DNA of 64,000 bases. It comes from Octopus bimaculoides (Eukaryota). Shown piece by piece: positions 1 through 64,000 of this stretch. The number at the start of each line of letters is the position of its first letter. Position 1 is the first letter of the stretch. The stretch spans positions 45,159,431 through 45,223,430 of the forward strand of contig NC_068993.1 in assembly GCF_001194135.2 (NCBI RefSeq), written 5' to 3'. The position numbers were made by a program, and so were the translations under genes. The notes beneath the pieces are model-generated. The model saw only the letters and a list, made by a program, of their open reading frames with translations, had not been told where the DNA came from and searched no databases.

Positions 1-143
1 ATTTTTTTTTTGAGTTTTATTTAAGTTTTTGACAGAGTTCAAGCCAGCCGCTAACAAAGAGACAAAACTTTTTGAGTTAAGAGTGTTCCCAGTGTTTGTA
101 AATATGTAATTGTCTTATGCATTTATGTTTGTCTGTCTGTCTA

Positions 144-176
<33 letters not shown>

Positions 177-254
177 ATGTATGTATGTATGCATGCATTT
201 ATGCATAATGTATACATACACACACACACGCATACATATATATGTACATATATA

Positions 255-872
255 CATAGAGGGGTTGGACAAAATAATAGAAACACCTTAAAATTTCAAA
301 AAAATTAATTTTAATATGGTTTAAGACCGCCTTTGACAGTAATTACAGCTTGAATTCTACGAGGTATGGACTCGTACAAAGTCTGAATTGTTTCCAAAGG
401 AATCTTCGTCAATTTTTCAGCTAAACCAGTCTCCAGTTCTTGTAGTGACGATGGTGGAGGATATCGACTCCTTACTTATTTTTCTAAAATGCACCATAAA
501 TGTTCAATAATATTGAGATCTGGGGACTGTAGTGGCCAGATAAGATGTTCAACTTCACTAGAATGTTCCTCGTGCCATTCAGTAACAACTTTAGCTGCGT
601 GAATTGGTGCATTATCATCCTGAAAGATTGCGTTTTCTCCCGGAAACGGTTCCGCAACCATAGGATGAATTTGACCAGATAAAATGCTTAAATAGTCTTG
701 ACTATTAACTCTGCCATGAAGGAAAACCATTGAGCCGGTGGATTTCTAAAATATAGCCCGCCAAATCATCACAGATCCTCCTCCATGTTTAACAGCTGGA
801 AGAAGGCAGTCTGTGTCAAATGCTTCTTTTGGCTGTCTCCACACGTATACTCGGCCGGTGGTCGGAAATAAG
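255..872 (-). mobile_element. Tc1-family transposon, 3' part, truncated by gap
   Basis: IFQDDNAPIH...WPLQSPDLNIIEHLW (DD34E region), VKHGGGSVMIW, and a TIR-like end CATAGAGGGGTTGGACAAAATAAT after TA. Confidence 0.9.
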
Positions 873-1506
873 NNNNNNNNNNNNNNNNNNNNNNNNNNNN
901 NNNNNNNNNNNNNNNNNNNNNNNNNNNNNNNNNNNNNNNNNNNNNNNNNNNNNNNNNNNNNNNNNNNNNNNNNNNNNNNNNNNNNNNNNNNNNNNNNNNN
1001 NNNNNNNNNNNNNNNNNNNNNNNNNNNNNNNNNNNNNNNNNNNNNNNNNNNNNNNNNNNNNNNNNNNNNNNNNNNNNNNNNNNNNNNNNNNNNNNNNNNN
1101 NNNNNNNNNNNNNNNNNNNNNNNNNNNNNNNNNNNNNNNNNNNNNNNNNNNNNNNNNNNNNNNNNNNNNNNNNNNNNNNNNNNNNNNNNNNNNNNNNNNN
1201 NNNNNNNNNNNNNNNNNNNNNNNNNNNNNNNNNNNNNNNNNNNNNNNNNNNNNNNNNNNNNNNNNNNNNNNNNNNNNNNNNNNNNNNNNNNNNNNNNNNN
1301 NNNNNNNNNNNNNNNNNNNNNNNNNNNNNNNNNNNNNNNNNNNNNNNNNNNNNNNNNNNNNNNNNNNNNNNNNNNNNNNNNNNNNNNNNNNNNNNNNNNN
1401 NNNNNNNNNNNNNNNNNNNNNNNNNNNNNNNNNNNNNNNNNNNNNNNNNNNNNNNNNNNNNNNNNNNNNNNNNNNNNNNNNNNNNNNNNNNNNNNNNNNN
1501 NNNNNN

Positions 1507-2257
1507 GAATGTCCTCCTTCAAACGCTTCAAAACGTTGCAGTAAAACTCTCGATTGACGGTGAGGTCTAGGGGGTCGAATTCTTGATGCCCAATACCGTG
1601 GATAAAAAAACAAAAAACAAAAAACAAAAAAAAACAACGATGAACATGATCTTGATTGAGCTGCGGCTATGTCGTATCTTCTTCGGTTGTGAAAATGAAG
1701 GGTTCTTCTATAGTAACAACTGCCCTCTTCGTCCCAGGGTCATACCCATAGACTCAACCCTCGTTTCCGGTGATGATCCTCAACACGAAAGGTAAGTCAT
1801 CAGCGGCAAGCTGACAGAGATGTTGACAGACTTCGATGCGATGTTCTTTCTATTGAGAGGTCAGTGGACGGGGTACAAACCTGGCCGAGACACACCGCAT
1901 GTTCAATTCAGACGTTAGGATTGCCTGTATGGACCCATACGACAGACCAACAACATCAGCAATGTCATTGATTGTCCTCCGACGATCCTCATGCACAAGC
2001 TGATGAATTTTCTCCATATTTCCAAGGGTGATACTCGTGGCAGGTCTTCCAGATTGTTCATCGTCTTTCAGGGACGTTCTTCTGCTTTTGAAGCGCCCGT
2101 GCCACTCGGAACGTTGCATACGACATTGCTTCGTCGCCCTAAGCTTGCCGAATCATTCTCAATGTCTCTGTAGTAGACTTCCAAAGTTTAACGCAAAATT
2201 TCACGTTGGCTCTTTGTTCCAACTTCATGTCCAAGACAAAATCGTATACACGTGACC
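1507..2257 (-). mobile_element. Degenerate mariner transposase
   Basis: MKLEQRANVKFCVKL..., DDEQSGRP, DRRRTINDIADVVGLSYGS, VSARFVPRPLT, TVNREFYCNVLKRL; stops and frameshifts. Confidence 0.9.
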
Positions 2258-2494
2258 NNNNNNNNNNNNNNNNNNNNNNNNNNNNNNNNNNNNNNNNNNN
2301 NNNNNNNNNNNNNNNNNNNNNNNNNNNNNNNNNNNNNNNNNNNNNNNNNNNNNNNNNNNNNNNNNNNNNNNNNNNNNNNNNNNNNNNNNNNNNNNNNNNN
2401 NNNNNNNNNNNNNGTGTATCTATTTCAGTCACTCTTTCTTTCTCTCTCTGCTTCTCTCTCTATAAATACAGACACGCACACGCATTTAGAAAGA

Positions 2495-2536
<42 letters not shown>

Positions 2537-2963
2537 ATGAGGGAGGGAGAAAAGAAGAGGGAGTGATTGAGATAGAAACACATCCACATACACACACACA
2601 CACACACATGCAGAGAAACACACGCATACGCACACAAACACACGCACACAAATACATACACACATACATTCGCACATGTACGCACTTGATACATTGAGTC
2701 ACCAAAATATTGCTGAACATGTCCCATTACGTGCAGGGCCTGACAGAAATTGGTTCAATAAACCTAATGCTAGAGCTGTCTCTATGCATAACTGCATTTA
2801 CATACGTGTGTGAATATTTGTGCATGTCTTTATATCTAACTTATTGTATGCGAATGCATAGTCATGTGTTTTTACATGATATTCCTTTGTGGTTGGTGTT
2901 AGTCTAAGTGAGTTTAGTCTCTGTGTATTTGCCTATCTGCGCATGAATCAGTATCGATTGGAC

Positions 2964-3003
<40 letters not shown>

Positions 3004-3559
3004 NNNNNNNNNNNNNNNNNNNNNNNNNNNNNNNNNNNNNNNNNNNNNNNNNNNNNNNNNNNNNNNNNNNNNNNNNNNNNNNNNNNNNNNNNNNNNNNNN
3101 NNNNNNNNNNNNNNNNNNNNNNNNNNNNNNNNNNNNNNNNNNNNNNNNNNNNNNNNNNNNNNNNNNNNNNNNNNNNNNNNNNNNNNNNNNNNNNNNNNNN
3201 NNNNNNNNNNNNNNNNNNNNNNNNNNNNNNNNNNNNNNNNNNNNNNNNNNNNNNNNNNNNNNNNNNNNNNNNNNNNNNNNNNNNNNNNNNNNNNNNNNNN
3301 NNNNNNNNNNNNNNNNNNNNNNNNNNNNNNNNNNNNNNNNNNNNNNNNNNNNNNNNNNNNNNNNNNNNNNNNNNNNNNNNNNNNNNNNNNNNNNNNNNNN
3401 NNNNNNNNNNNNNNNAGGAAGGACAACAAAAGAAAGAAAGAGACCTCGATATTATGCAAATAGAGGAATTTATCTGTAAAAATATGTGACACTTATTCAG
3501 TAGCCATGATAAAACTCCGAGTTTCGGATGCCAGGGTGGGAGCCCACGCCAACATCTCT

Positions 3560-4110
3560 TCAGTTATCTGGCTTCCGAACCACATGGTTCTGGGTTCATT
3601 CCCACTGCCTGGCATCTTGTGAGTAGATTTGGTAGACGGGAACTGAAAGAAGTCCGTCGTATATATACAGGGTTGGCCAAAAGTCACCTGACAGTAACAA
3701 CTGAATGAATTCAATAAAAGCATCTAAATATGAAACATCATGAAAATTGTTCAGCCTGAAGTCCTTCTTGAGTGACACATTTTTCCATTCAAGTCAATAA
3801 TACAGAATTACAAATGGCATTTATGGAATTTTGATTTACTGTCGGGTGACTTTTGGCCAACCCTGTTTATATATATGTGTGTGTGCGTGTGTGTGTGTGT
3901 GTCTTTATGTCTGTGATTGTCCTCCCCCACCGTCACTTGACAACCGATGTTGGTGTGTTTACGTTCCTGCAACTTAGCGGTTCGGCAAAAGATATCGATA
4001 GAATAAGTACCAGGTTTACAAAGAATAAGTCATGGGGTCGATTTCTTCGATTAAAAGAGCGCTGGTCCAGCATGGCCGCAGTCAAATGACTGAAACAAGT
4101 AAAAGAATAA
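3560..4110 (+). mobile_element. tRNA-derived SINE (family B), interrupted by a MITE
   Basis: Shares head GGTTC..TCCCACTG and body CTTGACAACCGATGTTGGTGTGTTTAC...CAGCATGGCCGCAGTCAAATGACTGAAAC with the 8905 copy. Confidence 0.8.
3668..3865. mobile_element. 198-bp Tc1/mariner-type MITE
   Basis: 30-bp TIRs CAGGGTTGGCCAAAAGTCACC(T/C)GACAGTAA match at 29/30; TA on the left, mutated on the right. Confidence 0.9.
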
Positions 4111-4564
4111 AAAAATAAAAGAATATATATATATATATATATATATAAGTATCAATATATATATGAATGTGTACATGCTGAGAATTTGCATTTTTGTATA
4201 CATGTGTATATATGCGTTTCTAAGCAAAAGTTTTGTATCTGTGTGTATGTGCACACACACACACACACACACACACACGTACACAGACACACCAAGCACA
4301 CACATGTAAATCAATCTATCTATCTATCTATCTCATTCTACGCGCGTGTGTGTGTGTGTATATATATGCACACACACACATATATACATATATATATACA
4401 TATATATAATACACGCACACATACACACGTATATGCATGTATGTATGTATACGTCTTTAGATGTGTATGTGAATACGTGCACATTGAACAAGGTGCATAT
4501 TTGTACATGTGTAACAGGTGACGGTATATATGTCTATGTGTAAAAGAAAGGAAAAGATTTCAGG

Positions 4565-4764
4565 AATAGCCAATCAGATTTTACTGATCTGTTATGTTAA
4601 CTGGACCACACCTGGGTTCTTGTTGCATAAAATGCCTAACGACTGAATACGTAGTTAACGAACGGCAGCTACATACAAAACACCTCATTAAGTAAAAATT
4701 AGTATCTTTCTCTGCTGGCTGAAAGCTCTTTGTATTTCATCCAAATAATACCAGTGAAGAGGAA
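4565..4764 (+). promoter_or_regulatory. Candidate promoter and 5' UTR of the Cys-rich gene
   Basis: AGCCAATCAG (CCAAT at 4570-4574) and TATA-like CATAAAA at 4626-4632 in non-repetitive sequence upstream of the ATG; no TSS data. Confidence 0.35.
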
Positions 4765-4798
4765 ATGAAGGAGTTTTTATTTGGATACGTATTTGTCG
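4765..4798 (+). CDS. Exon 1 (coding part) of a 5-exon gene for a 228-aa secreted/GPI-type Cys-rich protein; MKEFLFGYVFV
   Basis: ATG at 4765; donor G|GTAAGG at 4799; ends phase 1, matching exon 2, and the join gives a hydrophobic signal peptide MKEFLFGYVFVVSILLWIPLSFG. Confidence 0.7.
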
Positions 4799-5963
4799 GT
4801 AAGGTGAAGTCTTGAAGTCTTTTTCTTCACTTTGTTTTTCGTATTTAAAAACAACTCATACATTCTATCGGAGCTTAGAACTTAAAACGACTGCAGTAAA
4901 CTAAGAAAAACTTCTCAATTTATTTTGTTTAATATGTAGATTTATAAAATATCTGCTCCTAAAAAATAAAACATAAAAATGACAACAGACGATGCAAGAA
5001 ATATATTTTATCAATTCAAATGTTTGAAATATTTATTATTGATGTTTATATATGTATTTATGTATTTTTCATACTTTAAAAGAATGTTTATTGGGTGACT
5101 GCAGTGGCTGAATCGGATAGAAAAGAGTAAAAACTATTTTAGAAATTTAGTTTGCCATTTTTTTTTGGCATTTCTACGGTTTACTTTGCTTGTTAATTCA
5201 TTATTTTGCTTGTCGTTTGTTTGATGCCGAGTTTTATTTCACTTGTGTCTTGTTTTGATGTCTCCTGTTTTTGTGAGGTTGGAGCAGTTTTTTGTGTATA
5301 ATTGGGACCGCATTTTTTTTGTTGCTTTGGGATATGTTTTTTTTTTTTTAGAGGCATCTGTAATTATTTTGCGAAACGTAAGCATTGTAGAGTGACTAAG
5401 TTGTTGTGAGCGGTCCCGTTTGAATTGTAAGAATCTTGAATTTATTTCTTGATGGCACTTGTTCAATGTGCGCTTTTACAAGTTTACAAATGTATTTTTG
5501 CTTTCTAGATTGATATGCGTGCGTGGTGTGTGAATGTGTGTGTAAATGTGTATGTGAATTTTTGTGTAAATGTATGTGTGTGTGTGTGTGTGCGCGCGTG
5601 CGCATGGTAATAATGGATTTGTGAGAAGTTGGGGAACTATTTTGCCAGATTGTTAAGATGGTAGCTAGGTGTTCAGAGCAGGGGGGGTTGTTGCTGTTGG
5701 TTTAGCGAGATATACATTAATGTGTATCATTTAGGACTAGATTGTGTCCTCTTGCAATGATATTGCTTCATTCCTCATGTTCACTTTTTCATTTATCTAC
5801 AAAAAGTTAAAAGGGAAACGTTAACAAAAGAATTACTTTAGTCATTAGAAAGATTAGAAGAAAACATGGAGGTTTCGGATCTAAAAGTTATTTTATCAGA
5901 GGTGGTCAACAAAGTTTCACATAGCAACAATTTCTATAAAAGTGAAGTAACCACATGCTTTTT

Positions 5964-6150
5964 TTATAACATCAAACTCAAGGTTTTGCCCTTTCAAAAC
6001 CTGGAAGAAACGAAACGAGCTTTTTTAGTAATTGGTTTGGTCAACCTGCCTTGTTTTTTTGTTTTCGTTATAACATCAAACTCAAGGTTTTTCACTTTCA
6101 AAACCTGGAAGAAATGAAACGAGCTTGTTTAACAACTGGTTTGGTTAATC
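5964..6150 (+). repeat. Tandem duplication with about 104-bp period, two copies
   Basis: TATAACATCAAACTCAAGG...TTCAAAACCTGGAAGAAA at 5965 and 6069. Confidence 0.85.
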
Positions 6151-6464
6151 CACTCCCTTATTAAGCTTATTAAATAAGTGGATGAGAGACATTTCTCCCT
6201 GTATAGGACGCTGGTCTGTTGCAGGTAGTTTTTCCCGCAGACGATATTTAATCCGAAACTGAAGATTAAACAATCCAATTACTTATAGGTTCTCTGACAC
6301 TACGCCAGACAGAGCGATGAAATCGTGTACTATTTTGTGGCTCTATTCAATATTAGTTATACTTACTCTCTAAGTGTTGATTGATTTGCGCACAAAGTTG
6401 GCTAACAGTGAGAAGGTACGAAATTTCGGCCTCTCAACCAGTTATATGGTACTTTAATAATTCA

Positions 6465-6800
6465 GTGATGTTGGTACTCTAATCAGTTAGATACGTTGGT
6501 GCGCTAGTCACTTGGTACATGATTCACTAGGTCTTCTTGCTAAGCTATTGATACGCTCGAGCTAGTACTCTATTCACCCGATATGTTGGTACTCTATTCA
6601 CTAGTTCATGTTGATAAGCTATTGAAACGATCATGTTAATACTCTGTTCACTCGATATCTTAGTACTCTGCTCGCTATTTCTTCTTGGTAAGCTACGGGC
6701 ACGGTCATGTTAGTCCTCTATTTGCTCACTCTTCTTGGTGAGCTATTGACACGGTCATGCTGGAACTCTATTCATCCGGTTTTCTTCGTAAGTTATCAAC
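6465..6800. repeat. Degenerate minisatellite, unit about 55-60 bp
   Basis: Recurring TCTTCTTGGTAAGCTATTGA.ACGGTCATG.TAGTACTCTATTCAC-like units. Confidence 0.6.
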
Positions 6801-7479
6801 TAGTCGATATCGCGTAAAAATAGATAACAACTAATTGATATGATTCAGAAATTTAACCTGCTAGAAATAGCTAGTAAATCACCCTTATAACTCACATTAT
6901 TGTGTTAAGAAAGGGAAAAACATATTGGATAACGTACCCCTAGATACCTGTGTACACTGTGTTTGAACAAGAAAGACAGGATGATCATGGGTGGATTATC
7001 TTTGACCGAAAGCCTAAAAAACCAGGACACACCCGAGGCTTAATAACAGGAACAACCTGACCGCAATCACGTGCTTCCAGATTTGATCTCATTCTGGGAC
7101 AGGTGACGCACGTGACTTCTACCGTTGCTTTGGGTTGACCTAAACTTTCTGAGTGAAATTGGGTGAACGGTAGCTGTATAGGAGTCCCCCTGACAGAGCA
7201 GAAGTCCCTAAACTTTTTTGCACTACGAACCTTTTGAATAATGCCACGCCGTTGGCTAAGAGAGTAGGCTAACATTACCCCTGATCGGAAAACTATTCTG
7301 TCGTAGGGTTACCCATATGCAGCTGAGTGAACTGGAGTAATGTGAAATGAAGTGTTTTGTTTAAGAACACAACACGCCGCCCGGTCTAGAAACTGAACCC
7401 ACAATGTAGCGATCGTGAGAGCATGCCCTAACCACTAGGCCATGTGCCTTCACATATATTGCATATATAATATATATAT

Positions 7480-7833
7480 CAGAGATTCTCATCCAGGGTC
7501 AATATGGGCCCCGAGGGTCCATATAAGATTTTTGGGAGTTCATGCAACAAAACAGCAAATTGGGAATCCACAATAGTATTCTACGGCCCCTGAAAAAATT
7601 TTGTTTTAGATGTATGTATTGGTGTGTATTGCAAGAAACAGCTTGCTTTCTCTCTCTGACATTTTACAGAATTCAACCTATACAAGTTAGTGTGTGAAAA
7701 ACAAAATAGGAATTTTGAAAGAAGTTTCTATAATGCTAGTTTTTAGACATCGAATGGTTCTAAGAGTCCACTAGAATAAAATAGTAATCAAAAGGGTCAA
7801 TAAATAAAATTAAAAAATGGTTGAGAACCCCTG
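7480..7833. mobile_element. hAT-type MITE, copy 1
   Basis: TIRs CAGAGATTCTCATCC and rc CAGGGGTTCTCAACC; 8-bp flank ATATATAT on both sides. Confidence 0.8.
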
Positions 7834-8382
7834 ATATATATAATGCAAAAACACCCCACAGACTGCAGTAGTCAATAAAGTAGAAATAAAATTTAAAAAT
7901 TCATTTTTTTCTGCGCGGCCCGGTAGCAGATGATCTATAACCCGGGACTGGCTAGCAGCTCGGTGGTTGGGACCCCTGTGGTAGAGTGTATTTCTTGATA
8001 GGGAATAGATATAATTAATTATCTGCTCTAACATTATCATCTGGCCCTTGGCTGCCATTAAGCGGAATCGACACTGTTACAAACATTCAGCCCAGATCTC
8101 CGATTCGCGAATATTAAGACTTGAAAGTCCTACACAATGGATATTGGTCACTGACTACCTTCTTCCATCGCCACATATAATACATATAATGTATAATGCA
8201 TACATACATACATACATACATACATACATACATACATACATACATACATAAACATACACAACATACACATACACACAAATATATAAGGGCATACTATATC
8301 TTCTTGAGATTTTACAACTAGCTATTTTGTATATATATATANNNNNNNNNNTATATATGTATGTATATATATATATATATGA

Positions 8383-8683
8383 TGAAATTAATGAAGATCA
8401 GTAGAATGGAGATTTTCACATCCAATTTTATTGTACAGTTAATTACATCGTTCTTTGCTTAGACCTACGCATGTTTCAGCTGCACACTGCTAAGTATGCA
8501 TCCTGGTGTTAATTATCGGTGCATCTTAGTGTTATTTGTGTTAATTAACACCAAGATGCACACTTAGCAGTGTGCAACAGTTTGCAGCCGAAACGTGCGT
8601 AGCTCTATGCAAAGAACGATGTAATTAACTGTATAATAAAATTGGATGTGCAAATCTCCATTCTCTTGTCTTCATTAATTTCA
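8383..8683. mobile_element. Foldback (palindromic) element, arms about 135 bp
   Basis: TGAAATTAATGAAGA...CATCCAATTTTATT.TACAGTTAATTACATCGTTCTTTGC has a near-perfect reverse complement at the other end; inner GCACACTGCTAAGT..GCATC.TGGTGTTAATTA arms also pair. Confidence 0.9.
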
Positions 8684-8904
8684 ATATTTTCACACCGGAA
8701 TCTATGTAGTCTTTGAAAGGAAATTCGGATTTACCAAGCGAGGATAATAAGCGTGTCTAGTAAATTTCCACTAACTTGAGTTTCACCAACATTCGCTGTG
8801 GCTAGCCGGCGTTGAGACCCGACATAAGAGCTAACACGGTTACGGCCAGGATTACATATCCCTCGAAACTATTCTTGGAAAGATTACTTTTATATGCATA
8901 TATA

Positions 8905-9300
8905 GGCGCAGGAGTGGCTGTGTGGTAAGTAACTTGCTTTCTAACCACATGGTTCTGGGTTCAGTCCCACTGCGTGGTACCTTGGGCAAGTGTCTTCTAC
9001 TATAGCCTCGGGCCGACCAAAGCCTTATGAGTGGATTTGGTAGACGGAAACTGAAAAAAGCTTTAAATATGTATGCATGCATGCATTTGTGTTTGTCCCC
9101 ACCACCATTGCTTGACAACCGATGTTGGTGTGTTTACATCCCCCTAACTTAGCGGTCCGGCAAAAGGAACCGACAGAATAAGTACAATGCTTACAAAGAA
9201 TAAGTCCTGGGGTCGATTTGTTCGACTAAAGGCTGTGCTCCAGCATGGCCGCAATCAAATGACTGAAACAAATAAAAGAATAAAAGAAAAGAATAAAAGA
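8905..9300 (+). mobile_element. tRNA-derived SINE family B, near full length
   Basis: Head GGCGCAGGAGTGGCTGTGTGGTAAG, B-box-like GGGTTCAGTCCC, (AAAAGAAT)-like tail. Confidence 0.88.
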
Positions 9301-9783
9301 ATATAAATTTAAGTCACAATGTATGGATTCAACCAATAAAAAAAAAAGCTCCTTAATGTAACATTCAACAAAACATTGAGAATGTATAGTATGATACAAG
9401 AGAAAACCATAAAGAGTGTATAAAGTTATACATAATAGAGAAATATAATATGATAAAATTCATTTAACCATTGGGAATTCTTATATAAAAACAATTGTTT
9501 CGCAACTTAATAAAACATTGATAGATGATTTATTCTATTCTATTTTGTAATAAGTAAATCACTTATATGTTTGCATTAATATAAACTATCTTTAAAATAA
9601 TGTAGTTATTAAGCTAGCTCATTGGGTTAGGGGAATCCCATGTTTAGGTTGTGTATATTAAAATATAATGAAGTAAATTACCTATGCATGTTCTATTGAG
9701 TTGCGAAACAATTGTTGTTATAAAAGAATTTCTGATGGTTAAATACGTTTTATCATACTATATTTTTCTCGTTATTTATAACT

Positions 9784-9849
<66 letters not shown>

Positions 9850-9899
9850 GTATATATATGTGTGTGTATATAAATATGTATATATGTATATATATGCAT

Positions 9900-9955
<56 letters not shown>

Positions 9956-9996
9956 ATCCATACATACATATATATTTATGCACACACACACACACA

Positions 9997-10027
<31 letters not shown>

Positions 10028-10054
10028 ACATACATACATAGATGTATATCTACA

Positions 10055-10085
<31 letters not shown>

Positions 10086-11177
10086 CATACATACATGTAC
10101 CATCATTTTATACATGAAAATGTTCTTCAGCGTCATTTTTGTCAAAACGTGTGTAAATCCTCTGGAGGTGTAAAGAGACATCTACTCTTTCATAAACAAC
10201 ACAAACGAAATAACAGAATCAGAACTGAAACACGATTGCTATATTTACGAAAGTCTTTAAGAGAATCCCTAACCTCAAATGCCATAACGGTTCTCACTTG
10301 AGTAACTAACGCTATATTTGTACTTGAAATGGTTAAGCCTTGTTTCAGAACAGACTGCTTCCGTTCATATATATATATATATATATATATANNNNNNNNN
10401 NNNNNNNNNNNNNNNNNNNNNNNNNNNNNNNNNNNNNNNNNNNNNNNNNNNNNNNNNNNNNNNNNNNNNNNNNNNNNNNNNNNNNNNNNNNNNNNNNNNN
10501 NNNNNNNNNNNNNNNNNNNNNNNNNNNNNNNNNNNNNNNNNNNNNNNNNNNNNNNNNNNNNNNNNNNNNNNNNNNNNNNNNNNNNNNNNNNNNNNNNNNN
10601 NNNNNNNNNNNNNNNNNNNNNNNNNNNNNNNNNNNNNNNNNNNNNNNNNNNNNNNNNNNNNNNNNNNNNNNNNNNNNNNNNNNNNNNNNNNNNNNNNNNN
10701 NNNNNNNNNNNNNNNNNNNNNNNNNNNNNNNNNNNNNNNNNNNNNNNNNNNNNNNNNNNNNNNNNNNNNNNNNNNNNNNNNNNNNNNNNNNNNNNNNNNN
10801 NNNNNNNNNNNNNNNNNNNNNNNNNNNNNNNNNNNNNNNNNNNNNNNNNNNNNNNNNNNNNNNNNNNNNNNNNNNNNNNNNNNNNNNNNNNNNNNNNNNN
10901 NNNNNNNNNNNNNNNNNNNNNNNNNNNNNNNNNNNNNNNNNNNNNNNNNNNNNNNNNNNNNNNNNNNNNNNNNNNNNNNNNNNNNNNNNNNNNNNNNNNN
11001 NNNNNNNNNNNNNNNNNNNNNNNNNNNNNNNNNNNNNNNNNNNNNNNNNNNNNNNNNNNNNNNNNNNNNNNNNNNNNNNNNNNNNNNNNNNNNNNNNNNN
11101 NNNNNNNNNNNNNNNNNNNNNNNNNNNNNNNNNNNNNNNNNNNNNNNNNNNNNNNNNNNNNNNNNNNATATATATAT

Positions 11178-11534
11178 AAATTTGTTGTTGAAAATGCACC
11201 TTCATTTGAAAAACTTGTCATTGTTTTAAAATGAATTTATTTACATATATACCAAACTAGTTTCAACAATATTTTTGTTTATCAATTATAAAAATTTAGA
11301 ATTATGAATTAGGAAAGCATGTTTAAAAGTTTCAATATTGATAAGTTTAGATGTTCATAACAATCAATTTAAACTTGTCAACATTGAAACTTTTAAACCG
11401 GCTTTTCTAATTCACAATTCTAAATGTTTACCATTGATAAACAAAAAATATTGTTGAAACTAGTTTGGTAAATAAATTTATTTTATAACAATTACAAGGT
11501 TTTCAAATTTAAGTGCATTTTTAACAACAAATTT
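11178..11534. mobile_element. Foldback element, arms about 170 bp, carrying Penelope-LTR-like hammerhead motifs
   Basis: AAATTTGTTGTT.AAAATGCAC and CCAAACTAGTTTCAACAATATTTTT are mirrored on the right arm; loop of about 20 nt near 11350-11369. Confidence 0.9.
11427..11472 (+). ncRNA. Minimal type I hammerhead-like motif with a U3-A8 core
   Basis: TTTACCA-TTGATAA-ACAA/TTGT stem-GAAAC-TA-GTT-TGGTAAA; 7-bp stem I and palindromic ACTAGT stem III. Confidence 0.45.
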
Positions 11535-11587
11535 GCCTATATTTTTTCATGCGTGGAAATACACCTCTTCTTTTGTTATATATATAT

Positions 11588-12000
11588 ACTTAGTTACTTA
11601 AGCACTTTATTTCCTGTGAAGCATAGGCCATCGAAGGCTTCTCTCCACTTTTCTCAACTCTGGGCTGCTTCTCTCCTGTTGGAGCTCTGCTCTTCCTTGC
11701 AGCCTTGTTTCAGATTTTGTTCCGCTGTGTCATATGCTTCTCTGAAGGAAGGCTTTCCTATCCCGGGTCTTGTTAGTTTCGAATAGTTATCGATGTCTTT
11801 CTAAGTTTGCTTTTTTCTTTGTAGGAATATTGCCTCTAAGCAAACCCGTTTTTACATCTGGGAAGATGTAGCCCATATTATTTTGACCTTTATCTTTTGT
11901 ACTGTTCAGCATAGGAGGTCCTGCCTGGAGCTTGCCCTTTGCTGGCATAGCTCTCAGGGTCTTTGAAGTACATAGACCACCACGTTGCAACAAGGACTGG
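11588..12000 (-). mobile_element. Internally deleted (bipartite) RTE-derived element
   Basis: On minus, a 5'-like segment GACCCTGAGAGCTATGCCAGCAAAGGG is joined to a C-terminal remnant EKWREAFDGLCFTGK* with a short (TAAG)-like tail. Confidence 0.55.
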
Positions 12001-12039
12001 ACCTTATAGTATATATATATATATATATATATATATACG

Positions 12040-12079
<40 letters not shown>

Positions 12080-13326
12080 CATGCATGTGCGTGTGTGTTA
12101 CTGTAAATATTGTTCTCCTCCAGTATTTCTTTACTAGTCCCTTCAATTGTCATTTGAACATAAAATTCAGGATTTGCATCAGGATTTCAAAATCATCGTA
12201 ATTTTCTCTTCTGGATAAGGTCATTTTAGTGTCGTCTTTCTAAAATGTTCATCAGACTTAAAAAATAAGCATACACGGAACACCAAAAATCTTTTCATTG
12301 TAAATATTTGTTCTACATCTCAACTGTTCAATACTTCCACCCTGTTTATGGGCAAAACATGGCTTTGTAGTTAAAAAGTTTATTTTTCAATTGCGTGGCA
12401 TATGTTTCAGTCTCAATGCGCGGTATCCAATGCTTCGTAAACAAAACGTAAGTACTCTCTTGTGTCCTAGGATTCTTAGAGCCGGTTATTCGGTTTCCAT
12501 GGCATCTAACTGACCGAGACAACAACAGTTCCCTAGAACGGGATTCCTGTCCGTTACGAGTTATTCATCGCTGAGTGGACCTGACCAGCGTGAAATGAAG
12601 TGTGTTACACCAGAACACAATGCAACGCCCGATCCTGGAATCGAAACCACGGTCTTGCGATCTTGAGTGCAACAGCTTTACTAGGCCGAATGCTTTCACA
12701 AATGAAGCATGACATATAGAAAACCGCGAAAGCTATCGGAAGGAGCATTGATGTTCCGGGATGGTAGACATATTCCGTCGCTCGGTTTAACGACACCACA
12801 TAGTCCTTGGGCACCCTTCGGCAGAGTCCATTCTTTTGTTAGTATTCTGATATGTTTCCGAGTTTAGAACAATGGAACAATGCCACTGCTTTCTACTAGT
12901 CACGGAAAGCATGAAGGTTATAGCTTCTATCATTCGGTATCTGATTAAGTCAGAAAAAGAAGTAACTAAAACAACAACAACAACAACAACAACAGCAACA
13001 ACCTAAAATCAAATCATCTGATCAACATCCAGGAAAAAAAGAAACTCCTCTACAAACAAAGCAAAGTAGCTTCCCTAGTGAGTGTCTACTCTTCAACAAA
13101 CTGACAGACTGGCCCCTTTGCAGATCGTTCAGCCCAGTGGAAATTCCTTCAAATCTTAAATTACCGTCTTTAAAATATGAATAAATTGGATATTGTAGTC
13201 GAGAGATGCATAATAAGATAGGACGGTCAAGGCTTGATTGTTTTTAAAAGTAGATCTACTCAATCAGGCGCTTATTTTGAGGTTAAAAGATTAAACAACT
13301 ACCACAACAACATGTACACAAAAATA

Positions 13327-13532
13327 ATTCTTTTTAACTTTGGCTCAAGACCAGCAGTTTGAGAAGAGAGGGATTCGATTGTACTGACTCCAGTACTCAA
13401 CAGGTACTTTATTTTACTGACCCCCGAAAGGATGAAAGGCAAAGTGGACTTTGGTAGAATTTGAACTCAGAACAAGAAGAAATGCTGCTAAGCATTTTGT
13501 CCAACGCACTAACGGTTCCACAAGTTCGCCGC
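13327..13532 (-). mobile_element. tRNA-derived SINE family A
   Basis: rc reads GCGGCGAACTTG...AAATGCTTAGC...CTGAGTTCAAATTC...TTTGCCTTTCATCCTTTCGG. Confidence 0.8.
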
Positions 13533-13798
13533 TTTCCGGTGCATACATAGTAGGACAGGATAGTCAAAATTTGACTGTTTTCAAACGTAGATCTACTTGA
13601 TAAAGTGCCAATATTGAGGCTTAACAACAGCCACAAAAAAATGCAACGGCAACACAACAGCAATAATAAAACCCCAAAAACTTGCCAGGGAGAAGAAGAG
13701 GATTCAGCACAGCTTTATAACATTTGAGCATTCACACATTGATTAAAAATTAAAAAAAAAAAAAATGTCGATTAACCGTCTTATCATTTCCATTTCAG

Positions 13799-13943
13799 TG
13801 AGTATTTTGCTGTGGATACCTTTAAGCTTTGGGTGTGTTGAAGAAGCCATGAAGAAATATCTCACTTGTCTTACTCGGACTAATATTACTCAAAATATCA
13901 TGACATCCAACTTGACTGCAGAACACATCGAAGCTATGTGCAG
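13799..13943 (+). CDS. Exon 2; VSILLWIPLSFGCVEEAMKKYLTCLTRTNITQNIMTSNLTAEHIEAMCR
   Basis: Acceptor ttatcatttccatttcag|, donor CAG|GTAATC, phase 1 in and 2 out, open frame, 3 Cys, two N-glycosylation sequons (NIT, NLT). Confidence 0.88.
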
Positions 13944-14030
13944 GTAATCGAAATATAAACTCGCGAGCGCTACATCCAAAACTTTTCCTATGCAACCTTT
14001 TAAATCTTTTAATATCTTATCCTTCACATT

Positions 14031-14245
14031 GGCGGCGAGCTGGCGGAAACGTTAGCACGCCGAGCGAAATGCTTCGCGGTATTTCGTCTGTCTACTTTCT
14101 GAGGTCAAATTCCTCCGAGGTCGACTTTGCCTTTCATCCTTTTGGGGGTTGATAAATTAAGTACTAGTTGCGTATTGGGGGTCGATCTAATCGACTGGCC
14201 CCTCCCCCAAAATTTTAGGCCTTGTACCTAGAGTAGAAAAGAATA
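14031..14245 (+). mobile_element. tRNA-derived SINE family A, full length
   Basis: GGCGGCGAGCTGGCGGAAACGTTAGC head (A box), GAGGTCAAATTCC (B-box-like), GTCGACTTTGCCTTTCATCC body. Confidence 0.88.
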
Positions 14246-14597
14246 TTTTACTTATTTCAGTCATTTACCTGCGGCCATGCTGTGTTATCACCTTGAAGGG
14301 ATTTTTAGTCGAATAAATCGACACCAGGAATTATTTTTTTTTAAGCCAAGTATTTATTCTATAGGCCTCTTTTGCCGAACTGCTAAGTTACGGGGACGTA
14401 AACACAACACCAGTTGTCAAGCAGTGATGAGGGGATAAACACACACAAAAACACACGCATAGGCGCGCGCACACACACACACACACATTCCGAGGCTAAA
14501 GCCGAAGGCATTTGCCCAAAGTGCTATACAGTGGAACTGAACCCGGAACCAGGTGGTTGAGAAGCAAGCTTCTTACCGCACAGCCAAACCTGCGCCT
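14246..14597 (-). mobile_element. SINE family B, tail-to-tail with the family A copy
   Basis: Reverse complement of the 8905 family (CAGTGGAACTGAACC...ACAGCC..ACCTGCGCCT). Confidence 0.82.
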
Positions 14598-14807
14598 AAG
14601 ATTTCGAATAATCCTAAAGCAAAAAAAAAAAAAAAAAANNNNNNNNNNNNNNNNNNNNNNNNNNNNNNNNNNNNNNNNNNNNNNNNNNNNNNNNNNNNNN
14701 NNNNNNNNNNNNNNNNNNNNNNNNNNNNNNNNNNNNNNNNNNNNNNNNNNNNNNNNNNNNNNNNNNNNNNNNNNNNNNNNNNNNNNNNNNNNNNNNNNNN
14801 NNNNNNN

Positions 14808-15269
14808 TTTAGTTGTATGTATTGGAATGTATTGCAAGAAACAGCTTAGTTTCTGTCTCTGACATTTTACATAATTCTTTTCTGCTCTAGGCATAAGGCC
14901 CGACATTTTTGGGGAGGGGGGGCAGTCAATTAGGTCGACCCAGTACACAACTGGTACTTAATTTATCGACCCCGAAAGGATGAAAGGCAAAGTCGACCTC
15001 AGCGGAATTTGAACTCAGAACGTAAAGACAGACGAAATACCGCTAAGCATTTCACCCGGCATGCTAACGTTTTTGCCAGCTCGCTGCCTTTAAATTTTAC
15101 GTAATTCAACGTATACAAGACAATGTGTGAAAAACAAAATAAGAATTTTGAATGAAGTTTTTTTTATAACTAGTTTTTAGACATCGAATGGCTATAGGGA
15201 TCCACCAGAATCAAATTGTAATCAAAGGGGTCCATCGATAAAAAAAAAATAAATGGTTGAGAAACCCTG
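14808..15269. mobile_element. hAT-type MITE, copy 2, with a nested SINE; left end lost in gap
   Basis: Colinear with 7610-7833 and ends ...GGTTGAGAAACCCTG. Confidence 0.8.
14878..15093 (-). mobile_element. SINE family A with a 14-bp TSD
   Basis: TSD ATTTTACATAATTC (14864-14877) and ATTTTACGTAATTC (15094-15107). Confidence 0.9.
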
Positions 15270-16649
15270 CACTAGAGAAAAGAAAGCCATAGTTCTTGGG
15301 TGAAAGCACGGTAGTCTTTGGGTTGCAGTTTAATCGATGTTATATATGAGTGGCTGCTATGAAATGATCATCAAAGATTATGAGGTTAAGGAATGCTCAG
15401 TAGTGAGGAAGTAAAGTAAATGCATTGATAATGATTGGGTTGAATTGACGTACAAATTTGTTGCTTAGTGGAGCAGCAGAGAACATTCTGATAGCAGTAG
15501 AAGAGACAGAGAGACAGATAGCGTTTTGGTTGTAGTTAGTGATAATTTTCAAATGACTAGAAATTCCATTGTTGTAAGCTGTCTAGAATGTTTGTATACG
15601 TAGTTGTATTAGTAACAGCAGAAGTACCTCCAAGAAATGTACGAAATGTGGGTCTTGTTTGAAGTTCGTAAAAGGGTCAGAAATTGTTCAGAAGTATGGA
15701 ATTTTCTGACCCCGATGTCGTAAACTAGCCTTTGAATTGCAACTTAGAGGGAATGCTATGAAAAGATCATGAGAAATTATGAGGTATAGCATTTCTACAA
15801 GGACTGAAGATTTTAGCTGTGGGTTATAGAAGATGTGTAGTCGCAATACTGATTTCTTGATATGCACAACGGTTGCACGGGGTGGATTGCTGTAGTGGAA
15901 TTATATAACTTCGGGCCGGCGAAAGTTTTCTGCATGAAAGCAGACAGAAACGACATAGAAACCCACTGGACAGACTGTACATATACATTGTCTTTGACAA
16001 GACTGGACTTTTTGTGGGATTTGTTTCGACCTTATGCATTCTGAGTTCAAATTCCGCCGAGGTCAGCTTTGCCTCTTATCTTTTCAAGGTCGATAAAAAA
16101 ATACTAATCCAGGCTAGATTGGTGGATCAGATTCCTTGTAGTATTTGTTCTAGCTTTTTACGTTCTGATTTCAAATCCTGCCGTGACGTACATGGGTGGT
16201 AGACTAAAATTTTTGTCTTGTTTAACACCACTACTCGAGATCTTGGGTACCTTTAGCAAAATCAACTTGGTTGCAAGCAATGGAGCCGGGTTTCTGGTCT
16301 GAGAATATCCTCCTCCCTCCTTCTTACTATGAGACCCCGTGAGGGACAATGAACACTACATTCCTTCCTAACTAAAAGATTAGAAAAAAAGGGAGGAAGG
16401 GGAAGTAACTACGATTTTTGTCGTTTAGTCAAAAGCGGAAGAAGAAATACCCATGACCTATTTACGTCCTCTAACATTACTTGAGAAATACAGAAAAGCA
16501 ATGTGTTTTTCTTTCTGTTTTTAAATCTGTCGCAAGTGATTTTTCAGGGTGAGGAGATTTAACTATTATTTCTTGAAGATCGAATGTAGTTATGGTTTGA
16601 AATGAATCTGCCACATCAGATCTAAACGAGGGTATATTTTCGTTTGTAG

Positions 16650-16783
16650 GGAGAAAAAAACACTGTTTCAGTGTATGAGTAAAGTAACCGAGTGTTCAAC
16701 GTATACACGAGAGATGCTTCTCACAGGAATCGACATTAATTCAATGCGTCAGGCTTATGATAAATTGTGCCAACGGAAGGACG
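16650..16783 (+). CDS. Exon 3; EKKTLFQCMSKVTECSTYTREMLLTGIDINSMRQAYDKLCQRKD
   Basis: Acceptor tatttt-cgtttgtag|, donor G|GTAAAT, phase 2 in and 1 out, open frame, 3 Cys. Confidence 0.88.
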
Positions 16784-17619
16784 GTAAATACGCATACATT
16801 TACTTCTCTTCTTTGTATTTGTGTTTTTGTTGTTGTTGTTGTTGTTGTTCTTCTTCTTCTTCTTCTCCTCCTCCTCCTCCTCCTCTTGGTTCTTGTTCCT
16901 CCTTTTTCTCATCATCATCATTGTCGTCATCCTCCTCCTCCTCATCAAAGTACTTTAAAGTGAAGAGGGGTACTCACTTCACGATAAGTACCCATGCGAC
17001 CTTAGCATTTCTGGAATAGCAAATCTCAGCAAAAAATGCTTGATAGAGAAACACTCTACATATCAGATGAAGGTGATGTTTCTTTTAAATTTGAGGTTTA
17101 ATGAACAATAAGGACAACAGAAACAATGAAGTCCTTAAACCCCTACAATGCCCCTAAAAGTACCGATTAAATGTCACTAAATCCTATTTCTGTAGAAGGT
17201 TTTTCACATGTGATCAGGAGCTACTTCAAAGTATCACTACGGCACAACCTGCAACTGAGGCGTGATGCTGTTCCTAAAACAATATTCAATGCCATCCGTA
17301 AAAAAGACTACTCCGGGATAAATATACACACGTACATATCAACAGAGGTGTTATTGGTGAAACATTCCCATCACAACTTTTGTCAAAAAGAATCTTGATA
17401 TAGTTGTTTGGGAGGGAAAACAAAACGCAGATATAGTCATAGATGTCCACTAACTTACAGATGTAATCATCTGTTTCAAATGTATCGAGAAAGATAGTGT
17501 TTACAGATAACCACCTCGAAATAGCTACCTTGACTATACATTCATATCTATAGAGGTAGTTATTGGCAAATTTGGCAATATGAATACATCTTTTCAATGA
17601 TAATCGTGAAAAGTATATA

Positions 17620-18467
17620 CTGTAATAACCTCACTTTACGAGGACCCACTTTACGAGACTCCGGGTTTACGAGTTCTATTTTATAATAAATATAAAAAGG
17701 TTAAACAGCCATTTTGTGTGTACGGTAACGTCGCAATATGTGGCAACACTGATTCTGACGCATCTGCACAGCTGCATGTAGCGACGAAGTAAAATGACGG
17801 CATAAAATTTCAATGTCTTAGTTTGCGCTTGCGCTTCGTTGAGAGAGATTATTATATGTTAATTCTTCGTGCCACATATTTTATATTGAATACGTGTATT
17901 TACACTAGTATTTTCAACATTTTAAAACCCATCCAATATGTCTAAACGAAAGTGTTCAACGGACACCGTCAGGAACAAAAAGAAACGAAAAACCATCACT
18001 TTGGAAACGAAACTTTGAACGAAGTGCAAAAGTTTCTATTACCATAACAAATGTTTCTGCGTGTTACCAAGAAATTTGTAAAAATAGTTTCTTCTCAGCA
18101 AGCAACTCAAGACTTGCTTTTTTAAAAAGAAAGTTACAAGTCCGTCTACGAGTGCTTGTGAATCGGCGGTCGCGTCTACAAGTGATGGCGTACGCGAATC
18201 TAGTGCGAGTTAAAGTGATTCAGAAAACGATTATAATATTTTTAATCATAAATAATCTTGACATTCTTTTTACTTTACATAAAATATTCTTTACATTCTA
18301 CTGCTATTTTATTGCCATTTATTTACGAGTATTATAAATTTTATAGGTAAAATATTTTTCTGCGAACGAATTACTATATATAAGATTGTTACTACGGGAA
18401 ACTTACGAGCTTTCGCTTTACGAGCAGTCTCCGGGAACAAATTAACTCGTATACCGAGGCATTACTG
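17620..18467 (+). mobile_element. Tigger/pogo-like non-autonomous element, 848 bp
   Basis: TA flanks; TIRs C(T)GTAATAACCTCACTTTACGAG and rc CAGTAATGCCTCGGTATACGAG; subterminal TTACGAG repeats; N-terminal remnant MSKRK...KKRKTITLETKL from 17938. Confidence 0.8.
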
Positions 18468-18533
18468 TACATACTTACATGCATACAATATGCACATACA
18501 TACAATATGCACATACATACAATATGCACGTAT

Positions 18534-18921
18534 TTGTTGTTGTTGGCACTCCGTCGCTTGCGACGTCGATGGTTCCAGTTGATCCGATCAGCGGAACAGC
18601 CTGCTCGTGAAATTAACGTGCAAGTGGCTGAGCACTCCACAGACACGTGTACCCTTAACATAGTTCTCGGGGAGATTCAGCGTGACACAGTGCGACAAGG
18701 CTGACGCTTTGAATTACAGGCACAACAGAAACAGGAAGAAAGAGTGAGAGAAAGTTGTGGTGAAAGAGTACAGCAGGGTTCGCCACCATCCCCTGCCGGA
18801 GCCTCGTGAAGCTTTTAGGTGTTTTCGCTCAATAAACACTCACAACGCCCGGTCTGGGAATCGAAACCGCGATCCTATGACCGCGAGTCCTCTGCCCTAA
18901 CCACTGGGGCATTGCGTCTCC
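18534..18921 (-). mobile_element. tRNA-derived SINE family C, full length
   Basis: rc head GGAGACGCAATGCCCCAGTGGTTAGGGCAG, B box GGTTTCGATTCCC, (CAA)n tail; matches the 40890 copy. Confidence 0.9.
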
Positions 18922-19284
18922 ACATGCACGTATATACTTGCGTATCTACATACATGCGATCATATGAGAAGTAAATATGGTCTTCAGAACTTTCTGCATG
19001 CATTAAATCATTGGCTCGCAATGTGTTTGCCGTACCAGTGCTCATATCAACATTTGTGCTACTCCATTGGCTGTTAGATGCAGTCCGGGCTATTGGCATT
19101 GAACTACTAAAATTGTTCATTCATGTCAGAAATTTCCACGTCAGCAGTGATGTAGACTGCTTTTACTTAAAAAAGAAAACAAAGCAGAAGAGGCTAAACA
19201 TCGATTCGAACAGCCTTTGAATATCGCATCATATCCCCTCAACCAACATCTGCAAACTGATCTGGTTTTCCTTTTCTGTTTCAG

Positions 19285-19432
19285 AATTCACCCGTGATCT
19301 TCCTTGCCTAGAAAAATATTCCAGCGCCATGGATAAGTCTTTTGCCGCAGTGGTTGAAGAACGCAGCGATTTAAGACAGAAATTATCCTACTCCGACATC
19401 ACATTTGACGAATACTTCGAGAAATATTGCCC
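19285..19432 (+). CDS. Exon 4; EFTRDLPCLEKYSSAMDKSFAAVVEERSDLRQKLSYSDITFDEYFEKYCP
   Basis: Acceptor ttttccttttctgtttcag|, donor CC|GTACGT, phase 1 in and 2 out, no stop codons in the joined frame; not in the ORF track. Confidence 0.87.
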
Positions 19433-19950
19433 GTACGTAAATAAAATGAAAAAAATGTGAAAAAAAAAAAGGAAAAGTATCATTATCCTACTTCCAAAAC
19501 TTCCACAAATTTCCACCACAACCACCATTACCACCACAACCACCAACACCACCACTGTGACGATGAAGCCGTCGCCGCCGTCCACGATGACGACGTCGAC
19601 GGCCACTATCATCATCATCACCACCAGCACTGCCACATAAATCAATGGGGGAGTCCTCTACGTAGCCATTTCGACAGGGCGGGGGTTATTCGCCAAATTT
19701 CCAAATTACACCCAACCGTCATAGATAAGGTAAAGGACATTAAATAACATAGCCCGACATTCCCTTAGTTTCAAAAGACTGGTGGATGGTCACGACTGAA
19801 ATGCCTTATCAAGGGTCTCTCGGACCACGGCTGAAGGCCCTCATTTGGGGATAAACAACAGCAACTAAATGAGCAAACAAGCTAGATTCTATATGGTCGT
19901 TCGCCTTGCTAGAAATAACAGTCAAATCTTCATCGTATTATAACACTGTA

Positions 19951-20167
19951 CGAGGGGGTGCTGAAAAGTTCCTGGCTTTGGGTAAAAGAAAATGCAAGAG
20001 GATCAGTTAATTATGATTTTATTGAACATATTCCCCTTTCAGATTCACACATTTATTGCAGCGGTCCTTCAGTTTTTCTAAGCCCAGTAAAAGAACTCGG
20101 AAGGTTGGGCTGCCAACCAGGCCTTTCATGATACCCTTAAAGCCAGCAAAATTTCAGCTCCCCCTCG
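19951..20167. mobile_element. 217-bp mariner-type MITE in intron 4
   Basis: TA-CGAGGGGGTGCTGAAAAGTTCCTGGCTTT ... AAAGCCAGCAAAATTTCAGCTCCCCCTCG-TA. Confidence 0.9.
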
Positions 20168-20580
20168 TATTGTTCAGTCATATCTGACGGGGTTCACAAC
20201 CTCTACCACCGCCGCTGTCGTCGCCTCTGCTGTCCCTGGGGTATTTCCTGAAGTAAGTACCTAGCCTTTGTTACACTAACTACCTCTCTACTCATGGATA
20301 AGCCAAGGAGAATACGTTTACAGCATCTATGGAACCGCAGGGGATGGTAGATATTGGTTAAGTACAACCGTACTAATCTGCCTTAGTTGTAAGTATTAAA
20401 AGACAATTTAGCTTCAGTTCTTGTAAGCACGAAGAAAACTGACTTTTACTTCTATCTTCCATTGCTATTTGTTTAACATTAGTCGTTTGTTAGAAGATAC
20501 TGTTTTTTTCTTTTTAAACACGTGTAAATATATAATGTCATGACTTTACGAGAATAAATTTGTTTGTCTTGTATTTGCAG

Positions 20581-20806
20581 AATGTGGAAGAAAGTAATTG
20601 ACAATTTGCCTGAAGTTATCGGATGTCCACAGACGTTCGTTGAACTTTTACAAGACTACTTCTATTCAATGATGCCGGAAAAGTGTAAAGCGATTACAGA
20701 GCAATATCGACCTGAAGACAATGGTTCCTCCAATGTCATCTTTAAGGGAGGACAAACGTACTTTAGCTTCATATTATTTCTTATCTTCGTCTTTGCTACT
20801 GAATAA
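20581..20806 (+). CDS. Exon 5 (last coding); MWKKVIDNLPEVIGCP...KCKAITEQYRPEDNGSSNVIFKGGQTYFSFILFLIFVFATE*
   Basis: Acceptor ttgtcttgtatttgcag|, phase 2 in, TAA at 20804-20806; small-residue NGSS, a spacer and a hydrophobic tail resemble a GPI signal; total CDS 687 nt = 228 aa + stop. Confidence 0.88.
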
Positions 20807-20807
20807 A
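20802..20807 (+). terminator. Candidate polyadenylation signal AATAAA overlapping the stop codon
   Basis: GAATAAAAAC spans the TAA stop; usage not shown. Confidence 0.3.
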
Positions 20808-21099
20808 AACTGACCCTAGTTAACGACTCAATATTTCACTTCAAGATTTATAACTATATTCAAAAGTATTATATCTAATATAATAACATTAACATTGTTT
20901 TTTCCGTTTTTTTCTTTATATAGTTTTTCATAATTAGTTACGTCCTGTGACAGTCTAAGTTCAAATCTGCACCAAAGAGTGCAAAGATTCAGTTTAAAAC
21001 GACTATTTGGACGACTATTTTTGGTGCCTTCTGGTTGTTAAGGGGTGAATAGACAGAATCGTTTGAGCGTTAGACAAAATGCATGGCAATATGTTACGC

Positions 21100-22150
21100 C
21101 TCAACGTTCTGAGTTCAAAACACCATCAAAGTCAACTTTGGGGTATGATAAAATACAGTAACAATCAACTACTGGGGACAATATAATAGACTGATATCCT
21201 CCTCCAAATTTGTGGCCTTGAACCTATTTTAACGACAGTCATTATTATCATTATTACTTCGTCTGTTTACGTTCTGAGTTCAAATCTCACCGAGGTCGAC
21301 TTTGCCTTTCATCCTTTCGGGGTCAATAAAATAAGTTCCAGTTGAGCAGTTGGGGAGGTCAATGTAATCGACTTACCTCATCCCCCGAGTTTGCTGGCCT
21401 TGTGGCAACGCCTGTCTTTACGTTTTGAGTTCAAATTCCACCGAAGTCGACTTTGCTTTTCATCCTTTCGGGGTCAATAAAATAAGTTCCAGTTGAGCAG
21501 TTGGGGAGGTCAATGTAATCGACTTACCTCATCCCCCGAGTTTGCTGGCCTTGTGGCAACGCCTGTCTTTACGTTTTGAGTTCAAATTCCACCGAAGTCG
21601 ACTTTGCTTNNNNNNNNNNNGGTGTCAATGTAATTGACTTACATTTCTCCTGAAATTGCTGGCCTTGTGTCAAAATTTGAAAACCATTACTATTGTTATT
21701 GCTTTACGTCGACGAGCTGGCAGAATCCTTAGCACGCTGAACAAAATGTTTAGCGGCATTTCCTGTCTAAAGTTCTGACTTCAAATTCGGCCGAAATCGA
21801 CTTTGCTGCTCATCCCTTCTAAGTCGATAAAATAAGTACCAGTCAAGCATTGAGGTCGATGTAATATACTAGCCCCGTTCTCCCCCAAATTTCAGGTCTT
21901 GTGCCTATAGTTGAAAGACTTACTATTATTACTAAAAATAAGGCGGTGACGTGGCAGAATCGTTAGCAAGCCGGAAAAAATGCTGAGCGGCATTTTTTTC
22001 CGGTTTTACGTTTTGAGTTCAAATTCCACCGAGGTCGACTTTGCCTTTCATTTTTTTTCATTGTCATTGAAATAAGTACCAGTTGGACACTGGAGTTGAT
22101 ATAATTGACTAGTCCGTTCCGTTTAAATTTCAGGCCTTGTACCTGTAGTA
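21100..22150 (+). mobile_element. Head-to-tail cluster of SINE family A copies, including a 151-bp tandem repeat
   Basis: Core GTCGACTTTGC at 21295, 21446 and 21597 (period 151); further copies begin near 21706 and 21944. Confidence 0.85.
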
Positions 22151-22618
22151 GAAGGACTATTATTGCTACGAATATATGATAAAAATATTTTATAGTTACT
22201 ACTTACGTATACTTTCTTGATATAATTCCAACACTGCAACACTATTACGCATAATGTTAGTTTCTCTTAGATTTTACTAGTCCTAAATCACCACATTAAT
22301 CGATGCCTGTTGATCTCTAATAGGAAAAAAACAAAAATGGCATTCACAATGTTTGATTTACAAATACCTACAAACACACACGCACAAGTACTCACGCTAA
22401 ACTTAACCCTAACTCTACGGCTAACTAGATAAAAAGTACTCAATACATGTTGTACAGTATTTTCATGTGAATCGGGTGAGTGGTTAAACTTCATACACAC
22501 TAAGAGTTTTACGTTCGATGTATCTTTCAGGTGACAAAAAATATGTCGCCTGAAAGAACGCAGCCAGTGTGAATCCTGAATAGCGACGGAAAGCTAGTTT
22601 CTCTCTCTCTCTCGCTCT

Positions 22619-22650
<32 letters not shown>

Positions 22651-22968
22651 AACATATATATATATATATATTAATAATTACTGATATTTTATATTTTATA
22701 TATTATATATGTAAGGCATAATATGTCATATATGTATGNNNNNNNNNNNNNNNNNNNNNNNNNNNNNNNNNNNNNNNNNNNNNNNNNNNNNNNNNNNNNN
22801 NNNNNNNNNNNNNNNNNNNNNNNNNNNNNNNNNNNNNNNNNNNNNNNNNNNNNNNNNNNNNNNNNNNNNNNNNNNNNNNNNNNNNNNNNNNNNNNNNNNN
22901 NNNNNNNNNNNNNNNNNNNNNNNNNNNNNNNNNNNNNNNNNNNNNNNNNNNNNNNNNNNNNNNNNNNN

Positions 22969-23001
<33 letters not shown>

Positions 23002-23204
23002 TATTGATGTACGAAATATTAATGTATATATACACACAATATGTATGTATGTATGTACGTATTCAAGTGAGTGGCAAGTTCAAAAGAAGCTATGTCCGGC
23101 CATAGAGTAAAGAACATAAAAGTAAGTCTGAGAGTGAATAAAATATTTAATCCATAATCGATAGTCCGACAAAATAAATTTTGTCAGACTAACGATTATG
23201 GATT

Positions 23205-23270
<66 letters not shown>

Positions 23271-23435
23271 ATATATCTATACACACACATACATGCATGT
23301 GTGCGTGTGTGTGTTTTTATGTATATTGTTTGTGCGTACACAGATATACACAGTCATTTGTTTAAGATAAACATACAATTTTGGAAAAGTAACTTTAACG
23401 CAAAACTAGACAGTCTTTCCAGTTTATTTATTTTC

Positions 23436-23520
<85 letters not shown>

Positions 23521-24004
23521 ATTCTAGAAATCGTTTTAAAAACGGTTTTAGATTTTGTCAAATTTTACGGTTCAATTCCTTTTTCAGATATTTAAATAGG
23601 GAGTCACGTGCTATTTCCTTTCCTACTTGATCAGTTTTTGCCTCACAAGTTCGTTTTCTTCAGCACCAATATTGACAAGATTTACCGAATTAAATTCCTC
23701 TCATTGAGATCTATTATTCAAGTGCAACCTAAATAATTCAGAAAAAAAAAAGGAAACTATATTGCTTAGAAGTTGCATAAATTTGTTATACTTCCTTTTT
23801 AACTCATTTACTTCTTGGTGTGAAGTTTCGTCTGAAGATGGATTTCATATTTAGCCAGTATTTACCATTCACCACGCATAAATGCCTCACGTTATCAACG
23901 TTCGGTTGAGCAGTGACATCACACAACTCTAGATACAGCAAGTACTCGTGCACTCTTTTAAACTACGAAGAACCACATACTAAATATGTGTGTGTATGTA
24001 GGTA

Positions 24005-24045
<41 letters not shown>

Positions 24046-24049
<4 letters not shown>

Positions 24050-24504
24050 CTTGTTTCAGTCATTAGAATGCGACCACGCTGGGACACTGCNNNNNNNNNN
24101 ACATCTTGTTTCAGTCATTAGAATGCGACCACGCTGGGACACCGCATTGAATTTGTAGTCGAATTAATCGACCCCAGTACTTATTTTTAAAGCCGGGTAC
24201 TTATTCTATCGGCCTCTTTAGACGAACCGCCAAGTTGCGGGAAGGCAAACACACAAACACCGGTTGTCAGACGGTGGTGGGGGACAAACACAGACACAAA
24301 GACACCCACAGAGATAGACAGCTAGACAAACACACACATACGACTGGCTTCTTTCAATTTCTATCTACCAAATCTACTCACAAGTCCTCGATCGGCCCGA
24401 GGCAATAGTAGAAGTTACTTGCCCAAGGTGCCACACAACGGGACTGAACCTTGAACCATGTGGCTGGGAAGCAAGCTTTTTGCTACACAGCCAAGCCAGC
24501 GCCT
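24046..24504 (-). mobile_element. SINE family B
   Basis: Reverse complement of the family B head and body; about 42 bp duplicated across a 10-N gap. Confidence 0.82.
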
Positions 24505-24666
24505 ATATATTAATAGTTTGAATAAGGAAAGGAAAAGTCAAATTGATATTACAATTCGTTGCTGTTACGCAAAAGTGCCATAAGTACAAAACGTTGCTTT
24601 TTCAGAAAACGAAAAAAATAGTTCCACTATTTCATTTCTTTTTACATAATTCCTCATGTTTTAAAT

Positions 24667-24705
<39 letters not shown>

Positions 24706-24840
24706 GATGTATACATTTATATATGCATATATATACATACATGTATATGCATACACACACAAATATATATGTATATGTATACATATATATTTATGTATGT
24801 GTACATAAATATAAATGTGTGAATGTATATACATCTGTAG

Positions 24841-24875
<35 letters not shown>

Positions 24876-26169
24876 CATATANNNNNNNNNNNNNNNNNNN
24901 NNNNNNNNNNNNNNNNNNNNNNNNNNNNNNNNNNNNNNNNNNNNNNNNNNNNNNNNNNNNNNNNNNNNNNNNNNNNNNNNNTATATATATATATACACTC
25001 AAATTGCAGCTGCATTGTAGAGTTGCGTAAAGCTGAGTTTCATAATGCGAAGCGCATTTGAAGTAACATGGAAATCAATGGGAAGTAGATCTTGAGTTAA
25101 CGAAAGTGTACGTTACGCATGCACAGACACACACACATACATACACACGCACACACATACTCACACACGCATACACATATATTCATACAAACATATATAC
25201 ATACATGCATATACAAATAGACACAGATATATACACATGTAGGCATCTATATGTACATATATATGTATATATATATATGTGTGTGTGTATATATATATAT
25301 ATATACATACACACATTATGTATGTATGTATGTATGTATGTATCTATCTATCTTTCTATGTATCAGTGTAACTAATAAATGTAATTTTGTGGCCATTGAA
25401 TTTAATAACTATATTTGTTGAAATAAAGTCTTAAAAACTGCTTTGTGTGTATCGTTCGTGAATTTGACTCCGTGATAAACCAACGCTAATTATTAACTCG
25501 ACGTCGTTAAAATATTTATCAAATTCTTGTGGTCAGGAAAGCTTACTCTGCGTTGAGAATCAATCCTAAAGAAAGAATGTATTCATAAATCTCCTCTTAT
25601 GTTCATATGCAAACACTCACACACGCACACACATAAATGTTCATATATACATACATACACATACACAAACACACACACGCATACACACACAAACACACAC
25701 ACATAATGTACACATAGATTGATAGATAAATAGATAGATATTCGCGAGAGTATGTAAAATCTACAGAAAGCAGCATATTTGGTTGGAACTGCGTATATTA
25801 TTAATAACAGCTCCACAGGACTTAAAGTAGGAGTGTGCAACATTTTTCATTGGCGGGCCACTTTCGAACATTTGAAGAACTATTAGGGCCAGTCACCGTC
25901 AGAACTATGTAACCTAATGGCAACTGGTGTAATGAGTCATGAATACGTTGTGAATACATTTCTAAACAATAAAGACATTTAAAATTAAATTTAGTTTCAT
26001 TAATGTGAAACTTGATATTTTGTTTTTGCACAATTTATCAATGTCCGTTTTGACTAATGTAGTGACAACTCGAAGCTGACTGGTCAGATGTTCATCTGCG
26101 TGAGCTGACTTAGGTATTTGTTTCTAGCAGCTTTCATTCGTGAGAAGAACTGCTCACAACAACATGGCA

Positions 26170-26530
26170 CTAGGCTCGCAACATACGTGGCACTGGGATA
26201 TGTAATACACTACCTAAATACCAATCTTGAGAAATTAGGTTTCTCAAAACCAGAAATGAGAAAGCTGATTCGAAAACTACTTATCCAAACCATCACTGGA
26301 ACTAAAAATCTGTAAAACTTTGTAGAAGTTTATCATTTAAGCATATATGAGCAACTATATGCATGAGAATACATACATAAAAAAAACATACAAACCTGCA
26401 CAAATACGTACATACATACATACTGACATACATACAGATAAAAATACTATGTTGGTGTTGTTGAAATTCAAATTAAGAAGCCTTGGATCTAGATTAGAAA
26501 CGGGCTCTTTCTCTATTGGCAAGACATCTT
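26170..26530 (+). mobile_element. 3' end of an RLE-type (R4/Dong-like) LINE
   Basis: GYVIHYLNTNLEKLGFSKPEMRKLIRKL, then a (TACA)-rich 3' region and GAGCCTTGGATCTAGATTAGAAAC-like tail shared with 27920. Confidence 0.6.
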
Positions 26531-26580
26531 GAAATAAAACTGCATAATGACATACATACTTTCACACACACACACACACG

Positions 26581-26660
<80 letters not shown>

Positions 26661-26684
26661 TGTATAAATACATACATATGTCCA

Positions 26685-27960
26685 TGGTTACTGGGGCAGA
26701 AGATATGTAGCATACTACCTCAGCACCAATCTCGAGAAATTAGGATTCTCAAAACAAGAAAGGAGAAAGCTAATTAAAGAACTACAGATAAAACCTTCAA
26801 TAGAACTGTCAAAATATGTATTGGGTCAACACATAAATAATGCGGTTTTTTCAATCGCATGAACTAGAAGTCGGAGGGGGACGGGATAAACTACCTGCAT
26901 CAACTTGAACTAAAAGCAGGTAGTAATTTTACCTTGTACTTATTCTTAGTGGAAGTTTTGAAGAGTGCAGTTCAATTTTAACAGTTATTTTTTTCAAAGC
27001 TATAATGAGAGTGACAAAGGAGCATATCTGGCATATTTTACTTTATGAGTTCAATAAAGGCAACAACGCCACGGAAAGTGCGAGGAATATTAATGCAGTA
27101 TTTGGGGTTCGAACAATAAGCGTAAGCCGGTGTCAATGGTAGCTCCAGAAATTCCGAGCCCGAAACTACGGCCTAGAAGACGAGCCTCGTCCTGGAAGAT
27201 CTGTAGAGCTCGATGCAGACGTCCTGTAAATCCCATCGTAACTGTTGAGGAACTCGCAGAGAAGCTTGGATTTGGTCATTCAACCATTCATCGACACCTG
27301 CGCTAGAAGCAAAACGACCATCTTTGGTTTAAGACGAAAAGTGTTCTTCCATCAGGAAAATGCTCGGCCACATACAGCGATGATGACATTCCAAAGGCTG
27401 GAACAGTTCGAATGGGAAACGTTACCCCACCCACCATATTCAATGGACATTGTCCCATCTGATAATCATTTATTCCACAGTCTTCAAAATCATTTGGACA
27501 GAAACAATACGAATTCTGTAGACGAGGTCAGAACAGTACTTGAGGAGTATTTTTCGTCACTTCGTCACGGACAAGTGAATTTTGGAAGAGGAGCTTTGCA
27601 TGTCTATCAGATAGATGGAAGAGCATTGTTGAAAATAAGGGAGAGTATATTCTAGATTAAAAAAGAACTTTGTTTATCTTAATTTTGAAAAATAAAAGAA
27701 GTATAAAAAACCGTATTATTTATAGGATAACCCAATAAAACTTACCAAAAGTTTAGCATATAACTACATATGCACATATCTAGACACACAACTATATGTA
27801 TGAGTATACATACATAAAACAAAACATACAGATCTGTACATGTACTGACTCCAAATATTTGCACATATACACACATACCTGCACGACTACCACGATAATG
27901 TTGAAATTCTAATAAAAGAGCCTTGGATCTAAATTAGAAGCTCACTTGTTCTCCAAAAGC
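26685..27960 (+). mobile_element. Second RLE-LINE 3' end, interrupted by a mariner
   Basis: YVAYYLSTNLEKLGFSKQERRKLI before the mariner and AAAACTTACCAAAAGTTTAGC after it; removing the mariner restores the TGTAAAACT junction seen at 26311. Confidence 0.65.
26821..27735 (+). mobile_element. Internally deleted mariner, 915 bp
   Basis: TA TSD; TIRs TTGGGTCAACACATAAATAATGCGGTTTTT and AAAAACCGTATTATTTATAGGATAACCCAA; FFHQENARPH, WETLPHPPYSMDIVPSDNHLFHSLQNHL. Confidence 0.93.
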
Positions 27961-28049
27961 AGGAAATGTAGAATTACAACTAAATAATAACGAATATATA
28001 GCTCAGTGTTACTGGAAACTTTGACATCAATGGAAATGTTGGCAAGCTA

Positions 28050-29060
28050 TAACTTCCCACGCATAAATGGCGACCATGGTCTTAAATCTGTATTAATGTT
28101 ATATGAAGCAGTACCTGCAGCAAAGGAAAGAGAGCTGTAACCATCTTGCCCAAATTTATGAGTACGAAAATACCATCTCTAAGATAGCTAATGAGCTTAA
28201 AGAGAGATATAAAATAAGATCTGGCGCAGGTCTCTCCCTATGTATCAGAACAACAAAATATAAAAATGAACCAGTTCATTGAGAAGTTAGTGTATGAGTA
28301 CTTGGCACTGAAGATGGGAGCTATAGAGGGAATAAATCGTATCAAATGCTTAGCATGGAGTACCGTCAAGTTTATGACATCCTACTTTGAAGGTTATCTT
28401 CAAGAACAAGAGATCCCTACGAAATACCTGCAGCATACAAGGCAGAAAACATTGGCAGACAACAAATGTAGTCTGTGCGAAATTATGACTGAAGACATTA
28501 ACAATATTATTGCCAACTGCAAGAGAATGTTTTGTAGATGTTATCTTTCCCACGCGGCACGACGCAGTGCCCAGAACAGTCTGGAAAAAAATTGAGAAAA
28601 AAAGCAAGTACCAACAAGTGAAGTTGACTTTTTATTGAGGCTGAATATTGGTGGAACTTAAAAGCTCGAAGTTATAAAACAATCTGCCAGATATTGTTGT
28701 GTAGGGACACGAGAAAAATATGTTCTGTTGTGGAAATCAGCTGGCCTCTAGACACTAGTCTGGTCAGAAAAATATAAGATAAAGAAAGCATTTGTGGACC
28801 TTTGATAAAAGAGTTTGCAAATCCAATACCCAAGAAACATTTTCATTTTCATACCTATAATTATTAGAGCAACAGGATATGTAGCAACTCACCTGAAGCA
28901 AAGTATGACTGAATTTGGGTTCTTAGGGAGGGAAAGCAACTCCTTAATTCGTACGCTACCAATGGTTGCGATATCTGGGAGAATAAAAACCCGTAGGGCC
29001 TCTATAAGATTTCTCTGATTTATAACCTTGTTACCAAGTAGGTGACCGGTCAAAATTAAC
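28050..29060 (+). mobile_element. Degenerate RLE-LINE zinc-knuckle and endonuclease region
   Basis: EGYLQEQEIPTKYL, KCSLC..EDINNIIANC (CCHC-like), PIIIRATGYV. Confidence 0.7.
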
Positions 29061-29409
29061 TGTACATTTTACAGAGAAGGAGAAAACATACATACAAACA
29101 TACCTAGAGAGATATACCTTTGCTCTCCAGCAACAGAATATAGCTGCTAAAGACCTGAAAAACAAGTGAGACAAAGACGCCGTGGAAACATCCACGTTGT
29201 AATAGAAAATGGCGGTTTTGATATACCCGTCTGGAAGATATCACCCGCATCTTCAGCAACTACTCCAAAATGATTGGAAGATACTAATACCCTTGTGGTA
29301 TACATCCATACACTCACACATCCATCCATCCATCCATCCATCCATCCATCCATCCATACATACATATTGAGATCGATGGGTCAAAAAAATATTGTTAGAA
29401 CTTAAAAAT

Positions 29410-29825
29410 CAGAACAACCACCAAGTTAAAACACAACCGGCCAGGGACCTCAAAGAAAAGATATGCTCTGTTGTGGAAACCAGCTGCTCTCTGGACACGA
29501 ATGTGATTAGAAAAATACAAGAGAAAGTGGACATCTATGGACCACTGATAAGGAGTTTGCAAATCCACTACCCAAGATACACTTCCAGTTTCATACCAAT
29601 TATTATTGGAGCAGCAGGGTACGTATCAACGCGTCTGGAGCAAAGTATGTCTGGACTTTGGATCCTGGGGAGAGAATGCATATCTTTAATTCATATGCTA
29701 CCAATGATCACGATATCTGAGGCTATAAAAATCTGCAAGAACTTCTTAAGATTTAAAGGATGATGAATAAAACAAGATGCTTTCTTTTGCAAGTTTACTA
29801 CCAAGCAGGTGACCGGTCAAAGTTT
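29410..29825 (+). mobile_element. RLE-LINE 3' fragment paralogous to 28700-29060
   Basis: ICSVVETSCSLDTN...IYGPLIRSLQIHYPRY..FIPIIIGAAGYV...KICKNFLRF; shared CCAAG(C/T)AGGTGACCGGTCAAA. Confidence 0.75.
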
Positions 29826-29854
29826 ACTCTAAAATTAAAGAGAAACAGAGAAGA

Positions 29855-29885
<31 letters not shown>

Positions 29886-30467
29886 CAGCATGGTGAAATG
29901 TATAAACCGAAAATACGTCGTCAAGAAAAAAGGGAATATAAAAAACATCTGTGTCACTCATTGATTTATATAACTCTTAACACCATATATTTGCCTGTTT
30001 TGTTTATTTTATCANNNNNNNNNNNNNNNNNNNNNNNNNNNNNNNNNNNNNNNNNNNNNNNNNNNNNNNNNNNNNNNNNNNNNNNNNNNNNNNNNNNNNN
30101 NNNNNNNNNNNNNNNNNNNNNNNNNNNNNNNNNNNNNNNNNNNNNNNNNNNNNNNNNNNNNNNNNNNNNNNNNNNNNNNNNNNNNNNNNNNNNNNNNNNN
30201 NNNNNNNNNNNNNNNNNNNNNNNNNNNNNNNNNNNNNNNNNNNNNNNNNNNNNNNNNNNNNNNNNNNNNNNNNNNNNNNNNNNNNNNNNNNNNNNNNNNN
30301 NNNNNNNNNNNNNNNNNNNNNNNNNNNNNNNNNNNNNNNNNNNNNNNNNNNNNNNNNNNNNNNNNNNNNNNNNNNNNNNNNNNNNNNNNNNNNNNNNNNN
30401 NNNNNNNNNNNNNNNNNNNNNNNNNNNNNNNNNNNNNNNAACCACATAAACATCCATGCGCCTATGT

Positions 30468-31500
30468 CAGTGATTTTCAAATTTTTCAAAAAATTTTATG
30501 TGCCGGTCCCTTTACAGTTATTTTGATGATTCGCGGTCCTCAATAAAATGCAGGATAATTAACATGGAAAAAATGACATACATTCGAACCGTAACTTCCA
30601 GACTATGAACCGCTCTGCTCATAGACCCGCAATCCTGATAACTACAACTTAATCCGCGTAATAACCCTCTGGGATACAATAAATACACATGAAAATATGG
30701 AGGAATCGGTTGATCAATTAGTTACAAAACAAATGATAAACGAGAACAGTCCGAAAATATCCCGAGTATCCTGTATTAACAACTGTGTAAGACCTATTTT
30801 TGCCCATTTAGCAGACAGAAACCGCGGGTCATACACCGAAAACTACGGTATACGTACGTACATGACAGTGGTTCTCGAACTTTTGGCATCACCTTCCCAT
30901 TTTACCATATTTAGGATGCTATTCCTTCCTGTTGTCAGGTCATTCTTCTTATTGATTATCCAAGAGGTGAATTTCAACCAATTTACCTATTTTCAGTAGA
31001 AGAATTTTAATAGCATCTCAAAATGTACAGAATTTTATGTCAATTGGACCACTAGTATGCACGAAAAACCAGAATTTTAGTAGAAACACCGTCTTGTCTT
31101 CCTCCCTTGAAAGTTTGCCATCCCATTTTCTGAATCCCTGATGCATAACATGACGACAACAAGAAAATAATTATATAAGAAATTATTTATTCACAAAAGC
31201 AGTCATTTTATTTGCAGCAAAGTAACCAGCTCTTCTGTGTTCGGCTCTGTTTTGGAGAAGGCAACCTTCATTTCTGGTGTGACATCCAGTCAATTTTGTG
31301 ACTTTGTTTTGATGGCAAGGAAAGTAGAAAACGCTGTCTTACACTCATCGGTAGTTGGAAATGGAATCAGTACTTTAGGAGCCATCTTTGCGACATCAGG
31401 GTATGACCTTGCCATTTCAATCCGAGTCAGAACAGCACGTTTCACGGAAAGAAAAACTACAGCCCCAAAACAGGTGGAGGAAACTCTTAACCGGGTAGCG
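30468..31500 (-). mobile_element. hAT (Charlie/Buster-like) remnants including the transposase dimerisation domain
   Basis: SYPDVAKMAPKVLIPFPTTDECKTAFSTFLAIKTK..LDVTPEMKVAFSKTEP at 31211-31420; TIR-like CAGTGATTTTCAAA (30468) and CAGTGGTTCTCGAAC (near 30866). Confidence 0.75.
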
Positions 31501-31635
31501 TGAGATGAGTATTGTGCGTGTATACGAATGTATGTATGTATGTATGTATGTATGTATGTGTGAGTACATAGGTATGTTTGTATGCATATATGTATGAGTA
31601 TATGTATGTATTGATGTATGTGTATGTATATTTGT

Positions 31636-31670
<35 letters not shown>

Positions 31671-32429
31671 CATATATGTGTGTGGGTATGTGTGTATGTG
31701 TGTGTCTGTGTGTAGGAGATTACTCAGTCCTTAATATATATATTAAAAATTTCCTACGCTATGCAGTGCATGGAGATACATTAAAATTTAAAATGACATG
31801 CAGGCTGGCTGCTCCTGCAGTTTGCACAAAGTATCAGTTGCAAACGCCAGTTCAATTATTTCAAGTCCTAGTGACTCTCATAAATCTCAGTACTTGTTCT
31901 CCTCTTGTTCCGATCAAATTTCTCACAAATACAAATATAAAAACTCAACGCGCCTATATATACGTGTGAGTCTCTTTGTGTGTGTGTATACGTGACAAAA
32001 CCTTTTTATAAAAATATTTTTACTAAAAGCTAGCGCAAAAAACATGATTTGGTTGTTATTTGTTTCAAAGCAAAACAAAAAAATTGCTATGTAACAGGTT
32101 GCAGGTTGCAAGGCAATGGGTTTAGGCATGGCTATGTGGTTAAAAAGCTCGCTTTGCAATCAGGTAGTTTAGTGCCCTATTGTACGGCATATTGAGCAGG
32201 ATGTTTTTCTATAGCCCCAGGCCAAAGCCCGAGCCAACAACTCGGCTAACCCCCGGGTTAACTCCCAGGACAATCCATGTGCTAATCCCCGTGCTAATCC
32301 TCGGGCCAGTCAGTGACTTGTGAGTAAGCTTGGTAGATTAAAAAAAAAACTATGGAAAGGTCCGTCTCGTGTATGTGTGTGACATAGCATTTTTATCAAA
32401 ATATTTTTTGCTAAATGCAAACACAACAG

Positions 32430-32640
32430 ACCTGGCAGAAAGGTTAGCACTCCGGGCGAAATTCTGACCGGTATTTTGTCTGTCTTTACGTTCTGAGTTC
32501 AAATTCCGCCGAGGTCGACTTTGCTTTTCATCCTTTCGAGGTCGATAAATTAAGTACCAGTTGCGAACGGGGGTCGATCTAATCAACTGTCCCACTCCCC
32601 CAAATTTTCGGGCCTTGTGCCTGGAGTAAAAAAAGAATAT
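32430..32640 (+). mobile_element. SINE family A
   Basis: Matches 14031-14245. Confidence 0.85.
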
Positions 32641-32716
32641 AGTTACTTTTTACTCGATAAGGGTGTTACCAAGGATGTTAGTCCTACGCAAACATTTTTT
32701 ACTTCTAGGAAGAGGT

Positions 32717-32846
32717 GATCCGTATTAGTCTAGCCTCTATCCTTTGACCTGTCCAGTATGACAGGCCGTACCAGAAGCTTGTGCTTCGCTGGCTTAGCTC
32801 TTAGGGTCATCGAGGCACACAGTTCGTTACACCGCATCAAGGACTG
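32717..32846 (-). mobile_element. RTE-like 5' segment
   Basis: Similar to 11880-12000 and 54660-54790 (TATCCTTTGACC.GTCCAG...CGCTGGC.TAGCT.TCAGG.TCAT). Confidence 0.5.
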
Positions 32847-32859
32847 GATCTTGTGCTGC

Positions 32860-33575
32860 AGCAATACCTTTTGTCTTTTGCGTATTTCAGTCATTAGACT
32901 GCAATCATGCTGGGGCACCACCTTGAGGAATTTTCTGTCGAATCTATCGACCGCAGTACTTTATCTTTTTTAAGATCTGATGCTTATTGTATCCGTCTCT
33001 TTTGCCGAACTGCTAGGTTACATGACAACCAGCACCAGTTATCAAACAGTGGTGGTAGAGGGACAAACACAGGCACCAGGACACAAGCACATAGATACAT
33101 AGAAGCATAGATACATATATAGTGGAAGCGCGTGACTTAGTGGTTTGGGTGTTGCGTTCATGATCGTAAGATTGTGGTTTCGATTCCTGTACCGGGAGAC
33201 GCGTTGTGTTCTTGAGCAAAACATTTCATTTCACATTGTTCCAGTTCATTCAGCAGGTAAAAATGAGTTATGCTGCGACGGACTGGCGTCCCGTCCAGGT
33301 GGCGGTCTACATACACCATGAAACCGGGAAACCAGCCCTTATGAGTCGGTATGACTCGAGAAGGTAACTTTACCTTTACCTTTATATACATATATACGAC
33401 GGGCTTCTTTCAGTTTCCGTCCACTAAATCCACTCACAAGGTTTTGGTCGGCCCGAGGCTATAGAAGAAGGCACTTGCCCATGAGGCTATAGAAGAAGGC
33501 ATTTGCCCAAGGTGCCAAGCAGTGGGACTGAACCCCGAACCATGTGGTCGGGAAGCAAGTTTCTTATCACACAGC
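32860..33575. mobile_element. Family B SINE (minus) with a nested plus-strand tRNA-derived SINE (about 33130-33385)
   Basis: Family B halves at 32860-33110 and 33395-33575 flank a head GTGACTTAGTGGTT...GGTTTCGATTCC. Confidence 0.7.
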
Positions 33576-33980
33576 CGTTGTCAGTCTGTTGTTAAAACGT
33601 TTACATAATTCTCTCACCCAGTGAATATACAAAAGGTGGGTGACTCAAGCAAAAATGGTTCGGGTGAATGGACCAGCTCTAGATATACACATGTAGATTG
33701 GAGAACAATAGATGGGCGAGGGCTCGTTACTTTGGTTCTCAAGGTAATCCTGGACCTGTGAGGTTTGTTGACTAGCCTTAGCTGGAAGTTTTTTTCTGCA
33801 TCAGGAGGACTGCAACATTCATGTTGTTCGCACATGCTTGTCATACTATGTATACTTTTATTTCATTTCATCGTCTTTTCTATTTCTCTTCCTCCCTCAT
33901 CTTTTATGCAAATCCTTACACGAATCGTAGATTGTCCTGATGTCCCCCGTGAGGCAAATAAAGAAATCACCACCACCACC

Positions 33981-34051
<71 letters not shown>

Positions 34052-34786
34052 TTTTACTTCCTTTTATGTGACATTTTTCTCTAGAACTGCAACTAAAATC
34101 GTACTCCGATTTCAGACCCTTTAAAAAACAGAAAACAGTTCGACAGTAATAAATATTATTAATATAGTCATCGTACTTTTCAAAACAGTCGATCATAAAT
34201 CCTCTCTTTCTCGCTTAATTGCCAGTGAAATGTTCACAGCCACTAAACCGCTGACACGAACTACAATTCTTATTTTATTTTTTTCTGCTCTAAGCGACTA
34301 TATCGGGCCTTTCGTGTTCGAAATTGGCTCTTACGTTGAACTATATGGAATATATTTAACTTTACAACTAGTTTTAAAAAATATCTGACACAAGGTAGTC
34401 TTTCATTCGGATGGCGTTGTAATATATTAGCTTGTAAAGCAATGATACCATATTGCTGATAAAGGTGTCAAAGGATACTGGCCATTCGTACAAAGTGTGG
34501 CTGTGTGGCTAAGAAGATCGTTTTGCAACCATGTAATTTCGGGTTCAATCTCAATGCGTGACACCTCGGATTAGTGTTTCTTTTTAACTATACTTTCAGG
34601 AAAACCAATGCCTTGTGAAAGGATTTGATAGACAGAAGTATGTGACAGCCTGTCGTGTGTGTGTGTGTATCGACCCCACTAAATATTTTGTTAAGTCAAG
34701 TATTTATTCTATCGGCCCTTTGCCAAACCGCTAAGTCACGGAGACGTAAACAGACCAACATCAGTTGTGACGCGGGATACACCCGC

Positions 34787-34845
<59 letters not shown>

Positions 34846-35842
34846 NNNNNNNNNNNNNNNNNNNNNNNNNNNNNNNNNNNNNNNNNNNNNNNNNNNNNNN
34901 NNNNNNNNNNNNNNNNNNNNNNNNNNNNNNNNNNNNNNNNNNNNNNNNNNNNNNNNNNNNNNNNNNNNNNNNNNNNNNNNNNNNNNNNNNNNNNNNNNNN
35001 NNNNNNNNNNNNNNNNNNNNNNNNNNNNNNNNNNNNNNNNNNNNNNNNNNNNNNNNNNNNNNNNNNNNNNNNNNNNNNNNNNNNNNNNNNNNNNNNNNNN
35101 NNNNNNNNNNNNNNNNNNNNNNNNNNNNNNNNNNNNNNNNNNNNNNNNNNNNNNNNNNNNNNNNNNNNNNNNNNNNNNNNNNNNNNNNNNNNNNNNNNNN
35201 NNNNNNNNNNNNNNNNNNNNNNNNNNNNNNNNNNNNNNNNNNNNNNNNNNNNNNNNNNNNNNNNNNNNNNNNNNNNNNNNNNNNNNNNNNNNNNNNNNNN
35301 NNNNNNNNNNNNNNNNNNNNNNNNNNNNNNNNNNNNNNNNNNNNNNNNNNNNNNNNNNNNNNNNNNNNNNNNNNNNNNNNNNNNNNNNNNNNNNNNNNNN
35401 NNNNNNNNNNNNNNNNNTATATATATGGATTGAAGTAATCCAGTAGTACTCATACAAAAATATCCTTAATGTATCATTATACAAAAATCGATAAGGAATA
35501 TATAAAGTGATAAATGATAGAAAAATAGTTTGATGAAATTTTATTTAACAAAAAGAAAATTCTAATATCATGTTACATCGAGAATTTACTATTTAACAAA
35601 GACTTTATTTCACCTGAGAAGGTAGCTTAAATTCTGCCTTACTTTAAAGGATTTTTTGCATTATGCATTGATGCAGACATGTACTTATTTTATATATTAT
35701 TAAATATAATAATATAAATTATTTACATGTTTTTAAGTTACGAAACAATTTGTCGTGATAGAATTTTCCTATTGTTTCTCTGTCATATATATATATAAAT
35801 GTATGTATGTACATATGTATACATATACATATACACATACAT

Positions 35843-36157
35843 GTTGTGCATGAGGAACGTCGGAGGATAATCAACGATATTGCTGTTGTTGTTGGTCTGT
35901 CGTATGGATTCGTGCAGACAATCTTAATGTCTGCATTGTTTACGACGACAATGAACCCTGTCTCCGACCTCTCATCACTCGTAAGTTTCTCGCCAAAAAC
36001 AACATGGTATCGCTTCCGCACCCACCCTATTCGCCAGATTTAGCACCTGCAGACTTCCATCCCTTCCGTAAGATGAAAATGCAGCTGAAAGGTCGCCGTT
36101 TTAACACCATTGTCGAGATCAAAAGCTAATCGCAGAAGCTCGACTCGCTTAAAGGAA
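35843..36157 (+). mobile_element. Internally deleted mariner fragment
   Basis: HEERRRIINDIAVVVGLSYG fused to NNMVSLPHPPYSPDLAPADF..KMKMQLKGRRF; same family as 1507-2257. Confidence 0.85.
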
Positions 36158-36924
36158 NNNNNNNNNNNNNNNNNNNNNNNNNNNNNNNNNNNNNNNNNNN
36201 NNNNNNNNNNNNNNNNNNNNNNNNNNNNNNNNNNNNNNNNNNNNNNNNNNNNNNNNNNNNNNNNNNNNNNNNNNNNNNNNNNNNNNNNNNNNNNNNNNNN
36301 NNNNNNNNNNNNNNNNNNNNNNNNNNNNNNNNNNNNNNNNNNNNNNNNNNNNNNNNNNNNNNNNNNNNNNNNNNNNNNNNNNNNNNNNNNNNNNNNNNNN
36401 NNNNNNNNNNNNNNNNNNNNNNNNNNNNNNNNNNNNNNNNNNNNNNNNNNNNNNNNNNNNNNNNNNNNNNNNNNNNNNNNNNNNNNNNNNNNNNNNNNNN
36501 NNNNNNNNNNNNNNNNNNNNNNNNNNNNNNNNNNNNNNNNNNNNNNNNNNNNNNNNNNNNNNNNNNNNNNNNNNNNNNNNNNNNNNNNNNNNNNNNNNNN
36601 NNNNNNNNNNNNNNNNNNNNNNNNNNNNNNNNNNNNNNNNNNNNNNNNNNNNNNNNNNNNNNNNNNNNNNNNNNNNNNNNNNNNNNNNNNNNNNNNNNNN
36701 NNNNNNNNNNNNNNNNNNNNNNNNNNNNNNNNNNNNNNNNNNNNNNNNNNNNNNNNNNNNNNNNNNNNNNNNNNNNNNNNNNNNNNNNNNNNNNNNNNNN
36801 NNNNNNNNNNNNNNNNNNNNNNNNNNNNNNNNNNNNNNNNNNNNNNNNNNNNNNNNNNNNNNNNNNNNNNNNNNNNNNNNNNGTATATGTAAATATGCAA
36901 AGGTATGTATATATAGAGATAGAG

Positions 36925-36991
<67 letters not shown>

Positions 36992-37948
36992 CGCGTGTAT
37001 GTATGTGTGTGTGTGTGTGTGTGTAGATATGCAGAAGTATATGAATTCCCCAGTATAAATTATTTTTATTTCTATGTCCTCAATCAAGTTAGAACCTGAT
37101 AGACAAAATTGGTGTAGTTTATTCCTGCCACGGAGTGAAATGAGTTTCTAAGAGAAAAGATGGCGTATATGTGTGTATGCACGTGTGTATGTATGTATGT
37201 ATGTATGTATGTATGTATGTNNNNNNNNNNNNNNNNNNNNNNNNNNNNNNNNNNNNNNNNNNNNNNNNNNNNNNNNNNNNNNNNNNNNNNNNNNNNNNNN
37301 NNNNNNNNNNNNNNNNNNNNNNNNNNNNNNNNNNNNNNNNNNNNNNNNNNNNNNNNNNNNNNNNNNNNNNNNNNNNNNNNNNNNNNNNNNNNNNNNNNNN
37401 NNNNNNNNNNNNNNNNNNNNNNNNNNNNNNNNNNNNNNNNNNNNNNNNNNNNNNNNNNNNNNNNNNNNNNNNNNNNNNNNNNNNNNNNNNNNNNNNNNNN
37501 NNNNNNNNNNNNNNNNNNNNNNNNNNNNNNNNNNNNNNNNNNNNNNNNNNNNNNNNNNNNNNNNNNNNNNNNNNNNNNNNNNNNNNNNNNNNNNNNNNNN
37601 NNNNNNNNNNNNNNNNNNNNNNNNNNNNNNNNNNNNNNNNNNNNNNNNNNNNNNNNNNNNNNNNNNNNNNNNNNNNNNNNNNNNNNNNNNNNNNNNNNNN
37701 NNNNNNNNNNNNNNNNNNNNNNNNNNNNNNNNNNNNNNNNNNNNNNNNNNNNNNNNNNNNNNNNNNNNNNNNNNNNNNNNNNNNNNNNNNNNNNNNNNNN
37801 NNNNNNNNNNNNNNNNNNNNNNNNNNNNNNNNTATATACATACATATATTTCGAAACGTAAAAGACTTCCTCACTTCCCGGGCGTTAAATTAATACATCT
37901 GTTTGTTGTTTACACACCCGTCTTCGTCTTCTGTTTATTTGCAAATTC

Positions 37949-37983
<35 letters not shown>

Positions 37984-38119
37984 GTATATGCACATACATA
38001 AACACACAAACATTCACTTATATTAACTGGTTGAAGTCACACTAGAGACATACAATATATTCCAGAAAGTATTTAAAAAATCAACATGGACTACAACAGT
38101 CATTTCAGCTTCAGTGTTT

Positions 38120-39520
38120 CCTAGCTTCTTATTGGTACCAACTTGAAGTGGAGATAACCACTTGATGCAGCATCATCCCGGTGTCCTTCTTTGCATTGGC
38201 AATAAATAAGCTCATCATCTCAGTAAAAAAGAAGTACTTGAACTTCCTCAGCAGGACATGAATAACGAAGCCATCCATTAGAGCTTTCAAGGCTAACCTC
38301 AAGGTGATAACAACAACAATGTAGAGAGCCGTATAGATCCCTCCAGGTGCTAGAGAAGCCTGTAGCATGGGCACGAGTGAATTTCAAACTTTCAAAGTCT
38401 CGGTGTATAGTTTTGATGAAGGCAGATGACCATATCCTGTCTGTACCTGGAAAAATCAGTGAAGAGTCTTGGATAGGTCTTCAACTACAATTATGGCATC
38501 GACTAGAGCAGACCTAGACGGACAGCTGGAAGCTGTAGAAAAGTCTGTATTACCAGGAATATTCAAGGCTTGGGTATAACAGCACAGGATCCTCCCAAGA
38601 ATCCTCTGATCTCTGTGCATCTATGGAACCTCTATGTCAAAATGGTGAGCTTAAAATGTAAGGTGAGCAGCCATCTTCGCAGAGGAGTGGATTTGTCTCA
38701 TCGATTGAGCAATATTGGGCTACAAAGAAGTAGCAAGAAACTCAAGTTTTCGTTTAGCTCTGTCAAGGAAAAATTCACGGTGACACGGGCACAAGGACAC
38801 CTGCAGAACACCGGTTCAAATGTCATCAAAGTGCCTGGTTCAGGGATTGCAGCGACAATAGAGGAAGAGGTAGGAAACCGATGAAGTCCAACAGGCCGTA
38901 GAGCAGTTTGAAGCGCAAGATTTTTGTTGCTGTTTGGTACAGGATAGGTCCGAACTCGGAAGTAAAACGACAACCTGATATGATGCGGATAGCAAGAGAG
39001 GAGATGCGGAAGTTGGAGTAGGAGGATTTGTGAAAATCGGTGAAAGAAAAACGAGCAAGTAGAGCGGAAGGGATTGTAACTTGGCAGTATAACTTGAAAT
39101 GAAATCCTCAGAGGATCAAGATCATGATCCACAGAACCTGTGATATCCTCCCGACTTCATCCAATCTGTTCACATGATGCATAATAAAAACAACTACATG
39201 TACTTTGTAATCTGAGGCAGAGACTTTCGAACACATCCCAAGCAACATTCTCCAAAGGCGAGGAACACTATTATTGGAGATACACTTGAATACTAAACAT
39301 CATTGCTGAGGTCATCAGCAAGGAGGTTATGATAGTGGAAATGCCCACATTACAGTCAGAAAGAAAAACTTTGTTAAGGTGGGAGAGCAACCGAAAAGGA
39401 AAAACTAAAAAAAGAAAAAAAGCAGGAAAAGCTTCGATCGATGAGAGTGTTTGTTGTAAGAATCGAATCACTCTAACTTCAAGATACAAAACTGACAATG
39501 TGTCCAAGATATGTACATGT
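38120..39520 (-). mobile_element. Highly degenerate APE-type LINE (CR1/L2-like) remnant
   Basis: Weak motifs only (DVFESLCLRLQS and a GPDG-like GTDRI region); many stops. Confidence 0.35.
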
Positions 39521-39698
39521 ATGTAGAACAAAATACAACACACACACACGCACACGCACACACACACATACACACACACACGCACCCCCCACACATCTGT
39601 CCTACGCTGTCCTATGCCCACGATACTTTAAGTCGTGCGGAATGTTAATAAATGCATGCAACTCCAACCAAATATGTTGAGTGCTACTTTCTTGTTTG

Positions 39699-39747
<49 letters not shown>

Positions 39748-39812
39748 GTACTATCTCTCTTTCTCTCTTTCTCTCTGTCTCTATCTCTCTGCCTATCTCT
39801 CTCTATCTATCA

Positions 39813-39874
<62 letters not shown>

Positions 39875-40889
39875 ATGTGTGTGTGTGTGTGTGTCTGTGT
39901 GTATGCACGTCATTTTCAGTAAGGAGTACAAGCGCTTGCAGCATTAAAGTAACAATTACAAAGTGGATATGTTTTATTTGTGTAGGATATGATTCTGCTG
40001 TTGAATTTCGTGATAAAAGCTACAGCATTAATTGTATAACAGCAGGCTCCATTGAATTGTGTTTCCTAAAAGAGCTAACGATGTTTGTGGCTTAGTGGAA
40101 AACTCTACAAAGATATTGAATTTGAAATGTTTGTAGCGATCTGAGAACGTATAATTAAACAAAGAGTGAGTTAATCCATAGAAATTCCTGTTTCCTATTG
40201 TTACGTTTTATGACACTAATATTATCGTGTATGTATTGAATTTTGTCAGTACAATTACTATCGTATAACTCTGCATTCATTATAAAGTTGTACACTACTA
40301 CTAAATGAGGCCCTGTCAGAAGATAAATGCTTCATATATTTCCTTTTCTTTTCTTTATCGATTTTGTCCCAAATAAAGCTTGAGACCACTGTAGTGTAAG
40401 GGAATAAAAAAAGAAACAAAAGAAGTGGCTTACAAATTCAAAAGATGTCGATTGACAGAAAACATAAAGGACTGATTATCGTTGATCAGAGAAAAACAAG
40501 ACAATGGTAGTGAGATCCAGAGAGCAGCAATTAGAAGAAAGAAGCTATTAGAATAAAAGGACTTATGACTAACGGGAAGCTCAACAGAAAAACGATGTGC
40601 CTGGGAAGAGAAGCAGGTGACACGTTTAAAGGTTTTGACAGAGGTTCTAGACCAGAAAGTTCATCAGAGCAATGACGATAGAAATACATATAATATAGCC
40701 ACAACGAAGATACATTTCGATGATGAGCACAAAACTCCAGCCTAGTAGGAAAAAAGAGGACCCATCATGCTAAAGAACTCAATTATGAATTCGATCAAGC
40801 AAGTTAAAGCATTCAGAGGAGATCTTAGCTTAAAGATGACAGCAGTATTCAATGTAAAGTCGAATGGTGACTTTATAGAGATATAAGGT

Positions 40890-41251
40890 GGAGGCGCAAT
40901 GGCCCAGTGGTTAGGGCAGCGGACTCACGGTCACAGGATCGCGGTTTCGATTCCCAGACCGGGCGTTGTGAGTGTTTATTGAGCGAAAACACCTAAAGCT
41001 CCACGAGGCTCCGGCAGAGGATGGTGGCGAACCCTGCTGTACTCTTTCTCTCACTCTTACTTCCTGTTTCTGTTGTGCCTGTAATTCAAATGGTCAGCCT
41101 TGTCACACTGTGTCACGCTGAATATCCCCGAGAACTACGTTAAGGGTACACGTGTCTGTGGATTACTCAGCCACTTGCACGTTAATTTCACGAGCAGGCT
41201 GTTCCGTTGATCGGATCAACTGGAACCCTCAACGTCGTAAGCGACGGAGTG
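40890..41251 (+). mobile_element. SINE family C, full length
   Basis: GGAGGCGCAATGGCCCAGTGGTTAGGGCAGCGGACTC...GGTTTCGATTCCCAGACC. Confidence 0.9.
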
Positions 41252-41404
41252 AATGTCAGAAGCATTGGTTTAGAGTTGTTTGTTTAAATTTTGGACGATG
41301 CTCGGTAAATTTTCATAGTGTTTCTTAGAAAGTAATTATTTGTTAGTACTTAAATTTAAAATGGTCTCCAGAAAGTTAACGGCATTAATATTAGTATCGA
41401 CTAT

Positions 41405-41730
41405 GAAGGCGTATGGCTAAGTGATTAGGATAATCGTCTCACGACCGTAAGGTCGTAAGTTCGATACCTGGTGGTATGTTGTGTCCTTGAGCAAGACACT
41501 TCATTTCACGTTGTTGCAGCTCACTCAGGTAACAGACACGAGTAGTTTCTGTATTCCAGAGGGGCAGACTTGTCATATTCTGTGTGACGCTGAATATCCC
41601 CGAGAACTACGTTAAGGTCACGCGTGTCTGTGGAGTACTCAGCCACTTGCACGTTAATTTCACGAGCAGGCTGTTCTGTTGATCCGATCAACGGAACCCT
41701 TGTCATGGTAATCCACGGGGTGCCAGTGAA
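41405..41730 (+). mobile_element. SINE with a different tRNA-like head and a family C body
   Basis: Shares CACGTTAATTTCACGAGCAGGCTGTT with 41170-41220. Confidence 0.75.
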
Positions 41731-43195
41731 AAAAATCGACCGAAATTGTTGGATCTAGTCCCTTAAGTGTAGTTTGAAAATTTTCCTAAATCTATCTAAA
41801 TTGACAACGTTGATATTACACGAGCCCATTATGTCTTCAGTTAGATTCCCCTACTTGTAAGGTGAAGGTGTGTAGAGTCACAAGGGAGCTATGTGTTAGT
41901 TGAAGAGGTGTAAATGTATTGGTCAAGTCCAAATAACTAAATATCTTGTTTAGATCCAGATCAATACAAGCCAAATAGAACTATGATCAAAGCCAATCTA
42001 GCCATGGCTATTCCATCTTATTTTTCCCCAGACATTGTATCTACGATTACATTCTCTAATGTATACTTTTAAAGATGTATGGGTGTGATCTGAAAGAATC
42101 GTGGCTGCTAATTATTGCAGATATAGAGACAAAAGCGCTCTCTGACTGCTGAAACATTTTGTTTGTAATCAGTGGTAGCGCTATAAAACTATTGAGTGTT
42201 TTGTTGCTTTGTAGTATATCATCAAAATTTCAATCCTTTCTGTAAAAGCTCTGTGCAATGGACCAGCGATGTTTTTGGTTCAGTCGGAGGTAGGGCGGTG
42301 CTGGGGACACATAATTCTCGTTCGTTGAATGCTATTAACCTGTCGGCAGAAGGGCAAAGAGTAAGCGGAAAAGTAGAATGACAAAGAAGGCCAGCGGCTG
42401 AATATAAATGTGGTAGCACATTGATGAGTTGGAAAACGGCCAAAGCAACAGCATTGTGAGGAACAGGTTGGCTAAAAGGCGTAGAAAGTTTTATGCGCCT
42501 TGTAGCGGGGACGGAATTAAATTTAAACTAAACCCGTTTCTACAAATTAATGGCTCTCTGCCAATGTAGGAAAAAATCAATAAATAATTTCTAAATCAAA
42601 ACACCAATCAATTCATAATTATTTTTGTTAATAATAATTCATAAACTCGATACTCTATCATACCTTTAGGAAGAACACTATAGTTGATTTAATCACCATT
42701 ACTTATTGATTATTACGTTTTGTTAATGTTTTGGTTTGGCGGAAGGAACAATGCCCATTGTCTTTGCATGTACTCCAAGACCAATGACATCAATGTCAGC
42801 TTTGCGTTCATCAAAAGTTAAGAACTGTGTACTACTGGGATCGATTGAACCGTCTAATACTCTCCATTTCTAAATTAAATCATATTTTTTTTCTTCCATA
42901 ATGCAACAAATCGATATTTATCGTGTCGAATGGTCTTACTGTTGAAAATACGCTCCTGGCGAATTAAGTACAGGGCCCGGTTTCGTTCTCGTTAGATGTT
43001 AGTTTATTTCGAATATAATATTAATGCTTTTTGGAAAGGCATGAACGTCATAATATCATTTCGCTATTTCTCCGAAAACGATGGATCGACGCAGTTAATA
43101 CTCTCACTCAAATAGTAAATAACTAACTGTGCATATTAAACTGTATTAAGTACTTTATTGAATAGCAATTTTCTAAGTTTTATAACTGAGATTAC

Positions 43196-43229
<34 letters not shown>

Positions 43230-43649
43230 CAATCTGGAATACTACAGTTTGACGGTAGCAGGACAAATCACTTGCATGTCGAGAATTCGAGAGGGTTGAC
43301 ATTCTGGGAAGGAATTTGGGAGGTGGATACAAAATTGGGATGAAAAACCGTTTTGGACAGAAAATGTCAAAGGCGGCCCGTGGGATACGAACCCACATTT
43401 CCCGTGTGGAGGGGCGTGGTCTATTTGCTAGGTTGTTGTACTCGTGATAGTAAGTTTGTGCTCGTAAGCAAAACACTTCATTTAACGTTGCTGCAGTCCA
43501 TTTAACTGGCGAAAAAGAGTAATGCTGCGACAGACCGACGTCCTGTCCAGTGGGAATATATGCGCCATGGAAACCGAGAAACCCGCCCTGTGGGTCTATA
43601 TGACTCGGGAAGGACCCTTAATCTATTTTAATCTTTTTTTAATAACTCA

Positions 43650-43860
43650 ACGAGCTAGAAGAGTCGTTGGAATACCGGGCAAAATGCGTAGGGACTTTTC
43701 CTCCGTGTTTACGTTCTGAATTCAAATTCCACCGAGATCAGCTTTGCTTTTCATCTTTTCGGGGTCGATAAAATTAAGTACCAGTTGAACACTGGGGTTG
43801 ATGTAATCCACTTAACCCCTCACTCGAAATTGCTGTCCTTGTGCCAAAATTTGAAATCAT
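43650..43860 (+). mobile_element. SINE family A
   Basis: Core CTTTGCTTTTCATCTTTTCGGGGTCGATAAAATTAAGTACCAGTTG. Confidence 0.8.
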
Positions 43861-44544
43861 TATTTATAGTTTCATGTGTTTCGAGATCCACTGTTCCTAA
43901 AAAGATATATATGTGTGTGCGTTTGTACACACACACACACACAATGGGTATTATTAGGAGATGTTGGTCAACCCAAAACTATAACAAAAGGCACTTGTCC
44001 AAATGGCAGCAGAGTGGGGGAGAAAGCCAGAACCATGTGGTTGCAAAATGAACGTCGTAACCTCACGGCCTATGATCTGAGTTCAAATGCCATCAGTGTC
44101 AATTTTGTGTTTCATCCCTCTGAAGATCGATAACTTAAAAACTAGCTTTGGTATTGAGATCGATCGAATTCACTAGTGCTTCTACTCTTCATTTAAATTA
44201 TGTTTGTTTGAGCTATAATACAACAAATCAATATTTATTGTGTCGAATGGTGTTACTACTGAAGATACGCTCATGAAAAGTCGAGGCCAAGAACAGGTTT
44301 CGATTCTTGTTAGATGCCAGTTTATTTCATTTATAACGTCAATGCTTTTTGGAAAGCCATAAACGTCGTAATATTATTTCTTTCTCTAATTCCTTCAAAT
44401 GATGGAAATGCTGTGCATAAAACACTAGAAATACAATGTCTCACAAGGGCCACACAGAAATGTTTGCAATTTATCATGTGTTCGCTTCAGACCTAGGTAT
44501 TTGCGTTTAAAATGTGTCCCTTCATTATGAGCTACCCTGTTTAA

Positions 44545-44720
44545 GGAGGTGAGCTGGCACAATCGTTAGAGTGTCGGGAAAATGCTTAGTGGTATTTGTT
44601 CTGGGTCTTTACATTCTGAATTCAAAGTCAGCCTATGTTAACTTTATTTTTCATCCCTCCGGGGTCGAGAAATTAAATTAGTAGTCAAGTACTGGGGTCG
44701 ATATAATCGACTTAGCCCAT
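44545..44720 (+). mobile_element. SINE family A
   Basis: GAGGTGAGCTGGCACAATCGTTAG head. Confidence 0.75.
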
Positions 44721-44824
44721 CCCGGTACTCTGAAATACTATAAGGATTCTGTAGCCTTGTCAGAAATATAACTGAATCTTTATGATTAGTCGTAAATAAA
44801 ATGGTTTAGTCGGAAATAAAATAA

Positions 44825-45172
44825 TTTAGTTCAAACGTAAAATCTGTGCTTTTGTATGGCTCTGAAACATGGAGAGCCACCTGCAGCAACTACCAGAAGA
44901 TTCAGGCTTTCATCAACAATATCTCCGGCAGATCCTCCATCTGAAATGATTCGACAGAGTGCCAAACACCGACCTGTGGGAAAGGGCCAACCAGGAGCCC
45001 ATACATGTTCAGATTAGACGAAGGAAATGGAGATGGATCGGACACACACTGCGGAAAAACCCCTCAAATGTGACACGACAAGCACTTGACTGGAACCCGC
45101 AGGGGAAAAAGAAGCGAGGACGCCCAAAGCAGACATGGAAGCGGAGCGTTTTGGACGAGCTCAAGACCACCA
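44825..45172 (+). mobile_element. RTE-clade LINE, C-terminal region after the RT
   Basis: NVKSVLLYGSETW; IRRRKWRWIGHTLRK...RQALDWNPQGKKKRGRPKQTWKR. Confidence 0.92.
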
Positions 45173-45299
45173 GAACTGACAGTCAATCAATAGAATCTTT
45201 GGGAAAAGATTTATGCATTAATGGATGATTATAGATCTTGGTGGAAGGAGCATTATTTGATGTGTTTAAAACTTAGCACTTAAATTCTCATCCTTTCTT

Positions 45300-45925
45300 T
45301 GCAGTACTCGGCGGCGAACCCATTTCGTGCAAGTTGGAGATTATCTTGTCGTCTGCAAACATCAGCTAACCGGTTCTACATGAACATGTAATTAGAATAT
45401 CGCAAGAAAGTATTGCAAAACGAATTCTTCAAGCATAGACAATCGGCAGGAGATAGGGGTAGACCAAGAAGAAGATGAGTGGATAATATCCATAGTCTCA
45501 GAAAGTCATACTTGGGAATGATGGTTATCTCTGATAGAACTCTATGAAGGAAGTGCCTGAGGACTCTACCCCCACGATTCTCTCAGAAATCGAATGGTGG
45601 ACAGAGTGAACAGATGGATGGAAAACACAGTGCTGAAAAATCAATATCAGGGTTCGTTTTTACAAGTTTCCATCCACTTCTTGCAAGCCTTCCCAAAATA
45701 TTTCTGTTTATATCAGTTACCTGTACCTATAAGAGGCGTCTATTTAAATCTGGGAGGGTGGAGATGAGTCACAGGTTTGGTGTGAGAGCATATGAGCTAG
45801 TGGATTTTCTTGGTCGTGCATTTGAGCCTTCGCTGACTCAACTACATGCGAACTGGAGCAGAATCAGTGTTAGATAAAATGCATTGTGGAATTTATTCCA
45901 TTAAGATTCCAGTTGCATCAACAGC
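45300..45925 (-). mobile_element. Possible deleted LINE remnant
   Basis: CNWNLNGINS (APE-start-like) near 45900 and LMFADDK (RT-like) near 45350. Confidence 0.35.
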
Positions 45926-45999
45926 AGTAGTGTAGCCGGCATTCACAAACTACAGTAATATTGGTTTCAAATTTTGGCACAAGACCAGAGAAACGGCAG

Positions 46000-46445
46000 T
46001 AATATTGATTTCACATTTTGGCACGAGACCAGAAATTTCGAGGAATGGGCTAAGTCGACTATATTGATTCCAGTACACAACTGGTACTTATTTTATCGAC
46101 CCCGAAAGAGATGAAAGGCAAAGTCGACCTCGACGGCATTTGAACTCAGAACGTAATGACGAACGAAATTCTCTAAGCATTTTCCCCGCGTGCTAACGAT
46201 TCTGCCAGCTCGCCGCCTTACAACTATTAATAATATTACTGCCTCTAAAGCTGGTAGAATCATTAGCACGCGGGGAAAATGCTTAGCAGCAATCGTTATG
46301 TTCTGAGATCAAGTTTCGCCGAGGTCAGCTTTGCTTTTCATTCTTCCGGGGTCGATAAAATAAGTACTTATTGAACATTGGGTTCTACGGAATCGGCTTA
46401 CCGTCTTCCCCGATATTACTGGCCTTGTGCCAAAATTTGAAACCA
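46000..46445. mobile_element. Head-to-head pair of family A SINEs (minus 46000-46217, plus 46248-46445)
   Basis: Both match family A in opposite orientations. Confidence 0.82.
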
Positions 46446-46479
46446 GTGTTAACAATCGTTATCGTGATGGTAATGGTGG

Positions 46480-46494
46480 TGATACTACTACTAT

Positions 46495-46532
<38 letters not shown>

Positions 46533-47070
46533 GTAGTAGTAGTAGTAGAAATAAAATGAGAAGCTGTGGAAGCTAGCATAAGAAACAACAGTAGTAGAGT
46601 AATCATCATCATCATCCTCAGCAACAGTAGTAGTAGTAGTTGTAGTAGGATGAGGAGGAGGAGATCTACAATAGAAACAACTGCAGTAGGAACATCACCA
46701 CCATCAGAAGCAGCAACAGCTATAGTAGTCGAAGTAGTCGTCGTCGTAGGAACTGCAGTTGTCAACTGCAGTAGTTGTAGAAGTTGTGGCAGCAGCGGCA
46801 GCTGTAGTATAGTAGTAGTAGTAATAGTGGAGTTTGCAGTAGAAACAATAAAAGCAGCAGTAGAGACTATTGCTGGCAGTCTCTGCTGGTGCTGCTGCAA
46901 CGTTGACAGCAGTAGTAGTAATAGTGCTTGCAGTAGAAAAACAGCAAGCAGAAGTCGTAACGGCAGTAGTAAGAATCTGCAATAGTAGTAGTAGCAGTAG
47001 TAGCAGGAGTAGCAGGAGAGCAGAGTCAGCAGAGAAAGAACAACAGCAGCAACTGCAGCAGTCGTACAAT
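46480..47070. repeat. Compound trinucleotide low-complexity tract (CTA/AGT/AGC)
   Basis: Direct inspection. Confidence 0.9.
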
Positions 47071-47928
47071 GAATTTTGATTGGTTAGTGTATATATATAT
47101 ATATATATATATATNNNNNNNNNNNNNNNNNNNNNNNNNNNNNNNNNNNNNNNNNNNNNNNNNNNNNNNNNNNNNNNNNNNNNNNNNNNNNNNNNNNNNN
47201 NNNNNNNNNNNNNNNNNNNNNNNNNNNNNNNNNNNNNNNNNNNNNNNNNNNNNNNNNNNNNNNNNNNNNNNNNNNNNNNNNNNNNNNNNNNNNNNNNNNN
47301 NNNNNNNNNNNNNNNNNNNNNNNNNNNNNNNNNNNNNNNNNNNNNNNNNNNNNNNNNNNNNNNNNNNNNNNNNNNNNNNNNNNNNNNNNNNNNNNNNNNN
47401 NNNNNNNNNNNNNNNNNNNNNNNNNNNNNNNNNNNNNNNNNNNNNNNNNNNNNNNNNNNNNNNNNNNNNNNNNNNNNNNNNNNNNNNNNNNNNNNNNNNN
47501 NNNNNNNNNNNNNNNNNNNNNNNNNNNNNNNNNNNNNNNNNNNNNNNNNNNNNNNNNNNNNNNNNNNNNNNNNNNNNNNNNNNNNNNNNNNNNNNNNNNN
47601 NNNNNNNNNNNNNNNNNNNNNNNNNNNNNNNNNNNNNNNNNNNNNNNNNNNNNNNNNNNNNNNNNNNNNNNNNNNNNNNNNNNNNNNNNNNNNNNNNNNN
47701 NNNNNNNNNNNNNNNNNNNNNNNNNNNNNNNNNNNNNNNNNNNNNNNNNNNNNNNNNNNNNNNNNNNNNNNNNNNNNNNNNNNNNNNNNNNNNNNNNNNN
47801 NNNNNNNNNNNNNNNNNNNNNNNNNNNNNNNNNNNNNNNNNNNNNNNNNNNNNNNNNNNNNNNNNNNNNNNNNNNNNNNNNNNNNNNNNNNNNNNNNNNN
47901 NNNNNNNNNNNNNNNNTATGTATGTACA

Positions 47929-47959
<31 letters not shown>

Positions 47960-48014
47960 AAAGAATGAGGTAAAGTGACCAATGGCATAAATAAATTTAT
48001 ATTTTATGTAGAAT

Positions 48015-48063
48015 GTCTTACAGCTGTTTCAGGGAAAATTCAATGTATCCCTTCATCGGAGAC
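48015..48063 (-). ncRNA. Minimal type I hammerhead-ribozyme-like motif (Penelope/retrozyme type)
   Basis: Minus strand GTCT-CCGATGA-AGGGA-TACATTGAATTT-TCCCT-GAAAC-AGCT-GTA-AGAC; 4-bp stem I, 5-bp stem II, palindromic ACAGCTGT stem III, GUA site; one core change (U4 to C). Confidence 0.7.
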
Positions 48064-48169
48064 GGTAATAGTAGAAGTTAAGGATTATTAAATCTGTATG
48101 AGGAGACTTGCAGTAAGAAATGAGAGCGATGCGGAGAAGAAAAAACAAAAAAGAAGAAAAAGTACTTGG

Positions 48170-48316
48170 AGTATAGTTCCATTCCAAAAGTAAATATCCA
48201 TGAAAAGATGAAAGGTAAAGTCGACCTCGGCGGAATTTGAACTCAGAACGTAACGACAGACGAAATACGGCGAAGCATTTCTCGCGGCGTGCTAACGTTT
48301 CTGCCAGCTCGTCGCC
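48170..48316 (-). mobile_element. SINE family A
   Basis: AAAGTCGACCTCGGCGGAATTTGAACTCAGAACG. Confidence 0.85.
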
Positions 48317-48739
48317 TAGTGCCTGTAGAGTGCTCATTCACATGTACGTTAATTTCACGAATAGACTCGTTCCGTTGATCGAATCAACTGGAACTCTGGT
48401 CGTCGCAACTGACGGAGTGCCAGTTGCTAGTATTATAGAATAAACAGTACATGTGTAAAAAAGTTGAACTTAATTAAGATATATTAGGCTGTCAGGACAA
48501 TCATAAATGACAATCCTTTTAGACAATATCTTCCCCGGCTCCTTACATACTCGTCTTCTCCTCATGGTGAAACTAAACTAAAATACTGTTGTTTATAATT
48601 CTCTCGTGTATTTTAATCAAGTTTAATTAATTTACAACCCCAATGTTGGCTCACAAAATACGTCAAGAATGCATTTTCAAGCAAACATTCTCGGAACTGG
48701 AAAACCCGTTAGCACATCGGACAGTGTTTAGCAGCATTA

Positions 48740-50640
48740 CTTCTGACTCAGTAAGGGTTATGAACCATATGAGATACCACAATGTCATGAAGTGTCGCAT
48801 CAATGGCAGGATCAGGAATTTCGGCCGAAATTATAGAATCAGTTTGATTTGAGTTAATTTTTGTGCATAGCCAAAGAAAAATATGGGCATGAAGTAATCT
48901 CCTTTTTTCCCATTCCACTGTAGACATGGAACAGCGAATTTCCCCAAAGATATATGACTTTGAAAAGAAGAGCATCATCTTATTTAATTTTAAGTGAAAA
49001 ACCCGTGTTATGAGATCATGTCTATGACGAGCTCGTTGATCAAGAAAGAGTTCCTCTTGTATTTCACGCAATTTCGGGTTACATGTAAAAGTTATAAATA
49101 AATCTGGTCTACCATATTTTCGTACTTACGATGGAAGGATACACAATTGCCCCAGATTATTTCCATACCCATCATTGTTTATGTGGCCCCGTAAGTGAAT
49201 GTAAGAAGCAACCCAAAGCTCTTTTTGGTGTGTTCTTACATAGGCAAGTCTTTCTGATTCAATCTTGGCATACGCGTCAACAACAAATTGAAGTAAATCC
49301 TTACTTCGATGCAATAAATTAAAACTGAAGTGTCTAAACATAAGATGAAATGCATAAAAATCCATACACAATACGGTTTTTCTAGAATTTTCTCCTGTCT
49401 GAGGAATACCAAAGTGATATCAATCTGTTCCATATGGAAAAAAGCAGCGGGTACTGTAGAGCATTATAGGAACGATGTGTATCACTTACTCGTTGAATGG
49501 AACAATCTCTACGCTTTATAATTATATCCCATTTCCAGTTTGTTCACCTGCTAAAATTATAGCAACCTCATTAGTCTCTGGTGCATTGAAACGCCGTGAA
49601 TGCTCAGTTGGGGGCCCATCCATCAGAATTCATCACCAATTGAACATTTCTGCTTTGTGTATTATCAAGGGTATATTTGAAACTCCTGATATAATTATCA
49701 TTGTTATGAAGCATTTGTTGAAGTTGTATTATGTCAAATTGAAACCGTTCATCAAGATTATACTTTGTTTCAGCTTGCTTTTGCATATTGTTAATGAAAT
49801 AAACTTGCAAAAATTTATGGTCTTCATTTTCTAGTGGTAAAATGCTACCAATTCGATGATATACTTGCCTTGGATTTTGAACGTGAGCATGGATCCTTTC
49901 TCATTCACAATATTTGCCCGAAATGAAGTCATTTGGAAAGCATTATTTTAGTGTTTTAATTTTTGTAGCAAATGCTTTGAATGCGGGGAAGTTCAACGAA
50001 GAAAATTTTTCAGTTCATCAGGAAGGCTAGGAAAGAAAGGTAGCATAATTTCCTCCCTTCTGCAGTATAACCCGGGAGGTTCATTTAACCATTTTTTACC
50101 ACCACAGTAATAGCATTGGTGAGACAGTGAGCCAATTTTATAGCAATGATTGGGGTTGTAATTGAAAGCAGCAAGACGCCATTGCTGACGTGACCTACCT
50201 TCGTTGTGCCTGATTCGGTCATTTTCACGTCTATTTGTAGTTCCTTGTGGTATTTCTTGCATACGATATGATGCTCTTCGAAGACGATTAACTGCAAGTC
50301 GTGCATTTCTTTCGCCTTCGTTTTCTGCTGCATGTCGTGCTGCCATTCTTTGTTGGCTGTCTGCACGTCATGAATTTCTCTGATGTTCGATTTCAGGTGC
50401 CCGTCGAGCTTTCTTTGTCGATCATCTGCAAGCCGTGCGCGTTTCGCATCTTCGTTTTCTGCTGCACATCGTGCGTTTCTTTGATCTTCGTTTTCTGCTG
50501 CACCTCGAGCTGACATTCTTTGTTGGCTGTCTGCAAGTCGTGCATTCCTTTGATGTTCGATTTCAGGTGCACGTCGAGCTTTCTTTGTTTGTCGATCATC
50601 TGCAAGCCGTGCGCGTTTCTCACACACACACACAAGATGA
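48740..50640 (-). mobile_element. Helitron RepHel pseudogene (N-terminal repeats, Zn finger, Rep motifs 1-2; helicase absent)
   Basis: CYYCGGKKWLNEP, RRFNAPETNEVA, VVDAYAKIESERLAYVR, GRPDLFITFTCNP, VEWEKRRLLHAHIFLW, ISAEIPDP..LHDIV..HMVH; frameshifted. Confidence 0.93.
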
Positions 50641-50654
50641 AGATTGATAAGGCT

Positions 50655-51235
50655 CGGACAGCAAATGCTGAATGTGTGGGTGAGGAAACGAAAGCGATGA
50701 CCATCTCCTAAGTGAATGCAGTAAGCAAGCGCAAAAGAGTGTAATAGCAGACAAAGCTAAATCGGTAAAAGATTGCATTTGAATATTAGCTTAAATTGGG
50801 GATTCGAAGTGACAGAAACTTAGTATGAGCACAAGGTAGAGGCTGTGACGGTGAATGATTGTTACCAGATTTAATGAGATTTCTCTAAAGCGATTGACCA
50901 TACTGTGGAAGAAAATTAGATATCGGAAAAGGGTAAAAAAAATCCTCACAAACAACAAAATGTAAAATCATAAACGTTACAATACCATACGATAGTAGGG
51001 TGAATAAAAAAGGGATTGAGGAAACGGAGAAATATCAGGTACTAACCAGCGAGGTGAAGATATGGAAAACAAGGGCAATAATTGTGCACTTAATACAACA
51101 TCAAAACCTGTAGGGCTAAAGAATATTGGATCTGAAACATGTATTGTTGTCTTGCATGCAAGTGTCATTCTGTATTCTGCCAGAACCTTGAGAGAAATTC
51201 TTGGGATTTGAAAAGACTTGTCAACAAACCTGAGG
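50655..51235 (+). mobile_element. Degenerate R4/Dong-like LINE zinc-knuckle and RLE fragment
   Basis: C.MCG..LSECSKQAQK-like knuckle and C-terminal ARTLREILGI*. Confidence 0.55.
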
Positions 51236-51432
51236 ATAAGAGTTATATATACTAATTACATTAGCATGTTATAACCTTTGTATGATATATTTTGAACCAG
51301 AAATACTGTTCATTTCACTGAATTCAATAACAGAGTCAATTTCTATCTACTGCAAATCTCATCGCACTCATCTTATTACTTAATTACCTTCGTAAAGAGT
51401 CGCATCAATCTTTATAAATTAACAATGATAAT

Positions 51433-51644
51433 GGTTTCAAATTTTGGTACAAGGCCAGCATGTTCGGTGGGAGGAGTAAGTCAATTACATCGACCACAGT
51501 GCTCAACTAATACATATTTTATTGATCCCGAAAGGATGAAAGGTAAAGTCTACATCGGCAGAATTTAAATTCAGAACATAAAGACGGATGAAATGCTGCT
51601 AAGCATTTTGCCCGGCGTGCAAACGAATCTGTCAGCTCGCTGCC
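51433..51644 (-). mobile_element. SINE family A
   Basis: Reverse complement of the family A consensus. Confidence 0.82.
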
Positions 51645-51663
51645 TTTAAATTAATAATAATAA

Positions 51664-52520
51664 TGTTGGTCAGTTCCACCGTGAAAAAAGAAACAACTTA
51701 AAAGATCAGGAAGCATCATGGAGGTGGCTCAGCAAGGGTGATCTAAAAAAGAATTCTGAAAACCTAAATATTGCTGCCCAGGATCAGGCATTGAATACCA
51801 ACTAAGTGAAAAGGGATATATACCACACAAGTGCAACGAACTTCTGCAGAATGTGTAGGTAGAGGGTTGAAAGCGTGACTCACATTAGCAGAGCTTGTGA
51901 AAGTCTTGCACAGAAAGAGTACAAGCGCAGGCACGACAGTGTAGCCCAAACCTTCACTGGCTACTATGCCGGAGGTATGAATACAAGGTAACGGGTGCTT
52001 GGTACCAATATACACCGGAAAAGGTAATGGACAGAAAGGGAAAGGCAAAAATCCTCTGGGACTTTGACTTCCAGACGGACAAGGTGTTAGAGCACCGAAG
52101 GCCGGATATAGTAACCTTTAGGTGGGAGAAACAGGAGTGCCTAATAATCGACGTGGCAGTGTCAGGAGATCAATATATTATCATGAAAGAAAGAGAAAAG
52201 ATTGAATATGGAAACCTGAAAACTGAGATCGCTATGATGTGGAAGCTACGAGAGTCAAACATAAAGGTTGTTCCTGTTGTCACCGGAGCATTGGGTTCAG
52301 TACCACCCAACCTGAAAAAACATGTGGAAACTTTAGAAATACCCCACAATCTTGGTGTATTTAAAAAATTGGCATTACTTGGAGCTGCACGAATATTGCC
52401 TAAAGTACTGTATGTCTGAGGTCCTTGTTGTGACTTGATAGATAGTCTAAACCCCCGGTAGACAATATCTTCAATCAACAACCTCACGATATTGGATACT
52501 TTGTGAAGTCTTAAATAATA
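51664..52520 (+). mobile_element. R4/Dong-like LINE 3' part (CCHC knuckle and restriction-like endonuclease)
   Basis: CRMC...LAQKEYKRRHD; KILWDFDFQTDKVLEHRRPDIV...CLIIDVAV...KE.EK...VVPVVTGALG...LLGAARIL. Confidence 0.9.
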
Positions 52521-52523
52521 ATA

Positions 52524-52680
52524 TTACAGAAAATTGCACTACTGGGCACTGCACACATCCTATGCAAAACACTTTCAATACAGTAACCATAAGAGCATCA
52601 CAGCAAACCACAACACATACCCAAGGCACACAGAGCTGCGCTCGGTAGTGAAGTGAAAGCAAATTATAAAAATAAAACTA

Positions 52681-52750
<70 letters not shown>
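52524..52750 (+). mobile_element. Short RLE-LINE 3' end followed by (AAT)n
   Basis: QKIALLGTAHIL, then a 3' UTR ending AATAAAACTACTG and a long (AAT)n tract. Confidence 0.7.
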
Positions 52751-52799
52751 CCGAATACCGATGAAAACATAACCTCCTTCCTTGGTGGAGGTAATGATG

Positions 52800-53110
52800 A
52801 AAAAATCAATATGAGAGGTATAGTAAAATAGCAAAGTACCAGGACCTAGCCATTGAAGTACAGAGATTTTGAAAAGTGCGAGTAAAATGTATTCTAGTAG
52901 TTATAGGTGCATTAGGAATTATCCCTAAAGATTTGAACAGATGGATAGAGGAAATGGGCATAAAATCCAGTTTAGTACAGCTGCAGAAAACAGAGTTATT
53001 AGGAACAGCTAGGATACTTAGGAGGGTTCTTGGCATCTAAGGTTACTTTTTGGAGTCCGATGTAAGGAATTTTTATTTTTCCAACAGTCTAATCTGTTGT
53101 GAGTATATGA
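52800..53110 (+). mobile_element. RLE-LINE 3' end
   Basis: KYQDLAIEVQR...VVIGALGIIPKDLNRWIEEMGIK...LQKTELLGTARILRRVLGI*. Confidence 0.85.
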
Positions 53111-53129
53111 ATGATAATAATAAGAAGAA

Positions 53130-53334
53130 TGATTTCACATTTTGGCACAAGGCCAGTAATTTTGGGGGTATGGGTAAGTCGATTACAACGATCAATGGGA
53201 TCGTTCAACTGGTACTTATCGACTCCGAAAGGATGAAAGGCCGTCAACCTCGGTGGAATTTGAACTCAGAAAGTGAATACAGACTAAATACCGTCAAGCA
53301 TTTGGCTTGCTAATGATTCTTCCAGGTCGCCGCC
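53130..53334 (-). mobile_element. SINE family A
   Basis: Reverse complement of family A, flanked by AAT tracts. Confidence 0.78.
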
Positions 53335-53339
53335 TTTAA

Positions 53340-53383
<44 letters not shown>

Positions 53384-53384
53384 T

Positions 53385-53600
53385 AAAATCAAAGGTGTAA
53401 ATCAAGAGAGGAATCTTCCAGGGGGCAGTGTTTCCCCACTGATATTCGTGCTGGGAATGATCCCCTTGAGTGAAATACTACAGAAAACAAATTTTGGGTA
53501 TGACCTGGGAAGAGGTAAGAGAAAACTGAATCATTGGCTATTCATAGACGACCTGAAGTTATTCACAAAATCCGAGGCAGATCTAGATAGCAATATTTAT
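53385..53600 (+). mobile_element. R4/Dong-like RT fragment
   Basis: RGIFQGAVFPPLIFVLGMIPL...NHWLFIDDLKLF, directly after (AAT)n. Confidence 0.82.
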
Positions 53601-54419
53601 TGATGTAAATGATACAAATATTGAAAAAGAAATTAAGCAATGCAGATAAGAAGATAAGCCAAAATATGTAAGGTGATACTAATAAATAAAAATAGAGAGT
53701 AGGCTATTTAATGCTTCTATTGTATTTCGGAAAAAATCCACCTTATCAAATATAAGATGGAAAATAATACAAGAGTCTGGAAAAAAGGCCATACTGGTGT
53801 TTTGTGATTGAAAGTATTGATAGATTACTGTATTTATGGTTCTGTTTGGTTAAAATAAGCAGTATTAATAGTAGCAAAGTACAATACTCATTTATTTACC
53901 GGTGTCTTTAAGCGTTATATCAAGTGGAAAAAGTAGGCGGAAAAAGAAATATTATACTTGAGCAAATTATCAATGAAAATGGCAGTATTGACAAATATGT
54001 CTGACATCACAATGTAAACCGTCATAGTGTTAAGTATTTACACACATACAGACATATAGACATATACACACGCATTTATTTGCCTTCAACTTACGTTTTT
54101 CATACTACTTCATTTTCTGATAAAAGACAAAAGTCTGAAACGTTAGATTTTTCAGCTCCCCATAGTAATTAAACTTAATAAACTCTTATAAACTCTTGAT
54201 TAATTGTTTGCAGGCACAGACTATCTATACTTTCCTTAACTTTCAGATTTTATCCGATATACATATTGATCGATAGAAGCAGTGTGGCTGAATTGTTAAG
54301 AAGTTCGGTTCGCAAGCATGATTTCTTGAGTTCAATTTCAATGCGTGAAATCTTGGGGAAAATGTTCCATACTTTCTGAATGAAATAGGGTGGACAAAAA
54401 CTTGCCAGAAGTTATTTTT

Positions 54420-54795
54420 TAAGCCTTCTGCTCCCTATCCAGCATTGACCATCAACGACTATTTACTAGGGTTCTTGATTTTGGATTATCTTTTTAAGGC
54501 CACTTCCTCTGTATGAGGGTCATTCATGTTGCCCTGAGGGAAGTTCTCCCAGGTTTTGTTGGTTTTGAATTGTTATCAATGCTTCTGTAGCTTTGCTTTT
54601 TTTTTCTGTATCAATGGATCAATGGCTCAACGCAAACCCATTTTTACTACTGGAAAGAGATGGTCATATTAGTCCAGCTCCTATCCTTTGACCAGTCCAG
54701 CAGGGGAGACCCTACAGGGAGCTTGCACTCCGCTGGCATAGCTGTCAGGATCATGGAATGATACAAGCTATCACACAGCAACAAGGCTTGCACCT
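54420..54795 (-). mobile_element. Bipartite RTE-derived element
   Basis: 5'-like segment similar to 11880-12000 and 32717, joined to a degenerate RTE C-terminal and 3' segment. Confidence 0.5.
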
Positions 54796-54907
54796 TGTAG
54801 TGACGGATACACACCTGGTATTGTAGTTGTATTTCAATAGGTACAGCCTTGCAACATCATTTTACATCGGTTCTACCCGAGAATTGTGTTAAGGTTACAC
54901 ATAACTG

Positions 54908-55025
54908 TGGAGACGCAATGGCCCAGTGGTTAGGGCAGCGGACTCGCGGTCATAGAATCGCGGTTTCGATTCCCAGACCGGGCATTTTGAGTTTTTATTG
55001 AGAGCGAAAACACCTAAAGCTCCAC
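54908..55025 (+). mobile_element. SINE family C head, truncated by gap
   Basis: GGAGACGCAATGGCCCAGTGGTTAGGGCAGCGGACTCGCGG. Confidence 0.88.
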
Positions 55026-55696
55026 NNNNNNNNNNNNNNNNNNNNNNNNNNNNNNNNNNNNNNNNNNNNNNNNNNNNNNNNNNNNNNNNNNNNNNNNNNN
55101 NNNNNNNNNNNNNNNNNNNNNNNNNNNNNNNNNNNNNNNNNNNNNNNNNNNNNNNNNNNNNNNNNNNNNNNNNNNNNNNNNNNNNNNNNNNNNNNNNNNN
55201 NNNNNNNNNNNNNNNNNNNNNNNNNNNNNNNNNNNNNNNNNNNNNNNNNNNNNNNNNNNNNNNNNNNNNNNNNNNNNNNNNNNNNNNNNNNNNNNNNNNN
55301 NNNNNNNNNNNNNNNNNNNNNNNNNNNNNNNNNNNNNNNNNNNNNNNNNNNNNNNNNNNNNNNNNNNNNNNNNNNNNNNNNNNNNNNNNNNNNNNNNNNN
55401 NNNNNNNNNNNNNNNNNNNNNNNNNNNNNNNNNNNNNNNNNNNNNNNNNNNNNNNNNNNNNNNNNNNNNNNNNNNNNNNNNNNNNNNNNNNNNNNNNNNN
55501 NNNNNNNNNNNNNNNNNNNNNNNNNNNNNNNNNNNNNNNNNNNNNNNNNNNNNNNNNNNNNNNNNNNNNNNNNNNNNNNNNNNNNNNNNNNNNNNNNNNN
55601 NNNNNNNNNNNNNNNNNNNNNNNNNNATCTTGAGAACTTATATATATATATATATATATACATTCCACTCTTTTATGTTGATAGAAACAGAAGCAA

Positions 55697-55760
<64 letters not shown>

Positions 55761-56754
55761 CATCCATTGACACTAATTCGATGTTCCCTTCCTCTTCGCA
55801 TTCTTTCTTTTACCTTAGCATCTTCTCCCTCTCCTTTTCTCTTATAAATCTCTATAACGTTTCCTCCTTATCCTCTTGGCGAACTCTCACCTCGCTGCTG
55901 CCTATACTAAGATGGAGGAATGTCTTAGGTGTAACATCTAGCTCCGTCGCTACGATTACGTTATACTGCTTCAAATCATTGCTCTTTACCTTCTTTATCG
56001 TCTGTTTTTCTTTCCCACTGTTTGATATGTGAAAGGACAGCAGAGGGGAGAAGGAAGAGATAATGGACATACAACAATGAGGAAAAGCAACTATATCTTT
56101 CTCTTATGTTCTCCCACTTCTTTCGAAATCCTGATACTTTTCTGTCCATTTTTCATGTCACAAACTCCTTCCTTTCCGTTTCTCTCTTTGTCAATTCTCT
56201 TACCCACTGCCTCTCTGTCTCTCTCTGTCTCTCTCTCCCGCTCTGTATATTTGTATTTTCTACTCTGCCTGTCACCATGCAAGCGTTTATCTCTGTCTAC
56301 GTCAATCTTATCTCTCTGTCTCTCATGTACGTCAACCAGTCTCTCTGTCACTATCTGTCTCTCTCAATATATCTCTATATATACCTATCTGTTTGCTTGT
56401 AAGTCTCTCTGATTGTCGGTGTCTTTCTGTGTCTCAAAATACCTCTCTAAATATCTCTGTATATCTATCTGTCTCAGTTTCATCTGTTTGTCTCTATTTG
56501 TTTGTATGTCTATCATTCTGATTCCCCGTTTGTCTGTCTATCTCACACCATATCTGTCAGTCAGCCTGCCTGCCTGCCTGCCTCCCTGCCTGTCTGCCAG
56601 CCTGCCTGTCTGCTTGCTTGTCTGTCTGTCTGTCTGTCTGTCAGTCTGCCTGTCTTCTCTCAGATCTATCACATTCCACAACTTTCTATTAAACAAAGAT
56701 GAATACCAAAACAAATAAAAACTTCGGAGATTTTTCGATCACTATGACGTATAT

Positions 56755-57555
56755 TACCACCACCACCACCACCACCATCACCACCACCACCAGCACCACC
56801 AGCACCACCACCACNNNNNNNNNNNNNNNNNNNNNNNNNNNNNNNNNNNNNNNNNNNNNNNNNNNNNNNNNNNNNNNNNNNNNNNNNNNNNNNNNNNNNN
56901 NNNNNNNNNNNNNNNNNNNNNNNNNNNNNNNNNNNNNNNNNNNNNNNNNNNNNNNNNNNNNNNNNNNNNNNNNNNNNNNNNNNNNNNNNNNNNNNNNNNN
57001 NNNNNNNNNNNNNNNNNNNNNNNNNNNNNNNNNNNNNNNNNNNNNNNNNNNNNNNNNNNNNNNNNNNNNNNNNNNNNNNNNNNNNNNNNNNNNNNNNNNN
57101 NNNNNNNNNNNNNNNNNNNNNNNNNNNNNNNNNNNNNNNNNNNNNNNNNNNNNNNNNNNNNNNNNNNNNNNNNNNNNNNNNNNNNNNNNNNNNNNNNNNN
57201 NNNNNNNNNNNNNNNNNNNNNNNNNNNNNNNNNNNNNNNNNNNNNNNNNNNNNNNNNNNNNNNNNNNNNNNNNACCATCGACACTCCCTCACAACCAACC
57301 CCACCACCGCTACCCAAACCATCCCCACCGACATCAAAACCATCACAACTACCTCACTCATCACCACCACATCGTAAACAGCAACAATCACCACCACCAC
57401 CAGCAATGCTGCCGCCTCCACCACCACCATCATAACCACTACCACTACCACTACCACCGAAACAACAACAACAACCACTGTAATCGCAACCACCACCATC
57501 ATAATAACATCAACAGCAACAACCACCACCACCACTACTACCACCACCACCACAA
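56755..57555. repeat. (CAC/ACC)n low-complexity tract spanning a gap
   Basis: Direct inspection. Confidence 0.85.
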
Positions 57556-58005
57556 CTTCTTACTATAATCACCAAGAGTCCACGAGAGAGCCTCTAGTGG
57601 TTGCTCGAACTGTTAGAAATAGTAGTGAAATTTGCTTCAGAGTCGCATGATATCTTCGATGTCCCAAATTATACAGGATGGTCATATTTGAAACGCCTTT
57701 GATTATAGGCCTGCTCGATCAACCGCAGTAACCACCGAGTTTACATGAAACCTACCACTTTACCAACCACCCGTCTACCCTCTAGCTAGCACCACCATTG
57801 TCACCATCAACAAAAACCAGCAACCAGCAGCAGTAGCAGCAGCAGCAGCAACAGCAGCGATAGAAGCAGCGATAGAAGCAGCAGCAGCAGCAGCAGCGGT
57901 AACTTCCACTCTCATCCATGTTGCAGCAGAAAGCCAACAAGGTAGTGCTGTTCTGCACACACAGACATATATACACACACACGCACGCACATACACACAC
58001 ACACA

Positions 58006-58052
<47 letters not shown>

Positions 58053-58107
58053 GAACTCACATCNNNNNNNNNNTACACACACACGCACGCACATACACAC
58101 ACACACA

Positions 58108-58154
<47 letters not shown>

Positions 58155-58384
58155 GAACTCACATCAAATGAGCACACGCGCTTCGATGTTCACAGATGTA
58201 TACACACGCACACATAGAACGATAGGCGATGCACACGAGAGGTGAACAGCGGAATAACAGAGCAGTGACAAGATTATCACAATTTCAACATACCATCGCA
58301 ACAGTGGTAAGATTATCTTTGGTTATTTATGTTGATCTATCTATCTATCTACCTACCTACCTATCTATCTATCTATCTATCTAC

Positions 58385-58432
<48 letters not shown>

Positions 58433-58461
58433 GTATTTGTATTCTATCTATCTATTTGTGT

Positions 58462-58556
<95 letters not shown>

Positions 58557-58579
58557 GGCTGCCTGTCTGCCTGTTTGTC

Positions 58580-58626
<47 letters not shown>

Positions 58627-59180
58627 TCTCATCTGTCTATAAATAAAGACGTTTGATGTTCTATATATTTATATACGCATTCTCGTATATGCACGCATAT
58701 ACACCACACTCGCGCGTGCGCACGTACACACAAATATATATAAATATATATTACATAAACGTATATATGCGTATATTTATAATCTAAATGTGAGAATACA
58801 TGCACGATTGTATACAAATAGTTGCATTAAGAATATGAACCTCTTTAGAGACAGACAGGTACGGCGACAAGGAGAAACAGATTGCATCGACAGCCAGAAA
58901 ATAAACAGGTTGAGTTACGCATATCGAGATTGAAACAACGATAGATAGACAGACATATTGTTAGAATATATGTTTACAAATATATTCTCTCGCTCTCCAT
59001 ATATTCTAAATACGGAAAGCGAGAGAAGAAATAAATCAGTAGAATCCGAAGAAACTAGTGTTTGTTGTGTGTTAGAAATAATTCAAACAGATGAATATGT
59101 GTATTCTATGCCATGAGGAAGACGAGAAGTCTATTGTATTAGATACAAATCTCTATCGGAGACATAGATATAATAATGTC

Positions 59181-59213
<33 letters not shown>

Positions 59214-59501
59214 GAGAAATAGATTGTTAGAGAGATAGCTAGCGAGGTAGGTAGATAGATACATAATTAGATGGCGAAAAGGTAAAAGAAAACTAAGGAG
59301 ACAGATAGGTAAAATGCATTAAAATGCAAACACAGCACATCAACATCATAAATATATACATACATATACATAAGCGCGCACGCGCGCACACACAAACACA
59401 CGCATCACCTTTATTGCGTGTATATCGTCAAAACATCGGGTCGTCGAGCCACAGGTCAGAAATACTGGCATACCATCTACTAACAATTTTACTCTATAAC
59501 T

Positions 59502-59621
<120 letters not shown>

Positions 59622-59645
59622 NNNNNNNNNNNNNNNNNNNNNNNN

Positions 59646-59680
<35 letters not shown>

Positions 59681-59829
59681 ATACGTAAAAATAATCATGA
59701 ACTTTGCTTAGACTTAAGCATTGTATAATTTTAAGATCCAGCGTTGACAATTTTTTGTGTAATAACAGTATTTCCATCATACCTTGTGGCCCAAGTCGAA
59801 ACGCACGAATAAGTCGCTATTATCATTAC

Positions 59830-59875
59830 TTCATTCTGATGATGATACTACAAATGGCCATGAAATGTTAATGAA
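59830..59875 (+). ncRNA. Degenerate minimal hammerhead-like motif
   Basis: TTCATT-CTGATGA...GAAA-TGTT-AATGAA with a 6-bp stem I and overlapping AATAAA; stem II poorly paired. Confidence 0.3.
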
Positions 59876-60206
59876 TAAAAGGTTTAAAAAATGACATTAT
59901 TTCAAACTGAAAGAAAAGCAAGGATTAACAGGGAAATACGAAAAATACTTAATAAGCAAAGTTTGAACTAGAGTATAGTCTTATTGTTAGTAAGTCATGC
60001 TCGAAAGCATAACTCGTATATACACGCGCACATATACGTATATACGTTTATAAACCGGATTACGTGCTTTGATTGCTCTTTCTCTCGTTCGGAGCCCATG
60101 ATTTATATATATGCTTATAAAATTTCGAAATGCAAGATATGTCCTTTTAACAAACATGTAATTCAACCTCATTGTGAAAAATAAACAAAATGATTTCCAA
60201 CAGAAC

Positions 60207-60245
60207 CTGTCTAGTTTCTAGTCTTGTGAGACTTTCATCAGATAA
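60207..60245 (-). ncRNA. Degenerate minimal hammerhead-like motif
   Basis: CTGATGA-A-AGTCT-CACA-AGACT-A-GAAAC-TAG-AC; intact core and 5-bp stem II, but U16.1 is replaced by A and stem I is weak. Confidence 0.35.
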
Positions 60246-60774
60246 AGAATGCCAGTCTCTTCTTCAGAGAAAAGAGTTAATTCATAACTATCTAAAATAT
60301 ATATGAAGTCTGTTAGAACCAAACTGCTTCATCTAATCTACATAACAATGCATCCACTGATGACATGGATTAATTGGTTAATTCATTAATTGACTGATTT
60401 ATTAACTGTTCGTTACAAAATATTTTAGGATAATTTGAAACATGAGGTAATTAGTTTTAATAAATATAAAATGTGGTTACACAACAGGTTTTATTTATTT
60501 TCTTGGGCAGTTAACAGGATCGATGTTTTAGCTTGTAATTGTTACACCTCAAGTAGTGAAACAATACCTGTTTTCTCTGCCCAAAAAGAAATTATTACCT
60601 TATTGCTACTGAAAGCTAGCGAAACTACGAGAAACTAACCACGTTTATACTGTATTTTTTTTTATCATGGACAAATAAAAAAAAAGAAAAGAAATTTGTA
60701 GTATACCCACTTTGTTTACGTTTCAGAACGAGGCTGTATTTCCGATAATCCAGTGAAGTTGTAGTTCAGATAAA

Positions 60775-60807
<33 letters not shown>

Positions 60808-60887
60808 CCTTTCTATCTATCTATCTGTGTGATTGCTTGTGCGGGTATATATACATATATGTACACCCCCCCCCCACACACACACAT

Positions 60888-60943
<56 letters not shown>

Positions 60944-61689
60944 GTATGTATGTATGTATGTGTGTGTGTGTGTGTGTGTGTCTGTGTGTGTGCATATACC
61001 TATATATGTGGGTATGTACATGTATGTATGTATATATGCATATATATATTATTTATATTATTATTATTATTATATATATATATATGTGTGTATGCATATG
61101 TGTGTATACGTGTATGTTTGTGTGCATGTGTTTGCGTTACCTTTGTTTAACTCGTAGAATAGTCAAATAAATGCTCTGATTACATTTAACATAGGTGAAT
61201 GTACATATACGTGATTATAAACTCATAATTTAGACATGATACTCACGTTCATTTATACACGCACGATTCTCACACAAACACATACAAGCACACGCGCACA
61301 TACATACATATGTACTCACACACACACATACATATGTGCTCTCTCTCTTTCTCACACGCGAGCGCATATATATATAGTTATTTGTTTATGTTTATATTTA
61401 CGAATGTGTGTTATGCTTAAGGCGATGAGTACACAATCACGTCTATTTTACACACGGAACACATACATCCTACTCGACATGTTTCTAAATCTAAACTCTA
61501 TCCAGCAGTTTATTTGCATTGTATTCAATTAATTCAATTATATCTACATCACATGTCACATGTAGGTGTTTTAACCTGCAAACAATATTGCTTTCGTACA
61601 TCAGATATTTTATTTCGTGTTCCTGTATTGCAAAAGCCTACACCCTCAGAAGTGAGATTTAAGATCAGTGTCATTTAATAGCATAGGCT

Positions 61690-62440
61690 CACTAGGCAGC
61701 TTCCCGGTAGTCTCACGCATCTAGGGGTTCAATTCTACTTCGCGTACGCTGTGAATTGCTCTTAAAAAAAAAACCTAGAGGGCCCAATGCGTTGATTTGC
61801 TCGAGGGTTTCACAGGTTTAGGGGCCCAATTCTACTCCATATATTCTGTGGTTTGCTGCCAAAAAATACTATAGGGCCTTATGCATTGATTTGTCCGGGA
61901 GCCTTGCGGGTTTAGGGGCCCGTTCTACTAAATATATACCGTGGTTTTCTGTAAAAAAACAACAAAAACTATAGTGCTCAGAGCATTGATTTGCCTGGGG
62001 GCTGACGGGTATAGCGACCTAATTCTGCTCCATGTGTAATGTGTTGCTGTCAAAACAAACAAACAAACAAACAAACAAAACAAAACAAAAACAAGCAAAA
62101 GCTATAGGGCCCAGGACATTTATTCGCCTGAAAGACTTACGAGCTTAGGGGCTCAGTTCACCATGTATGCTGTGGTTTGCTGCAAAAAAAAAAAAAGAAT
62201 ACTACTTCGGGGTTCAGTGTATTGATTTGCCTTGGCCCTAGTGTTCTAGGAACCCAATTTTCATTTATGAATGCCGAGGCTTGCTGTAAAAATATACTAT
62301 AGAGGCCCAGTGCATTGATTTGCCTGAAGCACTCACAGATCTAGGGACCCACTTCTGCCCCATGTGTGATGTGCTACTGTCAAAAGAAAAAAAAAAAAAA
62401 GATATGAAAGAACCCAGGGCATTGATTTGCACGGGAGCCT
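61690..62440 (+). repeat. Tandem array of about 7 units of 93-133 bp
   Basis: Anchor (A)TTGATTTG at about 61792, 61885, 61985, 62118, 62221, 62314 and 62421; each unit has CTATAGGGCCC and a variable A tract. Confidence 0.9.
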
Positions 62441-62969
62441 ATAAATGTTGCTAAGACGGCCCTGGCAAAGTTATAACAATTGCTAGTTCATGGTAAACCT
62501 TCATTGCTAGTTTATGTCCCCGGCAGCCTTCGACTTTTCCTATCCAAAGAGTTTTTTAACCTAATATATTTACATGCTATCATTTATAGCTTTATCCACT
62601 TGAAGATCAACCAAATAAAAACCTAGTTATTATTGTTTGTTATTTGTATTACTGTTATTCTGAAGCCTTTTGACAACATGACAATGTCATTCATCTGATC
62701 TTCTGTTGCGGTAGCGCTGAATATTCCCCTGCGGTCATATACGGAAGTAGATTACATTAACTATACACTCACCCCCGCCTTTTACCTGATGAATGGCCAT
62801 GTTCAGAATGAAAATAAAAATTAATGTTATTCTTTGTGATATTGTTATGTAACTGCAGGTCAGCTCTGATCGAACAACACTATAACATATAAATCATCGA
62901 TCAACAGACTAACTACAATTCACAGATCTATTGTTTTAGGAATAAATTGATTGTTGCTAGCAAAGAGCA

Positions 62970-63680
62970 GCATGACTCCCTGTTAATGTTTAATTGTATG
63001 GAATATTATGTGACTGTTTGGTATTATGTATTTTCTGTTGTGGCTTAATTGTGTGGAGTACTGTGTGAATAATGTGACATCGTGTACTCCCTGTTGAGGA
63101 TTAACTGTATGGAATACTGTGTGATATTTTGTACTCCCTTGATGATTAATTGTACGGAGTACTATGTTGCAGTGTGTACTCTCTATTGGGTACTAATTCT
63201 TTGGAGTACTGTGTGACAATGTAGCATTGGCTACTCTGTGTTAGTGATTAATTGTACGAAGTACTGTGTGACAGGGTGGCTTTATGTACTCCTTTTGAAT
63301 GATAAATTGTGGAGAGTACTGGAGTACTGTGCAACAGCGTGACAGTGCGTACTTTCAGTTGGTAATTTATTGTATTGAGTTCTGTGAAATAGTACGTACT
63401 CTCCATTAGTAATTAATTGTATGGAGTACTGTGTGATAGTACGACGATGTGTACTTTCTGTTTGAGATTAATTGCTTGGAGTATTGGGTGACAGTATGTA
63501 CTCTCTGTTGGGTATTAATTTTACGGAGTTCTATGTGACAGTGTGTACTCTCTGTTAGGTATTAATTGTTTGGAGTACTGTGTGACAATGTAATACTGTG
63601 TACTTTGTGTTGGCGATTAATTGTATGGAGTACGGTTTGTGTACTTTGTGTTGAAGAGTGTGTTGTACTCTCTCAGTTAT
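62970..63680 (+). repeat. Minisatellite of about 13-14 units of 45-60 bp with an internal GTACTC/GAGTAC inverted repeat
   Basis: Consensus near GTGTACTCTCTGTTGGGTATTAATTGTATGGAGTACTGTGTGACA. Confidence 0.9.
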
Positions 63681-63729
63681 CCAGCCTACTTCTGTGAACC
63701 TGCTACTGCCTCTGTTGTCATTGTCGTCG

Positions 63730-63775
<46 letters not shown>

Positions 63776-64000
63776 GTAGCCTCAAGTTTGCTCTGACTGA
63801 GTAAACCTATGATAATAGAAATCCATCCATAAGCATCTAACCTTTTTCTCAGTGGTATTGCAAATCTCAGAATAATGTTATCCATTGTGTACTTCATTTC
63901 TCAAGAATGTCATTTAAAGATTTTTGGCTGCTATTTCTGGCAGGTCATGCGTCTATGTAACGGTTTCCTCGTCGGCTCAAGATTCAATCGAACCAGACAG

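Follow-up and report, generated by a model that had tools for sequence, protein, structure and literature searches.

A conserved five-exon gene for a probably GPI-anchored, ten-cysteine protein at the Octopus locus annotated as zinc finger protein 680

Introduction

What does the locus at about 45.16-45.18 Mb of Octopus bimaculoides chromosome CM046613.1 encode? In RefSeq it carries the name "zinc finger protein 680", whereas an earlier note on the DNA alone proposed a hidden five-exon gene for a GPI-type, disulfide-rich protein. The window analysed here is a stretch of 64,000 nucleotides, and positions are counted from its first letter. The gene cannot be called hidden: UniProt already lists a 228-aa protein of identical sequence (A0A0L8I8M2, uncharacterised, Octopus bimaculoides), and exons 2-5 are present in RefSeq under the misleading zinc-finger name. 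In the database records, the 228-aa product is recorded on no contig. We consider it likely that the gene product is a 228-aa glycoprotein precursor of the secretory pathway, an N-glycosylated, GPI-anchored surface binding module, and that the RefSeq name comes from a chimera.

Gene structure and conservation

When all AG...GT exon combinations within the stated limits of the gene were enumerated, a single exon set remained that fits both 687 nt of coding sequence and ten cysteines at residues 24, 35, 59, 68, 75, 100, 112, 153, 169 and 189. This solution matches exactly the five exons, GT-AG sites and phases 1,2,1,2 that had been read from the DNA (Table 1). A polypyrimidine tract precedes each of the AG acceptors, all donors are GT, an in-frame stop (4720-4722) lies upstream of the ATG, and AATAAA motifs occur near the 3' end of the gene at 20802, 21325 and 21476.

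Table 1. Features of the gene and its 5' flank in the window.
Feature	Positions	Strand	Description
Putative 5' UTR / proximal promoter	4696-4764	+	At least 98% identity to O. sinensis, directly before start codon
Exon 1	4765-4798	+	34 nt; ATG, MKEFLFGYVFV plus one base; donor G/GTAAGG, phase 1
Intron 1	4799-13798	+	9000 nt as assembled
Exon 2	13799-13943	+	145 nt, phase 1 to 2; remainder of putative signal peptide, C24, C35, N40, N49, C59
Intron 2	13944-16649	+	Contains N gap 14639-14807
Exon 3	16650-16783	+	134 nt, phase 2 to 1; C68, C75, C100
Exon 4	19285-19432	+	148 nt, phase 1 to 2; C112, C153
Exon 5	20581-20806	+	226 nt, TAA stop; C169, C189, NGSS 201-204 (candidate GPI attachment site), spacer, hydrophobic tail 214-226

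The orthologue in O. sinensis keeps every splice site, all ten cysteines and all three N-glycosylation sequons, with an open frame and no indels in 687 nt. Its exons are about 96-100% identical to those of O. bimaculoides (34 of 34 nt in exon 1, whose donor is also kept, and 95.9%, 98.5%, 96.6% and 96.9% in exons 2 to 5), compared with 91.2% for non-exon sequence; the flanking introns are about 9% diverged and carry many indels. Against the same non-exon background, the 5' island in Table 1 is defined by 100-bp windows with starts at 4696-4776 and at least 98% identity. Between the two species dN/dS is about 0.5, from 20 substitutions only, a value that indicates weak constraint.

Three runs of N interrupt the assembled gene, at 8342-8351 and 10392-11167 in intron 1 and in intron 2 as listed; all three are intronic and none touches an exon, so the reading frame is unaffected. 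The orthologous O. sinensis introns are gap-free (intron 1 is 8096 nt there), and family proteins match their region at the four known exons only. In particular, the flanks of the intron 2 gap align to positions 37364 and 37862 of the O. sinensis sequence L002, between which a family-like coding block is absent. The gap of 776 N lies inside a 2.8-kb stretch (8811-11645) that carries a dispersed repeat and has no O. sinensis counterpart, which marks the stretch as a lineage-specific, repeat-rich insertion.

Two paralogues, LOC106869698 and LOC106869697, have the same architecture of five coding exons with phases 1,2,1,2 and a 34-nt exon 1; exon sizes are 34/145/134/148/226 here versus 34/151/146/145/193 and 34/148/146/172/202 in the paralogues. 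Their first exons end in phase 1 at a GTAAG donor and encode MNRILCGCIFA and MDGILPRYIFV, respectively. In tblastn comparisons the paralogues match exon 2 from their residue 12 onward, bivalve and gastropod homologues match exon 3 at 34-45% identity, and Argonauta homologues match exon 5 at E 4e-11. Moreover, the paralogue N-termini align residue for residue over the junction of exons 1 and 2 (YVFV/VSILLW versus YIFVV/TIFLW, with the slash at the junction). By comparison with the orthologue and paralogues, this junction of the 228-aa product appears to be real. Taken together, the orthologue, the independent protein matches and the paralogues with common exon phases confirm, at the level of sequence comparison, a genuine five-exon protein-coding gene, far beyond chance.

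A family of mollusc proteins

A phmmer search of 1.84 billion proteins returned 19 family representatives at E < 1e-3. Independent proteins in this library of 1.8 billion match at E 1e-20 to 1e-56; for individual octopod members, with similarity over the full length, the phmmer E values are 1e-40 (P0006), 7.6e-30 (P0008), 1.1e-20 (P0010) and 1.2e-18 (P0011). The relatives come from Octopus, Argonauta, five bivalve genera and one gastropod, a distribution that bears out the suggestion of an uncharacterised cephalopod or mollusc family. All ten cysteines are invariant across 13 aligned cephalopod, bivalve and gastropod domains. In the octopod family, C59, C68, C75, C100, C112, C153, C169 and C189 are invariant in 7 of 7 sequences, and C24 and C35 are present in every aligned sequence that includes the N-terminus. 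The cysteine positions noted earlier are therefore not only reproduced but conserved family-wide, and the alignments show the gene to belong to a mollusc family with a domain of about 170 aa and ten invariant cysteines.

The closest set comprises LOC106869697, LOC106869698, LOC106869700 and LOC106869701, their O. sinensis and O. vulgaris counterparts, and GAB1608877 and GAB1611258 of Argonauta hians, with 26-34% full-length identity to the query. Like the query, these octopod paralogues and Argonauta homologues have a putative signal peptide, ten aligned cysteines and a GPI-like tail, and all are uncharacterised. The query gene is a solitary copy on the same chromosome as the paralogue cluster, 1.35 Mb away, and some paralogues (P0005, P0006) differ from it in having two or three tandem domains. 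The Argonauta proteins have in common with the query a pre-tail motif, [DE]NGS..V.FKGG, which suggests that they are its closer relatives.

Outside the cephalopods, the set consists of uncharacterised proteins from Mizuhopecten (XP_021374631), Pinctada (KAK3104452), Potamilus (KAK3592447), Saccostrea (XP_062594249), Solemya (KAL5015198) and Physella (XP_059145019). One or two C-terminal domains of each match the cephalopod profile at 42-56 bits, with the ten invariant cysteines, putative signal peptide and GPI-like tail of the query; unlike the query, these proteins are 365-995 aa long and have extra N-terminal Cys-rich domains. Their homologous domain has 14 cysteines rather than 10, and the octopod branch thus appears to have lost two disulfides.

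The protein and its membrane anchor

Hydropathy analysis gives only two hydrophobic peaks, at residues 8-20 and 217-223. The first falls in a putative signal peptide, read from the sequence and its hydropathy, with an h-region at 4-19 and S at -3 and G at -1 before C24; exon 1 codes for its first half. Sequons are present at N40 (NIT), N49 (NLT) and N201 (NGS). At the C-terminus, G202-S203-S204 (or S203-S204-N205) is followed by the spacer NVIFKGGQT and the tail YFSFILFLIFVFA, then TE. By rules of thumb for GPI signals, the elements expected are all present: small residues at omega, omega+1 and omega+2, then a polar spacer some 8-10 residues long, and finally a hydrophobic tail without cytosolic extension. 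When the query and 15 relatives were compared, a signal-like N-terminus and a hydrophobic tail after S/G/N-rich residues were found in every full-length protein, and both the putative signal peptide and the NGS-spacer-hydrophobic tail of the earlier note are thus recurrent features of the family. No enzymatic motif was found in the protein.

These features suggest a maturation pathway in which the N-terminal signal peptide would be cleaved after G23, the ten cysteines would pair as five intradomain disulfides locking the helices, and N40 and N49 would be glycosylated. In the ER, the C-terminal signal (G202-S203-S204, spacer and 13-residue hydrophobic tail) would be exchanged for a GPI anchor, so that the mature acidic domain (~21 kDa, pI ~5.1) would lie on the outer face of the plasma membrane. 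Judged from its architecture alone, the most likely role is that of a cell-surface binding or recognition module, i.e., a receptor, co-receptor, or matrix or ligand binder.

The same gene model could instead yield a protein that its hydrophobic C-terminal segment anchors across the membrane, or one that loses this segment by cleavage and is secreted. Hydrophobic C-termini can serve as tail anchors, and some relatives show weak similarity to the insect DUF1397 proteins, which Pfam describes as soluble and found in haemolymph. However, 13 residues with only T-E behind them fall short of what a typical membrane span with a cytosolic stop-transfer sequence requires, the small G-S-S residues 9-10 positions upstream of the tail form a classical omega-site arrangement, and this tail arrangement recurs in all relatives (e.g., ...SGSSTSAASLSALLGSFLVSIVLFVL). 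We therefore regard a transmembrane or secreted form as unlikely and favor GPI anchoring.

Predicted fold and comparison with known families

The AlphaFold2 model of the domain (pLDDT 87.7, pTM 0.80) consists of eleven helices, and the ten-Cys domain is thus predicted with confidence to be all-alpha, in line with the helical fold that had been guessed. In a Foldseek search of this model against the PDB, nothing was listed better than E 1.9, with TM ≤ 0.32.

The earlier note recognised no named family, and in Pfam none scored above its cut-off for the query. CPG4 (PF15481, C. elegans chondroitin proteoglycan 4) ranks second among the query's Pfam matches and best among Cys-rich families, at 15.3 bits and E 0.03 against a cut-off of 32.7; it is matched by the query only, and membership was rejected. 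Membership of DUF1397 (PF07165), the insect 27-kDa haemolymph glycoprotein family, was likewise rejected, the query scoring 12.2 bits (E 0.11) against a gathering cut-off of 25.7 and the domain consensus sequences giving no match. DUF1397 is the only Pfam family matched by more than one unrelated member of the family. The distant bivalve relative P0018, the only family member to pass, scores above the cut-off (32.9 versus 25.7 bits), and its segment homologous to the query reaches 17.6 bits alone. It is the N-terminal domains that give the strongest DUF1397 signal, and their match to the octopus profile is no more than marginal. DUF1397 proteins resemble the query family in being secreted, Cys-rich glycoproteins, but they are described as soluble, unlike the query with its putative GPI anchor.

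On the DUF19-type resemblance suggested in the earlier note, the evidence is divided: UniRef attaches its own label "DUF19 domain-containing" to several of the paralogues and of the bivalve relatives, whereas hmmscan found zero matches to PF01579 (DUF19) at E ≤ 1 in 24 family members and none at E ≤ 10 in the query. DUF19, a nematode 12-Cys domain, and CPG4 are like the query in being extracellular Cys-rich domains. The vertebrate GPI-anchored co-receptors GFR-alpha/GAS1 and RGM are analogous in layout, with a signal peptide, disulfide-locked helical domains and a GPI anchor, and this analogy suggests how the octopus protein may act, as a co-receptor or a binding module on a tether. No GDNF-receptor-family match was listed in the Pfam scans at E ≤ 10, and on this result and the Foldseek values above GFR-alpha/GAS1 membership was rejected. 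One bivalve protein gave a sub-threshold match to RGM_N (21.1 bits).

Origin of the zinc-finger annotation

The RefSeq model is a 362-aa protein in which a C2H2 zinc-finger ORF from about 25 kb upstream is connected to exons 2-5. The window begins 11.5 kb downstream of this ORF (positions 10001-10699 of sequence L001) and does not include it, and tblastn detected no C2H2 finger in exons 1-5 or anywhere in the window. We considered whether the RefSeq protein, five C2H2 fingers fused to exons 2-5 with exon 1 at 4765 unused, could be the main product. The fusion is present in XP_014785990.1 and three further O. bimaculoides accessions and in XP_036364249-52 of O. sinensis. It is in frame and uses a common exon 2 acceptor, identical in the RefSeq models of both species, together with a GTAAGA donor in phase 1 at the same position within the finger linker.

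Several points stand against this reading: (i) The zinc-finger ORF runs beyond the donor to its own stop, at 232 aa in O. bimaculoides and 314 aa in O. sinensis, and is therefore a complete gene by itself. (ii) In the fused product, half a signal peptide (SILLWIPLSFG) would come to lie midway in a nuclear-type protein. (iii) The fusion would place a ten-Cys, extracellular-type domain with a GPI-like tail in the cytosol. (iv) Zinc fingers are absent from family members of every other species. (v) In exon 1 no base differs between the two species, and the first exons of the paralogues are its homologues. That the fusion is the main product thus seems quite improbable, and "zinc finger protein 680" is best explained as a read-through chimera. 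In such a step, a donor inside the upstream C2H2 ORF would splice to exon 2 and skip exon 1, which, being a first exon, would have no acceptor. Transcription-induced chimeras that arise by read-through typically lack the downstream gene's first exon. The occurrence of the zinc finger-exon 2 junction in RefSeq for two species, with several transcript accessions each, suggests that such transcripts do exist.

That the locus is a decaying, non-functional family copy, a pseudogene in the making, is very improbable: the dN/dS value, the distance from the main cluster and the O. vulgaris annotation, in which the gene has only a truncated 160-aa model, are set against a frame open in both species, with splice sites, ten cysteines and three sequons kept and zero indels in 687 nt between introns that are about 9% diverged.

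Implications

This gene points to a small molluscan family that is absent from the literature, reaches threshold with no Pfam model and has nothing of related structure in the PDB; families like this are common in lophotrochozoan genomes. It would be a long shot that the ~170-aa ten-Cys helical domain is a fold without experimentally solved counterpart that defines a mollusc-wide GPI-anchored surface family, with an octopod expansion that gave rise both to genes with one domain and to forms with tandem domains, and perhaps with a lineage-specific function in cell recognition or at a chemotactile or neural surface. Separately, and equally as a long shot, the zinc finger-exon 2 chimera that RefSeq has for two Octopus species might be a transcript under conservation and regulation instead of noise. 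Wider interest would arise only if expression or binding data link the family to a cephalopod-specific tissue or function. The value of the finding is mainly one of annotation: a locus called "zinc finger protein 680" in two Octopus species has a conserved product that is extracellular and probably GPI-anchored, and the error passes into tallies of both C2H2 zinc-finger genes and surface proteins in octopus.

Gene model

A five-exon gene had been read from the sequence by the earlier note, with an open frame of 687 nt, phases 1,2,1,2 and ten cysteines in the product, and no exon coordinates were supplied. We enumerated all AG...GT combinations between the ATG at 4765 and the stop at 20806, requiring that length, those phases and the ten cysteines. 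The enumeration was exhaustive and left a single exon solution, so the proposed gene could be placed exactly (see table). All splice donors are GT, most of them GTAAG-like, and every acceptor is preceded by a polypyrimidine tract. The product has 228 residues, sequons at N40, N49 and N201, and hydrophobic peaks only at residues 8-20 and 217-223 in the hydropathy profile.

Coding exons and other features of the locus. Positions are those of the window unless L001 (O. bimaculoides locus with upstream flank) or L002 (orthologous O. sinensis locus) is named.
Feature	Position	Strand	Description	O. sinensis (L002)
E1	4765-4798	+	34 nt	28141-28174
E2	13799-13943	+	145 nt	36271-36415
E3	16650-16783	+	134 nt	41629-41762
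E4	19285-19432	+	148 nt	45016-45163
E5	20581-20806	+	226 nt, TAA stop	46781-47006
C2H2 zinc-finger ORF	L001 10001-10699		232 aa	10001-10945, 314 aa
ORF fragment	746-1627	-		
ORF fragment	27245-27655	+		
ORF fragment	28266-28595	+		
ORF fragment	52027-52419	+		
Low-complexity ORF	19457-19747	+	His/Asp-rich, HHNHHYHHNHQHHH...DDDVDGHYHHHHH; intron 4, directly after exon 4	
Helitron helicase-like N-terminal domain fragment	48748-49071	-	PF14214, E 1.2e-12	

With 38% G+C and 19 N gaps, the window has the character of a draft eukaryotic assembly. The N runs within the gene (8342-8351 and 10392-11167 in intron 1, 14639-14807 in intron 2) are intronic, and therefore the reading frame cannot be broken by gaps. 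Nor is an exon concealed in them, because the orthologous introns of O. sinensis contain no N, tblastn matches of family proteins at that locus are confined to the four known exons, the O. sinensis protein aligns with exons 2-5 without any gap, and the paralogues likewise have five exons. We consider the gene model very probably correct. Looking for a further paralogue elsewhere in the window returned none, no Rfam family reached the gathering score anywhere in the window, and an exact-sequence look-up of the 228-residue protein on contigs, for transcript assemblies, had nothing on record.

Repeats and transposon remnants

The largest gap (776 N) lies in a 2.8-kb segment of intron 1 (8811-11645) that has no O. 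sinensis counterpart and includes a dispersed repeat (8884-9296) matching several other places in the two loci at 82-85% identity; on these grounds the segment is a lineage-specific insertion. The repeat carries a tRNA B-box-like motif (GGTTCAGTCCCACTGCG), with similar motifs at 3593 and 33518, and the segment also has long microsatellite tracts. Just after exon 2, within intron 2, lies a repeat of ~110 bp (~14031-14143), probably a SINE-like element; at least 15 more copies, 82-91% identical, occur in the 57-kb O. sinensis locus.

The ORF directly following exon 4 is most probably simple-repeat sequence read in translation, and non-coding. Downstream of the gene, the Helitron fragment and the repetitive ORFs beside it (49993-50633, minus strand, with a weak STPR-repeat match) are transposon debris. 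The four ORF fragments (e.g., ...PHPPYSMDIVPSDNHLFHSLQNHL) we take to be remnants of Tc1/mariner transposases and retroelements; Pfam gave a weak zf-RVT match for the one at 28266 and no match at E <= 0.01 for those at 27245 and 52027.

Conservation in O. sinensis

The O. sinensis orthologue keeps the open frame and every splice site without a single indel. Its exons are 95.9-100% identical to those of O. bimaculoides, compared with 89.5-94.5% in the 300-nt flanks, and all ten cysteines and all three sequons are retained. The two species differ by 6.5 synonymous and 13.5 non-synonymous changes (dN/dS ~0.5). The gene is functional, under modest constraint. Identity to O. sinensis is 98% or higher in several intronic 100-bp windows (5196-5336, 5416-5515, 6216-6435 and 14356-14455), compared with a background of 91%; neither an ORF nor any similarity to the family was found in them, and they could be statistical fluctuations or regulatory elements.

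A small mollusc family

In an exhaustive HMMER search, 19 of 1.84 billion representatives matched at E < 1e-3: Octopus paralogues (O. bimaculoides, O. sinensis, O. vulgaris) and proteins of Argonauta hians, of the bivalves Mizuhopecten, Pinctada, Potamilus, Saccostrea and Solemya, and of the gastropod Physella, as anticipated by the suggestion of an uncharacterised cephalopod or mollusc family. No squid or cuttlefish protein was among the matching representatives. Four paralogues (LOC106869697, LOC106869698, LOC106869700 and LOC106869701) form a cluster at 46.52-46.60 Mb of CM046613.1, 1.35 Mb downstream of the gene. Some of the clustered paralogues have two or three tandem ten-cysteine domains.

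The ten cysteines of the query are invariant in a 13-sequence domain alignment; the bivalve and gastropod copies of the domain have four more. With a profile made from the cephalopod alignment, one or two C-terminal domains of the bivalve proteins are detected at 42-56 bits, the N-terminal domains being marginal. All full-length members have a signal-like peptide at the start and, at the end, small residues followed by a hydrophobic tail. The architecture is conserved and of the secretory type, with a disulfide-rich helical domain.

The family could not be tied to a named one, in keeping with the failure to recognise any from the sequence. Pfam gave nothing at threshold for the query, with sub-threshold matches to CPG4 (15.3 bits, cut-off 32.7) and DUF1397 (12.2 bits, cut-off 25.7). 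DUF1397 is the sole biologically plausible recurrent match, in 3 of 24 family members, and its cut-off is passed only by KAK3104452 of Pinctada (32.9 bits), of which the segment homologous to the query, scanned alone, scores 17.6 bits. PF01579 (DUF19) matches none of the 24 members at E <= 1, though UniRef names several of them 'DUF19 domain-containing', and hmmscan of majority-consensus domain sequences (all, cephalopod and bivalve) matched neither DUF1397, DUF19 nor CPG4. A search of the 5.8-billion-protein collection with a profile of the 13-sequence mollusc alignment found no match, and therefore no Pfam-annotated relative that would link the family with a named entry. These extracellular cysteine-rich domains (DUF1397, DUF19, CPG4) may be distant superfamily relations of the family. 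Literature on the family accessions, DUF1397 and 'DUF19 domain' yielded proteome lists and no functional study.

Predicted structure and proposed role

A full-length model based on eight aligned sequences was mediocre (pLDDT 70.7). The domain model based on 13 sequences was confident (pLDDT 87.7, pTM 0.80) and consists of eleven helices without strands, in agreement with the helical fold that had been guessed. Foldseek found no significant match in the PDB for either the full-length model (best E 0.58) or the domain model (best E 1.9, TM <= 0.32), and the best E for the domain model in the viral BFVD was 1.2. Searching PDB sequences with the family profile gave chance-level matches only (best E 0.084).

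The signal peptide would be cleaved after G23, the ten cysteines may form five disulfides, and N40 and N49 may be glycosylated. The putative GPI signal comprises a nine-residue spacer and a 13-residue hydrophobic tail, with the protein ending two residues later; the anchor would be joined at G202/S203, leaving a mature acidic domain of ~21 kDa tethered to the outer leaflet. Judged from these sequence features, GPI anchorage is likely. The protein is without a catalytic motif, and by analogy with GPI-anchored helical cysteine-rich proteins it may serve as a binding or recognition module; any specific ligand would be a far less secure proposal than the anchor itself.

Existing annotation and the zinc-finger fusion

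The window is 100% identical to chromosome CM046613.1 of GCA_001194135.2, its position 1 corresponding to L001 position 21549. Searched against 5.8 billion proteins, the gene product gave a single cluster, made up of UniProt A0A0L8I8M2 ('Uncharacterized protein', O. bimaculoides, 228 aa), which is identical to our model, and the RefSeq and O. vulgaris entries that follow. In RefSeq the gene appears as a 362-residue 'zinc finger protein 680' (XP_014785990.1 and three more accessions) and, in O. sinensis, as 'zinc finger protein 680-like isoform X1' (XP_036364249.1-52.1, 362 aa). The O. vulgaris entry CAI9732015.1 (160 aa) starts at a Met within exon 3 and is a truncated orthologue. One gene thus has three differing models across three Octopus annotations. 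A 79-residue ORF of unspliced intron 4 and exon 5 (MSCICR-LWKKV...) was also seen on a 1.1-kb Logan contig from another octopus sample. The exact 228-residue model has been publicly available from the first O. bimaculoides gene set onwards, and the error is the RefSeq name. The gene is therefore not hidden; the biological reading in the earlier note was largely right, and its claim of novelty falls.

The 362-residue models share the exon 2 acceptor, in phase 1, and take residues 1-145 from a C2H2 ORF (L001 10001-10436) that precedes the window start by 11.5 kb and exon 2 by ~25 kb. That this exon is concealed in a gap of the window was rejected, the exon being placed in L001 upstream of the window. 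The fusion would use a GTAAGA donor within a finger linker (ACA G/GT AAG in O. bimaculoides, ACA A/GT AAG in O. sinensis). The zinc-finger ORF is complete in both species, extending beyond the RefSeq donor to its own stop.

Exon 1 at 4765 is identical to O. sinensis at 34 of 34 positions with its donor kept (probability ~0.04 at background divergence), lies within an island where conservation is 98% or higher, the background being 91.2%, and follows an in-frame stop 42 nt upstream of the start codon. In the RefSeq paralogues LOC106869698 and LOC106869697 the first coding exon is exactly 34 nt long, in phase 1 with a GTAAG donor, and is followed by an intron of 4-9 kb and an exon 2 opening with homologous codons; their N-termini (MNRILCGCIFA/VTIFLWIP and MDGILPRYIFV/VTIFLWIP) align with MKEFLFGYVFV/VSILLWIP of the query. 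This evidence favours exon 1 at 4765 over the zinc-finger exon. In the fusion, moreover, half of a signal peptide would come to lie midway through a nuclear-type protein. On both grounds we conclude that the 228-residue protein is the gene's own product, and we infer that the zinc-finger fusion is a read-through chimera skipping the acceptor-less first exon, such skipping being known behaviour of transcription-induced chimeras. The fusion transcripts may be genuine but rare, or may be artefacts of modelling. The gene belongs to a small mollusc family and is already catalogued, though uncharacterised, and, as a useful by-product, the RefSeq 'zinc finger protein 680' of two Octopus species can be recognised as a two-gene chimera.

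What the first reader, a model, noticed from the sequence alone, without database searches (positions are those of the whole stretch)
13799..20806. Exons 2+3 and 4+5 look like a duplicated module with a paired loss of one disulfide
Domain 1 has C24-x10-C35...C59-x8-C68-x6-C75...C100. Domain 2 has C112-x10-S123...C153-x8-N162-x6-C169...C189. The spacings match, and the 2nd and 4th Cys are lost together. Intron positions also mirror: both modules open in phase 1 and have a phase-2 intron one residue after the third Cys (MC-R, YC-P). This implies an ancient intragenic duplication and predicts a C2-C4 bond (C35-C68) in domain 1.
Basis: partly seen in the sequence, partly recalled or inferred. Interest (0 to 1): 0.7.

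Follow-up and report, generated by a model that had tools for sequence, protein, structure and literature searches.

The report
Octopus two-domain neuritin-like surface protein
The finding is a real Octopus bimaculoides gene for a small, probably GPI-anchored surface protein made of two copies of a cysteine-stapled module, and that module's cysteine framework and intron positions match vertebrate neuritin (CPG15), a link hidden by the database name "zinc finger protein 680".

Summary
**Observation.** It holds. The + strand exons 13799-13943, 16650-16783, 19285-19432 and 20581-20806 splice in frame. The intron phases are 1/2/1/2.

**Assembly gap.** The gap (14639-14807) lies inside intron 2. 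In O. sinensis it corresponds to about 188 nt of intron with stops in all frames.

**Duplication.** It is supported, but not by the Cys spacing, which 26% of random placements match as well.
- Non-Cys residues are similar (p about 3e-4).
- Smith-Waterman gives z about 4.
- Both modules carry a phase-2 intron in the codon right after the third Cys.

**New point.** Domain 1 has the six-Cys framework of vertebrate neuritin/NRN1.
- I then predicted and confirmed that NRN1 in deer, salmon and shark has the same two introns: phase 1 twelve codons before C1, and phase 2 in the codon after C3.
- Exon 2 is 145 nt in both genes.
- Both proteins have a signal peptide and a GPI-type tail.
- Profile comparisons with NRN1 are not significant, so homology is inferred, not proven.

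**Untested.** The C35-C68 bond remains an untested prediction.

**Distribution.** Only Octopus orthologues were found.

The parts
4765..4798 (+). Probable exon 1. ATG plus 11 codons (MKEFLFGYVFV) plus 1 nt, then donor GTAAGG. It encodes the N-terminal part of the signal peptide and ends in phase 1.
   Evidence: It matches UniRef model A0A0L8I8M2 and was read directly. It is 100% conserved as protein in O. sinensis. It parallels NRN1 exon 1, which also ends in phase 1 inside the signal peptide.
13765..13798 (+). Alternative in-frame ATG directly upstream of the exon 2 acceptor. If this stretch is not spliced out it would give the N-terminus MSINRLIISIS. It overlaps the acceptor's polypyrimidine tract.
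   Evidence: The ATG is conserved in O. sinensis, with two non-synonymous changes. Actual usage is unknown because no RNA data were available.
13799..13943 (+). Exon 2, 145 nt, phase 1 to phase 2. It holds the end of the signal peptide (…SILLWIPLSFG) and domain 1 Cys C24, C35 and C59. It also carries the sequons N40 (NIT) and N49 (NLT).
   Evidence: It has the same length and phases as NRN1 exon 2.
14639..14807 (.). Assembly gap inside intron 2, flanked by an inverted pair of SINE-like repeats (14031-14241 on + and 14877-15088 on -) and an A-run.
   Evidence: The O. sinensis equivalent is about 188 nt and non-coding.
16650..16783 (+). Exon 3, 134 nt, phase 2 to phase 1. It holds domain 1 Cys C68, C75 and C100 and ends 4 residues after C100.
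19285..19432 (+). Exon 4, 148 nt, phase 1 to phase 2. This is the copy of exon 2. It holds domain 2 Cys C112 and C153.
20581..20806 (+). Exon 5, the copy of exon 3 plus the tail. N162 is aligned with C68. It holds C169, C189 and the sequon N201 (NGS). The GPI-signal-like tail runs from about 20720: small residues NGSS, a spacer, then the hydrophobic stretch YFSFILFLIFVFA. The stop TAA is at 20804-20806.
   Evidence: Exon 5 is conserved in a fourth Octopus-like genomic contig, L003.

Best explanation
The region is a five-exon Octopus bimaculoides gene. It encodes a 228-aa secreted, N-glycosylated and most likely GPI-anchored cell-surface protein.

**Architecture.**
- The ectodomain is two tandem, predominantly helical, disulfide-stapled modules: domain 1 (residues 24-100, six Cys) and domain 2 (residues 112-189, four Cys).
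- The modules arose by tandem duplication of a two-exon unit bounded by phase-1 introns. Either the exon pair duplicated, or the whole gene duplicated and the copies fused by splicing into the phase-1 acceptor of the second copy's exon 2.

**What the module is.** It is a distant relative of vertebrate neuritin/CPG15 (NRN1).
- Same six-Cys framework.
- Same position straight after the signal peptide.
- Same two intron positions and phases.
- Same kind of membrane anchor.

**The two missing Cys.**
- Domain 2 secondarily lost the 2nd and 4th Cys.
- If the fold is conserved, these two are partners. That gives C35-C68 in domain 1, and by transfer C41-C75 in human neuritin.
- My guess for the remaining pairs is C1-C5 and C3-C6.

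**Status of each step.**
- Shown: gene model, duplication signal, shared exon structure.
- Inferred: GPI anchoring, helical fold, homology to neuritin, disulfide map, and any neuritin-like signalling role at the cell surface.
For: **Gene model.**

**Gap.** It is harmless.

**Duplication.**
- Smith-Waterman z about 4, p 0.002-0.005.
- Non-Cys similarity with Cys anchored, p about 3e-4.
- 28% identity over 71 aligned columns.
- hhalign P 0.026 in the same register.
- Phase-2 intron in the codon after Cys3 in both modules, both modules opening in phase 1, and exon sizes of 145 and 148 nt.

**Protein features.**
- Only two hydrophobic segments, at the N-terminus (4-25) and the C-terminus (213-228).
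- Three N-x-S/T sequons.
- An even number of Cys in each domain.
- Hydrophobic periodicity of the alpha type, not the beta type.

**Neuritin link.**
- The recalled human NRN1 sequence was validated as neuritin/PF15056.
- Cys-to-Cys distances are 10, 25, 9, 8, 28 in NRN1 against 11, 24, 9, 7, 25 in domain 1. The probability is about 5e-5 under random placement, before correcting for the number of families I considered.
- I proposed the link from the Cys pattern and only then mapped the NRN1 exons. Deer, salmon and shark all have a phase-1 intron in codon 19, which is 12 codons before C1 as in octopus (codon 12, C24). All three have a phase-2 intron in codon 67, directly after C3. Exon 2 is 145 nt, as in octopus.
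- Weak sequence signal in the right register: anchored domain 1 versus NRN1, p about 0.05; HMM of domains 1+2 against NRN1, p about 0.03.
- NRN1 is described as a 142-aa protein with a signal peptide and a GPI anchor (PMC12715718).
Against: **No significant sequence match to neuritin.**
- Pairwise Smith-Waterman, domain 1 versus NRN1: z 1.4.
- HMM of 18 vertebrate NRN1 sequences against domain 1 and domain 2: p 0.21 and 0.34.
- hhalign E 0.45-0.7.
- The precomputed Pfam lists for the octopus proteins show only zinc-finger families, not PF15056.

**Other weaknesses.**
- The neuritin idea came from memory after I ran through many Cys-rich families, so the Cys-framework probability needs a look-elsewhere correction.
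- No homologue outside Octopus was found, so Cys co-variation could not be checked.
- dN/dS between O. bimaculoides and O. sinensis is 0.5, on only 20 differences. That is weak proof of constraint.
- GPI anchoring and the signal peptide were judged by eye; no predictor was available.
- RefSeq models in two species join these exons to a zinc-finger exon, which would leave no signal peptide.
Confidence: 0.7

Rival explanations
1. The internal duplication is real, but the module is an Octopus- or cephalopod-restricted, fast-evolving orphan unrelated to neuritin. On this view the shared Cys framework, GPI anchor and intron positions are coincidence or convergence.
For: - No profile method links it to NRN1.
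- There is no PF15056 entry in the precomputed Pfam lists.
- Only Octopus sequences were found in 5.8 billion proteins.
- dN/dS of 0.5 fits a fast-evolving lineage gene.
- Phase-1 introns in signal peptides and exons of about 145 nt are common in animal genes (general knowledge).
Against: - Two intron positions agree exactly in codon offset and phase. They were checked after the hypothesis was made.
- The Cys framework has P about 5e-5.
- The overall layout is the same: signal peptide, domain, GPI tail.
- Marginal residue similarity appears in the correct register.
Confidence: 0.2
2. The two halves are not homologous. The resemblance is a chance alignment of two helical, Cys-containing segments.
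For: - Cys spacing alone is matched by 26% of random placements.
- hhalign reports a probability of only 1.9% with single-sequence-depth profiles.
- Positions 123 and 162 were chosen by counting, not observed as Cys.
Against: - Non-Cys residue similarity, p about 3e-4.
- Smith-Waterman p 0.002-0.005.
- Identical intron position and phase after Cys3, symmetric phase-1 borders and near-equal exon sizes.
Confidence: 0.05
3. The RefSeq reading is the true product: a 362-aa 'zinc finger protein 680' whose C-terminal 216 residues are these exons. That would be an intracellular protein without a signal peptide.
For: The same fusion is modelled in O. bimaculoides and in O. sinensis. This suggests transcript support for a junction into the acceptor at 13798/13799.
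Against: - The donor ACAG|GTAAGA lies inside an H-T-G-K finger linker of a zinc-finger ORF that continues uninterrupted for 232 aa. A separate product of 315 residues is called at the same O. sinensis start (L002 3001-4228).
- The window's exons have one His and no C2H2 motif.
- They carry N-glycosylation sequons, paired Cys, a hydrophobic signal-like start and a GPI-like end. These features make sense only in the secretory pathway.
- A conserved short first exon supplies a proper signal peptide.
Confidence: 0.1

Closest known systems
Neuritin / CPG15 (NRN1 and NRN1L; Pfam PF15056)
   Same: - Small secreted protein whose Cys-rich domain starts right after the signal peptide.
- Six-Cys framework. 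Residues between successive Cys are 9/24/8/7/27 in NRN1 and 10/23/8/6/24 in octopus domain 1.
- C-terminal GPI-type signal.
- Phase-1 intron 12 codons before C1.
- Phase-2 intron in the codon after C3.
- Exon 2 of 145 nt.
   Different: - Two tandem domains instead of one.
- The second domain lacks Cys 2 and Cys 4.
- No significant sequence or profile similarity and no PF15056 hit.
- It comes from a cephalopod, whereas all listed NRN1 hits are vertebrate.
- Function and expression are unknown.
GAS1 / GFR-alpha family (GDNF-receptor-type domains, Pfam PF02351)
   Same: Overall architecture as I recall it: tandem helical Cys-rich domains on a GPI anchor.
   Different: The GFR-alpha domain has ten Cys in a different pattern. 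This comes from memory and was not tested with a model here. Nothing in the searches pointed to it.
C2H2 zinc-finger proteins (the RefSeq name 'zinc finger protein 680')
   Same: Only the upstream exon of the RefSeq model, which lies outside the window, is a C2H2 array.
   Different: The exons of this finding have no C2H2 motif and only one His. The fusion uses a donor inside a finger linker of a continuing ORF.

Membership tests
Neuritin (NRN1/CPG15, PF15056) | Significant match to the family profile | tested here: not met
   - No PF15056 appears among the precomputed Pfam hits of P0001 and P0003.
- My own HMM from 18 vertebrate NRN1 sequences gives p 0.21 for domain 1 and 0.34 for domain 2.
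- hhalign gives E 0.45-0.7.
- The NRN1 alignment is shallow, with at least 61% identity, so sensitivity is low.
Neuritin (NRN1/CPG15, PF15056) | Six invariant Cys in the framework C-x9-C-x24-C-x8-C-x7-C-x27-C | tested here: met
   - Domain 1 reads C-x10-C-x23-C-x8-C-x6-C-x24-C. The summed gap difference is 6, with P about 5e-5 under random placement.
- Domain 2 keeps only C1, C3, C5 and C6.
Neuritin (NRN1/CPG15, PF15056) | N-terminal signal peptide and C-terminal GPI-attachment signal | tested here: met
   - This was judged by inspection and a hydropathy profile only. The only hydrophobic segments are 4-25 and 213-228.
- Small residues (NGSS) lie upstream of a 13-residue hydrophobic tail that ends 2 residues before the stop.
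- No SignalP or GPI predictor was available.
- NRN1's features are taken from PMC12715718.
Neuritin (NRN1/CPG15, PF15056) | Gene structure: phase-1 intron in the signal peptide, and phase-2 intron in the codon after the third Cys | tested here: met
   - Deer L004, salmon L005 and shark L006 have introns in codon 19 (phase 1) and codon 67 (phase 2).
- Octopus has them in codon 12 (phase 1) and codon 60 (phase 2). Both offsets from C1 and C3 are identical, and exon 2 is 145 nt in both.
Neuritin (NRN1/CPG15, PF15056) | Single-domain protein of about 140 aa | tested here: not met
   The octopus protein is 228 aa with two tandem modules.
Neuritin (NRN1/CPG15, PF15056) | Activity-regulated neuronal expression and neurite or synapse-promoting activity | not testable with these tools
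   No expression or functional data were accessible.
Internal tandem duplication of a two-exon module | Sequence similarity of the two halves above composition-matched chance | tested here: met
   - Smith-Waterman p 0.002-0.005.
- Non-Cys similarity with Cys anchored, p about 3e-4.
- hhalign P 0.026.
Internal tandem duplication of a two-exon module | Matching intron positions and phases, with symmetric module borders | tested here: met
   Both modules open in phase 1. Both have a phase-2 intron in the codon after Cys3. Exons are 145 and 148 nt.
Internal tandem duplication of a two-exon module | Same three-dimensional fold in both halves | not testable with these tools
   No structure prediction was available. 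PDB sequence searches were empty.
C2H2 zinc-finger protein (RefSeq name) | C-x2-4-C-x12-H-x3-5-H motifs in the encoded sequence | tested here: not met
   There is no such motif and only one His in residues 12-228. The fingers lie only in an upstream ORF outside the window.

The most novel reading that the evidence does not exclude
This is a true lophotrochozoan homologue of neuritin/CPG15, in a duplicated two-domain form.
- Neuritin would then predate vertebrates and go back at least to the bilaterian ancestor, with both intron positions preserved.
- The octopus second domain, which dropped Cys 2 and Cys 4 together, would give the first evidence-based disulfide map for neuritin (C41-C75 in human numbering). 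This search found no solved structure of neuritin.
- The gene has escaped notice because it is named 'zinc finger protein 680' or 'uncharacterized' and has no Pfam hit.
Probability: 0.6. Interest if true: 0.7.

Novelty: new variant of a known kind. Interest (0 to 1): 0.55.

Why it matters
- **A candidate invertebrate relative of neuritin.** Neuritin is a much-studied activity-regulated neuronal surface factor. I found no solved structure by sequence search of the PDB. The literature I could search mentions no invertebrate, mollusc or octopus relative. An octopus relative would open comparative work on neuritin in an animal with an independently evolved large brain.
- **A testable disulfide prediction.** The paired Cys loss in domain 2 predicts which two Cys are bonded in domain 1 and, by transfer, in neuritin.
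- **A mis-annotation exposed.** The RefSeq model is a chimera made through a splice donor that sits in a zinc-finger linker.
- **A method point.** Intron position and phase recovered a relationship that sequence profiles missed.
- **If the neuritin link is wrong.** What remains is an ordinary exon-pair duplication in a lineage-restricted surface protein.

Tried and rejected
- **PDB searches.** I searched with the single protein, with the Octopus alignment and with the NRN1 alignment. Only noise came back: MAF1, proteasome subunits, a myosin fragment.
- **Homologue searches.** Two large protein searches with the octopus protein and profile returned only Octopus sequences: O. sinensis, O. vulgaris, O. 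bimaculoides and a Logan exon-5 contig. These species are 93-95% identical.
- **Profile links to NRN1.** hhalign, the NRN1 HMM and pairwise Smith-Waterman were not significant.
- **More modules in the window.** An HMM search of six-frame ORFs plus Cys-pattern regular expressions found only the four known exons. Other regex hits are translated microsatellites. tblastn likewise found nothing else.
- **Closing the gap.** The chromosome-level assembly has the same Ns.
- **Relic of an ancestral GPI tail after exon 3.** Read-through stays open for 77 codons and starts with a hydrophobic stretch, but its similarity to the real tail is not significant, p 0.09-0.12.
- **tRNA origin of the intronic SINE-like repeat.** No tRNA was found.
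- **Families considered from memory and dropped on Cys pattern alone, not tested.** GFR-alpha/GAS1, saposin-like, Ly6/uPAR, odorant-binding and chemosensory proteins, Frizzled CRD, RECK knots.
- **Literature.** Nothing was found on neuritin disulfides, structure or invertebrate relatives.

Full report
**Source and gene model.**
- The window is Octopus bimaculoides. It is 100% identical to chromosome CM046613.1 of GCA_001194135.2, which carries the same N runs.
- I rebuilt the coding exons on the + strand: 13799-13943, 16650-16783, 19285-19432 and 20581-20806. All have GT/AG borders, and the stop TAA is at 20804-20806.
- From exon 2 onward the translation is identical to the public models XP_014785990 and UniRef A0A0L8I8M2.
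- Three different 5' ends are on offer.
  - A short exon at 4765-4798 (MKEFLFGYVFV plus 1 nt, donor GTAAGG), used by the UniRef model and conserved in O. sinensis.
  - An in-frame ATG at 13765, just upstream of the exon 2 acceptor.
  - A zinc-finger exon about 25 kb upstream, used by RefSeq.

**The assembly gap (14639-14807).**
- The gap lies inside intron 2. The donor at 13943 and the acceptor at 16650 are both phase 2, so the frame is continuous across the intron.
- The gap flanks align colinearly with the O. sinensis locus L002 at 30364 and 30553. About 188 nt lie between them, close to the 169 N estimate, with stop codons in all three frames.
- The O. sinensis protein has no extra residues between ...EAMC and REK....
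- The gap sits between an inverted pair of SINE-like repeats and next to an A-run, which probably explains the assembly failure.
- The gap does not affect the finding.

- Cys are at 24, 35, 59, 68, 75, 100 and at 112, 153, 169, 189. S123 and N162 are as stated.
- Exon 2 and exon 4 both open in phase 1.
- Phase-2 introns split the codon immediately after C59 (TGC AG|gt) and after C153 (TGC CC|gt).
- One criticism applies. 'C112-x10-S123' and 'C153-x8-N162' are not observed spacings, because those positions were chosen by counting.
- Among real Cys-Cys distances only C59-C75 versus C153-C169 is exact. Random placement of four Cys in 96 residues fits some subset of domain 1's Cys as well 26% of the time, or 8.8% if one exact gap is also required.
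- Cys spacing alone is therefore not evidence.

**Evidence for the duplication.**
- Smith-Waterman alignment of residues 24-104 against 105-200 scores 42, against 24.5 +/- 4.2 for shuffles (z about 4, p 0.002-0.005).
- With the Cys fixed as anchors and only the other residues shuffled, the similarity is still z 3.5-3.8, p about 3e-4.
- MAFFT gives 28% identity over 71 aligned columns.
- hhalign finds the same register at P 0.026.
- Independently of sequence, the internal introns of the two modules are at the same position and phase. Both modules are phase 1-1, so a duplicate stays in frame. The first exons of the two modules are 145 and 148 nt.
- I take the duplication as well supported.
- The alignments place a 3-residue insertion (YSS) in domain 2. 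The counterpart of C35 is therefore A126, not S123. N162 is the counterpart of C68.

**Distribution and naming.**
- Two searches of 5.8 billion proteins found only Octopus sequences.
  - O. sinensis is 93% identical.
  - O. vulgaris is represented by a truncated model.
  - O. bimaculoides is represented by its public models.
  - A Logan contig carries an exon-5 fragment.
- No Pfam family is recorded on this part of the protein, and PDB searches were empty.
- Between O. bimaculoides and O. sinensis there are 13.5 non-synonymous and 6.5 synonymous differences (dS 0.053, dN/dS 0.5). There are no indels, and all splice sites are kept. The gene is intact but evolves fast, and these species are too close to test Cys conservation.
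- The RefSeq name 'zinc finger protein 680' comes from a fusion. Its first 146 residues are part of a C2H2 ORF that continues uninterrupted for 232 aa. The donor used, ACAG|GTAAGA, lies in an H-T-G-K finger linker.
- The exons in this finding have one His and no finger motif.

**The neuritin lead.**
- From memory, domain 1's framework resembled vertebrate neuritin (NRN1/CPG15), which is also a small GPI-anchored protein.
- My recalled human sequence was confirmed as neuritin/PF15056 (97-100% identity to database entries).
- An alignment of 18 vertebrate sequences shows six invariant Cys at 31, 41, 66, 75, 83 and 111.
- Cys-to-Cys distances are 10, 25, 9, 8, 28 in NRN1 and 11, 24, 9, 7, 25 in domain 1. 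C3 and C4 sit at identical offsets from C1.
- Random six-Cys placements come this close with P about 5e-5. This needs a look-elsewhere discount, because I had mentally screened many families.

**Testing the lead with gene structure.**
- I fetched NRN1 loci from deer, salmon and great white shark and read the junctions.
- All three have a phase-1 intron in codon 19, 12 codons before C1, inside the signal peptide.
- All three have a phase-2 intron in codon 67, the codon right after C3.
- Octopus has its phase-1 intron in codon 12, also 12 codons before C1, and its phase-2 intron in the codon right after C3.
- Exon 2 is therefore 145 nt in both genes.
- This check was made after the hypothesis was formed. 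I estimate the chance of both coincidences at roughly 1e-4 to 5e-4 (inference).

**What argues against the neuritin link.**
- Domain 1 versus NRN1 by Smith-Waterman gives z 1.4.
- The NRN1 HMM gives p 0.21 and 0.34.
- hhalign gives E 0.45-0.7.
- Only marginal signals appear, always in the correct register.
  - Anchored domain 1 versus NRN1, p about 0.05.
  - HMM of domains 1+2 against NRN1, p about 0.03.
  - Small shared motifs, such as W three residues after C3 in domain 2 and NRN1, and [DE]-[ML]-[WL] six to eight residues after C5 in all three.
- The profile criterion for family membership is therefore not met. I call the protein neuritin-like on framework, exon structure and anchoring, with about 0.75-0.8 confidence in common descent.

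**How it most likely works.**
- The N-terminal hydrophobic segment ending ...PLSFG|C is a signal peptide.
- The only other hydrophobic segment is the last 16 residues. It is preceded by small residues (N201-G-S-S) and a short spacer, and it is too short for a membrane span with a tail. That is the usual GPI-attachment signal (inference).
- There are three sequons, at N40, N49 and N201. Each domain has an even number of Cys. Hydrophobic periodicity is of the alpha type. These features fit a glycosylated, helical, disulfide-stapled ectodomain.
- C24/C35 (11 apart) and C68/C75 (7 apart) would each lie on one face of a helix, so they cannot bond each other within that helix.
- Domain 2 kept C1, C3, C5 and C6 and lost C2 and C4. 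If the fold is conserved and all Cys are bonded, C2-C4 are partners (C35-C68).
- My guess for the rest is C1-C5 and C3-C6, meaning two staples between helices A and C and one between B and D. This is inference.
- By analogy with neuritin the protein would act at the cell surface or after release, as a ligand or co-factor. That is not tested.

**How the duplication arose.** Either the exon pair duplicated in tandem, or the whole gene duplicated and the upstream copy's last exon gained a phase-1 donor that splices into the downstream copy's phase-1 exon 2 acceptor. The zinc-finger transcript also uses that acceptor, which shows how readily it accepts upstream phase-1 donors.

**Limits.**
- No structure prediction, RNA-seq data or invertebrate proteome search beyond the capped tool was available.
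- No papers in the searchable library mention neuritin together with octopus or molluscs, or give its disulfides or a structure.
- I cannot exclude that databases such as InterPro already list invertebrate members.

**Verdict.**
- The duplication is supported.
- The disulfide prediction is reasonable but untested.
- 'Ancient' is undated.
- The module is probably a diverged neuritin domain.

Noticed in passing
L001 3001-3699 (about 11.5 kb upstream of the window start), joined to window 13799: RefSeq 'zinc finger protein 680' in O. bimaculoides and O. sinensis is a chimera. A donor ACAG|GTAAGA inside an H-T-G-K finger linker of an uninterrupted 232-aa C2H2 ORF is spliced about 25 kb downstream into the phase-1 acceptor of exon 2. 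The linker codons themselves create a consensus splice donor.
   Followed up: partly
window 13765-13798: An in-frame ATG 34 nt upstream of the exon 2 acceptor would give the alternative N-terminus MSINRLIISIS. This has exactly the same length as exon 1's MKEFLFGYVFV. The ATG is conserved in O. sinensis. Which start is used is unknown.
   Followed up: partly
window 14031-14241 (+) and 14877-15088 (-); ten further copies include 13390-13532, 21255-21403, 21409-21554, 21942-22153, 32429-32633, 46020-46217 and 51435-51644: A SINE-like element of about 210 bp is present in 12 copies in the window. An inverted pair brackets the assembly gap in intron 2. ARAGORN finds no tRNA in the window.
   Followed up: partly
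window 16784-17016: Reading through the exon 3 donor stays open for 77 codons. It starts with a hydrophobic stretch (GKYAYIYFSSLYLCF) that faintly resembles the real GPI tail (TYFSFILFLIF), which could be a relic of an ancestral last exon. The similarity is not significant (p about 0.09-0.12). It runs into (TGT)n(TCT)n(CCT)n microsatellites at about 16826-16950.
   Followed up: yes
L002 32041-33853 (O. sinensis intron 2): Intron 2 is 5.2 kb in O. sinensis against 2.7 kb in the window. The difference is mostly one block of about 1.8 kb that is absent from O. bimaculoides.
   Followed up: no
window, 19 N runs (for example 873-1506, 10392-11167, 47115-47916): The chromosome-level assembly GCA_001194135.2 carries exactly the same gaps over the overlapping stretch (window 1-23806). 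It therefore cannot be used to close them.
   Followed up: yes
window 18477-18529 and 19509-19555: A 17-nt unit (ACATACATACAATATGC) occurs in 3 tandem copies in intron 3. A CCA/CCACCACAA repeat lies just downstream of exon 4.
   Followed up: no
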